Positions 1 to 64,000 of a DNA stretch of 64,000 bases are shown here, piece after piece. The stretch is taken from IMG/VR virus record IMGVR_UViG_2925307165_000003, positions 6,264-70,263 of that record, one strand, 5' to 3'. Source of the DNA: a virus. Lineage: Duplodnaviria > Caudoviricetes. Both the position numbers and the translations under genes were made by a program. The notes under the pieces were generated by a model. That model was not told the DNA's origin. It worked only from the letters and a program-made list of their open reading frames with translations, and did no database searches. How positions within the stretch are numbered: position 1 is the stretch's first letter; the number at the start of each line of letters is the position of its first letter.

Positions 1-9
1 ATTCCAGCA

Positions 10-231
10 ATGACTATCAAGTTAGAATCTGAAGATGTCGTATTCGTAGAAAATGAGCTTCACGCTCTATTGGTCTACAAATTAGATGGAGAAGACCCTT
101 CACTAAAGGTAACTGGATTGAAGAACATACTAGCGATCCGTGATTTGTTAAATGATGCTTATCCAGTATCAACTTGCAAAGGGGGAAGCACATGTGGAGT
201 ATCATCTCGAACTTGCGCTTCAGAAACTTAA
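10..231 (+). CDS. Hypothetical phage protein
   Basis: 73-aa ORF co-oriented with early operon. Confidence 0.45.
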   Translation: MTIKLESEDVVFVENELHALLVYKLDGEDPSLKVTGLKNILAIRDLLNDAYPVSTCKGGSTCGVSSRTCASET

Positions 232-400
232 GAAACTCCAGGAAGAGACTTCAAACGTTTCTGTCGGTGCTGCCATGGAACGAGCTGGATGGTTTTTCAG
301 ACAAGAATTTCAACCAGTTATTGACGATCTGGAGACCGCCTTAACTCTCGTAAAACAGAAAAATGACCCTGCTGGGGAGCAGAGCCATTTGGGTATTTGA
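152..400 (+). CDS. Hypothetical phage protein (probable GTG start at 194)
   Basis: ORF with G-rich SD-like stretch before GTG 194. Confidence 0.5.
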   Translation: MMLIQYQLAKGEAHVEYHLELALQKLKKLQEETSNVSVGAAMERAGWFFRQEFQPVIDDLETALTLVKQKNDPAGEQSHLGI

Positions 401-473
401 ATCATTCGGCGAAAACATGTTTTCAAGGACGGTGTTTTCGCCTCCATATTAACATGAATTGGAGGATTTGCAA

Positions 474-1334
474 ATGCAAGAATTATCTATTAATTATCCT
501 GAACAATGGAAATCGGTAAATTCCCGCGCCGGAAACCTCTTTACCAGTGCGGAAAACACTGTAGGCGTTATTCGCCTGACGAATGCTGATGGACACCTGA
601 TTCAATTCGACGATGGTGAATGGGGCATCAGTGCCGAAGGGTACCGTGCATGTAATTTGGTTGCAGGGATCTCCACAATTACACCTGATACAATCCACCT
701 TGCCGATGGGCGCGAGGTGAGTAATCCATATATTGAGTTTGACCCAGAAACGGGTACAGCAGATAAGTTCTGGTCACAAAAAATCACAATTGGCATGTCT
801 CCTTCTGGTAAGCCAATTGTTAGCTCCGCCACTGTCCTCTTTGATATCCGTGTTCGTTTTGTCAAGGAACTTATGCAGAAGATCGAAGAGAACCGGGATG
901 CCGGCAAGCTTTGCATGGAAGGGACGTTAACTGAAGAGGAAATCAGATCCGGCATTTTCATGGCATTCCAAGGAAAGCTTGGCGTTTATGGACGACATGA
1001 CAACATTGATGTAATCCGCGTTATTCAAAACCTCATAAATAACAAAGAACACGGCGACAAGATCGTCCAGACGCTTGCGTGGAAGTCTTCTATTAAACAG
1101 CAGCCAAGTATGCCATTAGCAAAGTTAAAAGCCTACAACGGCGTAGCAGACGTTCTAGTGATTGGATACAAAGACACGTTTGATGAAACAAAACTGAATG
1201 AAATCGCTGCTGAATTTCAACAAACCGGTTCGGTTGCTGGGGCTGAAGTGATCGAAGAAACGATCAACGCCTCAGAAGAGTCTATCGAAACAGAAGACAG
1301 CTTTCTTTCAACTAAAGGAGGTCCGCGTTTCTAA
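474..1334 (+). CDS. Uncharacterised protein in the recombinase/annealase position
   Basis: GGAGG SD at 461-465 before ATG 474; coupled (TAATG) to the SMC-like gene; acidic C-terminus. Confidence 0.65.
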   Translation: MQELSINYPEQWKSVNSRAGNLFTSAENTVGVIRLTNADGHLIQFDDGEWGISAEGYRACNLVAGISTITPDTIHLADGREVSNPYIEFDPETGTADKFWSQKITIGMSPSGKPIVSSATVLFDIRVRFVKELMQKIEENRDAGKLCMEGTLTEEEIRSGIFMAFQGKLGVYGRHDNIDVIRVIQNLINNKEHGDKIVQTLAWKSSIKQQPSMPLAKLKAYNGVADVLVIGYKDTFDETKLNEIAAEFQQTGSVAGAEVIEETINASEESIETEDSFLSTKGGPRF

Positions 1335-3466
1335 TGATCAAAACAATCCGTACTAAAAACATAAAGGGCAATACGTTTGATCAAGAATTGACTGGTAAGG
1401 ATATTTTCGTAGGCCCGAACGGATCAGGCAAGTCCACACGGCTCCAGGCTGTACAATTGGCGATGCTGGGGTATATTCCCGGCAAGAAGACAAACGCCGA
1501 AACATTCAAACTCAGTTCTGGAGATGAGATGACAGCAGGGCTGCAGATGGATTCTTTCTCTTTTGATCGTTCTATCATCCGCGCCGAGAAGTTGAAGGGT
1601 ACTGGGGCCAAAGAGGTCAAGTATAGTGAATCGATCACTGTGTCACCAAGTAAAGGCGAGAAGAATAGCACGCAAATGAACGCACGAATCTCTACAGAGA
1701 CGGGAAACTTTCCAATGGTGTTTGACTTCCAGCAATTCTTGGATATGTCGGATGCTAAGCGGCGTGAATTTATCTACGGCCTGTCTCCGATATCCAGCGA
1801 AGAATGGGATAAGAAAAAGGTATCTGCTCATCTTATCCAAAAGTTGTTGACCAAAGGACTTCAGGAAGCCAATCCTGATCTTTATGAAGCATCCAAAGAG
1901 TTGATTAATGATTGCTTAGATGAATGGCCTAGTGATTATGATCTATCTTCCGGTCTTCAAGCTATGACCTCATGGGTCGAATCTCAACAAAAGCACTGGA
2001 ATAAAAAGCAGAACGATGCCACCGGAGCGGTTCGCGAACTGGCTGACATGAAAAATAAACTTGAAGAAACAGATCGTGATATTACAACCAAGAAGGAAGA
2101 ATTGAAGGATTTTCGACAACAACACACTGATGTTCATGGTCAAATTAAAGCTGGACATGAAATTAAAAGACAGTGGGAACAAAAGCGTAGCCGATTAGAT
2201 GCCTTGAAAGGCGAGATTGAGCAATTGACTGAAGGACTTGCAGTTAAGGCTAATCGTGATTACGAGGCAGAAATTATAACACTACAAGAGTCAATCAAAC
2301 AAACGGACGTTAGTGCTGAAGCAAAAACACTCCAAGATCAGATAGACGCGTTGGTAGTTTTGAGAGAATCAAAGACTTCGGAAGGTATGGAAGCTAAGCA
2401 AAAGGCTGACAAACTTAGCTTTGAGCTTAACGAAATGAGAAAAGTGTTGCAGGGTATTCAGGATAAAGGGGCTAAAGTTTGTGTTCTTCACTCTTCTATC
2501 GGGTGTGACAAGGACTTCTCAAAGTTTACTAATTACACATCTGAAAGAGATCCTAGCCTCCAAAAACAAATTGATGAACTTACTGAATTACAAAATGAGT
2601 TAAGAAGAGAAATAAAAACTCTACGTGAACAAGAAAGTTCCCTTGAACAATCAAAACAAGCTCTTTATAAATCTGCAAATGATCAAAACGTTTCGAATGA
2701 ACGCATTCGTTCACGGATTGAGATTATGCGTAAAGAAGAACAAGAAGAATTCCGCCGTCATCAGGACACTCAGAATAAAATTATCAATTTACAGCAGGAA
2801 CAAGAACGACTTTTGAATGACAAGCAGCCGACCTTTGCTCCACTTGAAATACTGGAACCGCAGCTGTCGGCGTTGGTACGGCAGATTGAAGAATTGGAAC
2901 GAGTGATTGAAGAGAAAGAGAAAGCTAAAATCACACTTTCAAACGCTCAGACAGCCATGATCTCAGCAAGCAAGGCTCAGTATTACTTTACGGCTTGCAA
3001 GAGCTTAGCAGAGGCACTGGGGGCTAAGGGGATTCAAGGAGAGTTGGTTAAGGGTGTGCTTGGACCTATAGAAGACTCTATCAATGAGAACCTTCAACTG
3101 ATGGGTATTCAATATCCTATGTTCTTCTCTACTGAATCCGAGACAGGCAAGGAAGTATTTCAGTTTGGATGGATCAAGAATGATCGTAAAACGAACTTTG
3201 ATGTACTGTCTACTGGAGAAAAATTAATGTTCCTGTCTGCCTTCCTTGTCACGCTGCTTGAAAGAGCAAATCCGCCTCTTAAAGTGTTGGCCTTGGACGA
3301 TATCAACAACTTGGATAAGAAGAACCTGAGCGGTGTTCTGCAAGGTCTAAACGCCTTGTCCCACAAGCTGGACAATATCTTGATTGCTGGTGTCGTGGAA
3401 ATTGAGGCGGCCGAAGGCTGGACGATTTGGGATTTGACTCCTGAGGGGTCGGCATCGCGTGGTTAA
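1334..3466 (+). CDS. SbcC/Rad50/SMC-like coiled-coil ABC ATPase
   Basis: Walker A GPNGSGKS, long coiled coil with central Cys pair, signature LSTGEK, Walker B LALDD. Confidence 0.88.
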   Translation: MIKTIRTKNIKGNTFDQELTGKDIFVGPNGSGKSTRLQAVQLAMLGYIPGKKTNAETFKLSSGDEMTAGLQMDSFSFDRSIIRAEKLKGTGAKEVKYSESITVSPSKGEKNSTQMNARISTETGNFPMVFDFQQFLDMSDAKRREFIYGLSPISSEEWDKKKVSAHLIQKLLTKGLQEANPDLYEASKELINDCLDEWPSDYDLSSGLQAMTSWVESQQKHWNKKQNDATGAVRELADMKNKLEETDRDITTKKEELKDFRQQHTDVHGQIKAGHEIKRQWEQKRSRLDALKGEIEQLTEGLAVKANRDYEAEIITLQESIKQTDVSAEAKTLQDQIDALVVLRESKTSEGMEAKQKADKLSFELNEMRKVLQGIQDKGAKVCVLHSSIGCDKDFSKFTNYTSERDPSLQKQIDELTELQNELRREIKTLREQESSLEQSKQALYKSANDQNVSNERIRSRIEIMRKEEQEEFRRHQDTQNKIINLQQEQERLLNDKQPTFAPLEILEPQLSALVRQIEELERVIEEKEKAKITLSNAQTAMISASKAQYYFTACKSLAEALGAKGIQGELVKGVLGPIEDSINENLQLMGIQYPMFFSTESETGKEVFQFGWIKNDRKTNFDVLSTGEKLMFLSAFLVTLLERANPPLKVLALDDINNLDKKNLSGVLQGLNALSHKLDNILIAGVVEIEAAEGWTIWDLTPEGSASRG

Positions 3467-5282
3467 TCTCACCGCCGGATTAAATGATGAACAGGCATCA
3501 GCGGTTACTTCTGATTCTGATGAAATACTAATGAGAGCTGGAGCAGGGACGGGTAAAACCCGTACCCTGACTCATCGGATAGCACATCTAAATCTAAACC
3601 ACCGTGTTGGTGCTTCAAGCATTGTGGCCATAACCTTTACCCGAGCTGCGGCAAAAGAAATGAAAGATCGTCTTGTTCCATTGATTGGGGAGCATGAATC
3701 CAAAAGAATCACATGTTGCACGTTCCACGCACTTGCAGTTCGTATCCTCCAAGAATGGGGGCACCGTTTGAATCTTGATAGACAATTCACGATTTACTCC
3801 CAAGAGGATCGGGAAGAGGTCATGAAGGTCATTATCGAAACAATGGGATACAGAACCAGCGTGAGTAAAGTCATTAAGGCAGTAGATTTGAGAATCAAGG
3901 GTCTTGAAGAACAGGCGGTTTGGGACGAATACAACTATCAGTTACGCCGTTACAATGCCGTGGATCTGGATGCCTTGATTTCGAAGGTGAACACATTGTT
4001 CAGCAATCATCCTGATGTCGCTGAGTACTATCGGAAGCAGTGGAAGTACCTGTTCGTGGATGAGTTTCAGGATACGGATCAGCAGCAGATGGAATTTATC
4101 CGGTTGCTGAATCCGGAACACCTTTTCTGCATAGGTGATTGGAGACAATCTATCTATGGATGGCGCGGAGCGCGGGTTAGAAACATTCTTGAATTTACAG
4201 GTACTTATCCAAATACAGAAGTAATTGAGCTTAACCGCAATTACCGTTCAACAGTTTCAATAGTCGAAGCTGCCAATAACTTAATCTCTCATAGTGGAGT
4301 TGGAATTGGTGGAGGGCTAGTAGCTTACAAGGAAGGTACCAGCTTTGATGTAGTCTCTTTGGTTGACGATGATACTGAAATAGATTATGTAATCAGCCAG
4401 ATCAAAGAGAGAGCGCAGGGTCCCAAGTATTCAGATTTTACGATATTGGCACGGACAAATGTGCAAATTGATAACTTTTATCAAGCGTTGCGGCGGGAGA
4501 ACATTCCATGTACTGTATTGAGCGCTTCGGATGATCCTCTTAAAGAGCCTGACGTAAAGTCGCTATTGAACTACCTTGCATGGATATTCAACCCACAAGA
4601 TGAAACGAATTTTAAGCGGGTCATTAAGTTTCCAGAGCGGTCACTGACTGATATGCAACTTCAGGTTGCCGAACAGACAGCTATAGATAGGTCTATCCCG
4701 TTGTGGGCGGCTTTAGTGGACTCAGATGAAGAACGGGTTGTGCAATACGCCAGATCCCTCCATGACGTTGCTGAGACGGTTAGAGAGTGTGCGTCTGCGT
4801 ATGATGCCTTCGATGTGTTGTCACGGAAATTAAGTCTTAGTGAACGATATTCAGAAAGATCCCTGAACAACCGAATTGAGGATTTGGTTCAAGCTCAGAC
4901 ATACATCATGTATTGGGTTGAACGGCAGCTGAAAGCTGGAGAAGATCATAGCCCCACAGCATTCCTCAAATGGGTCAAGATCCGAGATATTCAAGAAAAA
5001 CTAATGGAAGACCGAGACGCGGTGAAACTTATGACCGTTCACGGTAGCAAGGGGCTTGAGTTTCCGACAGTCTTCCTTGTTGGCATGAATGAAGGGCTGT
5101 TCCCTAGCCAAAATACCAGGGACATTGAAGAAGAACGCAGGCTGGCATACGTGGCTGTGACTCGAGCAGAGAGTGAACTTATTATTACGACGACACAATC
5201 GCATAGCAGCTGGGGAAAAGTTGTTCCGGCTGAACCAAGTAGATTTATTGATGAAATGAAATTTTTGAATAGTGGGGTGTAG
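3459..5282 (+). CDS. UvrD/PcrA-family SF1 DNA helicase
   Basis: AGAGTGKT, VDEFQD, GDWRQSIYGWRGA, NYRST, MTVHGSKGLEF, EERRLAYVAVTRA. Confidence 0.95.
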   Translation: MVNLTAGLNDEQASAVTSDSDEILMRAGAGTGKTRTLTHRIAHLNLNHRVGASSIVAITFTRAAAKEMKDRLVPLIGEHESKRITCCTFHALAVRILQEWGHRLNLDRQFTIYSQEDREEVMKVIIETMGYRTSVSKVIKAVDLRIKGLEEQAVWDEYNYQLRRYNAVDLDALISKVNTLFSNHPDVAEYYRKQWKYLFVDEFQDTDQQQMEFIRLLNPEHLFCIGDWRQSIYGWRGARVRNILEFTGTYPNTEVIELNRNYRSTVSIVEAANNLISHSGVGIGGGLVAYKEGTSFDVVSLVDDDTEIDYVISQIKERAQGPKYSDFTILARTNVQIDNFYQALRRENIPCTVLSASDDPLKEPDVKSLLNYLAWIFNPQDETNFKRVIKFPERSLTDMQLQVAEQTAIDRSIPLWAALVDSDEERVVQYARSLHDVAETVRECASAYDAFDVLSRKLSLSERYSERSLNNRIEDLVQAQTYIMYWVERQLKAGEDHSPTAFLKWVKIRDIQEKLMEDRDAVKLMTVHGSKGLEFPTVFLVGMNEGLFPSQNTRDIEEERRLAYVAVTRAESELIITTTQSHSSWGKVVPAEPSRFIDEMKFLNSGV

Positions 5283-5285
5283 AAA

Positions 5286-5753
5286 TTGCTCAACAGAATC
5301 ATTTTGATAGGCAGACTCACACGCGATCCTGAACTTCGTTACACTCCAGCTGGTGTTGCCGTAACTCAATTTACGCTTGCCGTAGATCGTAATTTTACGG
5401 GCCAGAACGGTGAACGTGAGGCAGACTTCATCCCGGTTGTTACCTGGAGACAGCTAGCAGAAACCTGCGCCAATTATTTGCGCAAAGGTCGCCTGACAGC
5501 AGTGGAAGGACGCATCCAAGTGCGAAACTATGAGAATAACGAAGGTAAACGTATATACGTAACTGAAGTTATTGCTGATAATGTCCGTTTCTTGGAATCA
5601 TCTAAAAATCGTGAAGGTGGAAGTTCATCAAGTGGTACAGGCATGCCTGAAGAGCCGAATTACGGAGGCGGTCGAGAGTATAACAATAGTTCAGATCCGT
5701 TTTCTGGCGATGGAAAGCCAATTGATATTTCGGATGATGATCTTCCATTCTAG
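5286..5753 (+). CDS. ssb: Single-stranded DNA-binding protein
   Basis: [20 protein letters not shown] start and acidic tail DISDDDLPF. Confidence 0.97.
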
Positions 5754-5768
5754 AACGGAGATGTAACT

Positions 5769-6191
5769 ATGCAGGAAGCGAATGAGTTTGATCTTGCTGC
5801 TTACATTGAGCAGGTAGAGTTGATGAAGAAACATGCTAATGCATTACCTGAGGACAATCCAGCATCATTACAAGAAAAGATTGAGCTACTTACACAGTGT
5901 CATGAACTGTCTGGAGAAATATCGGGTGAATGTGACAGACTCTATAAGCGTATTCACGTCCAGCGTGACATGGATTATGCGGAGGCTTACATTTCTGCCA
6001 AAGCACCGAAGAAAGAGCACGCAGAACTGGCTACAAGAGAAATTAGAGTGCTTGAGGCTGAATCTTACGGTCGTTCAATGAAATGGCGTAATGAGTTCAA
6101 AAGCCTTCAGGAGAATATTCATACTCTCAAGTTAAAAATGAAAGTTAATTTTGCTGATGGGACGATGTATAGCAACGGTTATCAGAGGTGA
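5769..6191 (+). CDS. Hypothetical helical phage protein
   Basis: SD plus 140-aa ORF in replication operon. Confidence 0.7.
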   Translation: MQEANEFDLAAYIEQVELMKKHANALPEDNPASLQEKIELLTQCHELSGEISGECDRLYKRIHVQRDMDYAEAYISAKAPKKEHAELATREIRVLEAESYGRSMKWRNEFKSLQENIHTLKLKMKVNFADGTMYSNGYQR

Positions 6192-6196
6192 GGTGA

Positions 6197-7264
6197 TTGG
6201 CGGATACACAACCAGAGAAGGGGTTTGTCAGGCTTGCCAATGATTTGTGGAAGGAACTGATACGCCGGAACTTCACAAAACGCCAAAAAGACATTTTGTT
6301 GTTCGTTTGGAGAATGTCTTATGGCTGCAATCTCAAGGAAGCATACATTCCAAAATCAAAAGATTTTGAGATTTGCGGAGTTCCGGCAACTCACATAAAG
6401 AACGAACTTAAACATTTGGAAAATGCAAAAGTAATCATTTGGGATAAGAAAGAGAAGCTTTTCTCCATCAATAAAGATTACGATTACTGGCAAATTACTC
6501 CTGTAATGGGATGGGAAACTGAACGTTTTAATGAGTTAATTCACTTGAATTTGAAACGAAAAACTTCACAAAACGTGAACTTTTCAGAATCTCAAGAGGA
6601 TGATCCGGAAAGTGAAACTTCACAAAATATGAAGTTAGACTTCACAAAACATGAAGTTTTTGACGAAAAAAACTTCACAAAACGTGAAGATGAAGGCGTC
6701 TCAAACCCTTGCGGCTGTAAGGCGGAAGAGACCCTTAAAGACAGTTCTTTTAAAGACAGTATTAAAGACAGTAATAATAGTTGTTGTTTAAAGGAGGACG
6801 TTAATATGAATTATGGATTTCAAAACGAAATCAAATCAGATAGCCAAGATGCCGTTCCTGCCGGGGATTCCGACTCCAACCGGAAAGCTGCTGAAATTGA
6901 ATATCGTAAACAAATCACAGATCTGTATCTCAAGCGCAGAGCAAAGGGGCTTGATCTTACGGCTAATGACGAGTTGTTTTTAGATCAACTCATTGCAGAC
7001 GGAGTTCCGATCTCCGTTGCCATTGACGGCATCAATCAATCCTTTGACAAATTTAAACCTAAACATAAACGAGACGAGATCAAAAGCATCAAGTACTGCG
7101 AAGGACGCATTTATAATTTATTATCCGAGCAAGACGGAAAAATAGACGAACAGAAAATTAATCTAGTCATAGATTCTGAAACTAAAGCTGAACCCGATTA
7201 TGATCAAGAAGAATATCAAAAAAAGCTTGAGCGTTTGAAAGCCAAGCGTGAGGCTGTGGTGTGA
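6197..7264 (+). CDS. Phage replication initiator (lambda O-like N-terminus)
   Basis: GFVRLANDLW...FTKRQKDILLFVWRMSYG N-terminus; internal iterons; precedes helicase loader. Confidence 0.85.
   Translation: MADTQPEKGFVRLANDLWKELIRRNFTKRQKDILLFVWRMSYGCNLKEAYIPKSKDFEICGVPATHIKNELKHLENAKVIIWDKKEKLFSINKDYDYWQITPVMGWETERFNELIHLNLKRKTSQNVNFSESQEDDPESETSQNMKLDFTKHEVFDEKNFTKREDEGVSNPCGCKAEETLKDSSFKDSIKDSNNSCCLKEDVNMNYGFQNEIKSDSQDAVPAGDSDSNRKAAEIEYRKQITDLYLKRRAKGLDLTANDELFLDQLIADGVPISVAIDGINQSFDKFKPKHKRDEIKSIKYCEGRIYNLLSEQDGKIDEQKINLVIDSETKAEPDYDQEEYQKKLERLKAKREAVV
6563..6772. repeat. Probable replication origin: four iterons ACTTCACAAAAYRTGAA plus three TTAAAGACAGT repeats
   Basis: Iterons start at 6563, 6617, 6639, 6672; 11-mers at 6735, 6750, 6762; inside the initiator gene as in lambda ori. 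Confidence 0.8.
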
Positions 7265-8251
7265 ATGGGGAACTTAGGTGATGAACTGAAAAAACTTATC
7301 CCAAAGGGATTTGCCGAGCGAAAAGCCGCAGTAATAAAACGGCTAAAAGAACACCCTGAAGCGAAAAGAATCAAAGAAGCTTTTCCTGATCGAGTGGACA
7401 ATTTGACGCATCCGACCAATTACGGTTCGTTATCACGACACCTTGCTAGTTTTGATAACTGTAGAGGCTGCAAAGACTTAGTTGGTTGTCAGAACGACCA
7501 CAAAGGTCACTGTAGCGTTGTGGAGGAAAATCCAGATGATGACAAGGGGCTAATTTACAGGCTCCAAAAATGCCCGCTGCTCCTTTCTCACGAGAAACAG
7601 CAAAAGGTTATGGGGAAGATTAAAAGTCATTTTATTCCTGATCACATTGTGAATGCGACTTTTGAAAGTATCGATCTTGACTCGCATAGATCTGCTGCAA
7701 TCATAAAGGCTATGGACCTATGTGAGAACTTCGAAGTTGGAAAGAGCAAAAAAGGGCTTTATTTATACGGTCAAATGGGTGTAGGCAAAAGCTTGATCTC
7801 CGGTGCGATTGCTCAGGAGTTAGCTTCTCAAGGAGTAGACGTTGCAATGGTCTATGTCCCAGACTTTATGTCTGAGGCGAAGGATGCTATTGGATCTAAG
7901 ACAGAAACAGTGTTGTCTAAACTAGAGGCCTTACAGAACGTTACAGTGCTCATCTTAGATGATATCGGAGCTGAGTACCTGACTACATGGACGCGGGATG
8001 AAATACTGGGACCCATTCTACAACGCCGAATGGAGCGATTAGTCACAATTTACACGTCGAACCTAACGATCAAGGAATTGCGGCAACACTTGATAAACGT
8101 CAAAGATGCCGCCAAGACCATGGATCAGCGTCAACATGAAAAGAAGGCTGAGAGAATCTTAGAAAGGATAGAGCCATTTGCTGAAGTGCTGCATGTAGGT
8201 GGGCGGAATCGACGTAGGGATAATTCGCATAACACAGGAGGAAAGTTATGA
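7265..8251 (+). CDS. DnaI/DnaC-like helicase loader AAA+ ATPase
   Basis: Zn-binding Cys/His N-domain, GQMGVGKS, LILDDIGAE, WTRDEILGPILQRRM, TIYTSN. Confidence 0.9.
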   Translation: MGNLGDELKKLIPKGFAERKAAVIKRLKEHPEAKRIKEAFPDRVDNLTHPTNYGSLSRHLASFDNCRGCKDLVGCQNDHKGHCSVVEENPDDDKGLIYRLQKCPLLLSHEKQQKVMGKIKSHFIPDHIVNATFESIDLDSHRSAAIIKAMDLCENFEVGKSKKGLYLYGQMGVGKSLISGAIAQELASQGVDVAMVYVPDFMSEAKDAIGSKTETVLSKLEALQNVTVLILDDIGAEYLTTWTRDEILGPILQRRMERLVTIYTSNLTIKELRQHLINVKDAAKTMDQRQHEKKAERILERIEPFAEVLHVGGRNRRRDNSHNTGGKL

Positions 8252-9354
8252 AGATATCAATCGATAAGCATATTCTTATCAAGCCGCTAGAACAAGCGGC
8301 TAAGTTCCTACCATCAAAAAATGTTATTCCGATATTGGCTGAATTTCTTTTTGAAGCAAAACATGACGGACTATACATCACCGGTGGAAACGGAACTCAG
8401 TTTCTACAATCAAAAATTGATTCGGATGATTATGAGTTGATCAAGCCTGGTTCAGCGACTATACCAGGGAAAAGAATCGCTGAGATCGTGAAAGTAATGA
8501 AAGGTGTAATCGATATCGAGACAGTCGGATTCGAGACTGTGATTAAGAGTGGAAGAAAGAAATATGACCTTCCTGGCTTAGATCCAGAAGAATATCCTCA
8601 ATTCATCGAAGATCCCGATGGTGCTTCGGTAGAACTAGAGGGACGAGCGTTAAAAGTTTTAGTCAAAGAGACGGCCTATGCAGCATCAGAAAGCGAGGCG
8701 ACACCGATTTTAACCGGACTTCGCGTTAGGTTTCAAGACAACATGATTAATGTCACCAGTACAGACCGGCATAGATTGTCATCTTCGGTACAAGTGGCAG
8801 ATAACTTGATCGAAATGCAGATCATCGTGGGAGCCAAGACAATGTCCGATCTTATGAATCTGATCGGACCAGAGGAGAAGTTAGTAATTAAATTGGTTCA
8901 ATCGAAACTTGTAGTCGCGACGAAGAATTTCATATTTTGTTCTCGGGTCTTAGAGGGGACATATCCAGACGTAGACCGAATGGTACCAATAAACTATCAA
9001 TCGACACTTCGGGTAAATCGGGAATTATTGATCGATGCCCTCCAGAGTGTGAAGATTATCATCAAAGATCAAAAGTCCAAAGTTACCCGTATGCACGTAG
9101 GAGAGGTTATTGAACTCAAAGCTGCTGCTGAAGGCGTAGGAAAAGTAAATGAATTTGTAGATATCATCTCACTTCAAGGAGAAGGATTTAAAGTTGCATT
9201 TAACGGGGAGTACTTCCTTGAAGCTGCTGACTCCATTAATTCCAAGGAACTTATCATAGGGTACTCGGGTATGACGAACCCCATCTTAATCAAAGACGCT
9301 GATGACGAGCGAAATTATAGAATTGTTCTTCCATATCGAACAACGGAGGTATAA
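8248..9354 (+). CDS. dnaN: DNA polymerase III beta sliding clamp (phage copy)
   Basis: 368 aa; PILTG, STDRHRLS, SRVLEGTYPD, AFNGEYFLEA, IVLPYR. Confidence 0.92.
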   Translation: MKISIDKHILIKPLEQAAKFLPSKNVIPILAEFLFEAKHDGLYITGGNGTQFLQSKIDSDDYELIKPGSATIPGKRIAEIVKVMKGVIDIETVGFETVIKSGRKKYDLPGLDPEEYPQFIEDPDGASVELEGRALKVLVKETAYAASESEATPILTGLRVRFQDNMINVTSTDRHRLSSSVQVADNLIEMQIIVGAKTMSDLMNLIGPEEKLVIKLVQSKLVVATKNFIFCSRVLEGTYPDVDRMVPINYQSTLRVNRELLIDALQSVKIIIKDQKSKVTRMHVGEVIELKAAAEGVGKVNEFVDIISLQGEGFKVAFNGEYFLEAADSINSKELIIGYSGMTNPILIKDADDERNYRIVLPYRTTEV

Positions 9355-9357
9355 GGA

Positions 9358-10026
9358 ATGACACTTACTCTTGAAGAAATGTACAACATGCAAAAAGAAC
9401 TAGATATAAAGATCGTTGCAGAAAAAGGACTGGAAGGTCAGGATCTGCTTTACAAGCGAACACTGGCTCTCCAAGTCGAGTTGGCAGAGTGCGCAAATGA
9501 GTACAGGGGATTTAAGTTTTGGAGTGATCGCAGCGAACCGAAGCATGGATACGATGCCCTGATTGAATGTCCGAAATGCAGCGGAAAGGGATTTTGGTTT
9601 AGTGGAGAACGCGTTATCTGTGGTCGTTGTGATGAAAAAGGGAAGATTATCAATCCACTTCTGGAAGAATTCGTTGATTGCGTTCATTTCTTCCTGAGTA
9701 TCGCAGGTCATTTTGGATGGCTAGAACATCTTTATATTTCTGAGGATTCGATCGAGGAAACGAGAGATGAAGGTTTAGATGGGGAAGTAACAGGTGCATT
9801 CTTGGAATCCATGTATTGGCTCATGAAATTTCACATGGAAAAAGATCGCGATGAGAAAATTGAGGAGAAGCTCGGGAAGACAAAGCGTGAAATGTGCTTC
9901 AGAAACGCTTGGTATGTATTTTTAGCTATCGGTCTTGTTGGTTTCAATTTCACATTCGAGCAGATAGCCGATGCTTATGCAGCCAAAAACAAAGTCAATC
10001 ATGAACGACAGGTGAATGGATATTGA
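9358..10026 (+). CDS. Dimeric dUTPase with inserted zinc-finger
   Basis: ALQVELAECANEYRGFKFW, LEEFVDCVHFFLS, KNKVNHERQVNGY; CPKC...CGRC insert. Confidence 0.88.
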   Translation: MTLTLEEMYNMQKELDIKIVAEKGLEGQDLLYKRTLALQVELAECANEYRGFKFWSDRSEPKHGYDALIECPKCSGKGFWFSGERVICGRCDEKGKIINPLLEEFVDCVHFFLSIAGHFGWLEHLYISEDSIEETRDEGLDGEVTGAFLESMYWLMKFHMEKDRDEKIEEKLGKTKREMCFRNAWYVFLAIGLVGFNFTFEQIADAYAAKNKVNHERQVNGY

Positions 10027-10544
10027 GCAAATATAATGCAATGAAAGTTATTGTCACTCCGGACGGAACGCTGTTCGAAGCGGCGCTTGTTACAAAGTAC
10101 AACCTTAAAATTAATGGCATCAAGTTTGACAGTAAAATGGAAGGTGAGTATTACCAATACTTACTACAGTTAAAGAAAATAGGATTAATCAAAGATTTTA
10201 GTACCCAACCCAAGTACGTACTCCAAGAAAAACCTAAGATCACATATATAGCAGACTTTTTGGTTACTGACTTGGATGGATCGGAACGAGTGATTGACAT
10301 TAAGGGTGCTGAAACGGCGGTGTTCCGTACAAAACTGAAACTCTTTCAAGCTAATTATCCTACTTTGCGCATCGAAATACTTACAAAGAAACGTGGAGAA
10401 TTTGTTCCACTGGATCAAGTCAAAAAAGAAAAGGCTGCCCGGAAACGGGCTGCTAATAAAATAATCAAAAAGGCAGAAGGGAAGATGAAATATGAGCGTG
10501 CCAGTTACCCCAATGGACGTAGTACTCGCAAGCCAAGATATTGA
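10023..10544 (+). CDS. DUF1064-like PD-(D/E)XK nuclease
   Basis: SKYNA, GIKFDSKMEGEYY, ITYIADF, VIDIKG. Confidence 0.82.
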   Translation: MSKYNAMKVIVTPDGTLFEAALVTKYNLKINGIKFDSKMEGEYYQYLLQLKKIGLIKDFSTQPKYVLQEKPKITYIADFLVTDLDGSERVIDIKGAETAVFRTKLKLFQANYPTLRIEILTKKRGEFVPLDQVKKEKAARKRAANKIIKKAEGKMKYERASYPNGRSTRKPRY

Positions 10545-10683
10545 AAGATATTTGGATGAACATGATAAAGGCGAGTTGTCACGGATTATTTGGAAAGTAG
10601 AACAGTTAAAGGCTGCTGAGAATGATCCAAACCAATTAACTGCTATGCTAGCAGAAAATGCGTTGTTTGTAGCAACGGAGTGA
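10492..10683 (+). CDS. Hypothetical protein
   Basis: 63-aa ORF with SD-like sequence. Confidence 0.55.
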   Translation: MSVPVTPMDVVLASQDIERYLDEHDKGELSRIIWKVEQLKAAENDPNQLTAMLAENALFVATE

Positions 10684-10751
10684 TTAACGGAGGGCGGTAA
10701 GCACCTAGACAAGGTGATTGAGAAAAAATAATTGTGAGGTGGACAACAAAA

Positions 10752-11129
10752 ATGACCGCTGAAGAAATCATTAGAATGACTCCAGGTAAAGAACTGGATG
10801 ATCTGGTCATAGTAGTAGGTTTAGATGATGGATTTTCTCCTTCAACAAATATGAATGATGCTTGGATATTAAGAGGTCATTTCATAGATCAATTTGGTGG
10901 TGGATTCGAAAACGTTAGATATTGTGATGATTTTCCTGAACACTGTTGCTGGGATAATGATGGAAAGAAGGTCCTTGTATGGGCAAAGACAGGCGCAGAG
11001 GCAATAACGAAGGTAGTAGCATTAGCAGTTCGGGATCTATATGGAGATTTTCATCCGTGGGTATTGTTCCCTGAACTACAAGGGCGGTTCATAGAAAATC
11101 TCAAGCAAAACACAACGTTGTTCAAATAA
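10752..11129 (+). CDS. BC1872/phage ABA-sandwich-like protein
   Basis: MTAEEIIRMTPGKELD...FSPSTNMNDAW; paralogous to 14862 and 17176. Confidence 0.6.
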   Translation: MTAEEIIRMTPGKELDDLVIVVGLDDGFSPSTNMNDAWILRGHFIDQFGGGFENVRYCDDFPEHCCWDNDGKKVLVWAKTGAEAITKVVALAVRDLYGDFHPWVLFPELQGRFIENLKQNTTLFK

Positions 11130-11149
11130 ACAAAAGGAGCATAGAGGAT

Positions 11150-11371
11150 TTATTCCTCTTGCTCCACCTTCAACTCTATCAATTCTTTTATGTCTTTCAA
11201 TTCAAGAACCTCAGCTATTTTCTCAAGATGTTCACGGTTAATTGAGGTTCGCATGTTATTGCATATTTCACTTATAGCAGCTCTGCGAATACCCGTTTTC
11301 TCAGCAAGTTGCTTTTGCGTCCAACCTCGATCATCAATGAGTGTTTGTACATTAAGAATTATTGAAACCAT
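11150..11371 (-). CDS. XRE-family HTH regulator
   Basis: RGWTQKQLAEKTGIRRAAISEI; SD GGAGGTG at 11381-11387 supports start 11371. Confidence 0.88.
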   Translation of the reverse strand: MVSIILNVQTLIDDRGWTQKQLAEKTGIRRAAISEICNNMRTSINREHLEKIAEVLELKDIKELIELKVEQEE

Positions 11372-11417
11372 GCGTTCTTCCACCTCCAGTGAGTAGATTC
11401 TATCACAAGAATTATAA

Positions 11418-11498
11418 TTCCGCAATTTCGTAATTATGGTGTTGACGATACGAAATAACGGAATTATAATGAAGACATAAATACGATATAACGAAATA
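11418..11498 (+). promoter_or_regulatory. Sigma-A promoter overlapped by three operator-like repeats
   Basis: TTGACG 11442-11447, 17 bp, TATAAT 11465-11470; TACGAAATAACGGAAT, TACGATATAACGAAAT and one inverted copy. Confidence 0.75.
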
Positions 11499-11522
11499 TA
11501 GTAATTTTTATATATCGGAGGC

Positions 11523-11732
11523 ATGATTATGGATCTAATCGCTCGACTTGAAGCCTATGTAAAGGAAGAGATACAGCCCAAGTACACATACCCTATTGGG
11601 CTAGTGCATACAAAGGCGTTCGAAGAAGCAGGGAAAGGTCGATTGTATATTTGGATTGATAAGGGCGTGACATTTGATCACAAGTTCATTGACTTGCCAG
11701 AGAAACTATATACTTCAGGAAAAATTTCCTGA
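11523..11732 (+). CDS. Hypothetical protein
   Basis: GGAGG SD, downstream of promoter. Confidence 0.65.
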   Translation: MIMDLIARLEAYVKEEIQPKYTYPIGLVHTKAFEEAGKGRLYIWIDKGVTFDHKFIDLPEKLYTSGKIS

Positions 11733-11752
11733 CCATGTGAATGGAGGGCCTT

Positions 11753-11926
11753 ATGCCTGAGAAAACGATTAACCTTGCTGAACTGGACAATGAGCCACAA
11801 GAGATCAGAGAAGCTATCGCATTTTATGCAGCACATACCGTATTGCCAATACACTTCACCGCTGATGAGAGAGAACGCCATTATGCAACTCTCGAACAGG
11901 CTGGTTACTTGGAGCGAATCTCATAA
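11753..11926 (+). CDS. Hypothetical protein
   Basis: GGAGG SD before ATG 11753. Confidence 0.6.
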   Translation: MPEKTINLAELDNEPQEIREAIAFYAAHTVLPIHFTADERERHYATLEQAGYLERIS

Positions 11927-11986
11927 ACCGTAGTAAAAGTGCATCTTTCTAGTTCTAAATTGAATTACAAGAGGTGTTAAAGAGCA

Positions 11987-12661
11987 ATGGCCCATCAGAC
12001 ATTCTGGAAGCCCGAAAAGAAGGTTAAAGAGAAAAAGACATATAAAAGTTTGCAATCAAATAAACCGAAGGCTAAAAAGGAAGTCCCAGAATGGAAGAAG
12101 GATATCCTTGCTCACCACAAACCAGGACAGAGTTCGAAGGATCGGTGTGACTTTACTAAGGCAGTAATTGATGAACTCATTGCAGAACAAGGTGAAATAT
12201 GCCCGTGCTGCAAGACAGCGGCATCAAATACCACTCACCATGTATGGCCTAGAGGCCGGAAGGGTCGAGGCGTAAAAACAAATGGGCTCAGGGTTTGCTG
12301 GCCTTGTCACGATAAGATCCAAACGAATGACGAACTCCTTCAATATTGGATTTCAGTATATCGTGAGAAATATGGTGATCACTTCTGGTTTGACGAAAAG
12401 GACTGGGAGGAATTTAACCATAAACAAAATGTTCTGCAACAGAAAGAACGTGAGAAACAAGAACGTCAGAATCAGATTAAGCCAGTTGTTGACTTGCTCA
12501 GCACTGCAGCTGGGCGAAGCCTCAAGGCAAAGGAACTGCAATTACTGCAATCCTTTGAAGAAAAGGATATGGCAGTATTCGCCACACTAATGGCTGACGT
12601 ATTCGGCAGACCATTGGAAGAACCTAAGGTTTACAGCTATGGTGAACGTTTTGAAGATTAG
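11987..12661 (+). CDS. HNH endonuclease-domain protein
   Basis: CPCC...THHVWPRGRKGRG...NGLRVCWPCH. Confidence 0.82.
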   Translation: MAHQTFWKPEKKVKEKKTYKSLQSNKPKAKKEVPEWKKDILAHHKPGQSSKDRCDFTKAVIDELIAEQGEICPCCKTAASNTTHHVWPRGRKGRGVKTNGLRVCWPCHDKIQTNDELLQYWISVYREKYGDHFWFDEKDWEEFNHKQNVLQQKEREKQERQNQIKPVVDLLSTAAGRSLKAKELQLLQSFEEKDMAVFATLMADVFGRPLEEPKVYSYGERFED

Positions 12662-12672
12662 GAGGATTAAAT

Positions 12673-13266
12673 ATGGGAAGGCAAGCCATTGTTCAATCGC
12701 GGATCAGAGATAGTCACCCCTTACTTGGTACCAAGGAACAATGCGTAAAAGATCATCGCAAGTTAGTCTTGAAAATTGCCAATCATTACCACTGCAAAAC
12801 TTTCAGAACTGTAGATATTGAGGATCTAATTAGTGAAGGGAACTATGCATTATTAATGGCTTATGATAGGTTCGACGAGAAATCAGGATTGAAATTTTCA
12901 ACATTTGCTTATCCCTACATTCAAGGGTTCATCATTAGATATTTGGAAAGTAAGGTAAATGCAATAAGGACGCCATCGCATAGTAAAGTACCACCTAAGC
13001 TAGTGTTGTCATTAGATAGTAAGATAAAAGGATCAGACAATGATGATTTAGATTTTTCTAATCTTGTACCTACAAAACAAGACCTAAGTTTCATTGAGAT
13101 TGAGGAATTCATCAATACCTTGAAAGAAACTGAAAGAACTATAGTTAACATGACAATGGATGGATACAGCAATGGCGAAACAGCCGCAGCGCTAAAAATA
13201 TGCAGAAATACGGTTTCCAACATAAAGTTTAGAATTAGGAAAAAGTATCTCTTATATGTATCCTAA
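12673..13266 (+). CDS. Phage-encoded sigma-70 family sigma factor
   Basis: Region 2 EDLISEG..AL..AYDRFD..SG.KFSTFAYPYI.G; region 4 HTH. Confidence 0.9.
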   Translation: MGRQAIVQSRIRDSHPLLGTKEQCVKDHRKLVLKIANHYHCKTFRTVDIEDLISEGNYALLMAYDRFDEKSGLKFSTFAYPYIQGFIIRYLESKVNAIRTPSHSKVPPKLVLSLDSKIKGSDNDDLDFSNLVPTKQDLSFIEIEEFINTLKETERTIVNMTMDGYSNGETAAALKICRNTVSNIKFRIRKKYLLYVS

Positions 13267-13525
13267 TAATTCATATAACAACGTGATACTTGTATTTGTA
13301 GAAAACTTGATCCTACGTGGAGACAGTAAGTTGAGAGGAGGTAACTCATGAAAGTCCAGAATATTTACATCGCTCTGAGAAGTAGGCGGAAAATATTTAG
13401 CAGTATTGCTAAATATATGTTGAGTATATATTGCCTGAACATTTTTATTAATTCCATGACCTAATAAAGTTTCATAAGTATTAAAAAAATCCGGTGATGT
13501 CACCGGACAAAAATAAATTTTGAAG

Positions 13526-14026
13526 CTATGAGATGACCCACGTATTTGGTTCATTAAAAGAGAAATATTGGAAAACAGGAGGGGGCGGAAAGGGACCGGG
13601 ACCGGGAGTCGGAGTACTAGGAGGCCAAGTAAATGCTTGATATAGCATGTAAGGTAACGGTGGGTTTGGAGGATTTGGAGTACCGGCATCAAACACTTGC
13701 GCTATCCATATCAAATAAGGTGTAAATGGTCCCGTTATTGTTGGACCATAAATTATAGTTGACCATGTGTTTTTGTACGCTTTTATCAAAACTGCACCAG
13801 GAGGAACAGGTAAAGAACGGGATTTTGGATTGGTTAAATTTTGTATCCTCCCATGAGCAATGTCTACAGCTTGTTGCATTTGTGATTGGGCTTCAGCCGG
13901 AGGAAGGCTCTTGAGATTATTCCACCAATTGATTTGATCTTGATTTGGATAATTTGCTGGACCAAAAAAGTGCTCTGTTTGTTTTGGCGAAAAAAAGGAC
14001 TCATTTGAGCCGATATTAGCATTCAT
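13526..14026 (-). CDS. Proline-rich hypothetical protein (opposite-strand accessory gene)
   Basis: SD AGAGGAG upstream; 166 aa with Pro-rich C-half. Confidence 0.65.
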   Translation of the reverse strand: MNANIGSNESFFSPKQTEHFFGPANYPNQDQINWWNNLKSLPPAEAQSQMQQAVDIAHGRIQNLTNPKSRSLPVPPGAVLIKAYKNTWSTIIYGPTITGPFTPYLIWIAQVFDAGTPNPPNPPLPYMLYQAFTWPPSTPTPGPGPFPPPPVFQYFSFNEPNTWVIS

Positions 14027-14305
14027 CCTATCGCTCCTCTTCTACAATTTCTAAATGAACTATTTAGTGAAAGTATATGCTCATGATACTAGTCTCAATT
14101 TCTTTTATTACAAATAAATTTTGAGGGGGTTCTAAATAATGAAGTTAGGATGATTACTCGAAAGAATACGGAACTTTTGGTTAATTTTAATTTGTATATC
14201 AATTAGAGATGTGGAAGTTGCAAATTGTTCAATCTCACAAATGACTCGCTAAGTATGGGAGATAGTGTCTTATTAATTCGCCTAACAATGAAGGAGAGAT
14301 CTAAA

Positions 14306-14443
14306 GTGACTGAAGAAAAACGGAAACCATGTACACGCTGTGGACTCGATTATGGCTTCATAACGGATTGTAGGGAAGATGGTACAGAGTATGAATTCTG
14401 CCATAATTGCGGCATTCCTGTTGAGGAAGGTGAAGGAGCATGA
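14306..14443 (+). CDS. Small zinc-ribbon protein
   Basis: CTRC...CHNC; SD AAGGAG before GTG. Confidence 0.6.
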   Translation: MTEEKRKPCTRCGLDYGFITDCREDGTEYEFCHNCGIPVEEGEGA

Positions 14444-14865
14444 CACCAGAATGGATAGAAGAGAAGAAGCTTAAAAAGGGTGAGCGTGTCGTAATGCACA
14501 CTTGCATTGAATCCGAGGAAGAACCAGGAAAGATATGGACGTGTAAGTCAGATCAGTTTACGCGAGGGAAGGGAGTATTTGCACAGGATTCTGTATTCCT
14601 CGAAGGGTACAGTGGATCATTTGCGCCTGAATTTCTACAAAAGGTCGCTTTGCCTTCAGAGGATGAACGTGTGCTGGCTGCTCTAGAAGAGTCAGAGCAA
14701 CAAAACAATGTGTGGCAAGTTGAAGCAAATCAATGGCTGAATGATTTGGTGGAAAAGACTGTCGAACTGGCAGAGGCACAGCAGATCATAGCCCGACAAC
14801 AGAAAAAGATTGAATGGTTTGAAAACAACTATATGGGATTTGTGGATGGGGAGGGTAAGGCATGA
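14440..14865 (+). CDS. Hypothetical phage protein
   Basis: ATGA-coupled ORF. Confidence 0.7.
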   Translation: MTPEWIEEKKLKKGERVVMHTCIESEEEPGKIWTCKSDQFTRGKGVFAQDSVFLEGYSGSFAPEFLQKVALPSEDERVLAALEESEQQNNVWQVEANQWLNDLVEKTVELAEAQQIIARQQKKIEWFENNYMGFVDGEGKA

Positions 14866-15254
14866 CACAGGTAAAGGATATGATCGATGAAAAATTAGAC
14901 TTTGCTCTTGCTGAGCAACTGGGATGGGTAAACGCATGGGATGGAATAAGGCTCTTGTGGCTTGATGGGAAAACAAATGAGTTTCGCCGCAAAGTTACAG
15001 ACTGGCATCCTTCAACTGATCCTGCTGCCAGCCTAGAGGTACAGGCAAAGGCTATAGAGGTAGATGCCAAGCAATATGCTATTAACCTTGCAAGTAGATT
15101 GAAATGGGACGGGGATGGCGATGAACTAAGTTACAGCGACAATGATCTTTTTTCCTACACCGGAGTAACTGTATTTCTCAACGCCAGCCCCCGAGAGAGG
15201 GCAGAGGCGGCATATATCACGCTACAGGGGGCGAAAGAGAATGAGCAAGCTTAA
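14862..15254 (+). CDS. BC1872/phage ABA-sandwich-like protein
   Basis: LDFALAEQLGW...WHPSTDPAASLEV...ASPRERAEAAY. Confidence 0.6.
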   Translation: MTQVKDMIDEKLDFALAEQLGWVNAWDGIRLLWLDGKTNEFRRKVTDWHPSTDPAASLEVQAKAIEVDAKQYAINLASRLKWDGDGDELSYSDNDLFSYTGVTVFLNASPRERAEAAYITLQGAKENEQA

Positions 15255-15480
15255 CAGAGTTGAAAAATTGATTGCTAAAACGAGAGGTGAAGGCCTCGTA
15301 CCTCAACGGATACTAATGAGTATGTCATTTGCAACTGCGCTGAAGAATGAACTTATACCGGAAATCGATAAATATTTTATAAATGGTCGGATGGAAGTCG
15401 ATGGTGTGCCGTGGGAGATTGAGAAAATCAGAGGTTTTAGGGTTGAGTACTTGCCGCAGGCCACCAATTCGACTGAATAA
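15241..15480 (+). CDS. Hypothetical protein
   Basis: Overlap-coupled ORF with SD. Confidence 0.6.
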   Translation: MSKLNRVEKLIAKTRGEGLVPQRILMSMSFATALKNELIPEIDKYFINGRMEVDGVPWEIEKIRGFRVEYLPQATNSTE

Positions 15481-15543
15481 CCCAGCCTTTAGGCGGGGGC
15501 CGAACCAGATCATTAAGGGAGTAGGAGTATCCCTCCTCTCCCA
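15479..15543 (+). repeat. 65-bp direct repeat, copy 1
   Basis: AACCCAGCCTTTAGGCGGGGGCCGAACCAGATCATTAAGGGAGTAGGAGTATCCCTCCTCTCCCA, identical to 16226-16290. Confidence 0.92.
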
Positions 15544-15572
15544 AAGGCAGAGTAGACGCAAACTGTGAAGGA

Positions 15573-15761
15573 GTGAGGTCATTGAGTAAAAGAGTTATTT
15601 ATTTGGAAGATAACATGATTAATGCACATGATAACGTAATTTTTGAAGCAGACATTCCTTATGAAGTCACAGGCAATGCAATTATTAACGAGGATGGTTT
15701 AGATGTGCTTATACATGATATTTGGGTGGACTTTCGTTTAGTGCATCAACAAATTAGATAG
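15573..15761 (+). CDS. Hypothetical protein
   Basis: ORF with AAGGAG SD. Confidence 0.55.
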   Translation: MRSLSKRVIYLEDNMINAHDNVIFEADIPYEVTGNAIINEDGLDVLIHDIWVDFRLVHQQIR

Positions 15762-15812
15762 TGTCGCAGTTTGAAGATATGGCAGTATATCCACTACAGG
15801 GGGCGAAAGGGA

Positions 15813-16199
15813 ATGAGTAAAGCAATTTTAACATCTGAAGGCAAAGAAAGGTTAAAGCTCGAACTCAACAACATCATAACGAAACAACTTCCGGAAGCAG
15901 AAGAATGGGTGCGGATTGCCCAGCGGCATGATGCTAATATCCAAGAAGCTACTGAAATCAGAGATTTCTATAAATCCAGAATTCCATATTTAGAAAATAT
16001 TATCGCTACTGCAACTGTAATGTATGGACAAACAATTTCAATCGGACAGGATCAAGCCAAGAAGCTTGGTGAAGTTATGGAGATGATCTCAGATTCAGGA
16101 GTAGATTCCATCACACGAAATGAAGCAGCCGAGCATTGCATTGATTGGGTGTGGGGTATGGTGAAAAAGAACGGTATGAAGATCAGACCTAAATCATAG
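15813..16199 (+). CDS. GreA N-terminal-domain-like protein
   Basis: LTSEGKERLKLEL...PE..E....A...RIPYLENIIATA resembles the GreA/GreB N-terminal coiled coil. Confidence 0.65.
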   Translation: MSKAILTSEGKERLKLELNNIITKQLPEAEEWVRIAQRHDANIQEATEIRDFYKSRIPYLENIIATATVMYGQTISIGQDQAKKLGEVMEMISDSGVDSITRNEAAEHCIDWVWGMVKKNGMKIRPKS

Positions 16200-16225
16200 G
16201 CCGTAGGCCATCGTCCGACAGCATA

Positions 16226-16290
16226 AACCCAGCCTTTAGGCGGGGGCCGAACCAGATCATTAAGGGAGTAGGAGTATCCCTCCTCTCCCA
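16226..16290 (+). repeat. 65-bp direct repeat, copy 2
   Basis: Identical to 15479-15543. Confidence 0.92.
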
Positions 16291-16306
16291 CAAGGAGGAT
16301 ATAACA

Positions 16307-16624
16307 ATGGAATTTCTTCAGAAGGTCAGGGTTAAGAAATTTGCTCGGACAGTAAAGACATTCGGTCAAAATCCATGGATACCGAATAGCAAGGACTTGT
16401 ACCGGAAAGTGGACACTTACCCAAATGATCGGCGGGATATTGTTTACACAATTATCGGCACAACTCAATTGCAAGAAGGGTATAGCAATTATCTCGGATC
16501 AGACGAGGGTTACGGCTGGGCTCAGCGTAATTCCGTAAAAGTGTACATCGTTGCTCATGGATTGGGGCGCAGATATAAAGTGATTCCGGAAGATCTGGAG
16601 CCGGTAGGGGAGGAAGCCCAATGA
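16307..16624 (+). CDS. Hypothetical phage protein
   Basis: AAGGAGG SD. Confidence 0.7.
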   Translation: MEFLQKVRVKKFARTVKTFGQNPWIPNSKDLYRKVDTYPNDRRDIVYTIIGTTQLQEGYSNYLGSDEGYGWAQRNSVKVYIVAHGLGRRYKVIPEDLEPVGEEAQ

Positions 16625-17019
16625 CACAAAGGGACTGGCAAAAGGATATGGACTTGGTTCAGGGCACAATTAAGCACGATGCATTTCCTGCTTGGACAGA
16701 ACCGATGCTTTACTGGCTTCAAGAAGCCAAAGAGCGTGGAGAACGGGAACAAGAGATTAAACGGGCAATCGGTAGATGTTTGGTGGCAGGTAATTCACTT
16801 GGCAGCATTATCATGAATTATAACTTGCCAGAAGGTCATGAAGAATGGTCATTCCAAGAAGCAAACTCATATTTCTTCGGTAAATTCTACAATGATCGTC
16901 CATCTGCTTACGAGAGTTACGAAACGTGGATTGCGTGGAAGGCGATCATGGGTGCATCAGAAATTATGTCCACCCTTTACCCAGATACCCCAGCTCCCAA
17001 GGAGGGCAGCTATGATTAA
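16621..17019 (+). CDS. Hypothetical phage protein
   Basis: ATGA-coupled, SD present. Confidence 0.7.
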   Translation: MTQRDWQKDMDLVQGTIKHDAFPAWTEPMLYWLQEAKERGEREQEIKRAIGRCLVAGNSLGSIIMNYNLPEGHEEWSFQEANSYFFGKFYNDRPSAYESYETWIAWKAIMGASEIMSTLYPDTPAPKEGSYD

Positions 17020-17179
17020 ACGGTTCATCCGCCGGCAGATTATTCGATACATCCGAAAAAACTTTGGTTCCTTTGAACAGGACTCAATCCATGTGGTGAT
17101 TATGAGCAAGCAGGGTTTTCGGTTCTTTCGGAACAATGTAAATCAATATTTGAAGGTTGAGGAAGGAGATAACCAATGA
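17012..17179 (+). CDS. Small basic hypothetical protein
   Basis: AAGGAGG SD before ATG 17012. Confidence 0.6.
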   Translation: MIKRFIRRQIIRYIRKNFGSFEQDSIHVVIMSKQGFRFFRNNVNQYLKVEEGDNQ

Positions 17180-17592
17180 CACTCACAAGGGAAGAGATAC
17201 TGGCGATGGAGCCGACAGAACTTGGTCCAGCGGTAGCAGAACATATATTTCAGGCGAAAGTGATCGGTAAGGAAAACTTTCCTGAGCTTAGCCTGCTGAT
17301 CGGTTGGTTTGGATATGAAGCATGGAAGCCAATGAAGGGCACATGGCACAATGCAGAATGGAGAAATTCGGAGGAAAAGGCTTGGCTGGATTGTCCGCGG
17401 TTCGGTGAAGACATATCCGAGGCATGGGAAGTGGAAGAAAGAATCAAAGAAATGGCGATTGATGCACCCCTGTACATCGGATATTACATGACAGAGCTGC
17501 AATTGATTGTTGGTAATAAAGGATTTGATATGGTACATGCCACTCCAGAACAGCGCTGCAAGGCTGCCCTATTAGCAGTACTTGGATTATAA
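17176..17592 (+). CDS. BC1872/phage ABA-sandwich-like protein
   Basis: LTREEILAMEPTEL...DISEAWEVEERI...ATPEQRCKAALLAV. Confidence 0.68.
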   Translation: MTLTREEILAMEPTELGPAVAEHIFQAKVIGKENFPELSLLIGWFGYEAWKPMKGTWHNAEWRNSEEKAWLDCPRFGEDISEAWEVEERIKEMAIDAPLYIGYYMTELQLIVGNKGFDMVHATPEQRCKAALLAVLGL

Positions 17593-17678
17593 CGGCCGTT
17601 AGGCCTCCGATTCGACCGCATTACTTAGCGACAGCGGAGGCCGCAGGGCTGGATGAACTTATAAGGGGGCTGAGACAC

Positions 17679-17861
17679 ATGTCTAAGCATGACATTGTAT
17701 ACGTTTTGATTAACACGCTGCATGGAAAAGTAGAAATGGCAACGCAAAACGATTCTGAGGCATGGGCATTTTATCGGGATATGAAGGGAATTCGTATACA
17801 AGTGTTCATGAACATGAATCTGATTGCAAGTATAGAGCCTGCAGTATCAGCACTGGATTAA
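17679..17861 (+). CDS. Hypothetical protein
   Basis: AAGGGGG SD. Confidence 0.6.
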   Translation: MSKHDIVYVLINTLHGKVEMATQNDSEAWAFYRDMKGIRIQVFMNMNLIASIEPAVSALD

Positions 17862-17901
17862 TTTAGGGGGCTGAGACCCCAATCAAAGGAGACGATACAC
17901 G

Positions 17902-18099
17902 ATGGAAATAATGTTCGAAGAAACAGTTCAGGTAGACCAATGCCAATGTGTATATTGCGGTCATAAGTTTGGAGGGCGCAGAGCCTGCAACGCTGATATG
18001 GATTGTAGAACGGTCGAATGCCCTAAGTGTGAGAAGGAAATGAACGTATTAATATCCGTGGAATATACGTGTTCGCCATTGGAAGATTCAGAGGTCTAA
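17902..18099 (+). CDS. Small zinc-ribbon protein
   Basis: CVYC...CPKC. Confidence 0.65.
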   Translation: MEIMFEETVQVDQCQCVYCGHKFGGRRACNADMDCRTVECPKCEKEMNVLISVEYTCSPLEDSEV

Positions 18100-18114
18100 G
18101 GGGGAAAAGAGGAT

Positions 18115-18453
18115 ATGAGCAAAATCATCGTTAAATATGTCACGAAAAGAGCTTATTGCACATGCTGCAAGCAAAAACTTCCGCAGATTGAAACCAGTAA
18201 AGAAAAACAGTTCACAATCAGAAAAGAGGACGTAACCGACTGGGCAGAACAAGAAAGTTGGCAGAGTGCATCTGATAGTTCTGGCGAACTTTACGAGATG
18301 GTTAGAGAATTTACGAATGAAATTATAAGTTTCCATGCGGTTGATATGACCGACCGTGTTGTCATTGGAAAAACGGAACTGGATAGAGTGAATGAGTTTA
18401 TTACACGAGAAGTTTTGTCTTCGGCCGTCAGGTCATCGAATCAGACCGAATAA
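18115..18453 (+). CDS. Hypothetical protein
   Basis: SD; CTCC motif. Confidence 0.65.
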   Translation: MSKIIVKYVTKRAYCTCCKQKLPQIETSKEKQFTIRKEDVTDWAEQESWQSASDSSGELYEMVREFTNEIISFHAVDMTDRVVIGKTELDRVNEFITREVLSSAVRSSNQTE

Positions 18454-18520
18454 TCCCAGTGATAACGGGGGCCGGAGGAGATTTATCCCTTCTGCTCCCC
18501 ATAAAGAGAGGAACAAGACA

Positions 18521-18634
18521 ATGTTCTGGAAATATTTCAAAGAAGAGTTCAAGAAAAACGGTCGAGAGTTGATTATTCCGAGCATCATACTGGCCGGAGC
18601 GATAGTTGGCATCTGTATCGCGAAATATTGGTGA
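18521..18634 (+). CDS. Small single-TM protein
   Basis: GAGAGG SD; hydrophobic C-terminus. Confidence 0.55.
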   Translation: MFWKYFKEEFKKNGRELIIPSIILAGAIVGICIAKYW

Positions 18635-18651
18635 GAGAGGAACAAGACACT

Positions 18652-18828
18652 ATGAGCGAAGAAAGATTTGAGGTTAAGCCTTACGGAGTTCGTTACAGAT
18701 GTGAATGCGGCGGAGAAATGAAACCTTCCAGTCACATACTCATGAGCATTCCTCCGCAGTATCCACACGAATGCAATAAATGCAAAGCTGTAGTCAATTT
18801 GACTAAACGTTACCCTACAGTCGAATGA
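18652..18828 (+). CDS. Small zinc-ribbon protein
   Basis: CECGG...PPQYPHECNKC. Confidence 0.65.
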   Translation: MSEERFEVKPYGVRYRCECGGEMKPSSHILMSIPPQYPHECNKCKAVVNLTKRYPTVE

Positions 18829-18841
18829 GAGGAAACAGACA

Positions 18842-19192
18842 ATGTCTAAACAGCCAAGGTTAATTGACGCAGATAAACTGTTGGGAGATATGAAACAACA
18901 TCTCAAAAAGCTAGAAGGTCAACTACCTATCGACGATGAAATTCGCTTCCAGCGCAATGATGCACAACTGGATATTTTAGAACTATACATCCAAAAGTTT
19001 GAGAAAGGCGAGTTTGATCTTACAACTGAACCAAGACCAAATTACAAGGTCACTTATAATAGATGCCGAAACCATATCGTTCCAATTTATGTTGAAGAGT
19101 ATATTGTACGTCCGTCAGAAAATGAAATGGAACATACGAAGCAATTACTCATGGCAGAAGAATATGTTCTTGAAATGTACTTGAGGAGATGA
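18842..19192 (+). CDS. Hypothetical phage protein
   Basis: RLIDADKL N-terminus common in phage early proteins. Confidence 0.7.
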   Translation: MSKQPRLIDADKLLGDMKQHLKKLEGQLPIDDEIRFQRNDAQLDILELYIQKFEKGEFDLTTEPRPNYKVTYNRCRNHIVPIYVEEYIVRPSENEMEHTKQLLMAEEYVLEMYLRR

Positions 19193-19198
19193 ATTGAC

Positions 19199-19354
19199 TT
19201 GAAGACAGAATCTAAAATTCACGATTACGATCTATTCGATAAAGATTTCGAAGAGTTCCTGCGCCAAGGGTTTGAATCCTATGGGATACCAGAAGGCCAA
19301 GAATCCGTAGTAAACATGGATGAAATCCACTCTATACTAATCGTGAATATGTAA
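19199..19354 (+). CDS. Small hypothetical protein (not in ORF track)
   Basis: GAGGAG SD then TTG; 51 aa. Confidence 0.4.
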   Translation: MKTESKIHDYDLFDKDFEEFLRQGFESYGIPEGQESVVNMDEIHSILIVNM

Positions 19355-19372
19355 GATGCCCGCAAGGAGGTT

Positions 19373-20032
19373 ATGCCAATGATAGAGTTGATTCCTGCAC
19401 AAAAGAGCGACTTCACTCCGAAAAATGATTTAGCCGATATCACAAGAGCTTATCAGGTTCAGTTCTTCACAAACGCAGATCAAGAGGACATTCGAAAAGC
19501 CCTGTGGCTGCTAAACAGTTACCGCACCATCAAGGGGCTGGTAGACAGCTATGAATTCGTCCTTAAGCAGCCGCAGGAAAACGGATTGAATGATTTTGAC
19601 ATGGCCGGAGTGGAAGGAGCTGTCAAACGCCTCGGCACAGACGACCACATCTCTAATTTGCCAGCCAATGTACTAATAGCTAAAGAGACACGCCATCTTA
19701 ACTATATGCTATATAAACGAGTTACGGAGGCTGTGATGCATGCAGCAAATAACATCATTGACCCTCATCAATTCAAAATCGTTGAATTACTGTTCACCGG
19801 CGAAAGAAAGTTTAGATACAAAGACGCCGTAGAGTACATGAGGCACGAAAGAAAAAAAGGGATATACAGCATAGAGGCTACTACATTCGCGGAAAAGCGC
19901 CGGAAAGTCATCGCTTCACTGACGAATACGCTTCTTTTCAACGGCACACTTGACTATGTAACAATCGATTATGGACGGGGCCGGAATAAAGAGGGTGAAA
20001 TCGGATTAAGACAACTCAACCGCGAAGGGTAG
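19373..20032 (+). CDS. Probable late transcriptional activator (ArpU/RinA-like)
   Basis: Last early gene before the packaging region; C-terminal HTH-like segment; -10 box just downstream. Confidence 0.6.
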   Translation: MPMIELIPAQKSDFTPKNDLADITRAYQVQFFTNADQEDIRKALWLLNSYRTIKGLVDSYEFVLKQPQENGLNDFDMAGVEGAVKRLGTDDHISNLPANVLIAKETRHLNYMLYKRVTEAVMHAANNIIDPHQFKIVELLFTGERKFRYKDAVEYMRHERKKGIYSIEATTFAEKRRKVIASLTNTLLFNGTLDYVTIDYGRGRNKEGEIGLRQLNREG

Positions 20033-20039
20033 ATACCTG

Positions 20040-20116
20040 GAGCGGTATTTTTCTGCCCAATAGCATAGTATGGCGTGATTTCCGTAGCGTATCAGCAATA
20101 ACCCCCAAATATAATA
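20040..20116 (+). promoter_or_regulatory. Putative activator-dependent late promoter
   Basis: TATAAT at 20110-20115 with no canonical -35, right after the activator gene. Confidence 0.5.
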
Positions 20117-20124
20117 AAGATACC

Positions 20125-20535
20125 GAGGCGAGAGCTTCCGTACCACTCTATATCTGGTTGCGGTAAACTGTGACGGGCATATCACACCGCAGCTCATACC
20201 CACTCACCTCCTGGGCAACCGTGATCTCAGCGGCTAAAGATATGGATCGAGAACGTGAACCGGATACGTAAATAAATAACCGGGTCGAACTACTAATTGG
20301 AGACAGTGCACATAGGGGGATACCCCGAAGTATTAAAGGTGCACATTGTTGCTCAAGCCGGAGCATGGGGGATTAGCGGTAGCCGCATGATATAAATTAC
20401 CGCCCAATACTAAACAACATACCGAAGCACTTACGGATAAATAAGTGCATCATAAAAACAGTCGATGGCCTTCTGCAGAGGCACGTGCTAAGGGAACACT
20501 CCCGATAAGAGTGTTAGACAAAGCATCATCGGCTA
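20125..20535 (+). ncRNA. Candidate large structured non-coding RNA
   Basis: No credible ORF; about a dozen complementary helices forming multibranch domains (see findings). Confidence 0.6.
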
Positions 20536-20651
20536 TTCTATTATGTTATCCTAACAAATAATTAGAAAAAAAGTTTTGAAAAAGAGGAGTTAAAGTCTGA
20601 ATGTTGAATAACCATTATTAAGACTGAGTATATAGTATAGAGGAGCCATTT

Positions 20652-21008
20652 ATGAAGGAGTTCATAAATCAAAAATATCAGTTAGCAAAGATTGAAAAAG
20701 ATATTGCGGAAATCAGAATATTAGAAAAACAAAAACACGATGAAATAGAATCTTGGGGAAAAAAGTATTTTACGAAATCAGTAAGAGAAAATATCATCGA
20801 AGCTATAAAGGCGGATGAGGAACAAAATAGGATATTGCCTTCACTGATTGAATGCAATGAGAAATGGGAAAGCGGACAAATTACTTACACCGATGTTATA
20901 ACTTTTTCCACGTATGATTCACGTATTCAAGAAATTGAGAGCAAGGATTACAGCCATACTTTTATATCGAGAATACATAAGATTATTTTGGGGGGCGGGA
21001 CAAAATGA
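20652..21008 (+). CDS. Hypothetical protein (AT-rich accessory cluster)
   Basis: AGAGGAG SD. Confidence 0.7.
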   Translation: MKEFINQKYQLAKIEKDIAEIRILEKQKHDEIESWGKKYFTKSVRENIIEAIKADEEQNRILPSLIECNEKWESGQITYTDVITFSTYDSRIQEIESKDYSHTFISRIHKIILGGGTK

Positions 21009-21346
21009 CAATATCCTTCGCTCTTATTATGAATAAAAGTATAAGATTTTCAAAATTAGTTAAAATTACTGAAAGTTATTTTGGAGTAATATCGAAAAAA
21101 ATTGGTAAGTTTAATGCAAATTGCATTAATCTAAATGATGGTTATTTAATTGATATTACTCCGAACAAAATCCACTTTATCTTTTTAGGACAGATGGATG
21201 GTATGGTTAAAACAAGATTAATTAGTGAAATTAATATCTTTGTATCCTTATATCTTTCAGATCAAACAATTGCCATAAAATGGTACACTCCTGAAACTAG
21301 TTTTTTATTTAACGACATGCAAATGGACAACATGATTTTAATTTAA
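21005..21346 (+). CDS. Hypothetical protein (AT-rich accessory cluster)
   Basis: ATGA-coupled to previous ORF. Confidence 0.65.
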   Translation: MTISFALIMNKSIRFSKLVKITESYFGVISKKIGKFNANCINLNDGYLIDITPNKIHFIFLGQMDGMVKTRLISEINIFVSLYLSDQTIAIKWYTPETSFLFNDMQMDNMILI

Positions 21347-21362
21347 TCGGAGGAAATTTATC

Positions 21363-21827
21363 ATGAATAAAGATGGTCTAGAATTACTGCTTTCTGGTCA
21401 CAATTACAGATATTTGGAAGACGTGAAGGAAAACGCAGAAATTGATATGTTCGAAGTTGATATAGATCTTCCTGGTGGAGTTTATATTTGGTTTCAAGAT
21501 GATGTGAATTGCTTAAGACTTTTTATGCCAAGAATTATTGAAGTTTATGAAGCTGTACTTCCTTTTGCGTATAAAGAAATTAATACTCTAAACTTCGAAT
21601 CATTTTACGGCGCGCTTTCAATAACAGGGAGTAAAGAAAAAGATAATGAACAAGTTAAATACTTTCTGAATTACATAAATGCAGTACCTCTAGCCCGCGA
21701 AGAAGGGATTTATCTAAGTTCTGAAGAGTTTGACGAATACATCACTTATATCAGATATTACGTATCAAAAGCGATCAAAAGCTTAAGTGATATTGAAAGG
21801 TCCTTTACAAATGGCCTTAACGTATAG
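21363..21827 (+). CDS. Acidic hypothetical protein, possibly YbjN-like fold
   Basis: GGAGG SD; YKEINTLNFESFYGALSI pattern reminiscent of YbjN domains. Confidence 0.55.
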   Translation: MNKDGLELLLSGHNYRYLEDVKENAEIDMFEVDIDLPGGVYIWFQDDVNCLRLFMPRIIEVYEAVLPFAYKEINTLNFESFYGALSITGSKEKDNEQVKYFLNYINAVPLAREEGIYLSSEEFDEYITYIRYYVSKAIKSLSDIERSFTNGLNV

Positions 21828-22233
21828 ACTTTTACAAATGTGTGCTTTTCTTTTTTTTACAACACTAGGTGTAATTAGAGTTTTTGATAATGAATTCCCT
21901 TTTTTAACTTTTTTGAATATAACCTCTCTAATACTTTCGTTACTTGTAATGTTATATACTGTAAGAGATAGAGCATTAAATTTATTCTTGCCTCTAAACA
22001 AAATAAATTATTTAGATCATTTCATTTCTATTTTAATGATTGGAACAATCTTAGTTTTCATTATATTGTGTATATTTGCATATTTTAATCTTATTTCTAC
22101 TTCGCTTAGTGATAGTTTTGCGATTTTTGCATTAGGTATATCACTTTCTAATGCTTGGTTATCTGAAGTATTAATAAACATAATAACGACTATTTTATTT
22201 AATTCAGAAAACAATAAAGATCTACCTTCATGA
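21787..22233 (+). CDS. Multi-pass membrane protein
   Basis: About 4 hydrophobic segments. Confidence 0.6.
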   Translation: MILKGPLQMALTYRLLQMCAFLFFTTLGVIRVFDNEFPFLTFLNITSLILSLLVMLYTVRDRALNLFLPLNKINYLDHFISILMIGTILVFIILCIFAYFNLISTSLSDSFAIFALGISLSNAWLSEVLINIITTILFNSENNKDLPS

Positions 22234-22314
22234 CTATATGCTAAAAAAGTGTGAAATTAAGCAGTAAATCTGTATCTTTTAAATGATAAGATATAACAAA
22301 TCTATCTTTACCCA

Positions 22315-22340
22315 AGAGCGCCCAATGAGGCGCTTTTTCT
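22315..22340 (+). terminator. Intrinsic terminator
   Basis: GAGCGCC/GGCGCTT stem plus T-tract. Confidence 0.75.
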
Positions 22341-22376
22341 ATTGCTCAGGAAAATTTTCCTTAACGGTATGTATGC

Positions 22377-22520
22377 TTGTAAGCCTTCTGTAACGTTACA
22401 AGAATTACAAGCTAAACCCTTATAGAATAAGGCGCTTCATTATATGCGTTCAAACCTGTAACGCTTCAAACGTTACAAAGTGCCATTACAAGCGTTACAA
22501 AACGTTACAAACGTTACAAG
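22377..22520. repeat. Clustered (CG)TTACAA / TGTAAC repeats upstream of small terminase; candidate packaging-initiation region
   Basis: About 7 TTACAA copies plus inverted TGTAA copies, including palindrome TGTAACGTTACA at 22389-22400. Confidence 0.6.
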
Positions 22521-22540
22521 AATAGAAAGGGGTATGAGAA

Positions 22541-23215
22541 GTGGCAAAACCATCAAAGATTGAAACATTAGGATGTCAGGAAATAGTGTGGGCTGGAGTA
22601 CGGAACGGAAAAACTGTCCGAGCGATCGCCGAGGAATGTTCTGAATGGGCTAACGAGCAAGTATCACATACAGCTGTAGCGAAGTATGTCAAAGAGAAGG
22701 GGACGGCAGAACAAGCCAAGAAGAAAGATGCAATTGTGGCTGACCGCAGGCGTGTGATTAAGACAGTTCATCAGGAGATAGATATTATTCAAACCAACCT
22801 TGATGCAACCAAACGCCTCATTGATCGATTTGAACTGGTGGACGATCTACCGAAGTTGTTCAGAGAAGAGATGGATGAACTCATAAATAAACTCATGGAA
22901 GACGGCGAGGAGTTCAACTACGTGAGTTTTATTGAAGGCTGGCAGAATTCATTTGAAGTGGAGTTGCGTCGAAAGGTAGTTGAAATCGTTTCACTTAACC
23001 GTGAGGTACGCGAGAACATGAAGTTCCTTGTTGCATTAAGGGAGAAGGCGTTCCAATTCGAGCTGGTACAAGAGTACATTAACATCTTCATGGAGATATT
23101 CCAGGAAGAGTCTAGTGATGGAGCTTATGACCGTTCGATCATCCGTATATCCGCCAACCCACGTATGAAGCAACTGATTGATCAGCAGAAGCTCTATACA
23201 GGCGGCGGTGAATAA
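22541..23215 (+). CDS. terS: Probable terminase small subunit
   Basis: N-terminal HTH-like segment; directly upstream of large terminase. Confidence 0.65.
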   Translation: MAKPSKIETLGCQEIVWAGVRNGKTVRAIAEECSEWANEQVSHTAVAKYVKEKGTAEQAKKKDAIVADRRRVIKTVHQEIDIIQTNLDATKRLIDRFELVDDLPKLFREEMDELINKLMEDGEEFNYVSFIEGWQNSFEVELRRKVVEIVSLNREVRENMKFLVALREKAFQFELVQEYINIFMEIFQEESSDGAYDRSIIRISANPRMKQLIDQQKLYTGGGE

Positions 23216-23217
23216 AT

Positions 23218-25029
23218 GTGCTGGCTAAACTGCATGAACAGATCCGTAAAGCTGCTGAAGCAATTGGAGGAGCGAAAGGCCCGAAGCTAAAGTACATTGA
23301 TTTGGCTGGAGAAATAAACAGAAAGATCGAAAGTGAATATAGAGATAATCCAGCAGGCCTTAAAGAACTCAAGGGAAACCTTGATGACTTTGAGGCCTTT
23401 TGTTTTGAATTCCTGCGGATTAAGACTAAGACGGGGGATATCGTACCACTCACGCTGAACAAGGCGCAGAAGAAGCTTGCCAAAACAGTATTCGACCAAA
23501 TCAAGTCAGGCAAGCCGGTGCGTATCATCATTCTTAAAGCACGGCAAATGGGGTTCTCCACGACAACCGAGGCCATAATCTACTATTTATCTTCGTTGCA
23601 GGAAGCAAAGAATGCGTTCATCGTAGCTCAGGACTCCAGCGCATCTGAAAACCTTTATGATATGTTTCGGCTTTACTATGACTACATCCCCGAGCATATC
23701 AAACCTATGCGTAAACGGAATAACAGCCGCCGCCTAACATTCGAGAGTCCGGCGATGAAGGACGTTGACCGTAAGAAGGAGCCGGGGCTTAAATCCAAGA
23801 TCACGGTACAGTCAGCAGAGAATCGCGTCCTTGCCCGTTCGGAGACAATTCATTACCTTCACATATCAGAGTTGGCTTTCTGGCCGGAGAACCGTAAGAA
23901 GAAGCATCTTGCTTCCCTGTTCGCTGCGCTATCAAAGGAACCGCGCACCGTTGGTATCATCGAATCAACAGCAAATGGTATTGAAATCTATAAAGAGATG
24001 TGGGATAACGCGGTAGCAGGGAAGAATGACTATATCCCTTTGTTCTTCCCATGGTTCGATATGCCAGATTATCGCATGAGGGTTCCGGCTGACTTTGAGC
24101 TCACTAAGGAAGAAATTGAGCTTAAGACTAAGTTTGACCTGGCTGACGAACAGCTTGAATGGCGGCGATACACAATTCGCAATGACTTTGAAGGCGATGA
24201 GAAACTGTTTCGTCAGGAGTATCCGTCCACACCAGAAGAAGCGTTCCTCGTCACCGGTAGAACAGTATTCAATCAAGATAAATTAGATGCTATGTCGAAG
24301 CACACCAAAAAAGGAACGAAGTATTCAATCGTTATTCCTCCTGCTATTGAAGGCACAGGTTACGATTGGACAACTGTTAATTTCATTGAGGATGAGCGTG
24401 GAGAGTTTGAAATCTTTTGCGAATATGATCCAGACAAAGAATACTGCATAGGAGCTGACGTAGCTGAAGGGTTGGAGGGCGGCGATGCTTCGGCAGCCTA
24501 TATCATTGATGCTGAGACCGGAGAGGATGTTGCTGCTGTTTACGGACAAATGGATTTGGACATCTATGCCAAGCAATTGGACTATGTGGGTCGTATGTAT
24601 GGCGATGCTTTGCTTGGCGTTGAAACGAACAATGTGGGTCACAGTGTCATTAACACGCTGCTGAACGTGACATTTTATCCAAACCTATATCATCATGACT
24701 CCTATAACGCAGAAGCTGGAGCCAATGAGAATAGACCGGGATGGCCGACAACAACAGTTACCCGCCCTATTCTGGTTGATGCAATGATCGAAGGCATCCG
24801 CGAAGGAGTATGGCGAATCAACGATGCCAATCTGATCAGTGAAATGAAGACATTTGTCCGCAATAGGGCTGGTAAGCCGCAGGCTATGGGCAAGGGAACA
24901 TTAGGCGGATGTAAGGATGATAGAGTCTTAGGCTACGGAATAGCCCATCAAATGAGATTGCGACGTCCGCCGAGCATTAAACACATAATGTTACCTTCTA
25001 TAGGTGGCATAACTATCAAACGTTTATAA
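23218..25029 (+). CDS. terL: Terminase large subunit
   Basis: IILKARQMGFST, LHISELAFW, ESTANG, GADVAEG, KDDRV. Confidence 0.95.
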   Translation: MLAKLHEQIRKAAEAIGGAKGPKLKYIDLAGEINRKIESEYRDNPAGLKELKGNLDDFEAFCFEFLRIKTKTGDIVPLTLNKAQKKLAKTVFDQIKSGKPVRIIILKARQMGFSTTTEAIIYYLSSLQEAKNAFIVAQDSSASENLYDMFRLYYDYIPEHIKPMRKRNNSRRLTFESPAMKDVDRKKEPGLKSKITVQSAENRVLARSETIHYLHISELAFWPENRKKKHLASLFAALSKEPRTVGIIESTANGIEIYKEMWDNAVAGKNDYIPLFFPWFDMPDYRMRVPADFELTKEEIELKTKFDLADEQLEWRRYTIRNDFEGDEKLFRQEYPSTPEEAFLVTGRTVFNQDKLDAMSKHTKKGTKYSIVIPPAIEGTGYDWTTVNFIEDERGEFEIFCEYDPDKEYCIGADVAEGLEGGDASAAYIIDAETGEDVAAVYGQMDLDIYAKQLDYVGRMYGDALLGVETNNVGHSVINTLLNVTFYPNLYHHDSYNAEAGANENRPGWPTTTVTRPILVDAMIEGIREGVWRINDANLISEMKTFVRNRAGKPQAMGKGTLGGCKDDRVLGYGIAHQMRLRRPPSIKHIMLPSIGGITIKRL

Positions 25030-25104
25030 TTACCAAATTATTCTTTAACAACGCTAAAACATTTGATAGAATTGGATCAAATTCTAATGAATGGAGAACA
25101 TACT

Positions 25105-25839
25105 ATGGTAATTAGCAGAGCATTTAATAAGGAAATTCAATCTTCTCTTAATTCAAAATATCTTTCGAGTGAAGACTTTGAAGTTTCAACAAAAAAAGAA
25201 CAAAAAGGCGGCTTAAGTGTTACAATTACTTATTTGTACAATCCACAATACGAGTTCTATTTTAAGTCAGGAGATCAAATAAATATCGTTAGAAGACCTG
25301 GAGAAATGGCTGAAAACGAAAGTCTTGTCGTCACGGGAAAAGACGGCATATTAACGGCTATTTACAAGTGGTTAAAGAATATTGAGGCAGAAACCAAAGC
25401 TGCCCCAATTTTAAGAGAAATTATGGAGCATAAAGTAGAGGTTGATTTACAAATATCTGAATTAGAAAATTCAATTAAAGATATAGGTCAAGATGACTTT
25501 ACTAAAGATGAGATATCAAGCTTGATCGAGAAATTGAACAAATTCCAAGAAGAGTTTGAATCTAGGCTAGAAGAAGAAATTCAAGACAAACAGAAATTAA
25601 GAAATGAGATCAACAATATAGGGAACGAAATAGAATTTCTCAAGTCACAAATACAGCTTTTAACCAAGCAAAACTGGGTGAAATCATTACTGGTTAAATC
25701 AATAAACTGGCGCAAGCGGAATCCGCAAGCAATGAATACTTTAGTAAATTTAACTAGAGAGATGCTTCCGGAAGGTGTGAGGGAGCACATTCCTGACGCT
25801 GTAGTAGATTTAATAGCACCAACAAGTGAAGATCATTAA
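25105..25839 (+). CDS. Coiled-coil hypothetical protein (accessory)
   Basis: AT-rich ORF between terL and portal; GGAG SD before ATG 25105. Confidence 0.65.
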   Translation: MVISRAFNKEIQSSLNSKYLSSEDFEVSTKKEQKGGLSVTITYLYNPQYEFYFKSGDQINIVRRPGEMAENESLVVTGKDGILTAIYKWLKNIEAETKAAPILREIMEHKVEVDLQISELENSIKDIGQDDFTKDEISSLIEKLNKFQEEFESRLEEEIQDKQKLRNEINNIGNEIEFLKSQIQLLTKQNWVKSLLVKSINWRKRNPQAMNTLVNLTREMLPEGVREHIPDAVVDLIAPTSEDH

Positions 25840-25968
25840 TTTTCATATTAGCACGAGACAAAAAATCACCTTGTTTTTTTGTCCATGCTTCCTAGTATTG
25901 GAGGTGTTACAATAAAGAGGAATTAAGTTCGTGATGCATTGTGTAAGTAAAATTAAAGGGGGATTTTT

Positions 25969-26505
25969 GTGAGCATCCATGACTACCTTGATAGACTTGA
26001 AGGAAATAGCAAACGTCATATCTTGTTAATTGTAACTCCGAAAGAAAAATACCCAATTAACTTTTTAGACGAAAACTACTATTCGCTTGAAAACTCAATT
26101 CTTCAAACACCTAAAGAATACATGAGTTTATATGGCGATGATCCAAATGAAATTATGCATTATGTAGCTTTCAGAGAATACCTAAGACCTATAATTTGTG
26201 ATAAATACAGTGTAGCTTATCAAACTACCGATAAAATTAAAAGGTCAAGAGAAGAAGAAATTATCAGCTTCATCGTCGCAAAACATTTCTACGATAATGT
26301 GCCAAGCGGAATTAAAAAAGAAGATGCTGCAATATCTGATGGTCTAATCTTGGCTGAGGACTTCTTATCTAAATTCCCATTGAATAAATTTGAACATGTT
26401 TTAGTGAAAGTAGGTAAGAATAGCGATGAAGCAAATGTTTTGATAGATATATCTTTCCAAAACAGGACTGACAATTATTATTTTGATCATGTTTATATTC
26501 ATTAA
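25969..26505 (+). CDS. Hypothetical protein (accessory)
   Basis: AAGGGGG SD; 178 aa. Confidence 0.65.
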   Translation: MSIHDYLDRLEGNSKRHILLIVTPKEKYPINFLDENYYSLENSILQTPKEYMSLYGDDPNEIMHYVAFREYLRPIICDKYSVAYQTTDKIKRSREEEIISFIVAKHFYDNVPSGIKKEDAAISDGLILAEDFLSKFPLNKFEHVLVKVGKNSDEANVLIDISFQNRTDNYYFDHVYIH

Positions 26506-26526
26506 AGAAAAAAAGGAAGACAATAA

Positions 26527-26731
26527 ATGAGCCAATTAAAAAACAGAGGAATTTGAAAGTTTTGTGACTATGGAGTTAGATGTTTATGTATATTCTATCG
26601 AAGACATCAATGGATCTCCTGTGGAAGTGGGGTTAATAACAGATTTTAACCCATTGAGAGATACTGTATATGTCAATAACCGCCCATACGATCAAAAGGA
26701 ATACGTGTTTTTAAATCAAGGAGACCTTTGA
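26527..26731 (+). pseudogene. Frameshifted small ORF
   Basis: MSQLK then a shift in the A6 run restores TEEFESFVTMELDVYVY...QGDL*. Confidence 0.45.
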
Positions 26732-26781
26732 AAGGTGAATTCTTGACTTAAAATAATTATTAATAGTGGAGGGAAGCAAGC

Positions 26782-27057
26782 ATGTTAATTGGAGTGGATA
26801 TATCAGAATATGATAAGAAACACGTCGAAGAAATAATGCTTAGATTGCAAGGGAACAAAGCGACATCTGAAGATTTAGGGTGGATTATGAATATTGCACA
26901 TCAAAATGTGAGAAAGTTTTCTCATTCTCAACTTGATGATGTGCTAAGGGTGGCGGAGGTTTTAATAAATGGATTGCATCCATTGAACAAAACGATCGAT
27001 AATAATGAATATGTCATTAAAAAGTTATCTGGAGCGTTCAATATTAAAGAATGGTAA
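26782..27057 (+). CDS. Hypothetical protein (accessory)
   Basis: GGAGG SD. Confidence 0.65.
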   Translation: MLIGVDISEYDKKHVEEIMLRLQGNKATSEDLGWIMNIAHQNVRKFSHSQLDDVLRVAEVLINGLHPLNKTIDNNEYVIKKLSGAFNIKEW

Positions 27058-27175
27058 ATCCGTAGTGGTAACGTACGAAAATCAAGTTATTATTAATCCA
27101 TAGAAGTATGAACGAATATAGAAGGTCAGGAAACTTTTCCTGCCTTCTATTTTTATGTCTTGAGGAGGTGAAATC

Positions 27176-28636
27176 TTGAAATGGTATCATAAAGCATTAT
27201 ATTCATTAGCAAACGCAGTGCTTCCGGCATCGGTAAAGCGTCAGATGATGGGTGTAGGCAGATCAACAGTAACCAGCAACTCAAACAATTGGGGTATCTT
27301 CAACTGGTTGCCGAAGAAGTACCAGAACGTCCATAACATCGACTTGACCAAATTACAGAATCATACAGCAGAAGAACTGCTTGAGCTGCTTATCTCTGTT
27401 CACCCGGACATTTCGCATGCGTTATATACCTATCTTAGAATGGGTGACACTGAGCTAACCTTTACAGCTAAGAAGAAGTCGGGGAGCGACGATAAGACCG
27501 GACAACGGGCGTTGGATGAAATTAAGGAAATGCTTGAAACGCCATTGCCGTCACCTGGTTATCAGCACGGACGGTCCCTGGATAAGCTAGACACTATTCA
27601 ACGCATGATGATCATGGTTCGTGGGGCGTGTGCCGGCGAAGTTGTCCTGAATGAACGATGCAATGATGTCATTGATATTGTTCCGGTTGATCCGGCACTG
27701 ATCTGGTTCCGCAGGGAGCCGGTCACGAACAGACTGGTACCGTGGCAATACGTCAAGAACCCGGGCAGCAGGCAGACCGGTGAAGAATGGTTCGGACAGT
27801 ACAAGAAGATTGACACTCCGACATTCATTTATGAAGAGTTTGATCCAATGGTTGATGATCCATATGGCCGAACGCCATTCCTGCCAGTGCTCCAAGTTGT
27901 ATTCTTTCACCTTCAGGTGCTTCAGGATTTGAAGACAGTCGTTCATAACCAGGGCTATCCACGCTTGGACATTTCAATGCTTGAGGAAATCATGTTGAAA
28001 AATATTCCTTCAAGTATCAAAAACGACCCAAAAGCGCAACAGGCGTGGCTTAAGGAACGAATGGACGAGATGCTTACCCATTTCAACTCACTCAATCCAG
28101 ATGACGCCTTAGTCCACTGGGATAGTGTAAAGGTTGAATACCTCAAGGGCGGAAATACAGGCCCGATGATCGACATCAAGAAATTGATTGATATCATTGA
28201 TACCCAAATGGCAACTGGTCTAAAGACACTTCTCACCTTGCTATCCCGGCATCAAGGTTCCACAGAGACATATAGCTCAGTGGATACCCAAATATATATC
28301 AAGTCTGTAGAGTCCGCCCGGAGCGTAACCAAACGTTTCTGGAAGCGGGCTTTTTCTATGGCTGTTAGAGTGCGTGGAGTGCAAACACAGGTTGAAGCTG
28401 ATTATGCGCCGATTGATTTGCGTTCTGATATGGAACGAGAGCGTGATCTGAGAGCAAAGCTTAATAACTACGTACTGGCCGAAAAAGAGCGTTACATTAC
28501 CACCATAGAGGCTGCAACAGAAGCGCGTTGGATAATGGGGCTTAATCCTAAAATTCCACCAGAACTTCTGGCAGAGCTTGAAAAAAAGTATAAAACCGAT
28601 CCAAACGAACAGATTCCACCGAATGGAGGTGAATAA
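27176..28636 (+). CDS. Portal protein
   Basis: 486 aa, position before head genes, DDPYGRTP motif. Confidence 0.8.
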   Translation: MKWYHKALYSLANAVLPASVKRQMMGVGRSTVTSNSNNWGIFNWLPKKYQNVHNIDLTKLQNHTAEELLELLISVHPDISHALYTYLRMGDTELTFTAKKKSGSDDKTGQRALDEIKEMLETPLPSPGYQHGRSLDKLDTIQRMMIMVRGACAGEVVLNERCNDVIDIVPVDPALIWFRREPVTNRLVPWQYVKNPGSRQTGEEWFGQYKKIDTPTFIYEEFDPMVDDPYGRTPFLPVLQVVFFHLQVLQDLKTVVHNQGYPRLDISMLEEIMLKNIPSSIKNDPKAQQAWLKERMDEMLTHFNSLNPDDALVHWDSVKVEYLKGGNTGPMIDIKKLIDIIDTQMATGLKTLLTLLSRHQGSTETYSSVDTQIYIKSVESARSVTKRFWKRAFSMAVRVRGVQTQVEADYAPIDLRSDMERERDLRAKLNNYVLAEKERYITTIEAATEARWIMGLNPKIPPELLAELEKKYKTDPNEQIPPNGGE

Positions 28637-28641
28637 CCAAT

Positions 28642-28854
28642 ATGCAACCAACAGTAGGACGCACGGTTCACTACTATAGTTATGGTACTCCTGGCGGTGA
28701 ATACAAAAGCGAACCAAGAGCAGCAATTATCACTCAGGTTCATAACGCAACGTGCGTTGATTTGTGTGTGCTTAATCCAACGGGAATGTTCTTCAACCAA
28801 AACGTTGTTCAAGGACAAGATGGAGGTAAATGGGATTGGCCACAAAGAGTATAA
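28642..28854 (+). CDS. Small phage protein (PTVGRTVHY type)
   Basis: GGAGGTG SD; PRAAIITQV...WDWP pattern. Confidence 0.7.
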   Translation: MQPTVGRTVHYYSYGTPGGEYKSEPRAAIITQVHNATCVDLCVLNPTGMFFNQNVVQGQDGGKWDWPQRV

Positions 28855-28928
28855 TTCTGATGCGCTAATGAGCGCGGAGGTGATCTAATATCTAATTGTT
28901 CATTACGAGAAGGAGGTGAAATTGGTAA

Positions 28929-30218
28929 ATGGCTAAACCGACAACTGAGCAATTAGCATTAATAAATCAACTTGCTCGTGTTCCACTCTCGGAAGATGAA
29001 ACGTATGTCTTTCCTGCAAAACTTGTAGGTGATCAAATGATCCCTAATCGTTTTTATCGCCTTACTCCTAACTTTTTGCGGAAAATGGCAGTCCAAGCTA
29101 AAGCAGGCGTATCACTATTGTTGGATCACTCATGGGCTAACCTTGGTATTCTAACAGTTCCAATAGGTAGAACCTTTGAAAGTCGATTACAAATGGATGG
29201 TGATGAACTGGCGCTGTACGCAGATCATTACATGAAACTCGGCCAAGAAGTCGGAGATATCAAGATTGACCAAATAGCAGATGGTATTGATGCCGGAACT
29301 ATTTTTGATACTTCAATTGGCTTCACGGTAAGCAGCCAGACGTGTTCGATCTGCGGTCAGGAGTATTTCGGTGGGAATTGCCCTCACATTCGCGGTAGAG
29401 AATACGACACAAAACTGTGCACTGTTGATATAAATGACGGTGATCTCATGGAGAACTCACTTGTCTTTGACGGAGCTTATCCGGGTGCTGGGGTAGTAGG
29501 CATGAGTAATGCCTCAGTAACTCAATCAAGTGTCAAATGGGAAGCTTTATCTGAAGATGCGAAGTCACTACCAAGTGGAGGACGCGTCTTTTATTCTTTT
29601 AGCGGAAAATCTGGGCTTGATGGATTTGTAATCAAGCAAGAAAAAAACAATGAGCCTGAGACACAGGCCAAAGGAGATGACACTGTGACAGATGAACAAA
29701 AAGCTGCTTTAGCAGCATCACAAACACAAGCAACTGCACTAGCGGCTGCAAATGGTGTACTCGGACAAGTCCGAGCAGCACTCGGCGTTGAAAATGATGC
29801 TGATATCTCAACAAAGCTTACAGCACTGAGCGCGCAGGCTGCGGATGGAGCAGCATACAAAGTCAAAGTTACCGAACAAGCTTGCGGAGCTGGTGTCCGG
29901 GCATTGGGTGACGCCTTCAATGTGGAGGCGATGAAAACTGCACTATCCCATCTGCCGGTATCAGAAATTGAAAAGATCAGCGCGACCTATGAAGCGCAAG
30001 CACAGGCTGCATTGGGTGGCGGTGGTCGCCACACAGAGGGCGATAATCTTGATCTTCCAGCAGGAGCGGCCAATGGAACACCACCTGTCAATGCACAAGC
30101 AGCGGCTCAGAAAACACCAGAGCAACTTAAAGCGGCCGAGAAAGAGGCAGCTAAAGCTGCTGCGATTGCGGCCCTCAAAAACACTGGCAGAGGCAATCTG
30201 CTGAAGGAGGACAAGTAA
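28929..30218 (+). CDS. Prohead protease/scaffold protein
   Basis: LLDH, SIGF, CSICG...CPHIRG, ENSLVFDGA; Ala-rich C-terminal scaffold. Confidence 0.8.
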   Translation: MAKPTTEQLALINQLARVPLSEDETYVFPAKLVGDQMIPNRFYRLTPNFLRKMAVQAKAGVSLLLDHSWANLGILTVPIGRTFESRLQMDGDELALYADHYMKLGQEVGDIKIDQIADGIDAGTIFDTSIGFTVSSQTCSICGQEYFGGNCPHIRGREYDTKLCTVDINDGDLMENSLVFDGAYPGAGVVGMSNASVTQSSVKWEALSEDAKSLPSGGRVFYSFSGKSGLDGFVIKQEKNNEPETQAKGDDTVTDEQKAALAASQTQATALAAANGVLGQVRAALGVENDADISTKLTALSAQAADGAAYKVKVTEQACGAGVRALGDAFNVEAMKTALSHLPVSEIEKISATYEAQAQAALGGGGRHTEGDNLDLPAGAANGTPPVNAQAAAQKTPEQLKAAEKEAAKAAAIAALKNTGRGNLLKEDK

Positions 30219-30219
30219 A

Positions 30220-30588
30220 ATGAATGGTTCGCAGTTTAACGGCGCTCCGGGTCCAGGTCCAATCTACACCCAGGAATTTATTGAGGTGCTTGCCTCGACT
30301 GATCTGCAAGCAAAACTCCCAGGCGGCGTATTGCTGGCCCAAGGCAACGGAGTGATTAAGAAAGGTACTGTTCTTGGTAAAGTCACTGCTACCAAGAAAT
30401 TTGTTCCTTATCTCTCATCAGCGTCTGACGGTTCACAAGTTGCGGTCTGCATCCTGGACAATGATAAAGACACTTCGCTCACAGACATCGGCGCTTCGGC
30501 GTGGATTGCTGGTATCTTCACGGAATCTAAGTTGACAGGCATTGATTCGGCGGCTAAAACCGCATTGAAACTCTGCTACTTTGTATAA
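30220..30588 (+). CDS. Head decoration protein (lambda gpD-like)
   Basis: GTVLGKVTATKKF..Y...ASDGSQVAVCIL. Confidence 0.85.
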   Translation: MNGSQFNGAPGPGPIYTQEFIEVLASTDLQAKLPGGVLLAQGNGVIKKGTVLGKVTATKKFVPYLSSASDGSQVAVCILDNDKDTSLTDIGASAWIAGIFTESKLTGIDSAAKTALKLCYFV

Positions 30589-30603
30589 GGGGGAACAATA
30601 TAA

Positions 30604-31617
30604 ATGGCAAATGTACTCGATCCATACTTCCTAACTGAGGTTGTTCAGAACATTCGAACTGACATCAAGGGCTTCCGAGGTGCGCAGATTCTGACCAATG
30701 GCGTAGATTTTAAACCTGAACTTGATTTGACTATTGAATACGACATCACCTATGACGATACTGGTATGACTCCACCAACCGGTCTTAATGATCCTTCACC
30801 TATTCACGCAGCGCCTGTTGTTAAACACATGAGCTTTACCAATCAGGAATGGCGTGAAAAAGCGATCATTGATCGTGAGAAGATAGCTATCCTGCGGAAA
30901 CCAGGGAATGATCTTCAACAAAAATGGGCAGAGGAGTACATGGTTGAACGAATGGTCAATCTCAACCAACGTCTTGAAACCCGATTTGAATGGATGCGGT
31001 GGCAATCACTTACAGGAAGTCTTTTAGTGCCACCTACACTTACAATGCCGGCCAGAACTATTAACTATGGGGTTCCATCTAATAACAAGCCGACAGCTGC
31101 GGTTCTTTGGAGTAACACTGCTACATCTGATCCTTTGGCTGATATTGATCTGTGGGTTCTCAGATTCCGTGGCAGCGGAGCGCGAGCTGTGAAGATCATT
31201 GTCAACAAGCAGATTGACATCTACTTGAAGCAGAATGCCAAAATCCGTGATCTAATTAAATTCACCTACGGCAAAGAAGTAGTTACAGCAGGTCTGCTGT
31301 CTGATATTATCGATCAGCAATTGAACGGGCTTCAATACGAAGTCTATGATGGCGGATATGTTGACGAAGCTGGCAACTTCTATCCATTCATCCCAGACAA
31401 TGCGTGCATTATTATTGGAGAAGGCATGACCGGTTCTATGATGGACTTGGTGACTAGCCCGAACAACTATGAAGATATCTTCAATGGCCATGTTGGAAAA
31501 TTTGCACTGACGAAGTTAATCCAGGGCGACCCGGATCAATGGCAAGTCATCAACGGCGCAACTGTGCTGCCGCGTCTGAAATACGTCAACTGGCATATCT
31601 TTGCTACAGTGGCGTAA
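30604..31617 (+). CDS. Major capsid protein (lambda gpE-like)
   Basis: 337 aa after decoration protein; RFEWMRWQSLTG, SDPLADI. Confidence 0.88.
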   Translation: MANVLDPYFLTEVVQNIRTDIKGFRGAQILTNGVDFKPELDLTIEYDITYDDTGMTPPTGLNDPSPIHAAPVVKHMSFTNQEWREKAIIDREKIAILRKPGNDLQQKWAEEYMVERMVNLNQRLETRFEWMRWQSLTGSLLVPPTLTMPARTINYGVPSNNKPTAAVLWSNTATSDPLADIDLWVLRFRGSGARAVKIIVNKQIDIYLKQNAKIRDLIKFTYGKEVVTAGLLSDIIDQQLNGLQYEVYDGGYVDEAGNFYPFIPDNACIIIGEGMTGSMMDLVTSPNNYEDIFNGHVGKFALTKLIQGDPDQWQVINGATVLPRLKYVNWHIFATVA

Positions 31618-31631
31618 GGGAGGGGCATACA

Positions 31632-32021
31632 ATGACAATCGTAAAAGTATTGGTTGATGCCGTAGGAGAATACAACGCCGGGGACATCGTAACAGATGCC
31701 CCCGAAGGCCTTGTGGAAATCGCAAAGAATAAAGTTCGGAATGCAGCAACCGGTGAATTGCTGGCTGAGCTCGTGGACAGCAATGACATCGTCAGCGACA
31801 ATCCATCCGACCGCGAACTGGAACTTCAGGTTCAACTCGAAGAGTCCAAAGCACGTGAAGCGGAGCTACTGGAACAAATCGCAATGATTCAAGCGGATGG
31901 GGAAATTAAGGAACTGAAGGCTGCGGCCAAAGAACTGAAAATCCCTGGTTACACCAAAATGGACGCTGACGAGCTGAAGAAGGCTATCAACGAAGCCGGT
32001 GGTGGCGAGGATGGCAAATAA
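31632..32021 (+). CDS. Head-associated protein with Rho-N-like C-terminal motif
   Basis: ELKAAAKELKIPGYTKMDADELKKAI; SD GGGAGG. Confidence 0.7.
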   Translation: MTIVKVLVDAVGEYNAGDIVTDAPEGLVEIAKNKVRNAATGELLAELVDSNDIVSDNPSDRELELQVQLEESKAREAELLEQIAMIQADGEIKELKAAAKELKIPGYTKMDADELKKAINEAGGGEDGK

Positions 32022-32445
32022 GATCCTCATCACGGATACGTACCATGATGAAGTGAGAGGGCGTCTAGGAGTCGGTGAGGATGTAATATCCGATGCCGAC
32101 ATAGACGCCCTTTCTGTTTTACCCATAGCAGAAGCTAAGGTCATCAAAGAAGTACCCGACTATGCTGACTTGGTTGAGGATGATAGGAACTATGTATATG
32201 CAGCGGCTGTAAGTATGGTCGCTGCCATACTGGCTCCATCTATGACTGCAAGAATTGCAAAGTCCAAGAAAGACTTCGATTACTCCATTGAAAATCAAGT
32301 TGTGGATTGGCGTGCATTTGGAATTCAATTAATTGACGATGCATATGCGCTAATTGATTTGATATCCACTGTGACACCAGGAACAGATGCCCCGATATTT
32401 GGCGTTGCTGGACCAACACGATACAAGGAAAGGCGGCGTTACTGA
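32011..32445 (+). CDS. Probable head-tail adaptor
   Basis: Position and size. Confidence 0.6.
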   Translation: MANKILITDTYHDEVRGRLGVGEDVISDADIDALSVLPIAEAKVIKEVPDYADLVEDDRNYVYAAAVSMVAAILAPSMTARIAKSKKDFDYSIENQVVDWRAFGIQLIDDAYALIDLISTVTPGTDAPIFGVAGPTRYKERRRY

Positions 32446-33014
32446 TGTTCAAACAATTCGCTCACCGCCACTCTCCGTGTTCTGTAAACGGCGATCCGGA
32501 TGTAGTTATACTTTCTAGGGATACCCGAGCAACAACGATTGTCGGCAAAGAATACATGTACAATGGTTTATTCGCTCCAACATCGCTTGTGAAACCGGGA
32601 GACTTAATCGAAAACGGTGATACTTTCTTTGTTCAAACCTTGCGTCCAACCACTGAGAAGGATAAATACTGTTCATTGATCAAAACCAATGCAACAATAA
32701 CAGTCGAACGTTACTCGCAAAAGTATGACGAAAATGATAATGCCATCGGTGACGAAGAGTACAAGCCAGTTGCAGAGAATGTTATCGCTTTTGCTCAATA
32801 CGTCACTGCACGACTACGCCAAGACGATCCTGGGTTACTACCCTCCACAACTTACACGTTGCAATTACAAACAACGGTTAATATAAAAGACCCTCAAGAC
32901 GCCATCCATCCAGATCAGGTTATTCTCCACGGCAAGGCTTATCAGGTGGATGCCGTTGATGTAGTTAAATACCCCAATCTACTGCATGTGCAGTTATCGG
33001 ACAGTGTGCGATGA
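32445..33014 (+). CDS. Probable head closure/connector protein
   Basis: Position; beta-rich. Confidence 0.55.
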   Translation: MFKQFAHRHSPCSVNGDPDVVILSRDTRATTIVGKEYMYNGLFAPTSLVKPGDLIENGDTFFVQTLRPTTEKDKYCSLIKTNATITVERYSQKYDENDNAIGDEEYKPVAENVIAFAQYVTARLRQDDPGLLPSTTYTLQLQTTVNIKDPQDAIHPDQVILHGKAYQVDAVDVVKYPNLLHVQLSDSVR

Positions 33015-33589
33015 TCACCGGATATGATGCTACAAGGGCGTCTAAGGATTTAGAACACAAGCTGTCTCTCCAAATTACCGGGTTAACAAAGATTGTCCTA
33101 CTGACTGCCAAGGGTGGTATACGATACTATCCAGCAGTACGAGATAAACTTAAAATGGAAATGTTCGTACTCGCTAATCAAATGATCTCAGGAGATATTA
33201 CAGCAGATTACTGGCAGGCATGGCTTGAACAGTTTGGTAAGGGATCTTTAATGGCGGACGCCTCACAAAACCCCGGTTTAGTTACTTACATGAATTCTGA
33301 TGCGTGGAATCGACTAAGATCACGCAGCAGTAAGGTGGTTGTAGGGCGTGGACAAGGGAATTACAAAAGCATAGATGGTACGATGCGTTTCTCAGGCGGT
33401 GGCTATGCTGGAGTGGACCTGGAGGAGCTAGCAGAACGTGGAGATATTGACCCGAAGTTCAAGCCAACACCACCGACCTATTTTCTACGTATCGCAATCC
33501 AGTCCAATCGTAATCGAATCCTACAAGGGATTGCGGAGGTAATTGAAAACTTTCCATACCACAAGTACTTTTTGGAGGATAAGACATGA
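33011..33589 (+). CDS. Probable neck protein (HK97 gp10 position)
   Basis: WLEQFGKG and PTYFLR patterns; position. Confidence 0.55.
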   Translation: MITGYDATRASKDLEHKLSLQITGLTKIVLLTAKGGIRYYPAVRDKLKMEMFVLANQMISGDITADYWQAWLEQFGKGSLMADASQNPGLVTYMNSDAWNRLRSRSSKVVVGRGQGNYKSIDGTMRFSGGGYAGVDLEELAERGDIDPKFKPTPPTYFLRIAIQSNRNRILQGIAEVIENFPYHKYFLEDKT

Positions 33590-34020
33590 GCCTTCATCTG
33601 ATTGATGCTATACAGAACACACATAAGGATGACACGGCGTTTATGGCTATGCTGAAGCTTACGCCAACTGCAAATGGCGAACAGATGGCAACTCGCTTCA
33701 CAAAAGGTGTAGAGCCTGAAATAGTAGTGACAAAGGAAACCTTACCGCATATCTGCCAGTACATTATGCCGGGGCAATACGGACGAAACCCACTCGTTTT
33801 TCAAGGTAAGTTTTGTATAGACTTTTACGGTAAGACTGGCTATGAGGCGAAGCTATTATTCGAGAGGTCATTTGAACTTTTGCATGATAGGCGGATTGTT
33901 CAACCTAAGTTTCATTCATTTTTGTGCGTATTGGCCTACGACGGTGACTTTGCAACAGGGATAAGTGGAGTAAAGGGCTACAAGGGTATCTACGATATCG
34001 ATTATATCCGCATTAATTAA
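33586..34020 (+). CDS. Probable tail terminator/completion protein
   Basis: Position before tail tube; size. Confidence 0.55.
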   Translation: MSLHLIDAIQNTHKDDTAFMAMLKLTPTANGEQMATRFTKGVEPEIVVTKETLPHICQYIMPGQYGRNPLVFQGKFCIDFYGKTGYEAKLLFERSFELLHDRRIVQPKFHSFLCVLAYDGDFATGISGVKGYKGIYDIDYIRIN

Positions 34021-34093
34021 GCAGGGTTAAAGCATGAACGTGATTGTAAAGTGTAATTGAAGTAATATAGAAATAAGGAAAAGGAGTGATACG

Positions 34094-34282
34094 GTGACAG
34101 AAAAACCCGAACTTAAGAAAGAGCCGACAGAGCTTGAGGAACTTGTGAAAGAAAAAGTTAAGCTGGCTAAAAAGCTCGGACTAATGGAGCAAGGTACACA
34201 ACCGATTGAAGGATATAAAGAAACGAACGATTACAAACGAATTCAAGAAATTGATTTAAAACTATGGGAACTGATCAAATAA
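34094..34282 (+). CDS. Hypothetical protein
   Basis: AAGGAG SD. Confidence 0.6.
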   Translation: MTEKPELKKEPTELEELVKEKVKLAKKLGLMEQGTQPIEGYKETNDYKRIQEIDLKLWELIK

Positions 34283-34324
34283 ACTGATCAGTTCCTTTTT
34301 TATTACCCAAGGAGGGATATACGA

Positions 34325-35107
34325 ATGCAGGAACCATTAGTATTTGATGGAGTCGGTAAGATATGGATGAGAGATTACGATGGGACTCTAAGATACATTG
34401 ATGAAAAAATTAACAGTGTTATGTTCGCACCGCAGTTCTCCTGGACGAAGGTATTTGGTGGACAGTCCGGTTATGCATTTCACTTGACCGCACAAGATTT
34501 GCAAGATGTGCTTACAATTGAGCTGCCGCGTTATTCTGCTGTAATTGCTGAGATTTCTCAAGGGGCAGAGACAAAAACAGGTCCTGTTGAAATCGATGAG
34601 AACGAAGAGGGCATTCTCGGTGCTACTGGATATGCCATCGAAGGAATTGAAGCTTTTGGTGGTACGTTTGTTAAGGATAGTGACGAGGTCTATCTTAAAG
34701 CGGTAGATGGAACGCTAAGCAAGCTTGAAAGAGTGGCTTCAACACCAACCATTGGGCAATATGCAATTACGGCGGACGGTGTTATTACATCTGCAACAGG
34801 GAATTTGAACAAAAATGTGATTGTGACCTATAAATGGTCCAAACAAGGAACATCCAGCAACTTCAAAGGAACACGGCGTCCTAAACCATTTAAGTTTGTT
34901 CACCGTTTTGAATTGATAAATGACCGAACAGGTCAACCCGTGCAGGTGCAGTTGACGGTATACAAAGCTGTGGGTGGTGGTACGCTGAATGTTGGTGCTG
35001 CACGTAAGACACCTAGCACAAGCACTCTTAATCTGGAGGTTTTGGAACCAGATGTCACTCCAGATAATCCAGAAGGTATTGCAGCAACGATTATCTTCGT
35101 AGACTAG
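34325..35107 (+). CDS. Major tail (tube) protein
   Basis: 260 aa beta-rich, upstream of chaperones and tape measure; no sheath gene. Confidence 0.75.
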   Translation: MQEPLVFDGVGKIWMRDYDGTLRYIDEKINSVMFAPQFSWTKVFGGQSGYAFHLTAQDLQDVLTIELPRYSAVIAEISQGAETKTGPVEIDENEEGILGATGYAIEGIEAFGGTFVKDSDEVYLKAVDGTLSKLERVASTPTIGQYAITADGVITSATGNLNKNVIVTYKWSKQGTSSNFKGTRRPKPFKFVHRFELINDRTGQPVQVQLTVYKAVGGGTLNVGAARKTPSTSTLNLEVLEPDVTPDNPEGIAATIIFVD

Positions 35108-35177
35108 AAGCATCAATAAACAATGATTGTCCCTCGCTGTTATAGCGGGGGATTATCTATTTTGAGGAGGAATAACA

Positions 35178-35510
35178 GTGCAAAAGCAAATCGATGAAAC
35201 ATTAAATATAGGTTCAGAAGTCAGACTAGCTGAAGGACTTGTTAAGAATGTGAAAATAGGAACTATTGGAACTATACGACAGGTGCGAAAAATCATGAAG
35301 GACATACCCTATCAATTCTCTGTAACTATTGGGAGGGAACCATGGCTCGAAAGCGATCTAGGGAAAGCTGTGGACTGGCCTAAGGCGGAAGCTGCCTATC
35401 GCGAATCTTTCGATCTTATTCTTGAAGGCGGTCTGCCAGATGAAGAATATGATCAGGTCGATTTCGAAGGTATTGAGGAGTTGGAAAAACTCATTACCCG
35501 ATTTCTATGA
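35178..35510 (+). CDS. Tail assembly chaperone (gpG-like)
   Basis: Between tube and tape measure genes. Confidence 0.7.
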   Translation: MQKQIDETLNIGSEVRLAEGLVKNVKIGTIGTIRQVRKIMKDIPYQFSVTIGREPWLESDLGKAVDWPKAEAAYRESFDLILEGGLPDEEYDQVDFEGIEELEKLITRFL

Positions 35511-35787
35511 GGAATCGTTCCCTCCTGATCCGGACGCTGAGGAAGAAAGCGAGAGCGAAGGGACGGAAGAGGGAAGAGAACAAACACTACTTGATGCATG
35601 GGCCTTATGTGTAACTCTAGGTATTCCAGATAGCGAATGGGAAAACATGACTTTCCCTAAGATATACGCTCTCAAAAGAATTAGAAAGAGGAATCAAGAG
35701 TTCCAAATTGCTCTTCACGGTGGAGAAATCACCAAAAAGCCGAAGAAAGCAAAGTACCTATCTGATTTAGGTATCTTTCCAAAATAA
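35503..35787 (+). CDS. Tail assembly chaperone extension (gpT-like), probably reached by frameshift
   Basis: Overlapping +1 frame without its own SD; CGA TTT CTA TGA at the junction. Confidence 0.6.
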   Translation, partial: FYEESFPPDPDAEEESESEGTEEGREQTLLDAWALCVTLGIPDSEWENMTFPKIYALKRIRKRNQEFQIALHGGEITKKPKKAKYLSDLGIFPK

Positions 35788-35825
35788 AAAGAGGTCTCCG
35801 CATGATGCCGGGGACCTCTTTTTCT
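35786..35825 (+). terminator. Intrinsic terminator
   Basis: AAAAAGAGGTCTCC...GGGGACCTCTTTTT. Confidence 0.75.
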
Positions 35826-35876
35826 GTATGTAGACGTGTCAGTAGCAAGGAAAATTTTCCTTAACAATCAAGGGGG

Positions 35877-38800
35877 ATGGCAATGGCAGACAACAAAGAT
35901 GTAGTTGGTGCTCGAATAAGTTTAGATACATCTAAAATGATCCCAGCATTTAAGGCAATTGACCAAGGCGTAAAAGGGAACGCAGAAACCTTTAAAGTGC
36001 TAAATCAGGAAATTACGGTAACCACTAAAAACTATACAGCGTTAGCAACGGCTTCTAATAAACTTGCCCTCACTTCTGAAGAGCGGCGAAAGAAAATCAT
36101 GGCTGAGTCGGAAGCTCTTGTTAAACAACGAACAGCTCAGACCGAGCTGATACAGACAAAGAAGAGCCAGATGGAACAAGCTAATAAATTAGTTGATGCT
36201 AAAATGGCTGCACAAGAAGCTATCATTAGAAAAAGATATGATGCTATTGAGCAACAAGAGCGAGAACATCAAAAACGGATGGAAACGTTACAGAATAAAG
36301 CCACAGCTAGTGCTCTCAAATTAACAACAGGAAGTTCGTCATCTACAGGAACAGATAGCACACGAGAACGTGTATTAATGCAGGAACAAGCGATCCGGCA
36401 AAAAATAGCGCAATTAGCTGAGAGAGAAAGTCAACAATCTCAGAAATATGCAGCGAACTACGAGAAGTTTTGGTTAAATGCATTGCAGGCTAGAGAACGT
36501 AAAGAAACACAGGTTCGCGAAAAAGCATTACAAGAAGAACAACGTATTCGCCGTTCGTTGACTCAGACACAGACTCAGATCAACGGAATTACGGGTACAG
36601 CCGCACAGTTTGCTATGACGGGAACTTTGTACTATGCCTTTACGAGAGGAGCCACTGAGGCAATCAGTCTCCTTAAAGACTTTGAATATGAACTAGTTAA
36701 CGTGCAGCGGGTCATGGGCGAATCCGCGGACGTTGGGTATGTCAAAGATTCCATGATATCCAGCGCCAAGGAATATGGGTATGCACTGCGAGAAGTCGCG
36801 AGTGTTTATACGCTCATCGCTCAGAATGGCTTTGACGAGAAGCAAACTGAACAACTGGCCAGAACAGCACTGATGGCTAAAAACGTTGAACAATCCTTTC
36901 AAAGTGCTTCCCAGGCTCAAGAATTAATGACAGGAGCAATTCTCAACTACGGGATGGCTGCTGAAGACTCCGAAAAGTTGCTTGATAAACTCAATGAAGT
37001 TTCCAACAACTTTCCAACAACATCTAAGAAGCTCTTAGAAGGTATAAACCGAGTGGGTGCTACAGCTAAAAACGCTGGAGTGGACATTGACGAACTCATC
37101 GGATACTTGACTACACTGAATCAAGCTGGTTTTTCTGGTTCTGTAGCTGGTAATGCTATAAAATCCTTTATTAGTTTCTCCAGTAGACCTATAGCAGTAG
37201 ACAAGCTAGAAAAGTATGTTGGAGTGATGAAACAAGCTAATGGCGATATGATGAAGTTCCCAGAATTACTTAGTAAGATCGCAGCTCAGTGGGATAACCT
37301 CTCAGATGTTGAACGTAGCGAGATTACGCAAGCCATCGCTCGGGGAGATCAAGCATCAAGGTTTATCGCATTAATGAATAACTATAGTAAGGTTATGGAT
37401 GTGGCTAAGGTTTCAGAGGAATCATTTGGATCAGCACAAAGAGAAAACAACCTCACAATGACTACACTAACAAAGCAATCTGAGCAATTACGCGCTTCTT
37501 GGGATGAGCTGATTATATCTATTGGTGATAGCGGGTTACTTGGGGGATTAAAGTTAATTGTAGGCCAAGCCACAATCTTACTGGATGGGTTTAACCATCT
37601 ACCAGGGCCCATCAAAAATACTGTCACATCGATTCTTTTGTTAGGTGGAGCAATTACGGTTTTAAACACGGGAGCCAGGATTCTGACTGGACAAACTCTG
37701 GTTTCTTTGGTTACAGGAGTCGCTGCCGCGGCTAAAGGGATGCTTGGGATGAAGGTTGCTACTGATGCCGCCAATATTTCCCAAAAGGCTTTTATTGCTA
37801 CGCCGATTGGTGCGGCATTAACAGCCATTACTCTAGTCGTAGGCGCAGCGACAACCGCATGGGCTTATTATAAAGGTACACAAAGTCAAGTGAATGATGA
37901 GACTCTGCAACAGAATCGAAAAACAGCTGAACTAGTTGCTAGATACGACGAACTGAAATCTATCGTTGACGATAACACTAAATCGGACAAAGAAGTTTCT
38001 GCTGCGAAATCAGAACTGGCGAATGTAATGGATCGACTCAGTGCCACGATGCCTGGTCTTGTATCACAATGGGATGAACTTGGTAATGCGAAAGAGTTGG
38101 ATATTCAAAAAATTGAAGAATGGAAGACACGATATTCTGAGAGTATCAAAATCGTCGAACAAGCGAATTTGGATGCTGCCACGAAGCGAAAAGCAGAGTT
38201 AGAGCAGGAGATTGCCTATACTGACCTCGCTATTAAAAACGCTTCAGAGAGCGACCTGAGTTTAGTTGATAAGGTATTAGGAAAAACAGTTCAAACCCTA
38301 CGGGAAATGTGGGGCAATGAGATGATTTCTTTGGGAACAGAACTGTCCCAAGAAGAGCAAAAAATCCATGCAAGTAAATCAGCCATTGATGCCCTTAATG
38401 GTGTCACGGAGGCAAGTGTAGCAGCGAATAGTAGATTGGCCACAGCTGCAGCAGATTCAGCGGATTCAATGGAGAGTTACTCAGATTCAACGGACGCTGC
38501 CTCCTTATCAACAGAAGAACTATCTGATGAAGTTAAAGCCCTCATAAAAGCGCAAGAAGAATGGGCATCAACAGTCAAAGGAAATAGTCAAACGGTTTCG
38601 GAACTAAACGGAGTACTAGATGAACTGGCAAAAGGTCAGTCCTTAAATGCTTCAAACGCTACGGATCTCATTAACAAATATCCCGAACTTGCATCAGCGA
38701 TTTATAAAACTGCAGATGGATGGGCATTTGAGACGGATGCGGTTAACAATCTACGGAAAATGAAAATCCAGAAAGCTATTGATGACTTAAATTCTGAGAA

Positions 38801-41090
38801 ATCGTCAGCATTTAATACAAAAGTAGCTACCGACGAAAGATTATCTGCCTATCAAATTGAAGCAGATGCTATTAAGAGCTTGGCACAGCTAAAGGCTCAG
38901 TTAAATGGTAGTAAGGCTATCACAGGAGATAACGTTACTCAAACTGGAGACGATCTCAAATACTTTAAATCACAGTTTAGAGAAGCGGGTATTGCTCAAG
39001 CAGCAGCAGAAGCGGAAATTCAGAGCATTATTGATGATTACGATACAGCGTCTAAAGTTTACGATGATAAAATAGCTGCACTTAGCAGTATGTATCAAGA
39101 TCCATCCTTTGGTGTATCTTCTAGTAAAAATTCTAAAGATAAAAGTGGTAGTAAGGATAAATCAAAATCATCAAATGCAGAAAAGGCAGAAAAGGCAGCA
39201 AAAGAAGCGGCTGCTGCACGCAAGGAAGCATATGATGAGGAAATGGATAACTTCCAGTATGTAGCAGAACGGCAAGGTTGGTCCATAGAACAACAGATTT
39301 CTGGTTACGAGCGACTTAAGAATCGTCATAAGCAATACCTTGCCGAAGATAAAGATGCCTTAAAAGAATGGACTAGAGACATTCAGGCACTTAATGATAG
39401 TAGGTACAACGAAGATGTTTCGATTCTTGAGAAGAAAATCGAAAAAATGAGACAGGCAAATCTCCAAGAAGTCGAAATGGTGAAGACATCACTTAATTTT
39501 TATAATAAAGAGTTGTCGAAGTCTTATTTAACTACAGAACAAAAAGCGGAAGCTCAAAAACAAGTATTTGATCTGACGGTGAAATACAATGAGCTTCGTT
39601 ACCAAAATTCCCAGACATGGATTGATAAAGAAGCCACTAAGATGGAGATGGCTGGAAAAAGTAAGATTAATATCATCACAATGGAACTACAAGCCTATGA
39701 ACGCATGGCAAAAGATAAAAATCGAACTGCCGAGCAGAGCCTTGCGTTAGAAAAGCTGATTTACGAGCAAAAGAAAAGCTTGCTTGAGCAACAATATTCT
39801 GACTTTCAAAAGGATTTGAACTATAGAAAGGCTATGGGTCAGACTACTACCGAAAGTGAATTGCAGGACTGGTTGAAAATTCAGGCTATTTATCGTGTTG
39901 GTACAGATCAACGGATGGAAGCAGACGAACAAGTCTATGCATTACGTCAGAAGCTGATCGAAGACGAAACCAAGACCGTTGAGACGCTAGCCAAAAACTA
40001 TAAGACGAGCATCGAATCATCTAAAAGTGCTGCTATTAAAGCAATAGAGGCAGAGCGGGATGCTTATGTTGCTGCGAAGGATGCTGAGATCCAAGCTATT
40101 GATGATTTACTTAGTAAGCAACAGGAATTAAATGAAGACCAAGACTACGAGAGTGCACTAGCAGAGAAACAAGCTAGATTAGCTTTGCTTGCCTCAGCCG
40201 TAGGACCGGATGGAATCGCGGAACGGAAACAGGTTCAAAAAGACATTGAGAAGTTGCAACTCGATCATGAGCGCACCTTAGCTAAGAGAAGCCTGGAAGA
40301 GCAGAAGCAAGCCCTTCAAGATGAAAAGGACGCTAAGAAGGAAGCCTATGACAAGGACATCGAAGCTACTAAAACACATTACGATGAGTTGCTCCAAGCA
40401 CTTGAGGACTTTTCTTCCGATACTGCCAACCGCGCGGAATTGATGAAAAACATCCAAGTACTGAAGGAATCCGAGAAGAATGCCGAGATATTAGCTCAGT
40501 TGGATCAGTTTATCGCAGACTATCAATCAAAGATGAGCGCTATTACTGCACTAACATCTACTGTGAGCGGATCTACAACCTCTTTATCAGTAGGTGGTGC
40601 TTCTAAGAGGGATTTAGATTTAATCGAGTACAACGCCAATAAGGATGCTTGGACAGCCGCCAAATCTTCAGGAAATGCAACAGAAGCGGCTAGGCTAACG
40701 GCGAGAAATGAAGAATTGCGTAAATTGTATGGAATAACAAAGGATACCGGGAAATTGCAATCATTCCATACCGGTGGTGAAGTCAAAGGTGATTTCAAAG
40801 GGCAAGAAGTTATTGTAAAGGCTAAGGTTGGTGAGAGATTTTACACTGAACAGCAGCATGACAATCTTTTTAAAATGCCGGAATTCAAAATGCCTTCAAT
40901 AAACTACTCCTTACCTCAATTTTCAATGCCAGCAGCGTCAGGAGGATCTGGACTCGGGCATGATATCCGTAGCGACGTTGCAGTCAATATGGGAGATATT
41001 TATATTGCGGATGATTCTACAGCGAGGGTGTTTTGGACTGAGAAAGATAACTTTGTACGTAGGTCACAATCAAGAATGGGGGCAAAATAA
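35877..41090 (+). CDS. Tail tape measure protein (TP901-like core)
   Basis: 1737 aa helical, Ala/Glu/Lys-rich with central hydrophobic segments; GSVAGNAIKSF core. Confidence 0.93.
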   Translation: MAMADNKDVVGARISLDTSKMIPAFKAIDQGVKGNAETFKVLNQEITVTTKNYTALATASNKLALTSEERRKKIMAESEALVKQRTAQTELIQTKKSQMEQANKLVDAKMAAQEAIIRKRYDAIEQQEREHQKRMETLQNKATASALKLTTGSSSSTGTDSTRERVLMQEQAIRQKIAQLAERESQQSQKYAANYEKFWLNALQARERKETQVREKALQEEQRIRRSLTQTQTQINGITGTAAQFAMTGTLYYAFTRGATEAISLLKDFEYELVNVQRVMGESADVGYVKDSMISSAKEYGYALREVASVYTLIAQNGFDEKQTEQLARTALMAKNVEQSFQSASQAQELMTGAILNYGMAAEDSEKLLDKLNEVSNNFPTTSKKLLEGINRVGATAKNAGVDIDELIGYLTTLNQAGFSGSVAGNAIKSFISFSSRPIAVDKLEKYVGVMKQANGDMMKFPELLSKIAAQWDNLSDVERSEITQAIARGDQASRFIALMNNYSKVMDVAKVSEESFGSAQRENNLTMTTLTKQSEQLRASWDELIISIGDSGLLGGLKLIVGQATILLDGFNHLPGPIKNTVTSILLLGGAITVLNTGARILTGQTLVSLVTGVAAAAKGMLGMKVATDAANISQKAFIATPIGAALTAITLVVGAATTAWAYYKGTQSQVNDETLQQNRKTAELVARYDELKSIVDDNTKSDKEVSAAKSELANVMDRLSATMPGLVSQWDELGNAKELDIQKIEEWKTRYSESIKIVEQANLDAATKRKAELEQEIAYTDLAIKNASESDLSLVDKVLGKTVQTLREMWGNEMISLGTELSQEEQKIHASKSAIDALNGVTEASVAANSRLATAAADSADSMESYSDSTDAASLSTEELSDEVKALIKAQEEWASTVKGNSQTVSELNGVLDELAKGQSLNASNATDLINKYPELASAIYKTADGWAFETDAVNNLRKMKIQKAIDDLNSEKSSAFNTKVATDERLSAYQIEADAIKSLAQLKAQLNGSKAITGDNVTQTGDDLKYFKSQFREAGIAQAAAEAEIQSIIDDYDTASKVYDDKIAALSSMYQDPSFGVSSSKNSKDKSGSKDKSKSSNAEKAEKAAKEAAAARKEAYDEEMDNFQYVAERQGWSIEQQISGYERLKNRHKQYLAEDKDALKEWTRDIQALNDSRYNEDVSILEKKIEKMRQANLQEVEMVKTSLNFYNKELSKSYLTTEQKAEAQKQVFDLTVKYNELRYQNSQTWIDKEATKMEMAGKSKINIITMELQAYERMAKDKNRTAEQSLALEKLIYEQKKSLLEQQYSDFQKDLNYRKAMGQTTTESELQDWLKIQAIYRVGTDQRMEADEQVYALRQKLIEDETKTVETLAKNYKTSIESSKSAAIKAIEAERDAYVAAKDAEIQAIDDLLSKQQELNEDQDYESALAEKQARLALLASAVGPDGIAERKQVQKDIEKLQLDHERTLAKRSLEEQKQALQDEKDAKKEAYDKDIEATKTHYDELLQALEDFSSDTANRAELMKNIQVLKESEKNAEILAQLDQFIADYQSKMSAITALTSTVSGSTTSLSVGGASKRDLDLIEYNANKDAWTAAKSSGNATEAARLTARNEELRKLYGITKDTGKLQSFHTGGEVKGDFKGQEVIVKAKVGERFYTEQQHDNLFKMPEFKMPSINYSLPQFSMPAASGGSGLGHDIRSDVAVNMGDIYIADDSTARVFWTEKDNFVRRSQSRMGAK

Positions 41091-41894
41091 TTGATTGCAG
41101 CAACAGCGGATGGAGTTTCGTTTGCGAGTATCGGGCTGGGGCTGAAATCTCATAATATCCCTGTCTTGCCGCCAACGAAGGACAATACAATTGAACTGGC
41201 TGATCGTGACGGAGCGTTAGACTTCGGTAGCACCTACGGCCCTAGACCATTCAATCTTGAGTGCATAATAATGGCCGATGATCCTACATTAGATTACCAA
41301 AGAAGAGTCGCTCTTGTAGCGGCTCTTTTTAACATCCAAAAAGGAGATATTGTATTTACCTTTGAAGATCACCCGGGAAAAAGATTTATAGGTAGATACG
41401 CAGGGACGATGGATATCACAAAGCTGATTTTTGATGGAGAGGTTTCAATCCCCATCAAGATGAACAATCCATATCCTGAATCAATCCAGGATACAACCGT
41501 TCGTGAATATGGACAAGGATTGGTATATGGGCAAGGGTATTCGTACAGCGATTATGCAATGTGGATCAGTACAAGTGGTCAGAACGTCGTCGTTCGGAAT
41601 GAGGGCACCGTTAAGGCTTTCCCGATCATTCGAATTAGTGGGGCGTTCTCAAATTTCAGTCTTTCCGATGGACTATCCACACTCATACTATACGGCACGA
41701 GCAGTGCTTCAGATGTGTGGGAGATTAATTGTGATCCAGATGAATGCACAGTTTTCCTCAATGGACAAAACGCTTATTCAAGAAGTAATTCAGTTTTCTT
41801 TAAACTAAAACCAGGGGATACATTATTTACAGTAAGTGGCAGTTCGTTATCGCTGAATCTCGCATTTATTTTTAGGTACAAATATCTCTATTGA
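41091..41894 (+). CDS. Distal tail protein (Dit)
   Basis: After tape measure; DRDGALDFGSTYGPR, NEGTVKAFPII, FFKLKPG. Confidence 0.82.
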   Translation: MIAATADGVSFASIGLGLKSHNIPVLPPTKDNTIELADRDGALDFGSTYGPRPFNLECIIMADDPTLDYQRRVALVAALFNIQKGDIVFTFEDHPGKRFIGRYAGTMDITKLIFDGEVSIPIKMNNPYPESIQDTTVREYGQGLVYGQGYSYSDYAMWISTSGQNVVVRNEGTVKAFPIIRISGAFSNFSLSDGLSTLILYGTSSASDVWEINCDPDECTVFLNGQNAYSRSNSVFFKLKPGDTLFTVSGSSLSLNLAFIFRYKYLY

Positions 41895-41910
41895 GAGGGG
41901 GACTATAAAT

Positions 41911-44900
41911 ATGTCATTTAACCGTAGAACGATAACTAAAGAACTTGATATGGCAAATTTGAATAAACACAACGATAATTATGCTGATATTGAAACGACC
42001 TTGGATGCACATGATGTTGCTGTGGGCGACTTTAATGCGCATATCGCCAATGGGAATCTTCATACCACATTAGCCGAGAAGACCAAGCTGGCGGGGATCA
42101 CGACCGGAGCTGGTGGGGCTGGATCTGCTACAGACACCGTGATAGGAAACCGAACTATTGCGGATACCACAGCTCCGACAGGAGACACCGGAACTATTAC
42201 AACCCTGCTGGGCTGGCTGTCCAACATGATCAAAGCAATCACCGGCAAGTCATCCTGGCGTACAGCCCCGGCTACTACGCTGGAGGCAGCTAATACACAC
42301 ATGAACAACAGTGATCTGCATACAAGTGTTGCGGAGCATACCAAGCTGGCGGGTATTCAGGCTGGTGCGGAAGTCAATCAGAAAGCATTTTCTCAGGTCA
42401 ATAATATCCCTGCTGGAGATAAGTCAGACACGCTCACAGTTACTGGTGGTACAGGGATCACAGTAACGAATAACCCAGCTACAAAGACTATGATTGTAAC
42501 AGCAACAGGAACCGCTGCTCCTGGCGCTCATGCATCCAGTCATTTAACTGGTGGATCTGATCCTATTCCTGTTGCAACAACTACAGCACCGGGGCTTATG
42601 AGTGCAGACGACAGAAAGAGAATGGATACCGAAGCTACTACAGCAGTCATCCTATCAGCTGGTCAGCAAATCTTAAACGCAACAAAGAACGCTAGACTAC
42701 AAGGATTAAAGGTACAGGGTAGGACGTTGATAGATTTACTTGGTGGGGCTGGGAGTGGAGAGAGTTTAACGGGATGGTCTGTGTCCGGCGGGGCTTCAAT
42801 TTCAACTGAAATGCTAAAGAGCGGAGTGTCATCTTTTAAATTTACATCCACGTCCGCAGCCGCTTATATAATTCGGGATTTTCCGGTTAGTCTAGATAGC
42901 ACTAAATATTATATCCTCGCTTGCTGGGTTTATATCCAGTCATATACTAGCGGAACGATTAGAGTTACGTTGAGAGACTACAACACGGTAACAACGAGGT
43001 ACACTGCAAATGCAGATACATCAATTACGGGGAAGTGGCAATTAATATATCTTAAAGTGCCTATCTCAAATACATTGGTGGGTAGTGGGTTCCGCGTTAT
43101 TGCTGGAATGGAAGTACCACCTGTAGCAGCTACAGTTTATATTGATGAGGTCCGCCTATACGCCGTATCCGCAGCAGATTACGCCGCCATAGGAACCACA
43201 ATCACAGGCGAAGCTATAGACCGTCTCTTACCTTATGTACCTCCAGGTATTAATGGAGTAGATGGACTCTATGTGCGGCGATATGGTAGGAATCTCTACA
43301 ACGGTGGTATTGCAAGCACTTTAACGGGCGTAAGTTATATTGAAAATGATTCTAATAGCGTTTCAGTAACGTCAGATGCAAATGGATTTCGATATGCAAC
43401 AACAAAGAAATATCCTGTTTTACCTAACACGAGCTATACGTTATCTTACGTTGCTTCAATTATTTCAGGGACAGACGCACCAGTCATATCCGTGCGAAAA
43501 GGCAGTGACGGAACGGGAATATCCTCAGGAGTAAGTGGGACAGGGTTAAAGTCTGTAACGTTCAATACTGGGGCGGAAACGGAGGTTCAGTTCTTACTCT
43601 ATGCTTCCTACAATACCTCAGCAGTCCAAACGAAGCGCTACGACAATATTCAACTCGAAATCGGCAGCACGGTCACCCCGTTCCAGCCACGTGAAGACTC
43701 TCTTATTGCCTTTGGTGGAGTAGAGTTACACGCTAACCCAAATGACGGCAGTGAACCGGATATACTGCGTGAGGTTAACGGACGGTATGAGGTAACGAAG
43801 TTATGGCGTGAGATCACGCTGTCAGGACTGCAAGATTGGACAGTGCTCAGCACACATACAGGTTATAAACGACTAAGAGCATTGGGGATAGCGCCAACAC
43901 TTTCGGACTCTTCTATATCGGCGTTAGTGAAATTTGATGGGAAGGTGTTAACTCAAACTTTCAGTGATGTTCCATCTTCGGCAGCAGCAGACGTTTATCG
44001 TACCTCAGCATCCGGAAATACAACAGTCACTGTTTCCTCTACTGACTCCGGTTGGGGAGACTCCTATACCCCGAGTACTGACGAGATAAAGGCTTATTTT
44101 AACGGTTACCAAATGGGTAGCGTGTCAGGGGCAACGTTTACTACTCCGTATATCAGTGGTACAAAAGCATGGCGATTTGTAATGGGAGATACCTCTACAG
44201 GAACGAGCACCTTGCCTACAGACCAAAACTACGGACATGTAGGATGGAAACCTTATCAACTCCTATACCGCCTAGCAACTCCTGTAACTGAAACAGTGCA
44301 GGAGGATGGCAGCCTATCACTAATTGAAGGAGATAACTTTATAGAGGTAGGTAATGGGTATGTATCACGTGAGCGTGCAACCCCGGTATGGGAATCAACA
44401 GGGAATAAGTACCACCTCAATAACGCGGGGCTGATTGGAAACACCCTAAAATACAGAGCGGATAAGATACTGCGTATTTTTAGGGATAGCAGACAAGACG
44501 ACAGATGGACGGTCCTTGATTTTGTCTCAGCCTTCGGAAAACAGTTAGCTACTATTCCAGCAGCAGACTACGATCCTAGCGCCTCTTACAGTGTCTCTTA
44601 CATTAAACTGGATAAATCCCCTGTACCGGGAGTTACTGGCTTTTACGCAGCCACTGAGAAGGGACAGTTGCATGATTTAACCGACGCAGTGACAGAGATA
44701 AGCTCAACCGTTAGTGCGTTAGCCGCCAAGAAAGCAGAGAAAGACACTCCTGCATGGTTATACCCTACATTGCTTAATGGATGGGTACAATTCACCTCAA
44801 TTATCTCTAGTGCTAGTTTCTACAAAGATAGTTTTGGAATAGTACATGTTAGAGGAACCGTTAGTAGTGGAGTGAGTGCGGCTGATACTCTGTTATTTAT

Positions 44901-45081
44901 GTTACCTGTAGGATATCGCCCTGCTATCCAGACTGTAGTAACTGCATCATCGTCTAACGGAACTGCGATGTCTACAGGTATTATGGATATCACTACAAGC
45001 GGTAGAGTAAGTTTAGGAGCCTCAGGCGGAGTTTTCTATAACGGTTTATTAGTTTTAGATTTCAGTTTTTCAACAGTATAA
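41911..45081 (+). CDS. Tail fibre / receptor-binding protein with carbohydrate-binding-like domains
   Basis: 1056 aa Thr/Ser/Gly-rich; repeated H....EKTKLAGI; C-terminal PTLLNGW...GIVHVRG...LPVGYRP. Confidence 0.8.
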   Translation: MSFNRRTITKELDMANLNKHNDNYADIETTLDAHDVAVGDFNAHIANGNLHTTLAEKTKLAGITTGAGGAGSATDTVIGNRTIADTTAPTGDTGTITTLLGWLSNMIKAITGKSSWRTAPATTLEAANTHMNNSDLHTSVAEHTKLAGIQAGAEVNQKAFSQVNNIPAGDKSDTLTVTGGTGITVTNNPATKTMIVTATGTAAPGAHASSHLTGGSDPIPVATTTAPGLMSADDRKRMDTEATTAVILSAGQQILNATKNARLQGLKVQGRTLIDLLGGAGSGESLTGWSVSGGASISTEMLKSGVSSFKFTSTSAAAYIIRDFPVSLDSTKYYILACWVYIQSYTSGTIRVTLRDYNTVTTRYTANADTSITGKWQLIYLKVPISNTLVGSGFRVIAGMEVPPVAATVYIDEVRLYAVSAADYAAIGTTITGEAIDRLLPYVPPGINGVDGLYVRRYGRNLYNGGIASTLTGVSYIENDSNSVSVTSDANGFRYATTKKYPVLPNTSYTLSYVASIISGTDAPVISVRKGSDGTGISSGVSGTGLKSVTFNTGAETEVQFLLYASYNTSAVQTKRYDNIQLEIGSTVTPFQPREDSLIAFGGVELHANPNDGSEPDILREVNGRYEVTKLWREITLSGLQDWTVLSTHTGYKRLRALGIAPTLSDSSISALVKFDGKVLTQTFSDVPSSAAADVYRTSASGNTTVTVSSTDSGWGDSYTPSTDEIKAYFNGYQMGSVSGATFTTPYISGTKAWRFVMGDTSTGTSTLPTDQNYGHVGWKPYQLLYRLATPVTETVQEDGSLSLIEGDNFIEVGNGYVSRERATPVWESTGNKYHLNNAGLIGNTLKYRADKILRIFRDSRQDDRWTVLDFVSAFGKQLATIPAADYDPSASYSVSYIKLDKSPVPGVTGFYAATEKGQLHDLTDAVTEISSTVSALAAKKAEKDTPAWLYPTLLNGWVQFTSIISSASFYKDSFGIVHVRGTVSSGVSAADTLLFMLPVGYRPAIQTVVTASSSNGTAMSTGIMDITTSGRVSLGASGGVFYNGLLVLDFSFSTV

Positions 45082-45095
45082 AGGAGGGATGAAAA

Positions 45096-45686
45096 TTGAA
45101 ACTAATACCTAGAACAGAGCTGGACGGTCAGTATATAGATGATGTATCAGTGGACGACTCCTTTACTGGGGTCGTCCCTATTTATGCCCAGCCAGAGCCA
45201 GAAGAAGCGCCAGATCTGCCGGAAGACAGGGAGATCGAAGATGAGGCGGACGTATCCAAAGAACCAGAACAGCCAAGAGAGATCATCGGCTATCTCGTAG
45301 GCATTACGTTGCCGAACGGGTTGTATCATCCGCGATTTGATCTATTAGCATGGGATGCTTATCAGGACGCTGTACTAGAGGCACAGAGCGACTATGCCGA
45401 CGAGCTACACGATTGGCGGGAGCGATGGGCGGAGGGAGAGGAACAAGGTCCTGAGCCAGTTTATACACCTCCTGCACAGCCTGATAACCTATGGATCGAG
45501 GGATTAACACCAGAAGAGATTGCGGAGTTGACGAAGCCCGGGGATCAGACGGAGCTCGAACAACTACGTGCCGAGAATACAGAACTCAAGCTTGCTCTAA
45601 CGGAACTTGCTGAAGCTCAAGAAGCTGATAAAACAGAGATGCAACTAGCACTCGCTGAAATCGCTGGTTTGATTGGAGGTGAGTAA
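45096..45686 (+). CDS. Tail fibre-associated protein
   Basis: Acidic, GLYHPRFD..W, C-terminal coiled coil. Confidence 0.65.
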   Translation: MKLIPRTELDGQYIDDVSVDDSFTGVVPIYAQPEPEEAPDLPEDREIEDEADVSKEPEQPREIIGYLVGITLPNGLYHPRFDLLAWDAYQDAVLEAQSDYADELHDWRERWAEGEEQGPEPVYTPPAQPDNLWIEGLTPEEIAELTKPGDQTELEQLRAENTELKLALTELAEAQEADKTEMQLALAEIAGLIGGE

Positions 45687-45687
45687 T

Positions 45688-45795
45688 GTGGCTAAAGTAT
45701 ATTTTGATTTGATCCAAAAGGATTTAAAGACAATCGACGATGTTCCACTACGATGGAAGAGTGGCGTACAAGAGTTATTAGATAGTGCCACATAG
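45688..45795 (+). CDS. Small CD1375/XkdX-type protein (not in ORF track)
   Basis: GGAGGTG SD; MAKVYFDLIQKDLKTIDDVPLRWKSGVQELLDSAT. Confidence 0.75.
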   Translation: MAKVYFDLIQKDLKTIDDVPLRWKSGVQELLDSAT

Positions 45796-45808
45796 CAGGC
45801 GTTTATTT

Positions 45809-45842
45809 TGCCCTCGGAGCTGCTTCGGGGGCTATTTTTTTT
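45809..45842 (+). terminator. Intrinsic terminator
   Basis: GCCCTCGGAGC/GCTTCGGGGGC plus T-tract. Confidence 0.75.
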
Positions 45843-45882
45843 GATAAGGAAAATTTTCCTTGGCTAATAAGGAGGTTAAGAG

Positions 45883-48069
45883 TTGGATTTCTTGGAATCT
45901 TACGATAAGAATATGGTGGCAATAGGGTCTTTAGTAAAATCCTATGATGTTACCAGAAAACGCCGTATAAACTCAGATTACGAGTTGTCTTTTTTGGTCC
46001 CGATGAATTCACGAGACTACTTAGAGAAAATATTGATCAAAGGTCATGTCAAAGATGAGCGCGGTCAGTTCTATGTGATTAATAGCCGGTCTCGGGTTCG
46101 AGAAGATCGAAAACTCACAGCGTCTATCATGTGCACACACGTAATGTTCAAGCTAACCGATTTCAAGTTCCCATACGTTTCCTACATCGCTGAAGCGTAT
46201 GGTGTGCATATTTCGCAACTTACAAATCTCATCTCTGCCGCAACCGGCGGACGTTTTACATTTGCCATTGATGATGCATTTGATCTTTGCGATGTTAAAG
46301 ATTTCGGCCAAGGGAACTGCCTTCAGGCACTAAACAAGGTCATTGAAATGTATGGATGCGAGATAGAGGCGGATAACTTTGTCATTCGCCTCAAGAAGCA
46401 AATTGGTAAAGATGAAGGCATGCAATATCGTATACAGAAAAACATTGTTTCAGATCAATTTAAAGATGATGCTTCTTCGCTTGTGACACGCCTATTTTGC
46501 CAAATGAAGGATGGTAGAACTTGGATAGGTCAACCTGCATCGATCCTCACCAACGAAGAGAGAACACTGCTGGAGTCTGTGCCAGGGGCAATTGTTAACG
46601 GAATTCTGCAAGTTAATTATCTTATCTCTCCATTTGCTGCGAGCTGGGGGAGTAATTCGGTGCCGTATTTCGATGGGGAAATAATAGAGCAAGATATTGA
46701 AGAAGTTTCGGATCTGCTGGAAGCTGGTAGAAAGACATTGAGGGAGAAGGAGATTCCTAGCTTTGAAGTCACTGCGGATAGCGCAGACTTGTACAAAATT
46801 AGAAGCAATGCGGTGAAACCAGACCTCGGGGATACCGCCTATTGCTATGATCCAGATATCGGGCTAGTTAACCTTAAATCTCGGATCATGGAATTGACGG
46901 AATACCCATATACAAAGGAAAAGCATGCTCAGGCAGTATTATCTAATGTTGAAGTTAAAGACATGGATGATATTATTGCTGATTTGGATAAGAGCAAAAA
47001 GCTTGTAGACAACCTTTATTCTAATGGCAGAATTCGAACTGAACTGTTTGAAGCAGTGGCAAAGCAAGTCATTACAGATATTAATAACTCAAAAACAGAA
47101 TTGATATATCCACCTGACGGGGGAATATTGGCGCAAGAAAAGACAAATCACCTTGAACAAGTCAGACTCACTTCCAAAGGTTTAGGTATCTCAACTGATG
47201 GATGGAATTCGGTACGATCAGCAGTGACAGCACGTGGCGTTTTAGCTGAAACTGTAATTGGACAGTTTGGTAGCTTTGTATCAATGTTGATCGGAACTGG
47301 AAATGCCGTCACTCAAATCAATACCAATGGTATAGCAGCGGGACACTCAAACTTTAATGAAGCGCCCTTTCGAGTAGATATGGTTGGTAACTTGGTAGCT
47401 AATAAATTGACGGCAAACTATGCCTCAATAGCGAATTCTAACTTTTCTGGCGGGGCTATTGTGGGATCATCCATCAATGTAGGAAACGGCAAATTTGTAG
47501 TTAATTCCTCGGGCAGTGTTTATGCAGCTGATGGAACATTCCAAGGAACCATAAATGCTAAAGGTGGAAGTTTTGAAGGGACAATTTATGCTGGTGGGGA
47601 AATCGTTGGAGGGATTATTACAGGTGCTCTTCTAAGAACGAGTGCGATCGGAGAAAGAGTAGAGATGAGTTCGGGAGGATTAAGATCTTATGACTCCAAT
47701 GGAGTTAAGCGTGTAACGATCTCAAACGATGGTTTACACAAATATTCAGGTATTGGTTTTTGGTCGCCAAGTGGAATAGAGAGAGCTGGGATGTATGCTG
47801 AAGAATATCTTTCATTTCTATATGCTCAGGGACCACTTCAAATACTCTCTTTTGAAGATCGGGTGTTCTTTGCTGGTTCAGTTGATTTTTCAAGTGCTAA
47901 TGTATACGGACTGAAGATATCAAGTATACAAGATCTGGAAACGACTATAAATTCCAAAGCAAGCTTGAATTCTGCTGCATCAAATATGACGTTTGATACT
48001 ACAAGTCGGAATCTTAAGTTATGGAGTGCTACAGGTGCATTACTTGCTCAAGTCAATATTCCTAAATAA
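45883..48069 (+). CDS. Tail spike/baseplate hub (Tal-like minor structural protein)
   Basis: INSDYELSF, YRIQKNI, LVTRL, LGDT N-domain; Gly-rich beta repeats at C-terminus. Confidence 0.82.
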   Translation: MDFLESYDKNMVAIGSLVKSYDVTRKRRINSDYELSFLVPMNSRDYLEKILIKGHVKDERGQFYVINSRSRVREDRKLTASIMCTHVMFKLTDFKFPYVSYIAEAYGVHISQLTNLISAATGGRFTFAIDDAFDLCDVKDFGQGNCLQALNKVIEMYGCEIEADNFVIRLKKQIGKDEGMQYRIQKNIVSDQFKDDASSLVTRLFCQMKDGRTWIGQPASILTNEERTLLESVPGAIVNGILQVNYLISPFAASWGSNSVPYFDGEIIEQDIEEVSDLLEAGRKTLREKEIPSFEVTADSADLYKIRSNAVKPDLGDTAYCYDPDIGLVNLKSRIMELTEYPYTKEKHAQAVLSNVEVKDMDDIIADLDKSKKLVDNLYSNGRIRTELFEAVAKQVITDINNSKTELIYPPDGGILAQEKTNHLEQVRLTSKGLGISTDGWNSVRSAVTARGVLAETVIGQFGSFVSMLIGTGNAVTQINTNGIAAGHSNFNEAPFRVDMVGNLVANKLTANYASIANSNFSGGAIVGSSINVGNGKFVVNSSGSVYAADGTFQGTINAKGGSFEGTIYAGGEIVGGIITGALLRTSAIGERVEMSSGGLRSYDSNGVKRVTISNDGLHKYSGIGFWSPSGIERAGMYAEEYLSFLYAQGPLQILSFEDRVFFAGSVDFSSANVYGLKISSIQDLETTINSKASLNSAASNMTFDTTSRNLKLWSATGALLAQVNIPK

Positions 48070-48137
48070 GATTGAAACTTTTATCTCTTTATGGCGATAA
48101 TAGACATATGAAATCTTTACCAAGGAGAGTGAGTTTT

Positions 48138-48671
48138 ATGAAGAAATTTATATCTGGAGTTATCGTCGGGGCCTTACTATTTGGAGCAGTACCAACATTT
48201 GCAGCAAGCGGGTTGCTTGGACAAAAAGTCCAGGGTATATTCACGGTAGAAAAAAATGGCACTAAACTTGCTGATGCTGTTGTGATTAATGGCTCAGCTT
48301 ATGCGCCTGTTCGTGCTGTGGCTGAAGCGTCTGGAGTAAATCTCAAAGTAGAAGGGAAGAAAATAATTATGTTATCGGAATCTTCTGAAAGTATTTCTGA
48401 AGAGAATAGTGTGAAAATCAGTACATTAAAAGCCACTATTACAAACCTTGAAAGCAACATAGAAATCACAACTAAAGGTGAATTGGCTTCTTCAGAAGCT
48501 AATTTAATTGCCGCTAAAGAATCTGATAATGGAACACCAGAAAGTGCTTTAGTAATATCTAGTCTTGAGCAACGGATTAAAGAAAGTAAGGCATACATTG
48601 CAGAACAACAGAAACTAATTGATCAAGCAAATGCAGAAATAGAGAAACTAAAGGGTCAATTAAAGCCTTAA
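48138..48671 (+). CDS. Secreted protein (signal peptide, copper-amine-oxidase-N-like motif, coiled coil)
   Basis: MKKFISGVIVGALLFGAVPTFAA; INGSAYAPVRAVAEASG. Confidence 0.75.
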   Translation: MKKFISGVIVGALLFGAVPTFAASGLLGQKVQGIFTVEKNGTKLADAVVINGSAYAPVRAVAEASGVNLKVEGKKIIMLSESSESISEENSVKISTLKATITNLESNIEITTKGELASSEANLIAAKESDNGTPESALVISSLEQRIKESKAYIAEQQKLIDQANAEIEKLKGQLKP

Positions 48672-48923
48672 GACCGTAGTGTGAAAGTATTAAAGCAGTG
48701 CTATTCTATAACTAAGAAGGTCTCTCCTAAGGAGGGGCCTTTATTTGTGTATCTTAAAAAGTCAAATTCGTACTTGTAAACAATTTGAGTTGTTTGGGCT
48801 ATAATTAATTAATGACATAACCGTAGCGAACAAGTACCAAAACACATATAAGCTTGATAGTAGAAAGCCTTCGATAACTCGGAGGCTTATTTTCATGTCC
48901 AAAATTGAACGGAGGAACTATTG

Positions 48924-49688
48924 ATGAGCGAAAGTAGCATTTTTTTCTTTGAAGGGCAACACGAAGTGGCAGTTCTTACAAAAGCAGACGTTAATATTGA
49001 ATTCAAGGGCGACTTCATTATTAGGGCGAAAGATGTGTCTATAGCACTTGAATACCAAGGAGAATCCGCAACAAATCATGTTCTGAAGTTTTGCAAAGAG
49101 GAACAGATTTATCACATCAAGAATTCGGACATTTTGAATCGAAATGTCCGAAAGCTCAATAATGCTGGAGAAAAGTTTATTTCCAGCCTCTCACTCAACC
49201 GCGTTCTAGGACAATCTGCTCAACCGAAAGCTATCCCTTTTCAGGATTGGCTGTACGAAGATATGCTCCCAGCAATCCAGAAACATGGAATATACGCAAC
49301 AGACAATGTAATCGACAACATATTGAACAACCCCGACTTCGGAATTGAACTGCTGACAAAGCTCAAAGAGGAACGTGCCGCGCGGGTTCAGGCCGAACGA
49401 ACAAATGCCATTTTGATGCACGTTAATAAGACCTACACCGCCACAGAGATTGCAAAGGAGATCGGCTTTAAGTCTGCCAATGCACTCAATAGAGATTTGG
49501 AAGATCGGGGCATTCAATTCAAGCAGAATGAGACGTGGCTACTGTACAGCAAATACTCCGATTGTGGCTATGTCGAGATTAAACAAGAGGTTCTGGACAG
49601 CGGCAGAGTTGTGTATCATCGGCGATTCACTCAGCTGGGCAGGGAATGGCTGATTAAAATATACGAAAAGAAAAACGGCATTGCGTAA
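48924..49688 (+). CDS. Antirepressor-like protein (BRO-N plus KilAC/ANT)
   Basis: AIPFQDWLYEDMLPAIQKHGIY; TATEIAKEIG..SA.ALN..L....IQFKQ..TWLLY...FTQLGR. Confidence 0.88.
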   Translation: MSESSIFFFEGQHEVAVLTKADVNIEFKGDFIIRAKDVSIALEYQGESATNHVLKFCKEEQIYHIKNSDILNRNVRKLNNAGEKFISSLSLNRVLGQSAQPKAIPFQDWLYEDMLPAIQKHGIYATDNVIDNILNNPDFGIELLTKLKEERAARVQAERTNAILMHVNKTYTATEIAKEIGFKSANALNRDLEDRGIQFKQNETWLLYSKYSDCGYVEIKQEVLDSGRVVYHRRFTQLGREWLIKIYEKKNGIA

Positions 49689-49738
49689 CCATTCATAACT
49701 GGATGGTTATTATTTTTGCCTGAAAGGAGGCGTAACCT

Positions 49739-49951
49739 TTGGTGATTATAAAAAAACTTGAATTAGCACTTGATCTAACGAGACCTGCTGAAGAATTAGT
49801 TGAAGCGATTATAACAGTATTAGAATTTTACCCAGGACGACAATTTGAGATTTTGCAGCAAGTTGATCATAGAATCGGTGAAATGTTAGGTGCATTGCAA
49901 CCAAAAGAAAACACAAAATTAGAACCAGCAATAAATTCGGAAAAACAATAG
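49739..49951 (+). CDS. Hypothetical protein
   Basis: AAAGGAGG SD. Confidence 0.65.
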   Translation: MVIIKKLELALDLTRPAEELVEAIITVLEFYPGRQFEILQQVDHRIGEMLGALQPKENTKLEPAINSEKQ

Positions 49952-49968
49952 AAAGGGGGCGAATTGTA

Positions 49969-50427
49969 ATGACAAAATCTCAAATTGCTGCGTCAACAGT
50001 AGGCGCAGTACTTATTCCAACATTTGATTTTTTATACGGGGAGGCGGACGCTGTCGTAACCATCATGGTCGCACTTTTATTTTTTATTATCATGGATTGG
50101 TTATCTGGTATTCGAGCCGCCAAAAAGGATAACACATATGCCAGTAAATATGGAATTGATGGAGTCTTCCGGACATTCTTCATGTTGCTACTTCCCGCGG
50201 GTGGACATCTGCTTGATATGGTGTTCGGGTTGCCTGGAGCGATATTTGGAGCATTGTCTATCGGGACCTTGTACCACGTTTTGCAGAGCATGACAGCAAA
50301 CTCAATTCGAGCAGGATGGGGAGATTCACTTCCGTTGCCGATCTTGGAAGTAGTGCTCAAGTGGGTAGGGAGTGAGCTAGATAAAAAGGTCAAAAGGGCA
50401 GCGAGCAGACAAGGGGATGAAGAGTAA
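49969..50427 (+). CDS. Holin (phage holin 4_1-like)
   Basis: TM segments, MDWLSGIRAA; directly upstream of endolysin. Confidence 0.85.
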   Translation: MTKSQIAASTVGAVLIPTFDFLYGEADAVVTIMVALLFFIIMDWLSGIRAAKKDNTYASKYGIDGVFRTFFMLLLPAGGHLLDMVFGLPGAIFGALSIGTLYHVLQSMTANSIRAGWGDSLPLPILEVVLKWVGSELDKKVKRAASRQGDEE

Positions 50428-51128
50428 TGACACTGACGCTAGATCAAGTAAAGGCAAAGTCCGCCGCGCGGCTCTCCGGGCTGCAGCTAGTCGTTAAGAC
50501 TGCTACCGTAGCGCTGATTGAGCGCTGTTATATTCGGGGAGTAAATATAGTCATTACCCAAGGGCTTCGCACAATTGCCGAGCAGGACGCATTGTATGCT
50601 CAAGGACGTACTAAGCCAGGTAGCATAGTCACGAATGCCAAGGGAGGCACCAGTTACCATAACTATGGACTAGCTATCGATTTCGGATTGTTACTGCCAG
50701 ATGGCAAACAGGTATCTTGGGATTTAAAACGTGACGGTGATGGTGACAAGGTAGCTGATTGGATGGAGGTAGTTCAGGAGGCTAAAGCTCTTGGTTTTGA
50801 ATGGGGCGGTGATTTTGTTTCGATTAAGGATGCACCACATTTTCAAATAACTTTTGGGCTGACAACCTCACAATTACGTGCGGGTGCTAAGCCGTCAGAG
50901 ATCGCTATGGCGAAAGCATCTGCTGTTATAGATCGATACTTGAAGGAGTGTGAAGACGTGAGAGTAGATAAGGCAAATACAGTAGTGAACGGCAGTAAGC
51001 TAGCAGACGGGAGCGTTTTGATCGAAGGGAGAGTATATGTACCTCTAGCTGCAATAGGTAAAGCGCTAGGCGCTGATGTAACGTGGGATAATGTGACCAA
51101 AACGGCTACACTGACTACTAATAAGTAA
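50427..51128 (+). CDS. Endolysin, M15 L-Ala-D-Glu peptidase
   Basis: GLRTIAEQDALYAQGRT, SYHNYGLAID, WGGDF..IKDAPHFQ; C-terminal wall-binding-like domain. Confidence 0.93.
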   Translation: MTLTLDQVKAKSAARLSGLQLVVKTATVALIERCYIRGVNIVITQGLRTIAEQDALYAQGRTKPGSIVTNAKGGTSYHNYGLAIDFGLLLPDGKQVSWDLKRDGDGDKVADWMEVVQEAKALGFEWGGDFVSIKDAPHFQITFGLTTSQLRAGAKPSEIAMAKASAVIDRYLKECEDVRVDKANTVVNGSKLADGSVLIEGRVYVPLAAIGKALGADVTWDNVTKTATLTTNK

Positions 51129-51259
51129 TTCCCCAAGCGTTTGGGATTATGCTCACTTGTTATAGCTGGTTTTTCTTTTTAATTGGTGACACATGCCCAA
51201 GCATGAGGCGAAACAACCACATAAGTTATCTTAATTCATTTGCAAAGGAGGAAAAATAA

Positions 51260-51382
51260 ATGGGTGGAAATGTTGGAGGAGTTGGTGGCGTTGGCCATCA
51301 CCATGTTGGATTCACATCCACTGGTGCGATTCTGGTTCTTTATATCTTGCTGGTCATTATCCTTTGTTCATGCTTTATCTAA
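51260..51382 (+). CDS. YjcZ/SscA-family small sporulation protein (not in ORF track)
   Basis: AAAGGAGG SD; MGGNVGGVGGVGHHHVGFTSTGAILVLYILLVIILCSCFI. Confidence 0.85.
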   Translation: MGGNVGGVGGVGHHHVGFTSTGAILVLYILLVIILCSCFI

Positions 51383-51521
51383 ATTCTCAAACGCTTTGTA
51401 TTGTGCCCATTAGATCTTGTTGGTGACTAGAACATTAAGCAAACATTTATCGTCTCTTCATACAGTCCTAAGCTAAGAAGATTATAATAATCACATAACC
51501 CCCTTATAATATATATATAGA

Positions 51522-51551
51522 CCCTGCCGGCTGTTGGTAGGGTCATTTTTT
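51522..51551 (+). terminator. Intrinsic terminator
   Basis: GACCCTGCCGGC/GTTGGTAGGGTC plus T-tract. Confidence 0.7.
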
Positions 51552-51678
51552 TGACAACTGGTTTCGGCTGCTGGGATTTTTATTGAAAAAATTACAAAAA
51601 TAAAGGGAATATTTTCTTTTTTGGCGAATGTTCTTAGAGGGAGAGAGCCAACAATAAAATACATCGGAGGTTAAGAAG

Positions 51679-53553
51679 ATGCAATTTGATTTACATTATT
51701 TTATGAAGGCAAAGCCAGCAATTGTAGACAATGACGATCTAAGAGAGCCACAGATCCTGGCGTATATTGATGCTTTTAATCACTTCAATAAAGAGGGCTC
51801 AAGTAGAGATGCAATAATCATTTTGCCGACAGGCGCAGGAAAAACTGGCGTCATGGGGTTAGTTCCATTTGGATTATGTCAAGGTCGCGTTTTGATAATT
51901 ACTCCACAGTTAGTTATTAAAGATCACGTTATTGAGTCCTTAGATCCATCTGTACCAGATAATTTTTGGTTGAAAAGAAAAGTGATGAAAGAGTATAAGG
52001 AATTGCCTATCGTAAATGAATACGATAACGACATAAATCAAGAAGAACTAGAAAATAGCAACATCGTAATTTTGAATATACATAAATTAACTACTCGCTT
52101 TAGAAATTCTCTTTTAAAGCGAGTTGATCCTGATTTTTTCGATATGATTATTATTGATGAAGCACATCATTCACCTGCCGACACTTGGCAAAATGCATTG
52201 AATTATTTCAATAAATCAAAAGTAATCAAAGTAACGGGAACCCCCTTTAGAACGGACAGAAAACCTATTGAAGGAAAGATAATCACTGATTATGGCTTAG
52301 GAAGAGCTATGCAACAAAATATTGTTAAGTCACTAGAAAACTTTAAACTATTACCCGAGAAGGTTTATTTGACGATTGACAATGATTTTACTAAAAAATA
52401 TACGATTGATGAAGTTCGTTCCCTCGGTATTAAAGATGATAACTACATAGCCCGAAGTGTTGCTTTATCACGTGAATGCAACGAGCAAATCATTGATGAG
52501 AGTATCAATGCATTAAGAGCGAAGAAATTAGGTTCCAACATACCTCATAAGATCATTGCAGTTGCATGTAGTATCGATCATGCAGAAGCCTTGGAAAAAA
52601 TGTATGAAGAAAAGGGGCTTAGAGCAAGATTAATTCACAGTGATCTTGATAAAGATGTAAGAAAAAGGATATTAACTGATGTCGAGAATAATAGATGTGA
52701 TGTAATTGTGCATGTTGCAATGTTGGGGGAAGGTTATGACCATATATACTTATCTGTAGCGGCGATTTTCAGGCCTTTTAAATCTTTAGCGCCTTACTCT
52801 CAATTTATCGGACGAATATTAAGATATATCGATGAGCCCGGCACAATGAAACCCTCCGACAATATCGGAATAGTAATTGCTCATAGAGACTTAGGACTGG
52901 AACCTTTGTGGCGGGAGTATCAGAAAGAACTTAAAATTAAAGAAGTGATTGAAAAGGTGAGGGAACAAGAGAAGAAAGAAAGGGATCTGACCAGGGAATT
53001 AGGTGGGACTTATGAAAAAGGCATTGCAAGTGTGGAACTATTAGGAGAACTTGATACTGAATCGGAGTACTATTTAACAACAACATTAACAGAGGAAAAT
53101 GAGAAGTTTGAAGCTGAGTTACAAGAAAAAATTGAATCCTTCAAAAGTATTTTACCTAATTCAACCGAAGAAGATATTAGAAAGTTTATTATTTCTCAAG
53201 AAAAACCCAAGGATGAAAATCCTTTGTTGAAGTCTCCTAAAAAATATCGGATGTTTGTACGTAAGGAGTTTCATGACAATGTTTATTCAAACATTCCAGC
53301 TAAACTTATTAGTGAGTTCGGGGTTGAGAAGGAGGGGAGAGAGTTTGCTAAGGCGCTACCTTCTAAGTATTTTTACTTGAAAAATGATCCGAAGCTTGAT
53401 AATGCCGGATTAGTCACGAGGTATCTAAACGAACAATTAAAAGAAGAATTCGGCCCTAGGGATGTATGGACTTTAGATAACTTCTTTAGGGCACAGGAAT
53501 ACCTAGAAGACCTTGTTAAGCATTTGGCTGAAATGATACAATTATCCTTATGA
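51679..53553 (+). CDS. SF2 DEAD/DEAH-box helicase (ResIII-like)
   Basis: PTGAGKT, IIIDEAHH, VTGTPFRTD, MLGEGYD, QFIGRILR. Confidence 0.92.
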   Translation: MQFDLHYFMKAKPAIVDNDDLREPQILAYIDAFNHFNKEGSSRDAIIILPTGAGKTGVMGLVPFGLCQGRVLIITPQLVIKDHVIESLDPSVPDNFWLKRKVMKEYKELPIVNEYDNDINQEELENSNIVILNIHKLTTRFRNSLLKRVDPDFFDMIIIDEAHHSPADTWQNALNYFNKSKVIKVTGTPFRTDRKPIEGKIITDYGLGRAMQQNIVKSLENFKLLPEKVYLTIDNDFTKKYTIDEVRSLGIKDDNYIARSVALSRECNEQIIDESINALRAKKLGSNIPHKIIAVACSIDHAEALEKMYEEKGLRARLIHSDLDKDVRKRILTDVENNRCDVIVHVAMLGEGYDHIYLSVAAIFRPFKSLAPYSQFIGRILRYIDEPGTMKPSDNIGIVIAHRDLGLEPLWREYQKELKIKEVIEKVREQEKKERDLTRELGGTYEKGIASVELLGELDTESEYYLTTTLTEENEKFEAELQEKIESFKSILPNSTEEDIRKFIISQEKPKDENPLLKSPKKYRMFVRKEFHDNVYSNIPAKLISEFGVEKEGREFAKALPSKYFYLKNDPKLDNAGLVTRYLNEQLKEEFGPRDVWTLDNFFRAQEYLEDLVKHLAEMIQLSL

Positions 53554-53567
53554 AGGAGTGAACACAA

Positions 53568-53903
53568 ATGATTAGTATTACTAATGAGTTATATGACTTG
53601 ATTTACAAAAATTCTGTGTGGCCACAAGATTTATTGGAAAACCTTAAAGACCCGGATTACTTAAGCGTTAAATTCGATTCTTACCTGCAGGGAACTATGG
53701 CAGAAGTGGTTTTTTTAGATGAAGGTAAAAAGATTATCGCGAATTATTTCTTTAACAGTAAAGGTCTTGTTCAAAAAATCGAAATGATTGAAAACGAAAG
53801 TGTATTTACCGTGTACAGCCGTATTGATGAAATTGCTAAATTGTTACTCAAAACGGATAATATCCATTGTTTACAAGAGATCGTAAATCTTATTGCAGCA
53901 TAG
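53568..53903 (+). CDS. Hypothetical protein, operon partner of the helicase
   Basis: AAGGAG SD; starts 14 bp after helicase stop; shared terminator. Confidence 0.75.
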   Translation: MISITNELYDLIYKNSVWPQDLLENLKDPDYLSVKFDSYLQGTMAEVVFLDEGKKIIANYFFNSKGLVQKIEMIENESVFTVYSRIDEIAKLLLKTDNIHCLQEIVNLIAA

Positions 53904-53916
53904 ACTACAAGCATCT

Positions 53917-53940
53917 GCCCCTGTCTGGGGCTTTTTTTGT
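53917..53940 (+). terminator. Intrinsic terminator
   Basis: GCCCC/GGGGC plus T7. Confidence 0.7.
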
Positions 53941-54137
53941 TTCAGGTAAGTTTCCTTACCAGTGATATAGAGTGCATATACATAATGTTCCAGATAAAAA
54001 TATATAATTTCATTATGTTCTGACACTCCGTTACCCTACCGTAGGTAGGGTAGGTTATTTTTAAGAGTGTAATGATAGAGTGTTTGATGTTATTTTTATG
54101 GGCCTCTAAATCTTGAAAGCGTGGTGAGAAATTAGTT

Positions 54138-54674
54138 TTGAAGAAACGGTTAGAAAAAAGGTTGGCTTATTTATATTCTGGCGAATTATTTTCTTTAATT
54201 GGTTTTGTCCCGATTAGTTTTCTACTAAATTACGAATTCCCCAATCTACAATTATATTCACTATATTCATTTTGGATATCTTTTATCATTCTTGAGTTTC
54301 TTTTATTGCAAGGGACGATTTATTGGTATGTAAAGCTTAAGAGACTACGAAATGAGAATAACTCTATAACTCCAATTAATGTCGTTCGTCAATTACGTTA
54401 TTCAAAAACGTTGGACATAGTTATGATTATGACTACAATAGTTGTATTTGGTTTTGATTTAATTAAATGGTATCCGTCTTTGCCAATAGGTGGGTTATTA
54501 ATTTCTTTATTCATTTATTTCTTTGCTATCTTAGAGTTTATTAACTATTTTTACATCCAACTTTCATACGATAATGTCTCTGATATAAAAAAATTAAGTA
54601 AAAGAAGAAAATTGAAGAAATCATGCATAAATAAAGACCTTAAACGATTAAGAAATTGGAATTCTGAAAACTGA
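54138..54674 (+). CDS. Multi-pass membrane protein
   Basis: About 4 hydrophobic segments; EFINYFYIQLSYD. Confidence 0.7.
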   Translation: MKKRLEKRLAYLYSGELFSLIGFVPISFLLNYEFPNLQLYSLYSFWISFIILEFLLLQGTIYWYVKLKRLRNENNSITPINVVRQLRYSKTLDIVMIMTTIVVFGFDLIKWYPSLPIGGLLISLFIYFFAILEFINYFYIQLSYDNVSDIKKLSKRRKLKKSCINKDLKRLRNWNSEN

Positions 54675-54703
54675 GGTCTAATATTTTACCTTTTAGGGAT
54701 GAG

Positions 54704-54922
54704 TGTATAAGCAATACATATAAAGTTCTAAAGACAGACTCTGAATTTCTAACAGTTGCCTTAAAACAGTCTCAAGTGGATATAATTGAACGCCGTGGTA
54801 AACTGGCCGGCTGTATAATTGATTGTGAGGGTCCAATCCAGAAATGGAGTCCTGTTAGTGTCAAAGTTGCTGATGCTTATTACATGAGAAATGAATTTGA
54901 GTTTAGGATGGTTTTGGCATAA
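54704..54922 (+). pseudogene. Degraded small ORF
   Basis: Open frame KVLKTDSEFL...YYMRNEFEFRMVLA* with frameshifted 5' end. Confidence 0.4.
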
Positions 54923-55228
54923 GCAATATAACAAATAACCAATCAGCTTTAACTGTTTGTTTTTTTGTGTTTCGAAATCAGGTTTTCGGTTTCTTATTTT
55001 TTGGGAGCAATTAAATTAATAAACTATTTATAAAATTGTTCGTCAAAAAAAATCCTGTCCATTGTAAAGGTTAAAAATAGTGGAAATTTAAGTCTATCAC
55101 ACTCTTATAGGCATTAATGATTTATTGGATATTGTGTCATACAATTGTTTGAATTTGGATATTTTTTCACTGGATTTATTGACAAAATATAGTATATATT
55201 ATATAACGATTACAACGGAGGAGAAAAT

Positions 55229-55426
55229 ATGAAAAAAATAATGCCGAGTATAATTTTATCATTACTATCATTTCCGCTAGCAAATTTAATGCTATTCATT
55301 TATTTCAAAATTCTACCTCCATATGGTAGCAGTGAAATTGCATTATTGTCATGTGTTATTTCGATTAATTTTATTTCTTTTATTATTGCATTTTATGCAG
55401 TGATAGATAATAAAAATGGGAGGTAA
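55229..55426 (+). CDS. Small 2-TM membrane protein
   Basis: GGAGG SD; promoter TTGACA 55179, 17 bp, TATAAC. Confidence 0.65.
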   Translation: MKKIMPSIILSLLSFPLANLMLFIYFKILPPYGSSEIALLSCVISINFISFIIAFYAVIDNKNGR

Positions 55427-55432
55427 CATTTT

Positions 55433-56044
55433 ATGAACAAAGGGCTAAAAAAAATTATCGTGAGTACAATGGCTATTAGTCTCAGCTTGTCAATTCCTAT
55501 TGCAGCAAATGCTGCTACTGAACCTGTCGAGAGTGAAGCTCAAGCAGTAAACGAAAATGTTATTTTTACAGTAGATGTTAATTCTGAAACAGAGTTAAAC
55601 CAATTTTTGACCGAACTTGATGCTCACAACAAAAAATCACAAGCACTGTGGGAAAACGCTTTGGTAAGATCTCAAAATCCATCGGTTGAAAGAGAAGAAG
55701 TAGCTAACATATCTCCTAGATCTGTAGAGATAAGCTCAGTATCAAAGTATGTCAAATTCTCTGGACATTCAGGAAATTTAGGAGCTTATGTTTCTTATAA
55801 TAGGGAGACTAGAGGGTCTTCTTACATATTTGGAGATATCAATGGATTTTATATGTACGGTTCCAGCTCTACTACTACGGTTTCAAATCTAAACTATGAT
55901 GGCGTAAAAATCGATGCTAGCAGAACATATGCTGTTACTTCTACTCTTTTGGTAGGTGTGAAAGATTATCATGACAATTTTAGTTATTATCCTTACCAAG
56001 CTTATATAGAGTTTAATACTTCCGGTTCAGGTACTTGGTACTAA
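55433..56044 (+). CDS. Secreted protein
   Basis: Sec signal ending IAANAA; acidic N-region; Tyr/Ser/Gly-rich C-domain; terminator 56080-56117. Confidence 0.75.
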   Translation: MNKGLKKIIVSTMAISLSLSIPIAANAATEPVESEAQAVNENVIFTVDVNSETELNQFLTELDAHNKKSQALWENALVRSQNPSVEREEVANISPRSVEISSVSKYVKFSGHSGNLGAYVSYNRETRGSSYIFGDINGFYMYGSSSTTTVSNLNYDGVKIDASRTYAVTSTLLVGVKDYHDNFSYYPYQAYIEFNTSGSGTWY

Positions 56045-56238
56045 TATTTATATAATACACATTTTAATTTAAAATTGTTTGAAGAAGTCTAGTTAACACT
56101 GGACTTCTTCTTTTTTAGTTGTTTTAAATGGTTTGAGTTAGCTGCATGGTATACGCAAGTTGGTGGATTTTTATTAAAAGCAAGCGTAGGCTTTGTTGGA
56201 GTAGATTTGAATTTTGAACTTACACATAAACCCCCCAT

Positions 56239-56317
56239 TAAACATAATGTTCGATGGGGTATTTTTTTTACATTGATTTACGAACACATGTTTGGTTATA
56301 ATACAAACAAACGTTCT
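56239..56317 (+). promoter_or_regulatory. LexA (SOS)-box-controlled promoter
   Basis: CGAACACATGTTTG at 56281-56294 between TTGATT and TATAAT; further box-like sites near 56239 and 56304; resembles Bacillales CGAACN4GTTCY. Confidence 0.8.
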
Positions 56318-56337
56318 TGTTTTGGGAGGCTATCAAC

Positions 56338-56535
56338 ATGCAAATGCAGATTGGTCAAACCGTTGAAATTGTTTACTTAGATAAAGTCGGCAAGATTACT
56401 CAGCGTAAAATTGATATTAAAGGCATAAAGGACGGGAAGATTCGCGCAACATGCTTAAATATAGGAGCGCCGAGGATGTTTTTGGCGAGAAACATATTAG
56501 CATGGCAGCCAAGTGATAAAGGAGCAATTGCATGA
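56338..56535 (+). CDS. Small WYL-like protein
   Basis: VEIVYLDKVGKITQRKI...ATCL...APRMF. Confidence 0.7.
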   Translation: MQMQIGQTVEIVYLDKVGKITQRKIDIKGIKDGKIRATCLNIGAPRMFLARNILAWQPSDKGAIA

Positions 56536-56777
56536 AGCTATTAACGGATAAAGAAAAAGAAGTCCTTGAAGCGTTGATTAAGATGATCAAAGTCAATCAC
56601 TATCCACCAACGTTACGTGAACTTGCCAAGGAGGTAGGGTTGTCATCTACAGCGGTAATACATGCGCACATGGAGCGCCTAGAGATTAAGGGGTACATAC
56701 AGAGAGGTAAGAACTTGCCACGAGCGTTGAGAGTTATTAAGGGAGTCGACGAAGACAATGAAACCACAACAGCGTAA
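56532..56777 (+). CDS. LexA DNA-binding-domain-only protein
   Basis: LT.KE.EVL...YPPTLRELAKEVGLSSTAVIHAHMERLEIKGYIQR...PRAL; no peptidase domain. Confidence 0.88.
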   Translation: MKLLTDKEKEVLEALIKMIKVNHYPPTLRELAKEVGLSSTAVIHAHMERLEIKGYIQRGKNLPRALRVIKGVDEDNETTTA

Positions 56778-57102
56778 GAAACTTGAAGGTAATGGACTTT
56801 GGGAGGGAAGTCGGATGATAATGCCTGAGCATAAAAATAGGATTCTGGACGATTCGCTGAATGAAGAGGTGCGATCAAAGCCTGATTTGGATCCCCAAGC
56901 ATTAGCTGAAATCTCACAGGTATTAGCTCAATCTTTAGAGGATTGCAGTTCGATCACGATTACATTGTTTGGGGAACATGAGGACAGATCCATCTATGGA
57001 ATAGTTATGAGAGTAGATCAGTATCTTAGACAGATTAAATTCCGTCAAGATGATGATTGGGAGTGGATTAAAATAGAAAAGATTGTAGATGTGATTACAT
57101 AA
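56758..57102 (+). CDS. YolD-like protein
   Basis: KKLEGNGLWEGSRMIMPEHK...KPDLD. Confidence 0.85.
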   Translation: MKPQQRKKLEGNGLWEGSRMIMPEHKNRILDDSLNEEVRSKPDLDPQALAEISQVLAQSLEDCSSITITLFGEHEDRSIYGIVMRVDQYLRQIKFRQDDDWEWIKIEKIVDVIT

Positions 57103-57146
57103 AAACACTGTTCGTCTTCAGAAGTGACGGCGAACAGTGTTTTTTA
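57101..57146. terminator. Bidirectional terminator
   Basis: AAAAACACTGTTCG/CGAACAGTGTTTTT. Confidence 0.75.
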
Positions 57147-57269
57147 CTATATATAGTGTTTTTTTTGTGATTTGAACCTTTTATTACAAGGTATGTTGAC
57201 ATCAGCATATCGTTCTGTTTATAATTTATACATCAGATTATATTAATCTGAAATTCTTGCAGAGGAGGG

Positions 57270-57746
57270 ATGGAAATGGCTGTACATGGATATGCTGCGC
57301 CTATTGTATCGGAACTGGTGGGCATACCATATGCCACCTTGGATTCCTGGGTAAGAACAGGGTTCTTCATTCCTGAAATTGCCCAAGCTTCTGGAAAAGG
57401 GAGTCGTAGATTATATTCTTTTTCCGATGTATGCATCCTGAAGATACTTCAATTACTCAGAGTCAGAGGACTGAACTCGGAAACACAAAGCCAATTAATT
57501 AATCTATTAAGAACTGGTGAGAAGGAGGTAGAGGCATATGGCAAGGACGACATTGCATTATTTAAAAACGGAGAATTTATTATTGAAAAAAAAGAAAGAG
57601 TCAAGAGTATAAGTTATGAAGAATTAGAAGATATATATTTTATAATACCGATCGGAAGATTTATTAAAGAACTTAAGAGAGATATCACTGCACGTGACAT
57701 TCATAGTGTAATTGCAAATGAAGACAGAAAAGTAAAGGTGGGATAA
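57270..57746 (+). CDS. MerR-type HTH protein
   Basis: GIPYATLDSWVRTG...GKGSRRLYSFSDV; promoter TTGACA-18-TATAAT at 57196-57225. Confidence 0.8.
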   Translation: MEMAVHGYAAPIVSELVGIPYATLDSWVRTGFFIPEIAQASGKGSRRLYSFSDVCILKILQLLRVRGLNSETQSQLINLLRTGEKEVEAYGKDDIALFKNGEFIIEKKERVKSISYEELEDIYFIIPIGRFIKELKRDITARDIHSVIANEDRKVKVG

Positions 57747-57954
57747 AACGTGGCAGAAGAAAAAAGTAGCCGTCGCTCTTGTAGGGAGCCAACGGCTGTG
57801 TAGAGGTTCATAACTGACACAATCGGCGTCCATGTGTGTAGTGAACCGGCTACAAAAATAATATTAATAAAAACATCGTACAATAATATTATCACATGGA
57901 TCAAGCTCCCGGCAAGATACAATTTATTGGCAATTGCCAGGGAGGTCATCAAAA

Positions 57955-58197
57955 ATGACTAATATTATACCATTTGACAACAGTTCCGAGAAACCCAAGA
58001 AAAAGCAGAGCAAGTACATCAAGAAGGTTATTAACGGACAAGAACTTACTTGGAGCATCGAGTTTCAGGCTTGGGGTGTTTTCCGCCCTTACCGAAAGAA
58101 TCAAAAGACTGGCGAACTTGAATGGGCGAAGATGTACGGGAAAAGAGCTTTTTTCATTCCTGTCTATTATGGTCCATTGATGGACGATGTTGACTAA
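57955..58197 (+). CDS. Small basic hypothetical protein
   Basis: AGGGAGG SD before ATG 57955. Confidence 0.65.
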   Translation: MTNIIPFDNSSEKPKKKQSKYIKKVINGQELTWSIEFQAWGVFRPYRKNQKTGELEWAKMYGKRAFFIPVYYGPLMDDVD

Positions 58198-58249
58198 TTA
58201 AATAAATAACTCCCGTTTTATACTCCGGTTCGTATTTATCGGGAAAAGG

Positions 58250-58286
58250 ACAAGCCCCGTCAGTGAATTACTCTGGCGGGGCTTGT
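58250..58286. terminator. Terminator between convergent genes
   Basis: ACAAGCCCCGTCAG/CTGGCGGGGCTTGT. Confidence 0.7.
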
Positions 58287-58760
58287 TTAATGTATCATCC
58301 CCATTTCACGGAGCCTATCCTTAATCTTCTTTATACGGGCTTCTTTTTCAGTGGCTTCTTGTAACCTCGTATCTTTATACTTCTTAATAATCTTCTCCGA
58401 TTTTATTTCGCCGATGTTCGTTTTGTTGTCAATGGTAGCCGTTGGGGCGATCTTGTGATTTTCTATTGTCTTGGGATCTGCAGAAATTCGTTCTAGTAAA
58501 CTGAGTAGAAGCCTTTGCTTTTTAATACCAATCCTCGGCACCTGACATATTTCTTTCCATGTGCAGTTTAATAAACGTTCAAGATCTAAATAACCTTGGA
58601 TGTATAGAGCATTAATAAGCCCCATTAAATCGGGTTCCTGTTCTTCTTCTTGAGCCACGGCTTTTATACAAGCGATATCCATACAATAAAGATGTTGAGG
58701 TATAGAAAAATACGACTTTAACGGTTTATTTATCTCTAAAGAATTTATCATTACCATCAC
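58287..58760 (-). CDS. Protein with RNA polymerase alpha-CTD-like (HhH) segment
   Basis: INALYIQGYLDLERLLNCTWKEICQVPRIGIK. Confidence 0.6.
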   Translation of the reverse strand: MMVMINSLEINKPLKSYFSIPQHLYCMDIACIKAVAQEEEQEPDLMGLINALYIQGYLDLERLLNCTWKEICQVPRIGIKKQRLLLSLLERISADPKTIENHKIAPTATIDNKTNIGEIKSEKIIKKYKDTRLQEATEKEARIKKIKDRLREMGMIH

Positions 58761-58948
58761 TCCAAGATGAAAATTAAGCAGGTCGATTTTATCATATCAA
58801 TTTTTCAAAGAGTAATCTATGTAAAGGTCATCCATGCACGGTCAACTCGTAGCGGAATTCTGCGACCATACCAGATTATACATCCGGTAGGTTTCGACCT
58901 ACTCCGTAGCAGGTCCAAAGCGCTTGGTATGCTCATCAGGCGTTTGAT

Positions 58949-59128
58949 TTATTTAATTTCATCGTTAAGTGAGTCGAGTGCATTCAAGACGATCTTGACG
59001 CTTCTTACCTTCGCAAATGGTGATGTATTTCCGCGAATTTCACTTTTAATGATCCTGATTGCTGTCTCGTAAGGAGAATCGCCAGAATCGCGGAGTGATC
59101 TGAGGACGAAGTCTAATTTGAGTGTCAT
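58949..59128 (-). CDS. Small hypothetical protein (not in ORF track)
   Basis: AAAGGAGGA SD; 59 aa MTLKLDFVLRSLRDSG... Confidence 0.55.
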   Translation of the reverse strand: MTLKLDFVLRSLRDSGDSPYETAIRIIKSEIRGNTSPFAKVRSVKIVLNALDSLNDEIK

Positions 59129-59384
59129 GTTATTCCTCCTTTAGTGGGTTGAAGCCCCTGGATATTAATATACTATTCTTATCAAACCCCAAACCTTATC
59201 AAACCCCAAACTACTGATCATTTTCTGAACATCAAAAGAGCCGCCACAGGAGTAATTCTGCTCAGCTCTTTTTAACTCAAACCTCAAACTCTGCCCGCCC
59301 AGGTATAAGTGTATCTTCAGGTGCGGGTTCTAGATATTCCGGTAGTTCAATGATAAGTAAGTACCTAACGGGAGTAATGGAACT

Positions 59385-59794
59385 CTATCTTGCTTTGACA
59401 GCATTCACAACAGAGCTTTTATTCCAATTATAATGTCAGCATTATTTTGAATTTTGGTTGGCACTTGTTCTTGCCCCCATGGTTTAATGCCAATAATATA
59501 TTTATTGTATGAGATTGCGGTATCTATTTCGTAATCAATCCATTCGCTGTGAGTTTCATACATCTCTGATAGAATGATGACGATTGAGGCTGGCTTGATT
59601 TGTTCATCAATCATTTCCTTCAACTTCTTTTTGCTAATCAGGGCATTCTGATCAATCAGTCCGTCGTGTTCTAGTACTGAGTAATTTTTCCAGTTAAATT
59701 CACACTTTGATTGAGCTTCATTAAGCAATTGAACGATTATATTGTAATGCTCAGTGTATTCCCAAGCATGGCTAATGAAAATATTATAATTCAC
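59385..59794 (-). pseudogene. TIR-like (MTH538/DUF1863, ThsB-like) gene with 3' frameshift
   Basis: IFISHAW, SEWIDYEI, IIGIKPWGQEQVP; the expected WNKSSVVNAVK tail lies in a shifted frame ending at 59385. Confidence 0.75.
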
Positions 59795-60048
59795 TTTACA
59801 CTCCCTTTCTGGTTTTCGACTTCTTGACTGAGAGGAAGTGGATCTTCTGAAGCAGATTCTAAGTGTTCAGGTAACTCATCGATGAGAGAAGACTCACCAA
59901 TGTCAAGAAGAATAGTTTGTGTTCCTTTCGCTACTACAATGCCAATCTTTCCAGCATTCGGACCGGCAGTTATAAGGATACGAATGCCTAGTGTTAAATC
60001 TTCAATTTCCAAATTATTACCTCCAGATATTAATTTTCCCTTATGCAT
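59791..60048 (-). CDS. Small KOW-motif protein
   Basis: GIRILITAGPNAGKIGIVV. Confidence 0.55.
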   Translation of the reverse strand: MHKGKLISGGNNLEIEDLTLGIRILITAGPNAGKIGIVVAKGTQTILLDIGESSLIDELPEHLESASEDPLPLSQEVENQKGSVK

Positions 60049-60375
60049 AATTTTCTCTTATTTAACTCCAAACAACTGATCATTTTCTGAACATCAGTAA
60101 ATCCTAAGACTAAAGTATAAAAAAGACACTGCCAGTAGTAGTAATACTTGCGATCATTTTAGTGAAATCGTGTTATCATATGACCGTTGTGGGAGCACTT
60201 CACGATAAAAGTTAAATGCGAGGGTGACAACTATGCATCTCGACCAATTCCCAAGCAAAGCACAAAATTTCATTTAGAACTCTGTTATGTAGCGATAGAG
60301 AGTTAAGGAAAATCCCCAGTCAAAAGAAATATATATACGAGAGTCTGAGGATTGGATCTATGAAAGAAAAGAGCC

Positions 60376-60708
60376 GTGAATATACACACGGCTCTTTTTG
60401 TAACTCAAAACTCGACTTCTTTCCATCCTGTTGGTGGTGGGTCCTCAGGTACTGGTTCTAGATTTACTCCAAGTCTCCCTGAGCTGGAATGTTTAAGCGG
60501 ACGTATGCCAGTACCAATAAAGGCAGCTCTGAAAGAACTGGTTGAGGAAAATTATATTGAGTGGAATCCAAACACGCCGCCTGAGACGGCGGTTATAATT
60601 GAAGGATGGGAACGTCCTGACTCACGTTTTAAAAAGCGTCAGATAGCATCACAGGAGATACAATGGGGTATGGATGGCGGTAATATTGATTACTGGACGA
60701 TGCACTAG
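60376..60708 (+). pseudogene. Winged-HTH-like ORF preceding YolD, 5' end probably lost
   Basis: PSLPELE..SGR....IKAALKELVEENYIEW; weak start. Confidence 0.45.
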
Positions 60709-60719
60709 GAGGGCTTTAC

Positions 60720-61055
60720 ATGGTTAGAAAAAAACTAGAAGGAAATGGACTATGGGAAGGCAGTCGTATGATTATGCCAGAACATAAGGCAAGGATACTA
60801 GACGATGCGTTGAATGAAGAGACACGTGAAAAACCTGATTTAGATCCCCAAGCATTAGTGGAGATCTCACAGGTATTAGCTCAATCTTTAGAGGATTGTA
60901 GTCCGATTACAATTACATTGTTTGGTGAATATAAAGACAGATCCATCCATGGAATAGTCATGAGAGTCGATTGGCAGTTGAAACAGATTAAGTTCCATCA
61001 TGATGACGATTGGGAATGGATTAAATTAGATAATGTTGTCGGCGTAAGCACGTAA
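60720..61055 (+). CDS. YolD-like protein (paralogue of 56758-57102)
   Basis: Highly similar protein sequence; GGAGG SD. Confidence 0.85.
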   Translation: MVRKKLEGNGLWEGSRMIMPEHKARILDDALNEETREKPDLDPQALVEISQVLAQSLEDCSPITITLFGEYKDRSIHGIVMRVDWQLKQIKFHHDDDWEWIKLDNVVGVST

Positions 61056-61098
61056 GGAAATGTTTCCTGCACATAAATTAATTAAACCCCAACAGTGA

Positions 61099-61323
61099 TT
61101 ATACTGGTGGGGTTTCTTCGTCTTCAGGAGTAAATTCAAGGATATCTTGCACAGTTACATTCAAGTATTTGCAAAGCTTGTCCAACACATCCCGGGGATA
61201 ACGTTCCATTGTGTCATTGTAGACCCGTCTTACAACCTCAAAGTTTATCCCCGTTCCGCGCGCAACTTCTCTAATAGATAAACCGCGTTCGTCCACAATA
61301 ACCTTTAGCTTAGATTTCAACAT
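61099..61323 (-). CDS. XRE-family HTH regulator
   Basis: RGLSIREVARGTGI...LDKLCKYLNVTVQDILEF; SD AGGAGGG. Confidence 0.88.
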   Translation of the reverse strand: MLKSKLKVIVDERGLSIREVARGTGINFEVVRRVYNDTMERYPRDVLDKLCKYLNVTVQDILEFTPEDEETPPV

Positions 61324-61352
61324 CGGACAACCCTCCTGCATTAAAAATAACA

Positions 61353-61435
61353 CGACTTATAAAACAAGTCAATTTGATGTTGACTTACTAAATAGGTCGT
61401 GGTATTCTTGATTCATCGACTTACTAAATAAGTCA
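61353..61435 (+). promoter_or_regulatory. Divergent sigma-A promoter with three palindromic operators GACTT-N7-A(A/G)GTC
   Basis: Operators at about 61354, 61382, 61418; TTGACT-17-TATTCT with extended TG. Confidence 0.8.
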
Positions 61436-61477
61436 AATAAACTTAGCTGGCGGGCATACACAGGAGGGATGAAGGGG

Positions 61478-61618
61478 TGGAAAAGTTAAATACGAGGGAT
61501 ATTTTACTTGATTGAGTTGGCGCTTCGACAAATGAAAGACGGTGCTAGTTCAAGGCAGGAATTGGAGTTGCGGTCTTTGATTGAGAAGTTGCCGCGATTG
61601 GACATCGAGCAAGTTTAA
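61478..61618 (+). pseudogene. Frameshifted small ORF
   Basis: MEKLNTRDIL then shifted frame LIELALRQMKDG...DIEQV*. Confidence 0.4.
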
Positions 61619-61734
61619 CCACCTGATGATGGCTCCAGCGGACAGGAGCCGAAACAATACCGCTGTGAAGCGTGGTTGTCGCGGAATCCGCCATAAGAGG
61701 ACAGCGCGCCCTCACATGTATAGGAGTGATAGAT

Positions 61735-61980
61735 ATGTTGGCAGCTCACCAAAGATTAGCTGAAATTTTTCATGAGAACTTGAAGGGACCATTAAGTGAG
61801 GAACTAGCTATAGAGTTGCAGCATTGTCTCCATGAGAATGCAAAGTATTGTTGGGATTACAATACTCTTAATAATCAACTTATCCAAGCTAGATCCACTC
61901 ATGATACTAATTGGGAAATGGAACTTCTGGTTAAGATGGATTGGCTTAGACGCTCAGGTAGGTTGGTGAAAGGGTATTAA
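61735..61980 (+). CDS. Small helical hypothetical protein
   Basis: AGGAG SD; MLAAHQRLAEIF...LQHCLHENAKYCW. Confidence 0.7.
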   Translation: MLAAHQRLAEIFHENLKGPLSEELAIELQHCLHENAKYCWDYNTLNNQLIQARSTHDTNWEMELLVKMDWLRRSGRLVKGY

Positions 61981-62092
61981 GATAATGCCGCCTGATAGAC
62001 CTATTACGTAGTAAATAAGTAGTATACTCAATACCTGGTAGGGTTATATAATTAACCTAATGAATGAAAATTATGTCAGGTGGTGCATTGTT

Positions 62093-62722
62093 ATGTCGTG
62101 GGAGCCAGTGGGGTTTGTATTTTTTTCAACATTAGAGTTTATAGCTATCTATTTTATTATCTGTGCTTTATTTAGATTAAAACCAGTGGAAATTATATTT
62201 CCAGCATTATTCATCATTTTGTTAATGGATTTACAGAGTTTCTTTTTTAGAGAAGACCTACAGTTAACCGCAATTGTACCCTTTATCAATATTATACTGT
62301 TTGTCTTGCTATTTACAGTTGTGATGCGAATCCCGCTGGTCTGGTCTGCTGTTATATCTGTAATGGGTTATTTTGCTTACGTACTCCTGCAAGTCGCTCT
62401 AGTCCAATTGACTTTTGGATATTTATCCGTAAATGAATTGACGTTACATCCTGAAAAAGGGTATTTATTGCAAACAATCAGCAGTGTATTAGGCATAGGC
62501 GGTTCGCGTGTTTTTTATATGCTAGGTGGAGGGTTCACATTTGATTTTGAGAAATTAAGGCTAAAACGTGAGGCGATTTATGTATATACACTTATCGGCT
62601 GCGCACTATTATTAACGATCTGGCTTCTATACAGTGGCAACACATTAATTGATGTTATCTCTGTATCCATCACATTTATCTTCTTTGCTTATTACGCAGT
62701 TAAAAAGGAGAAGGATAGATGA
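62093..62722 (+). CDS. Multi-pass (about 7 TM) membrane protein; putative peptide sensor without kinase domain
   Basis: Hydrophobic throughout; ATGA-coupled to agrB; no H-box or HATPase motifs. Confidence 0.75.
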   Translation: MSWEPVGFVFFSTLEFIAIYFIICALFRLKPVEIIFPALFIILLMDLQSFFFREDLQLTAIVPFINIILFVLLFTVVMRIPLVWSAVISVMGYFAYVLLQVALVQLTFGYLSVNELTLHPEKGYLLQTISSVLGIGGSRVFYMLGGGFTFDFEKLRLKREAIYVYTLIGCALLLTIWLLYSGNTLIDVISVSITFIFFAYYAVKKEKDR

Positions 62723-63246
62723 TTGATTTTCTCTCCTTGAGAATCGCTCAAGGAATAAAGAAGGGTGTCCCTGATAGCCCTATTACAATTACTGTCATGA
62801 AATATGCACTCTCAATCATTATAAATGCGTTAATGATAATCGTCCTATCGTTACTAATTTCAAGATTAACGGGAAAAACACCAGAGGTAACGATAGCACT
62901 TGCTGTTTTCCCTTTGTTACGACAGGCGTCTGGTGGGTATCATATGCGGTCCGGAATGAAATGTGTTTTGTTTTCTACTGTATTGATTACTTCAATTTCC
63001 CTTGCTGACTTTGATTATTGGACGATCATAACATTGGGTATTGTAAGCTTTATTCTTGTGGGGTTGTTTGCGCCGTCGAATATAGAGAAACAATCCCGAA
63101 TCCCTAAAAATTACTATTCTGTCTTAAAGATTGTATCATTGGTGATCGTATCATCTAATTTTTTAATAGTTTCTCCAGTAATCGGCGCTGCATTCCTCGC
63201 GCAAAGTATCTCATTAATTCGCATGAAAGGGGGTGATATCAAATGA
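62719..63246 (+). CDS. agrB: AgrB-family peptide-processing membrane protease
   Basis: LRQASGGYHM...KC catalytic His/Cys, FAPS; YAL.IIIN N-region. Confidence 0.92.
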   Translation: MIDFLSLRIAQGIKKGVPDSPITITVMKYALSIIINALMIIVLSLLISRLTGKTPEVTIALAVFPLLRQASGGYHMRSGMKCVLFSTVLITSISLADFDYWTIITLGIVSFILVGLFAPSNIEKQSRIPKNYYSVLKIVSLVIVSSNFLIVSPVIGAAFLAQSISLIRMKGGDIK

Positions 63247-63386
63247 AAAATATGATGGCAAGTGTTAAGCGCATGGCACTGACGAACGTGGCTGCTCTAC
63301 TTGGAATAGTAGCTTTATCTTCAGTAAGCACTGCAAGTGCTTGGTACGTGTATAATGGTGAAGTGCCGGAGGAGTTGCTAAAATAG
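63243..63386 (+). CDS. agrD: AgrD-like cyclic lactone autoinducer precursor (not in ORF track)
   Basis: 47 aa MKNMMASVKRMALTNVAALLGIVALSSVSTASAWYVYNGEVPEELLK: amphipathic leader, TAS core, EVPEELLK tail; ATGA-coupled to agrB. Confidence 0.88.
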   Translation: MKNMMASVKRMALTNVAALLGIVALSSVSTASAWYVYNGEVPEELLK

Positions 63387-63403
63387 AGAAGTAGGTGATA
63401 GGT

Positions 63404-63802
63404 GTGCTGAAACTATCCGTAACTCGTGATCCAGAGGGAGAATCTGGATTAAACAATATAGATGTTGATAGTATACTAATGTTGGATTTTGCTATGAGTT
63501 CAGATAAAGTCGCTGTCCATACTGCAGAGGAAATTTATTTTACAGTAGGAACTCTAAAATATTGGAATAAAACTTTAAATAACAGTGGGTACAGATTTGG
63601 AATTGCTGACAGAAGTAATTGTGTGAATTTAGAAAAAATAGAAGTGCTAGATAAAACTTTAAAAATAGCGTATTTCGAAAAAAATTTCACGAGTAAATCA
63701 AAACGCTGTATGATTGCAAGATACCGCTTTAAAGAGGTTGCAGAAAGTTTGATGTTAGTCAATCCTAATATAATCATTACGGCAAGTGAGAGTCTTTATT
63801 AA
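63404..63802 (+). CDS. LytTR DNA-binding-domain-only regulator
   Basis: IDVDSILML...VAVHT...GTLKYW...F...DRSNCVNLEKI; no receiver domain. Confidence 0.82.
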   Translation: MLKLSVTRDPEGESGLNNIDVDSILMLDFAMSSDKVAVHTAEEIYFTVGTLKYWNKTLNNSGYRFGIADRSNCVNLEKIEVLDKTLKIAYFEKNFTSKSKRCMIARYRFKEVAESLMLVNPNIIITASESLY

Positions 63803-64000
63803 AGGCTCTTTTTTTATTACCACAATATTCATAAAATGTAAAGTTAAAAACTCATGTTCGTATATGCAATCTGTCCAGCCATTTGCAATATACAAAATAC
63901 ACAATTTGGTTTTTAATATAAGTATATTCGCGCTATGAAACAGTATTGACCTTTTACTTGGTTGCGTGCTATGGGCTATTTCTTCGTTCGGGAGGAGCAT

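What the first reader, a model, noticed from the sequence alone, without database searches (positions are those of the whole stretch)
62093..63802. Kinase-less agr-like cassette: candidate phage cyclic-peptide communication system
Seen: operon of a ~7-TM protein, AgrB (catalytic His/Cys), an unannotated 47-aa AgrD (first three ATGA-coupled) and a LytTR-only protein; no histidine kinase or receiver domain. By analogy to clostridial AgrD the core would be a Ser-linked lactone around S-A-W-Y-V with tail YNGEVPEELLK. Known: canonical agr signals through AgrC/AgrA phosphotransfer; C. difficile phage phiCDHM1 carries agrB/C/D; streptococcal LytTR regulatory systems (HdrRM, BrsRM) pair a LytTR protein with a membrane inhibitor. 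Inference: a phosphorylation-free hybrid in which the membrane protein senses the peptide and holds or releases LytTR, possibly an arbitrium-like lysis/lysogeny or induction signal. Novelty and membership of the prophage cannot be confirmed from this window.
Basis: partly seen in the sequence, partly recalled or inferred. Interest (0 to 1): 0.87.

Follow-up and report, generated by a model that had tools for sequence, protein, structure and literature searches.

The report
Kinase-less agr peptide-signalling cassette on prophage
A four-gene operon at the edge of a Paenibacillus prophage makes a cyclic signalling peptide and pairs it with a kinase-less receptor-like membrane protein and a bare DNA-binding protein; the same cassette is common in Paenibacillus chromosomes and also occurs in phage genomes.

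Summary
Window 62093-63802 holds a 7-helix membrane protein, AgrB, a 47-aa AgrD and a LytTR-only protein, with a promoter-like region upstream and a terminator at 63788-63810.

New here:
- The membrane protein belongs to an unnamed family of about 210 aa. Its first five helices are homologous to the sensor domain of AgrB-linked histidine kinases (hhalign 97%). It is a stable kinase-less AgrC-sensor relative, not a broken gene.
- The family was found in 192 of 301 Paenibacillaceae species genomes, mostly with AgrB, AgrD and LytTR beside it. Only 3 of 20 sampled loci sit in clearly phage-like DNA.
- The cassette also lies in isolated Brevibacillus phages Abouo and Davies and in 21 IMG/VR contigs, two of them with terminal repeats.
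- Ser at the ring position is kept in 49 of 50 AgrD peptides. Ring divergence tracks the membrane protein, not AgrB or LytTR.

Most likely this is a phosphorylation-free agr variant: the peptide is sensed by the membrane protein, which controls LytTR. A role in lysis-lysogeny is untested. The attR site lies beyond the record. A 2014 paper had noted the phage cassette but did not mention a LytTR gene in the passages I read.

The parts
61735..61980 (+). 81-aa DUF7667 gene directly upstream, linked to the cassette in several loci
   Evidence: PF24704 at E 4.5e-25 and phrog_13817. Homologous genes sit directly upstream of the cassette in G003, in L009 and in L103. Contigs of runs X7 and X5 match from 61704 and 61710 onward.
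62005..62024 (+). Direct repeat TACGTAGTA / TAAGTAGTA, 11 nt start to start; candidate LytTR site (inferred)
   Evidence: It is the only match to GTAGTA-N5-GTAGTA in the window and in the left 6.4 kb of the record. The related motif AGTA-N7-AGTATAC is found in 9 of 139 loci, always 65-85 nt upstream of a TM gene.
62023..62052 (+). Promoter-like region: weak -35-like TATACT (62023-62028), 18-nt spacer, -10 TATAAT (62047-62052); my reading, not called by the scan
   Evidence: Read from the sequence. Conserved in the 4-sequence alignment A3 and in a subset of loci. Not listed by the consensus scan.
62093..62722 (+). 7-helix membrane protein (209 aa), kinase-less relative of AgrC-type sensor domains; proposed peptide receptor
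62719..63246 (+). AgrB peptidase (175 aa), His75/Cys82
   Evidence: PF04647 at E 2.1e-19, phrog_10353 at E 6e-34, catalytic residues conserved.
63243..63386 (+). AgrD precursor (47 aa); predicted ring Ser32-Val36 (63336-63350), tail YNGEVPEELLK
   Evidence: TIGR04223 at E 1.4e-7; family pattern.
63404..63802 (+). LytTR-only DNA-binding protein (132 aa from GTG 63404; 135 aa from 63395), no receiver domain
   Evidence: PF04397. The family profile's only matches among solved structures at E<=0.01 are three chains of the AgrA LytTR domain, such as 3bs1, at E 3.9e-8. Alignment A5.
63788..63818 (+). Terminator-like hairpin and T-run ending the operon
63880..63950 (.). Conserved non-coding stretch downstream of the operon, shared with P. 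albidus L003; unexplained
   Evidence: Alignment A4 and blastn extent 61994-63950. The overlapping 81-aa minus-strand ORF has no Pfam or PHROG hit.

Best explanation
This is a phosphorylation-free variant of the agr quorum-sensing circuit, carried here at the integrase-distal end of a Paenibacillus prophage as an accessory module.

Shown:
- AgrB with its catalytic His and Cys, and an AgrD precursor with a conserved Ser five residues before the cleavage point.
- A 7-helix membrane protein whose first five helices are homologous to the sensor domain of AgrB-linked histidine kinases, but which has no kinase core.
- A LytTR DNA-binding protein without a receiver domain.
- All four genes lie between a promoter-like region and a terminator.

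Inferred:
- AgrB cuts off YNGEVPEELLK and closes a Ser32-Val36 lactone (S-A-W-Y-V).
- The exported peptide binds the outer face of the membrane protein.
- The conserved cytoplasmic loops of that protein (FRLKP, GGGFTFDFEKLRLKRE) hold or release the LytTR protein, as membrane inhibitors do in streptococcal LytTR regulatory systems.
- Free LytTR binds the direct repeat abutting the -35 of its own promoter (autoinduction) and unknown further targets.

The cassette type is primarily a chromosomal Paenibacillaceae system that temperate phages have picked up. What the phage copy does for the phage is open.
For: - Domains.
- TM family: 233 representative clusters at E<=1e-3. The 150 listed are all 248 aa or shorter. 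All named homologues are 'hypothetical protein' without Pfam.
- Sensor homology: outside Paenibacillaceae the TM profile hits the N-terminal ~190 aa of 446-460-aa kinases (SPOB_a plus HATPase_c) next to AgrB/AgrD, and ~157-aa TM proteins followed by a ~290-aa kinase and AgrB. hhalign of A2 against A6 gives probability 97.2%, E 4.3e-11, over 148 columns.
- Synteny: in 36 genome loci, TM 36, AgrB 34, AgrD 31, LytTR 29. In 21 viral loci, 21, 20, 20, 17.
- TM+LytTR pairs without AgrB exist: L035 and L041, L129 and L133.
- No kinase: in 19 of 20 loci there is none within 9.5 kb, and none in the 70-kb record.
- Ring Ser in 49 of 50 peptides, with variable ring positions 2-3.
- Co-variation in 38 non-redundant cassettes: Mantel r with ring distance is TM 0.42, AgrB 0.27, LytTR 0.29. 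Partial r(TM, ring | LytTR) is 0.32 and r(TM, ring | AgrB) is 0.34, both p 0.0005. AgrB and LytTR fall to about 0 once TM is controlled.
- Cytoplasmic loops are more conserved than outer loops: entropy 1.5-2.2 against 2.6-3.3.
- Promoter repeat. Terminator.
Against: - No test of TM-LytTR contact was possible.
- Partial Mantel tests ignore shared ancestry, so TM may simply be the faster clock.
- 7 of 36 genome loci lack a detected LytTR, and 2 lack AgrB.
- Split sensor-plus-kinase operons in other Bacillota (L081, L084, L092) show that a homologous small TM protein can work with a separate kinase. An unlinked kinase is therefore not excluded, and the host genome of this window could not be read.
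- The repeat spacing of 11 nt differs from the roughly 21-nt register I recall for AgrA-type sites, and the motif is seen in only 9 of 139 loci.
- No solved structure resembles the TM model.
- Two Paenibacillus HPK10-type kinases show no similarity to the TM profile.
Confidence: 0.55

Rival explanations
1. Phage communication system: the phage-borne cassette reports the density of lysogens or infected cells and steers lysogenisation or induction, as arbitrium does, through LytTR acting on phage regulators.
For: Complete cassettes lie inside phage genomes next to the lysogeny module: Abouo and Davies between integrase and repressor genes, and L101 and L103 with cassette, XRE, integrase, cI-like and cro-like genes in a row. 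L103 and L110 lie in records classed as having direct terminal repeats. The ring varies between phages, as expected for private channels.
Against: The candidate operator repeat occurs only at the cassette's own promoter in the 70-kb record. The same cassette is common in chromosomes without phage-like neighbours. No experiment or expression data were available.
Confidence: 0.2
2. The membrane protein is a sensor that still signals by phosphotransfer, through a kinase or response regulator encoded elsewhere in the host, and the LytTR-only protein is an accessory or competing DNA binder.
For: Homologous ~157-aa TM proteins in other Bacillota are followed by a separate 285-304-aa kinase polypeptide. 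Paenibacillus genomes hold many HATPase_c_5 kinases: 7 to 16 matches per genome in 5 genomes.
Against: In 19 of 20 loci no kinase lies within 9.5 kb, and none is in the phage record or the viral loci. LytTR is co-located in 29 of 36 and 17 of 21 loci. A phage that moves between hosts would need the partner in every host.
Confidence: 0.12
3. In this window the cassette is not part of the prophage: attR lies near 61704, and the DUF7667 gene plus cassette is host DNA or the remnant of an older element beside the integration site.
For: The record is cut at gene boundaries, so its right edge is a prediction. Contigs of two other runs match from 61704 and 61710 to the end of the stretch, and their remaining letters do not lie on it. 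The related provirus G003 also has the cassette at its right edge, cut after AgrD.
Against: Genes up to 61980 are phage-type: YolD-like, phrog_3352, phrog_6988, and relatives in P. larvae phages. In viral contigs the DUF7667 gene and cassette are followed within 1-1.5 kb by a convergent integrase (L101, L103, L108, L110). Integration there would give exactly the integrase-left, cassette-right layout seen here. Mosaic junctions at gene boundaries are common in temperate phages.
Confidence: 0.3
4. The membrane protein is not a receptor but an exporter, chaperone or immunity factor for the peptide.
For: It has no known domain and is translationally coupled to AgrB.
Against: It is homologous to kinase sensor domains. 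TM+LytTR pairs exist without AgrB. Its conserved face is cytoplasmic.
Confidence: 0.08

Closest known systems
Cassette of Brevibacillus phages Abouo (gp44-47), Davies (gp44/45-48) and Emery, noted by Hargreaves et al. 2014 (PMC3901668)
   Same: Same gene order: membrane protein, AgrB, small peptide with a PEEL/PKEL tail, LytTR protein. Hits with the Paenibacillus-built profiles: TM E 2e-22 to 7e-26, AgrB 6e-49, LytTR 3.5e-9 and 4.6e-4. These are temperate phages with integrases.
   Different: About 35-37% AgrB identity. There the cassette is divergent from the integrase in mid-genome. The passages I read from the paper mention AgrB, a putative AgrD and HATPase-less membrane proteins, and mention LytTR only for three Pseudomonas phages. 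Emery was not examined here.
Staphylococcus aureus agrBDCA
   Same: AgrB and AgrD chemistry, five-residue ring, acidic C-terminal tail. The only solved-structure matches of the LytTR profile at E<=0.01 are three chains of the AgrA LytTR domain.
   Different: No kinase core on the sensor and no receiver on the regulator. Ser in place of Cys, so a lactone rather than a thiolactone. The sensor gene is first in the operon.
Clostridioides difficile phage phiCDHM1 agr3 locus (agrC-agrB-agrD)
   Same: Phage-borne, sensor gene upstream of agrB, no AgrA (PMC3901668). The kinase-AgrB-AgrD loci found here in other Bacillota have the same order.
   Different: phiCDHM1 AgrC is a full kinase of 445-453 aa, and no LytTR gene is reported for that phage. 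I did not compare its sequence.
Streptococcal LytTR regulatory systems (HdrRM, BrsRM; Zou et al. 2018, PMC6193735)
   Same: A LytTR regulator without receiver, paired with a membrane protein without enzymatic domain; direct repeats just upstream of the -35 (abstract and passages).
   Different: There the regulator gene precedes the membrane gene. agr occurs twice in that paper's text, but neither passage was among the 12 of 18 places shown, so I cannot say whether agrBD or a peptide signal is discussed there. Homology of the membrane proteins was not tested.
Arbitrium (AimR/AimP/AimX) of SPbeta-like phages
   Same: A phage-encoded secreted peptide with a receptor and a location near lysogeny genes.
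   Different: Arbitrium uses a linear peptide sensed inside the cell by a TPR receptor (recalled). Nothing of that kind is in this cassette.

Membership tests
agr quorum-sensing system (AgrBDCA) | AgrB membrane peptidase with catalytic His and Cys | tested here: met
   PF04647 at E 2.1e-19. His in 35 of 35 and Cys in 34 of 35 aligned homologues.
agr quorum-sensing system (AgrBDCA) | AgrD precursor with ring nucleophile five residues before the cleavage site and a conserved acidic tail | tested here: met
   TIGR04223 at 31.5 bits against a cut-off of 19. Ser at -10 from the conserved Pro in 49 of 50 peptides.
agr quorum-sensing system (AgrBDCA) | AgrC: membrane sensor fused to a histidine kinase core (DHp plus ATPase) | tested here: not met
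   The sensor-like part is present (hhalign 97.2%), but the protein ends after helix 7 with no kinase domain. No kinase is found in the record.
agr quorum-sensing system (AgrBDCA) | AgrA: receiver domain plus LytTR domain | tested here: not met
   Only LytTR, residues 21-119 of 135, with no other Pfam hit at E<=1.
agr quorum-sensing system (AgrBDCA) | Secreted cyclic (thio)lactone peptide that autoinduces the operon | not testable with these tools
   Needs LC-MS and reporter assays.
LytTR regulatory systems (HdrRM/BrsRM type) | LytTR regulator lacking a receiver, co-transcribed with a membrane protein lacking enzymatic domains | tested here: met
   Co-location in 29 of 36 and 17 of 21 loci.
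LytTR regulatory systems (HdrRM/BrsRM type) | Regulator gene upstream of the membrane inhibitor gene | tested here: not met
   The order here is TM, AgrB, AgrD, LytTR. PMC6193735 states that the regulator comes first in all LRS operons it identified.
LytTR regulatory systems (HdrRM/BrsRM type) | Direct repeats just upstream of the -35 that give positive autoregulation | tested here: inconclusive
   A 9-nt repeat at 62005-62024 abuts the -35-like hexamer and is positionally conserved in 9 loci. Binding and autoregulation are untested.
LytTR regulatory systems (HdrRM/BrsRM type) | Membrane protein inhibits the regulator | not testable with these tools
Arbitrium-type phage communication | Intracellular TPR receptor (AimR) and a linear peptide | tested here: not met
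   The cassette proteins carry no such domain.
Arbitrium-type phage communication | Peptide controls the lysis-lysogeny decision | not testable with these tools
   Needs infection and induction assays.

The most novel reading that the evidence does not exclude
Temperate phages of Paenibacillus and Brevibacillus carry a self-contained cyclic-lactone communication channel (synthase, peptide, kinase-less 7TM receptor, LytTR output). It works without phosphotransfer, and through phage-specific ring variants it lets related prophages count their own kin and set lysogeny or induction. That would be a second, mechanistically unrelated class of phage peptide communication beside arbitrium.
Probability: 0.15. 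Interest if true: 0.9.

Novelty: new variant of a known kind. Interest (0 to 1): 0.66.

Why it matters
Agr signalling is textbook two-component signalling. This family has dropped both the kinase core and the receiver domain but kept the sensor membrane module and the DNA-binding domain. It was found in about two thirds of the Paenibacillaceae species sampled. If the membrane protein controls LytTR directly, that would show how a peptide receptor can signal without phosphate. It would also link agr to the poorly understood LytTR regulatory systems, whose signals are unknown. Because complete cassettes ride on temperate phages, it gives a simple four-gene system in which to test whether phages use host-type cyclic peptides for their own decisions. 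The 7TM family has no name or Pfam model, so annotation would gain as well.

Tried and rejected
- **Near-identical or distant DNA in the phage collection.** No match for 61900-64000 or 54001-62000. tblastn of the TM protein against phages also found nothing, although profile searches later found the Abouo and Davies homologues.
- **Structure.** Foldseek against PDB gave no match at E<=0.001. VIA-align wide gave a best Z of 7.7, below the level the tool calls meaningful for helical proteins. The profile against PDB sequences gave only weak CorA hits at E 0.03. The protein atlas returned only unnamed clusters.
- **Paenibacillus kinases.** hhalign of the TM profile against two Paenibacillus HPK10-type kinases gave probability below 1%. 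The homology is to a different, AgrB-linked kinase group.
- **att sites.** No repeat of 12 nt or more is shared between the first 400 bases of the record and the region after the endolysin. The single 11-mer match is at chance level: 152 of 200 shuffles had one. attL lies outside the record, so this says little.
- **tRNA genes near integrases in 7 loci.** None found. My impression of a tRNA-like fragment in L101 rests only on reading a translation.
- **Hammerhead-like motif** (CUGAUGA ... GAAAC) at about 61620-61660. There was no Rfam match at E<=1 in 61300-64000 and the fold z-score was -0.45. Rejected.
- **Sequencing runs.** No RNA holder was listed, so nothing can be said on expression. In run X7, 16 of 30 bins of 44001-64000 have no cover, and in X5, 3 of 30. 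Contig data cannot prove absence, so I do not use this to say those strains lack the prophage.
- **Literature.** Six searches found no paper describing a kinase-less AgrC relative paired with a LytTR-only protein. Chen et al. 2025 (PMC12180512, sections 6 and 10 read) and PMC13700820 (passages) concern a different Cys-type locus that PMC13700820 labels agrABCD. Supplements were closed; S3 Table of PMC6193735 and the data files of PMC12180512 could list these loci.
Full report
**What the window is**

The window is bases 6264-70263 of a single 70,263-bp virus record. The record starts exactly at the stop codon of a minus-strand tyrosine integrase gene. It ends exactly at the ATG of a small minus-strand ORF. 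It therefore looks like a provirus cut out of a genome at predicted gene boundaries, not at att sites.

From the left it carries an integrase, a cI-like repressor, cro-like and HTH genes and a ParB-like gene. Then come replication genes, terminase, portal, major head protein, tape measure and tail genes. A holin lies at 49969 and an endolysin at 50427-51128. About 11 kb of small accessory genes follow:
- a helicase-like gene;
- two YolD-like genes;
- genes matching phrog_6988 and phrog_3502;
- an XRE regulator.

The host is a Paenibacillus. The membrane protein is 96% identical to a protein of Paenibacillus sp. FSL L8-0506.

**The observation**

All four ORFs are present as described.
- AgrB matches PF04647 at E 2.1e-19. 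The last protein matches only LytTR, residues 21-119 of 135.
- The 47-aa peptide matches the AgrD family model above its cut-off.
- The stop and start codons of genes 1-2 and 2-3 overlap as ATGA.
- A terminator-like hairpin with a T-run follows the LytTR stop at 63788-63818.
- Upstream I read a TATAAT at 62047-62052, a weak -35-like hexamer, and abutting it a 9-nt direct repeat at 62005-62024. The promoter is my reading; the consensus scan did not list it.

**What the membrane protein is**

The protein has no Pfam or NCBIfam hit, and every named homologue is a 'hypothetical protein'. An exhaustive profile search found 233 representative clusters at E<=1e-3. The 150 listed are 58-248 aa, mostly 205-235 aa. 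It is therefore a stable stand-alone family.

AlphaFold2 on an 85-sequence alignment gives a confident 7-helix bundle with pLDDT 90.2 and pTM 0.87. By the positive-inside rule I read it as N-out, C-in. No solved structure resembles it.

The informative result came from a phylum-wide genome search. Outside Paenibacillaceae the profile hits two kinds of protein:
- the N-terminal ~190 aa of 446-471-aa open frames;
- ~157-190-aa proteins.

The long ones are histidine kinases (SPOB_a plus HATPase_c/HATPase_c_5) lying directly beside AgrB and AgrD. The short ones are followed by a separate 285-304-aa kinase and then AgrB.

Profile-profile comparison of the family with six such kinase N-termini gives probability 97.2%, E 4.3e-11, over 148 columns covering helices 1-5. 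The protein is thus a kinase-less relative of an AgrC-type sensor domain. Two Paenibacillus HPK10-type kinases, not AgrB-linked within their 3.3-kb loci, show no similarity.

**How widespread the cassette is**

The family was found in 192 of 301 sampled Paenibacillaceae species genomes, often in 2-7 copies. P. albidus has 3 matches and P. rhizophilus 4.

In 36 loci of 3.6 kb, iterated profile searches found TM in 36, AgrB in 34, AgrD in 31 and LytTR in 29. One of the seven without LytTR is cut by its contig end. Partial forms exist:
- TM+LytTR without AgrB: L035 and L041, and also L129 and L133;
- TM+AgrB+AgrD without LytTR: L015, L033, L037, L038 and L040.

In P. rhizophilus the cassette lies between a LysR-like regulator gene with proB/proA-like genes on one side and leuC/leuD-like genes on the other. 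I assigned these gene names by eye from the translations.

I took 20 loci with 9.5-kb flanks, chosen only for lying on the first contig of their assembly. Three more have 2-3 such genes, and 14 have none or one. The reference set was small, so this is a lower bound.

**Phage carriage**

The Brevibacillus phages Abouo and Davies are annotated as complete genomes of isolated phages. They carry the same four genes between integrase and repressor genes. Davies has two membrane paralogues.

A scan of IMG/VR found 21 viral contigs with a family member: AgrB in 20, AgrD in 20 and LytTR in 17. Two of the four without LytTR are cut at the contig end. In eleven of the 21 the cassette is well inside the contig.

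The records of L103 and L110 are classed as having direct terminal repeats. In L101, L103, L108 and L110 the cassette is followed within about 1-1.5 kb by a convergent integrase or serine recombinase gene. In L101 and L103 cI-like and cro-like genes come next. If attP lies beside the integrase 3' end, integration gives integrase at the far left and the cassette at the far right, which is the layout of this window.

The gene directly upstream here is DUF7667, 61735-61980. A homologue is also directly upstream of the cassette in G003, L009 and L103.

In P. albidus the cassette starts about 130 bases from a large serine recombinase gene. That gene belongs to an element that splits a CotJC-like Mn-catalase gene.

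**Is this copy inside the prophage?**

This is unresolved. A contig of run X1 continues about 7.1 kb past the window end, but I cannot read it. Contigs of two other runs match from 61704 and 61710 to the end of the stretch at about 95-96% identity, and their remaining letters do not lie on the stretch. That marks a discrete block consisting of DUF7667 plus the cassette. The block edge could be a mosaic junction or an att site. I put about 0.3 on the cassette lying outside this prophage.

**Peptide and co-variation**

In 50 AgrD peptides that carry the P-x-x-L tail motif, the residue 10 before the Pro is Ser in 49. One further peptide, L111, lacks the motif and was left out. The next four residues vary at positions 2-3 and are hydrophobic at positions 4-5. 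The tail is conserved.

Across 38 non-redundant complete cassettes, ring distance correlates best with membrane-protein distance:
- TM r = 0.42;
- AgrB r = 0.27;
- LytTR r = 0.29.

The TM correlation survives control for either other protein (r 0.32 and 0.34, p 0.0005 each). The AgrB and LytTR correlations vanish once TM is controlled. This fits a receptor role, but it is not phylogeny-corrected. Cytoplasmic loops of the membrane protein are more conserved than outer loops.

**Mechanism**

The best-supported reading is an agr circuit without phosphotransfer. AgrB makes a Ser-lactone peptide. The kinase-less sensor binds it. The sensor's conserved cytoplasmic face holds or releases the LytTR protein. 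LytTR then acts on the repeat at its own promoter and on unknown targets.

The repeat is the only match to its pattern in the 70-kb record. A related motif sits at the same distance upstream of the TM gene in 9 of 139 loci and nowhere else in them. The LytTR family's only solved-structure matches at E<=0.01 are chains of the AgrA DNA-binding domain.

Not shown:
- the peptide itself;
- any protein contact;
- DNA binding;
- any effect on the phage.

**Comparison and novelty**

Hargreaves et al. [quoted passage not shown] In the passages shown, LytTR is mentioned only for Pseudomonas phages.

A 2025 review still states that AgrA is absent from phages with agr homologues. The LRS paper defines the regulator-plus-membrane-inhibitor paradigm. 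The term agr occurs twice in its text, but I did not see those passages. The P. polymyxa AIP work concerns a Cys-type peptide from a different locus that has a kinase and a regulator.

As far as six searches reach, four things are new here:
- the LytTR-only partner;
- the homology of the membrane protein to kinase sensor domains;
- the size and range of the family;
- its split between chromosomes and phages.

I rate it a new variant of a known kind and of solid interest. The phage-communication reading is only a minority possibility.

Noticed in passing
L003 7996-9834 (P. albidus), with G001 contigs C6, C37 and C94: A CotJC-like Mn-catalase gene is split after about 70 residues by an element that begins with a 537-aa serine recombinase gene. 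Two C-terminal fragments lie on other contigs. This resembles sporulation-gene intervening elements.
   Followed up: partly
L081, L084, L092 (other Bacillota genomes): agr loci in which the sensor is split: a ~157-aa membrane protein, then a 285-304-aa kinase with its own N-terminal hydrophobic stretch that looks like membrane helices (read by eye, not predicted), then AgrB. This may be an intermediate between fused AgrC and the kinase-less form.
   Followed up: partly
L026, L027, L030, L039, L040 (upstream of the TM gene): A subfamily of cassettes has a small HTH_59/HTH_17 gene abutting the membrane-protein gene instead of the promoter seen in the window. It may be a fifth component. Pfam was run on four of these; L027 is included by similarity to L026.
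   Followed up: partly
window 56758-57102 and 60720-61055: Two YolD-like genes (phrog_3352) lie in the post-lysis region. Abouo has one about 2.3 kb upstream of its cassette.
   Followed up: partly
window 51679-53553: A 624-aa helicase-like gene (phrog_16) sits directly after the lysis module, an unusual place for a replication gene. It may be an accessory or defence gene.
   Followed up: no
window 61545-61715: A stretch that looks G+C-rich by eye (no composition profile was run), with a CUGAUGA ... GAAAC motif resembling a hammerhead core. There was no Rfam match, and its fold is no better than shuffles.
   Followed up: yes
window 63880-63950: The non-coding stretch after the operon terminator looks better conserved with P. 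albidus in the alignment than the 69% overall identity of the 1,976-bp blastn match that spans the cassette (no separate identity computed). A promoter-like site on the minus strand (63916-63887) points back into the LytTR gene.
   Followed up: partly
L002 2604-4008 (phage Davies): Davies carries two tandem paralogues of the membrane protein (gp44, gp45) ahead of one AgrB.
   Followed up: partly
L013 2808-3542: In one P. rhizophilus cassette the LytTR domain sits at the C-terminus of a 245-aa protein whose N-terminal ~145 residues have no Pfam match.
   Followed up: partly
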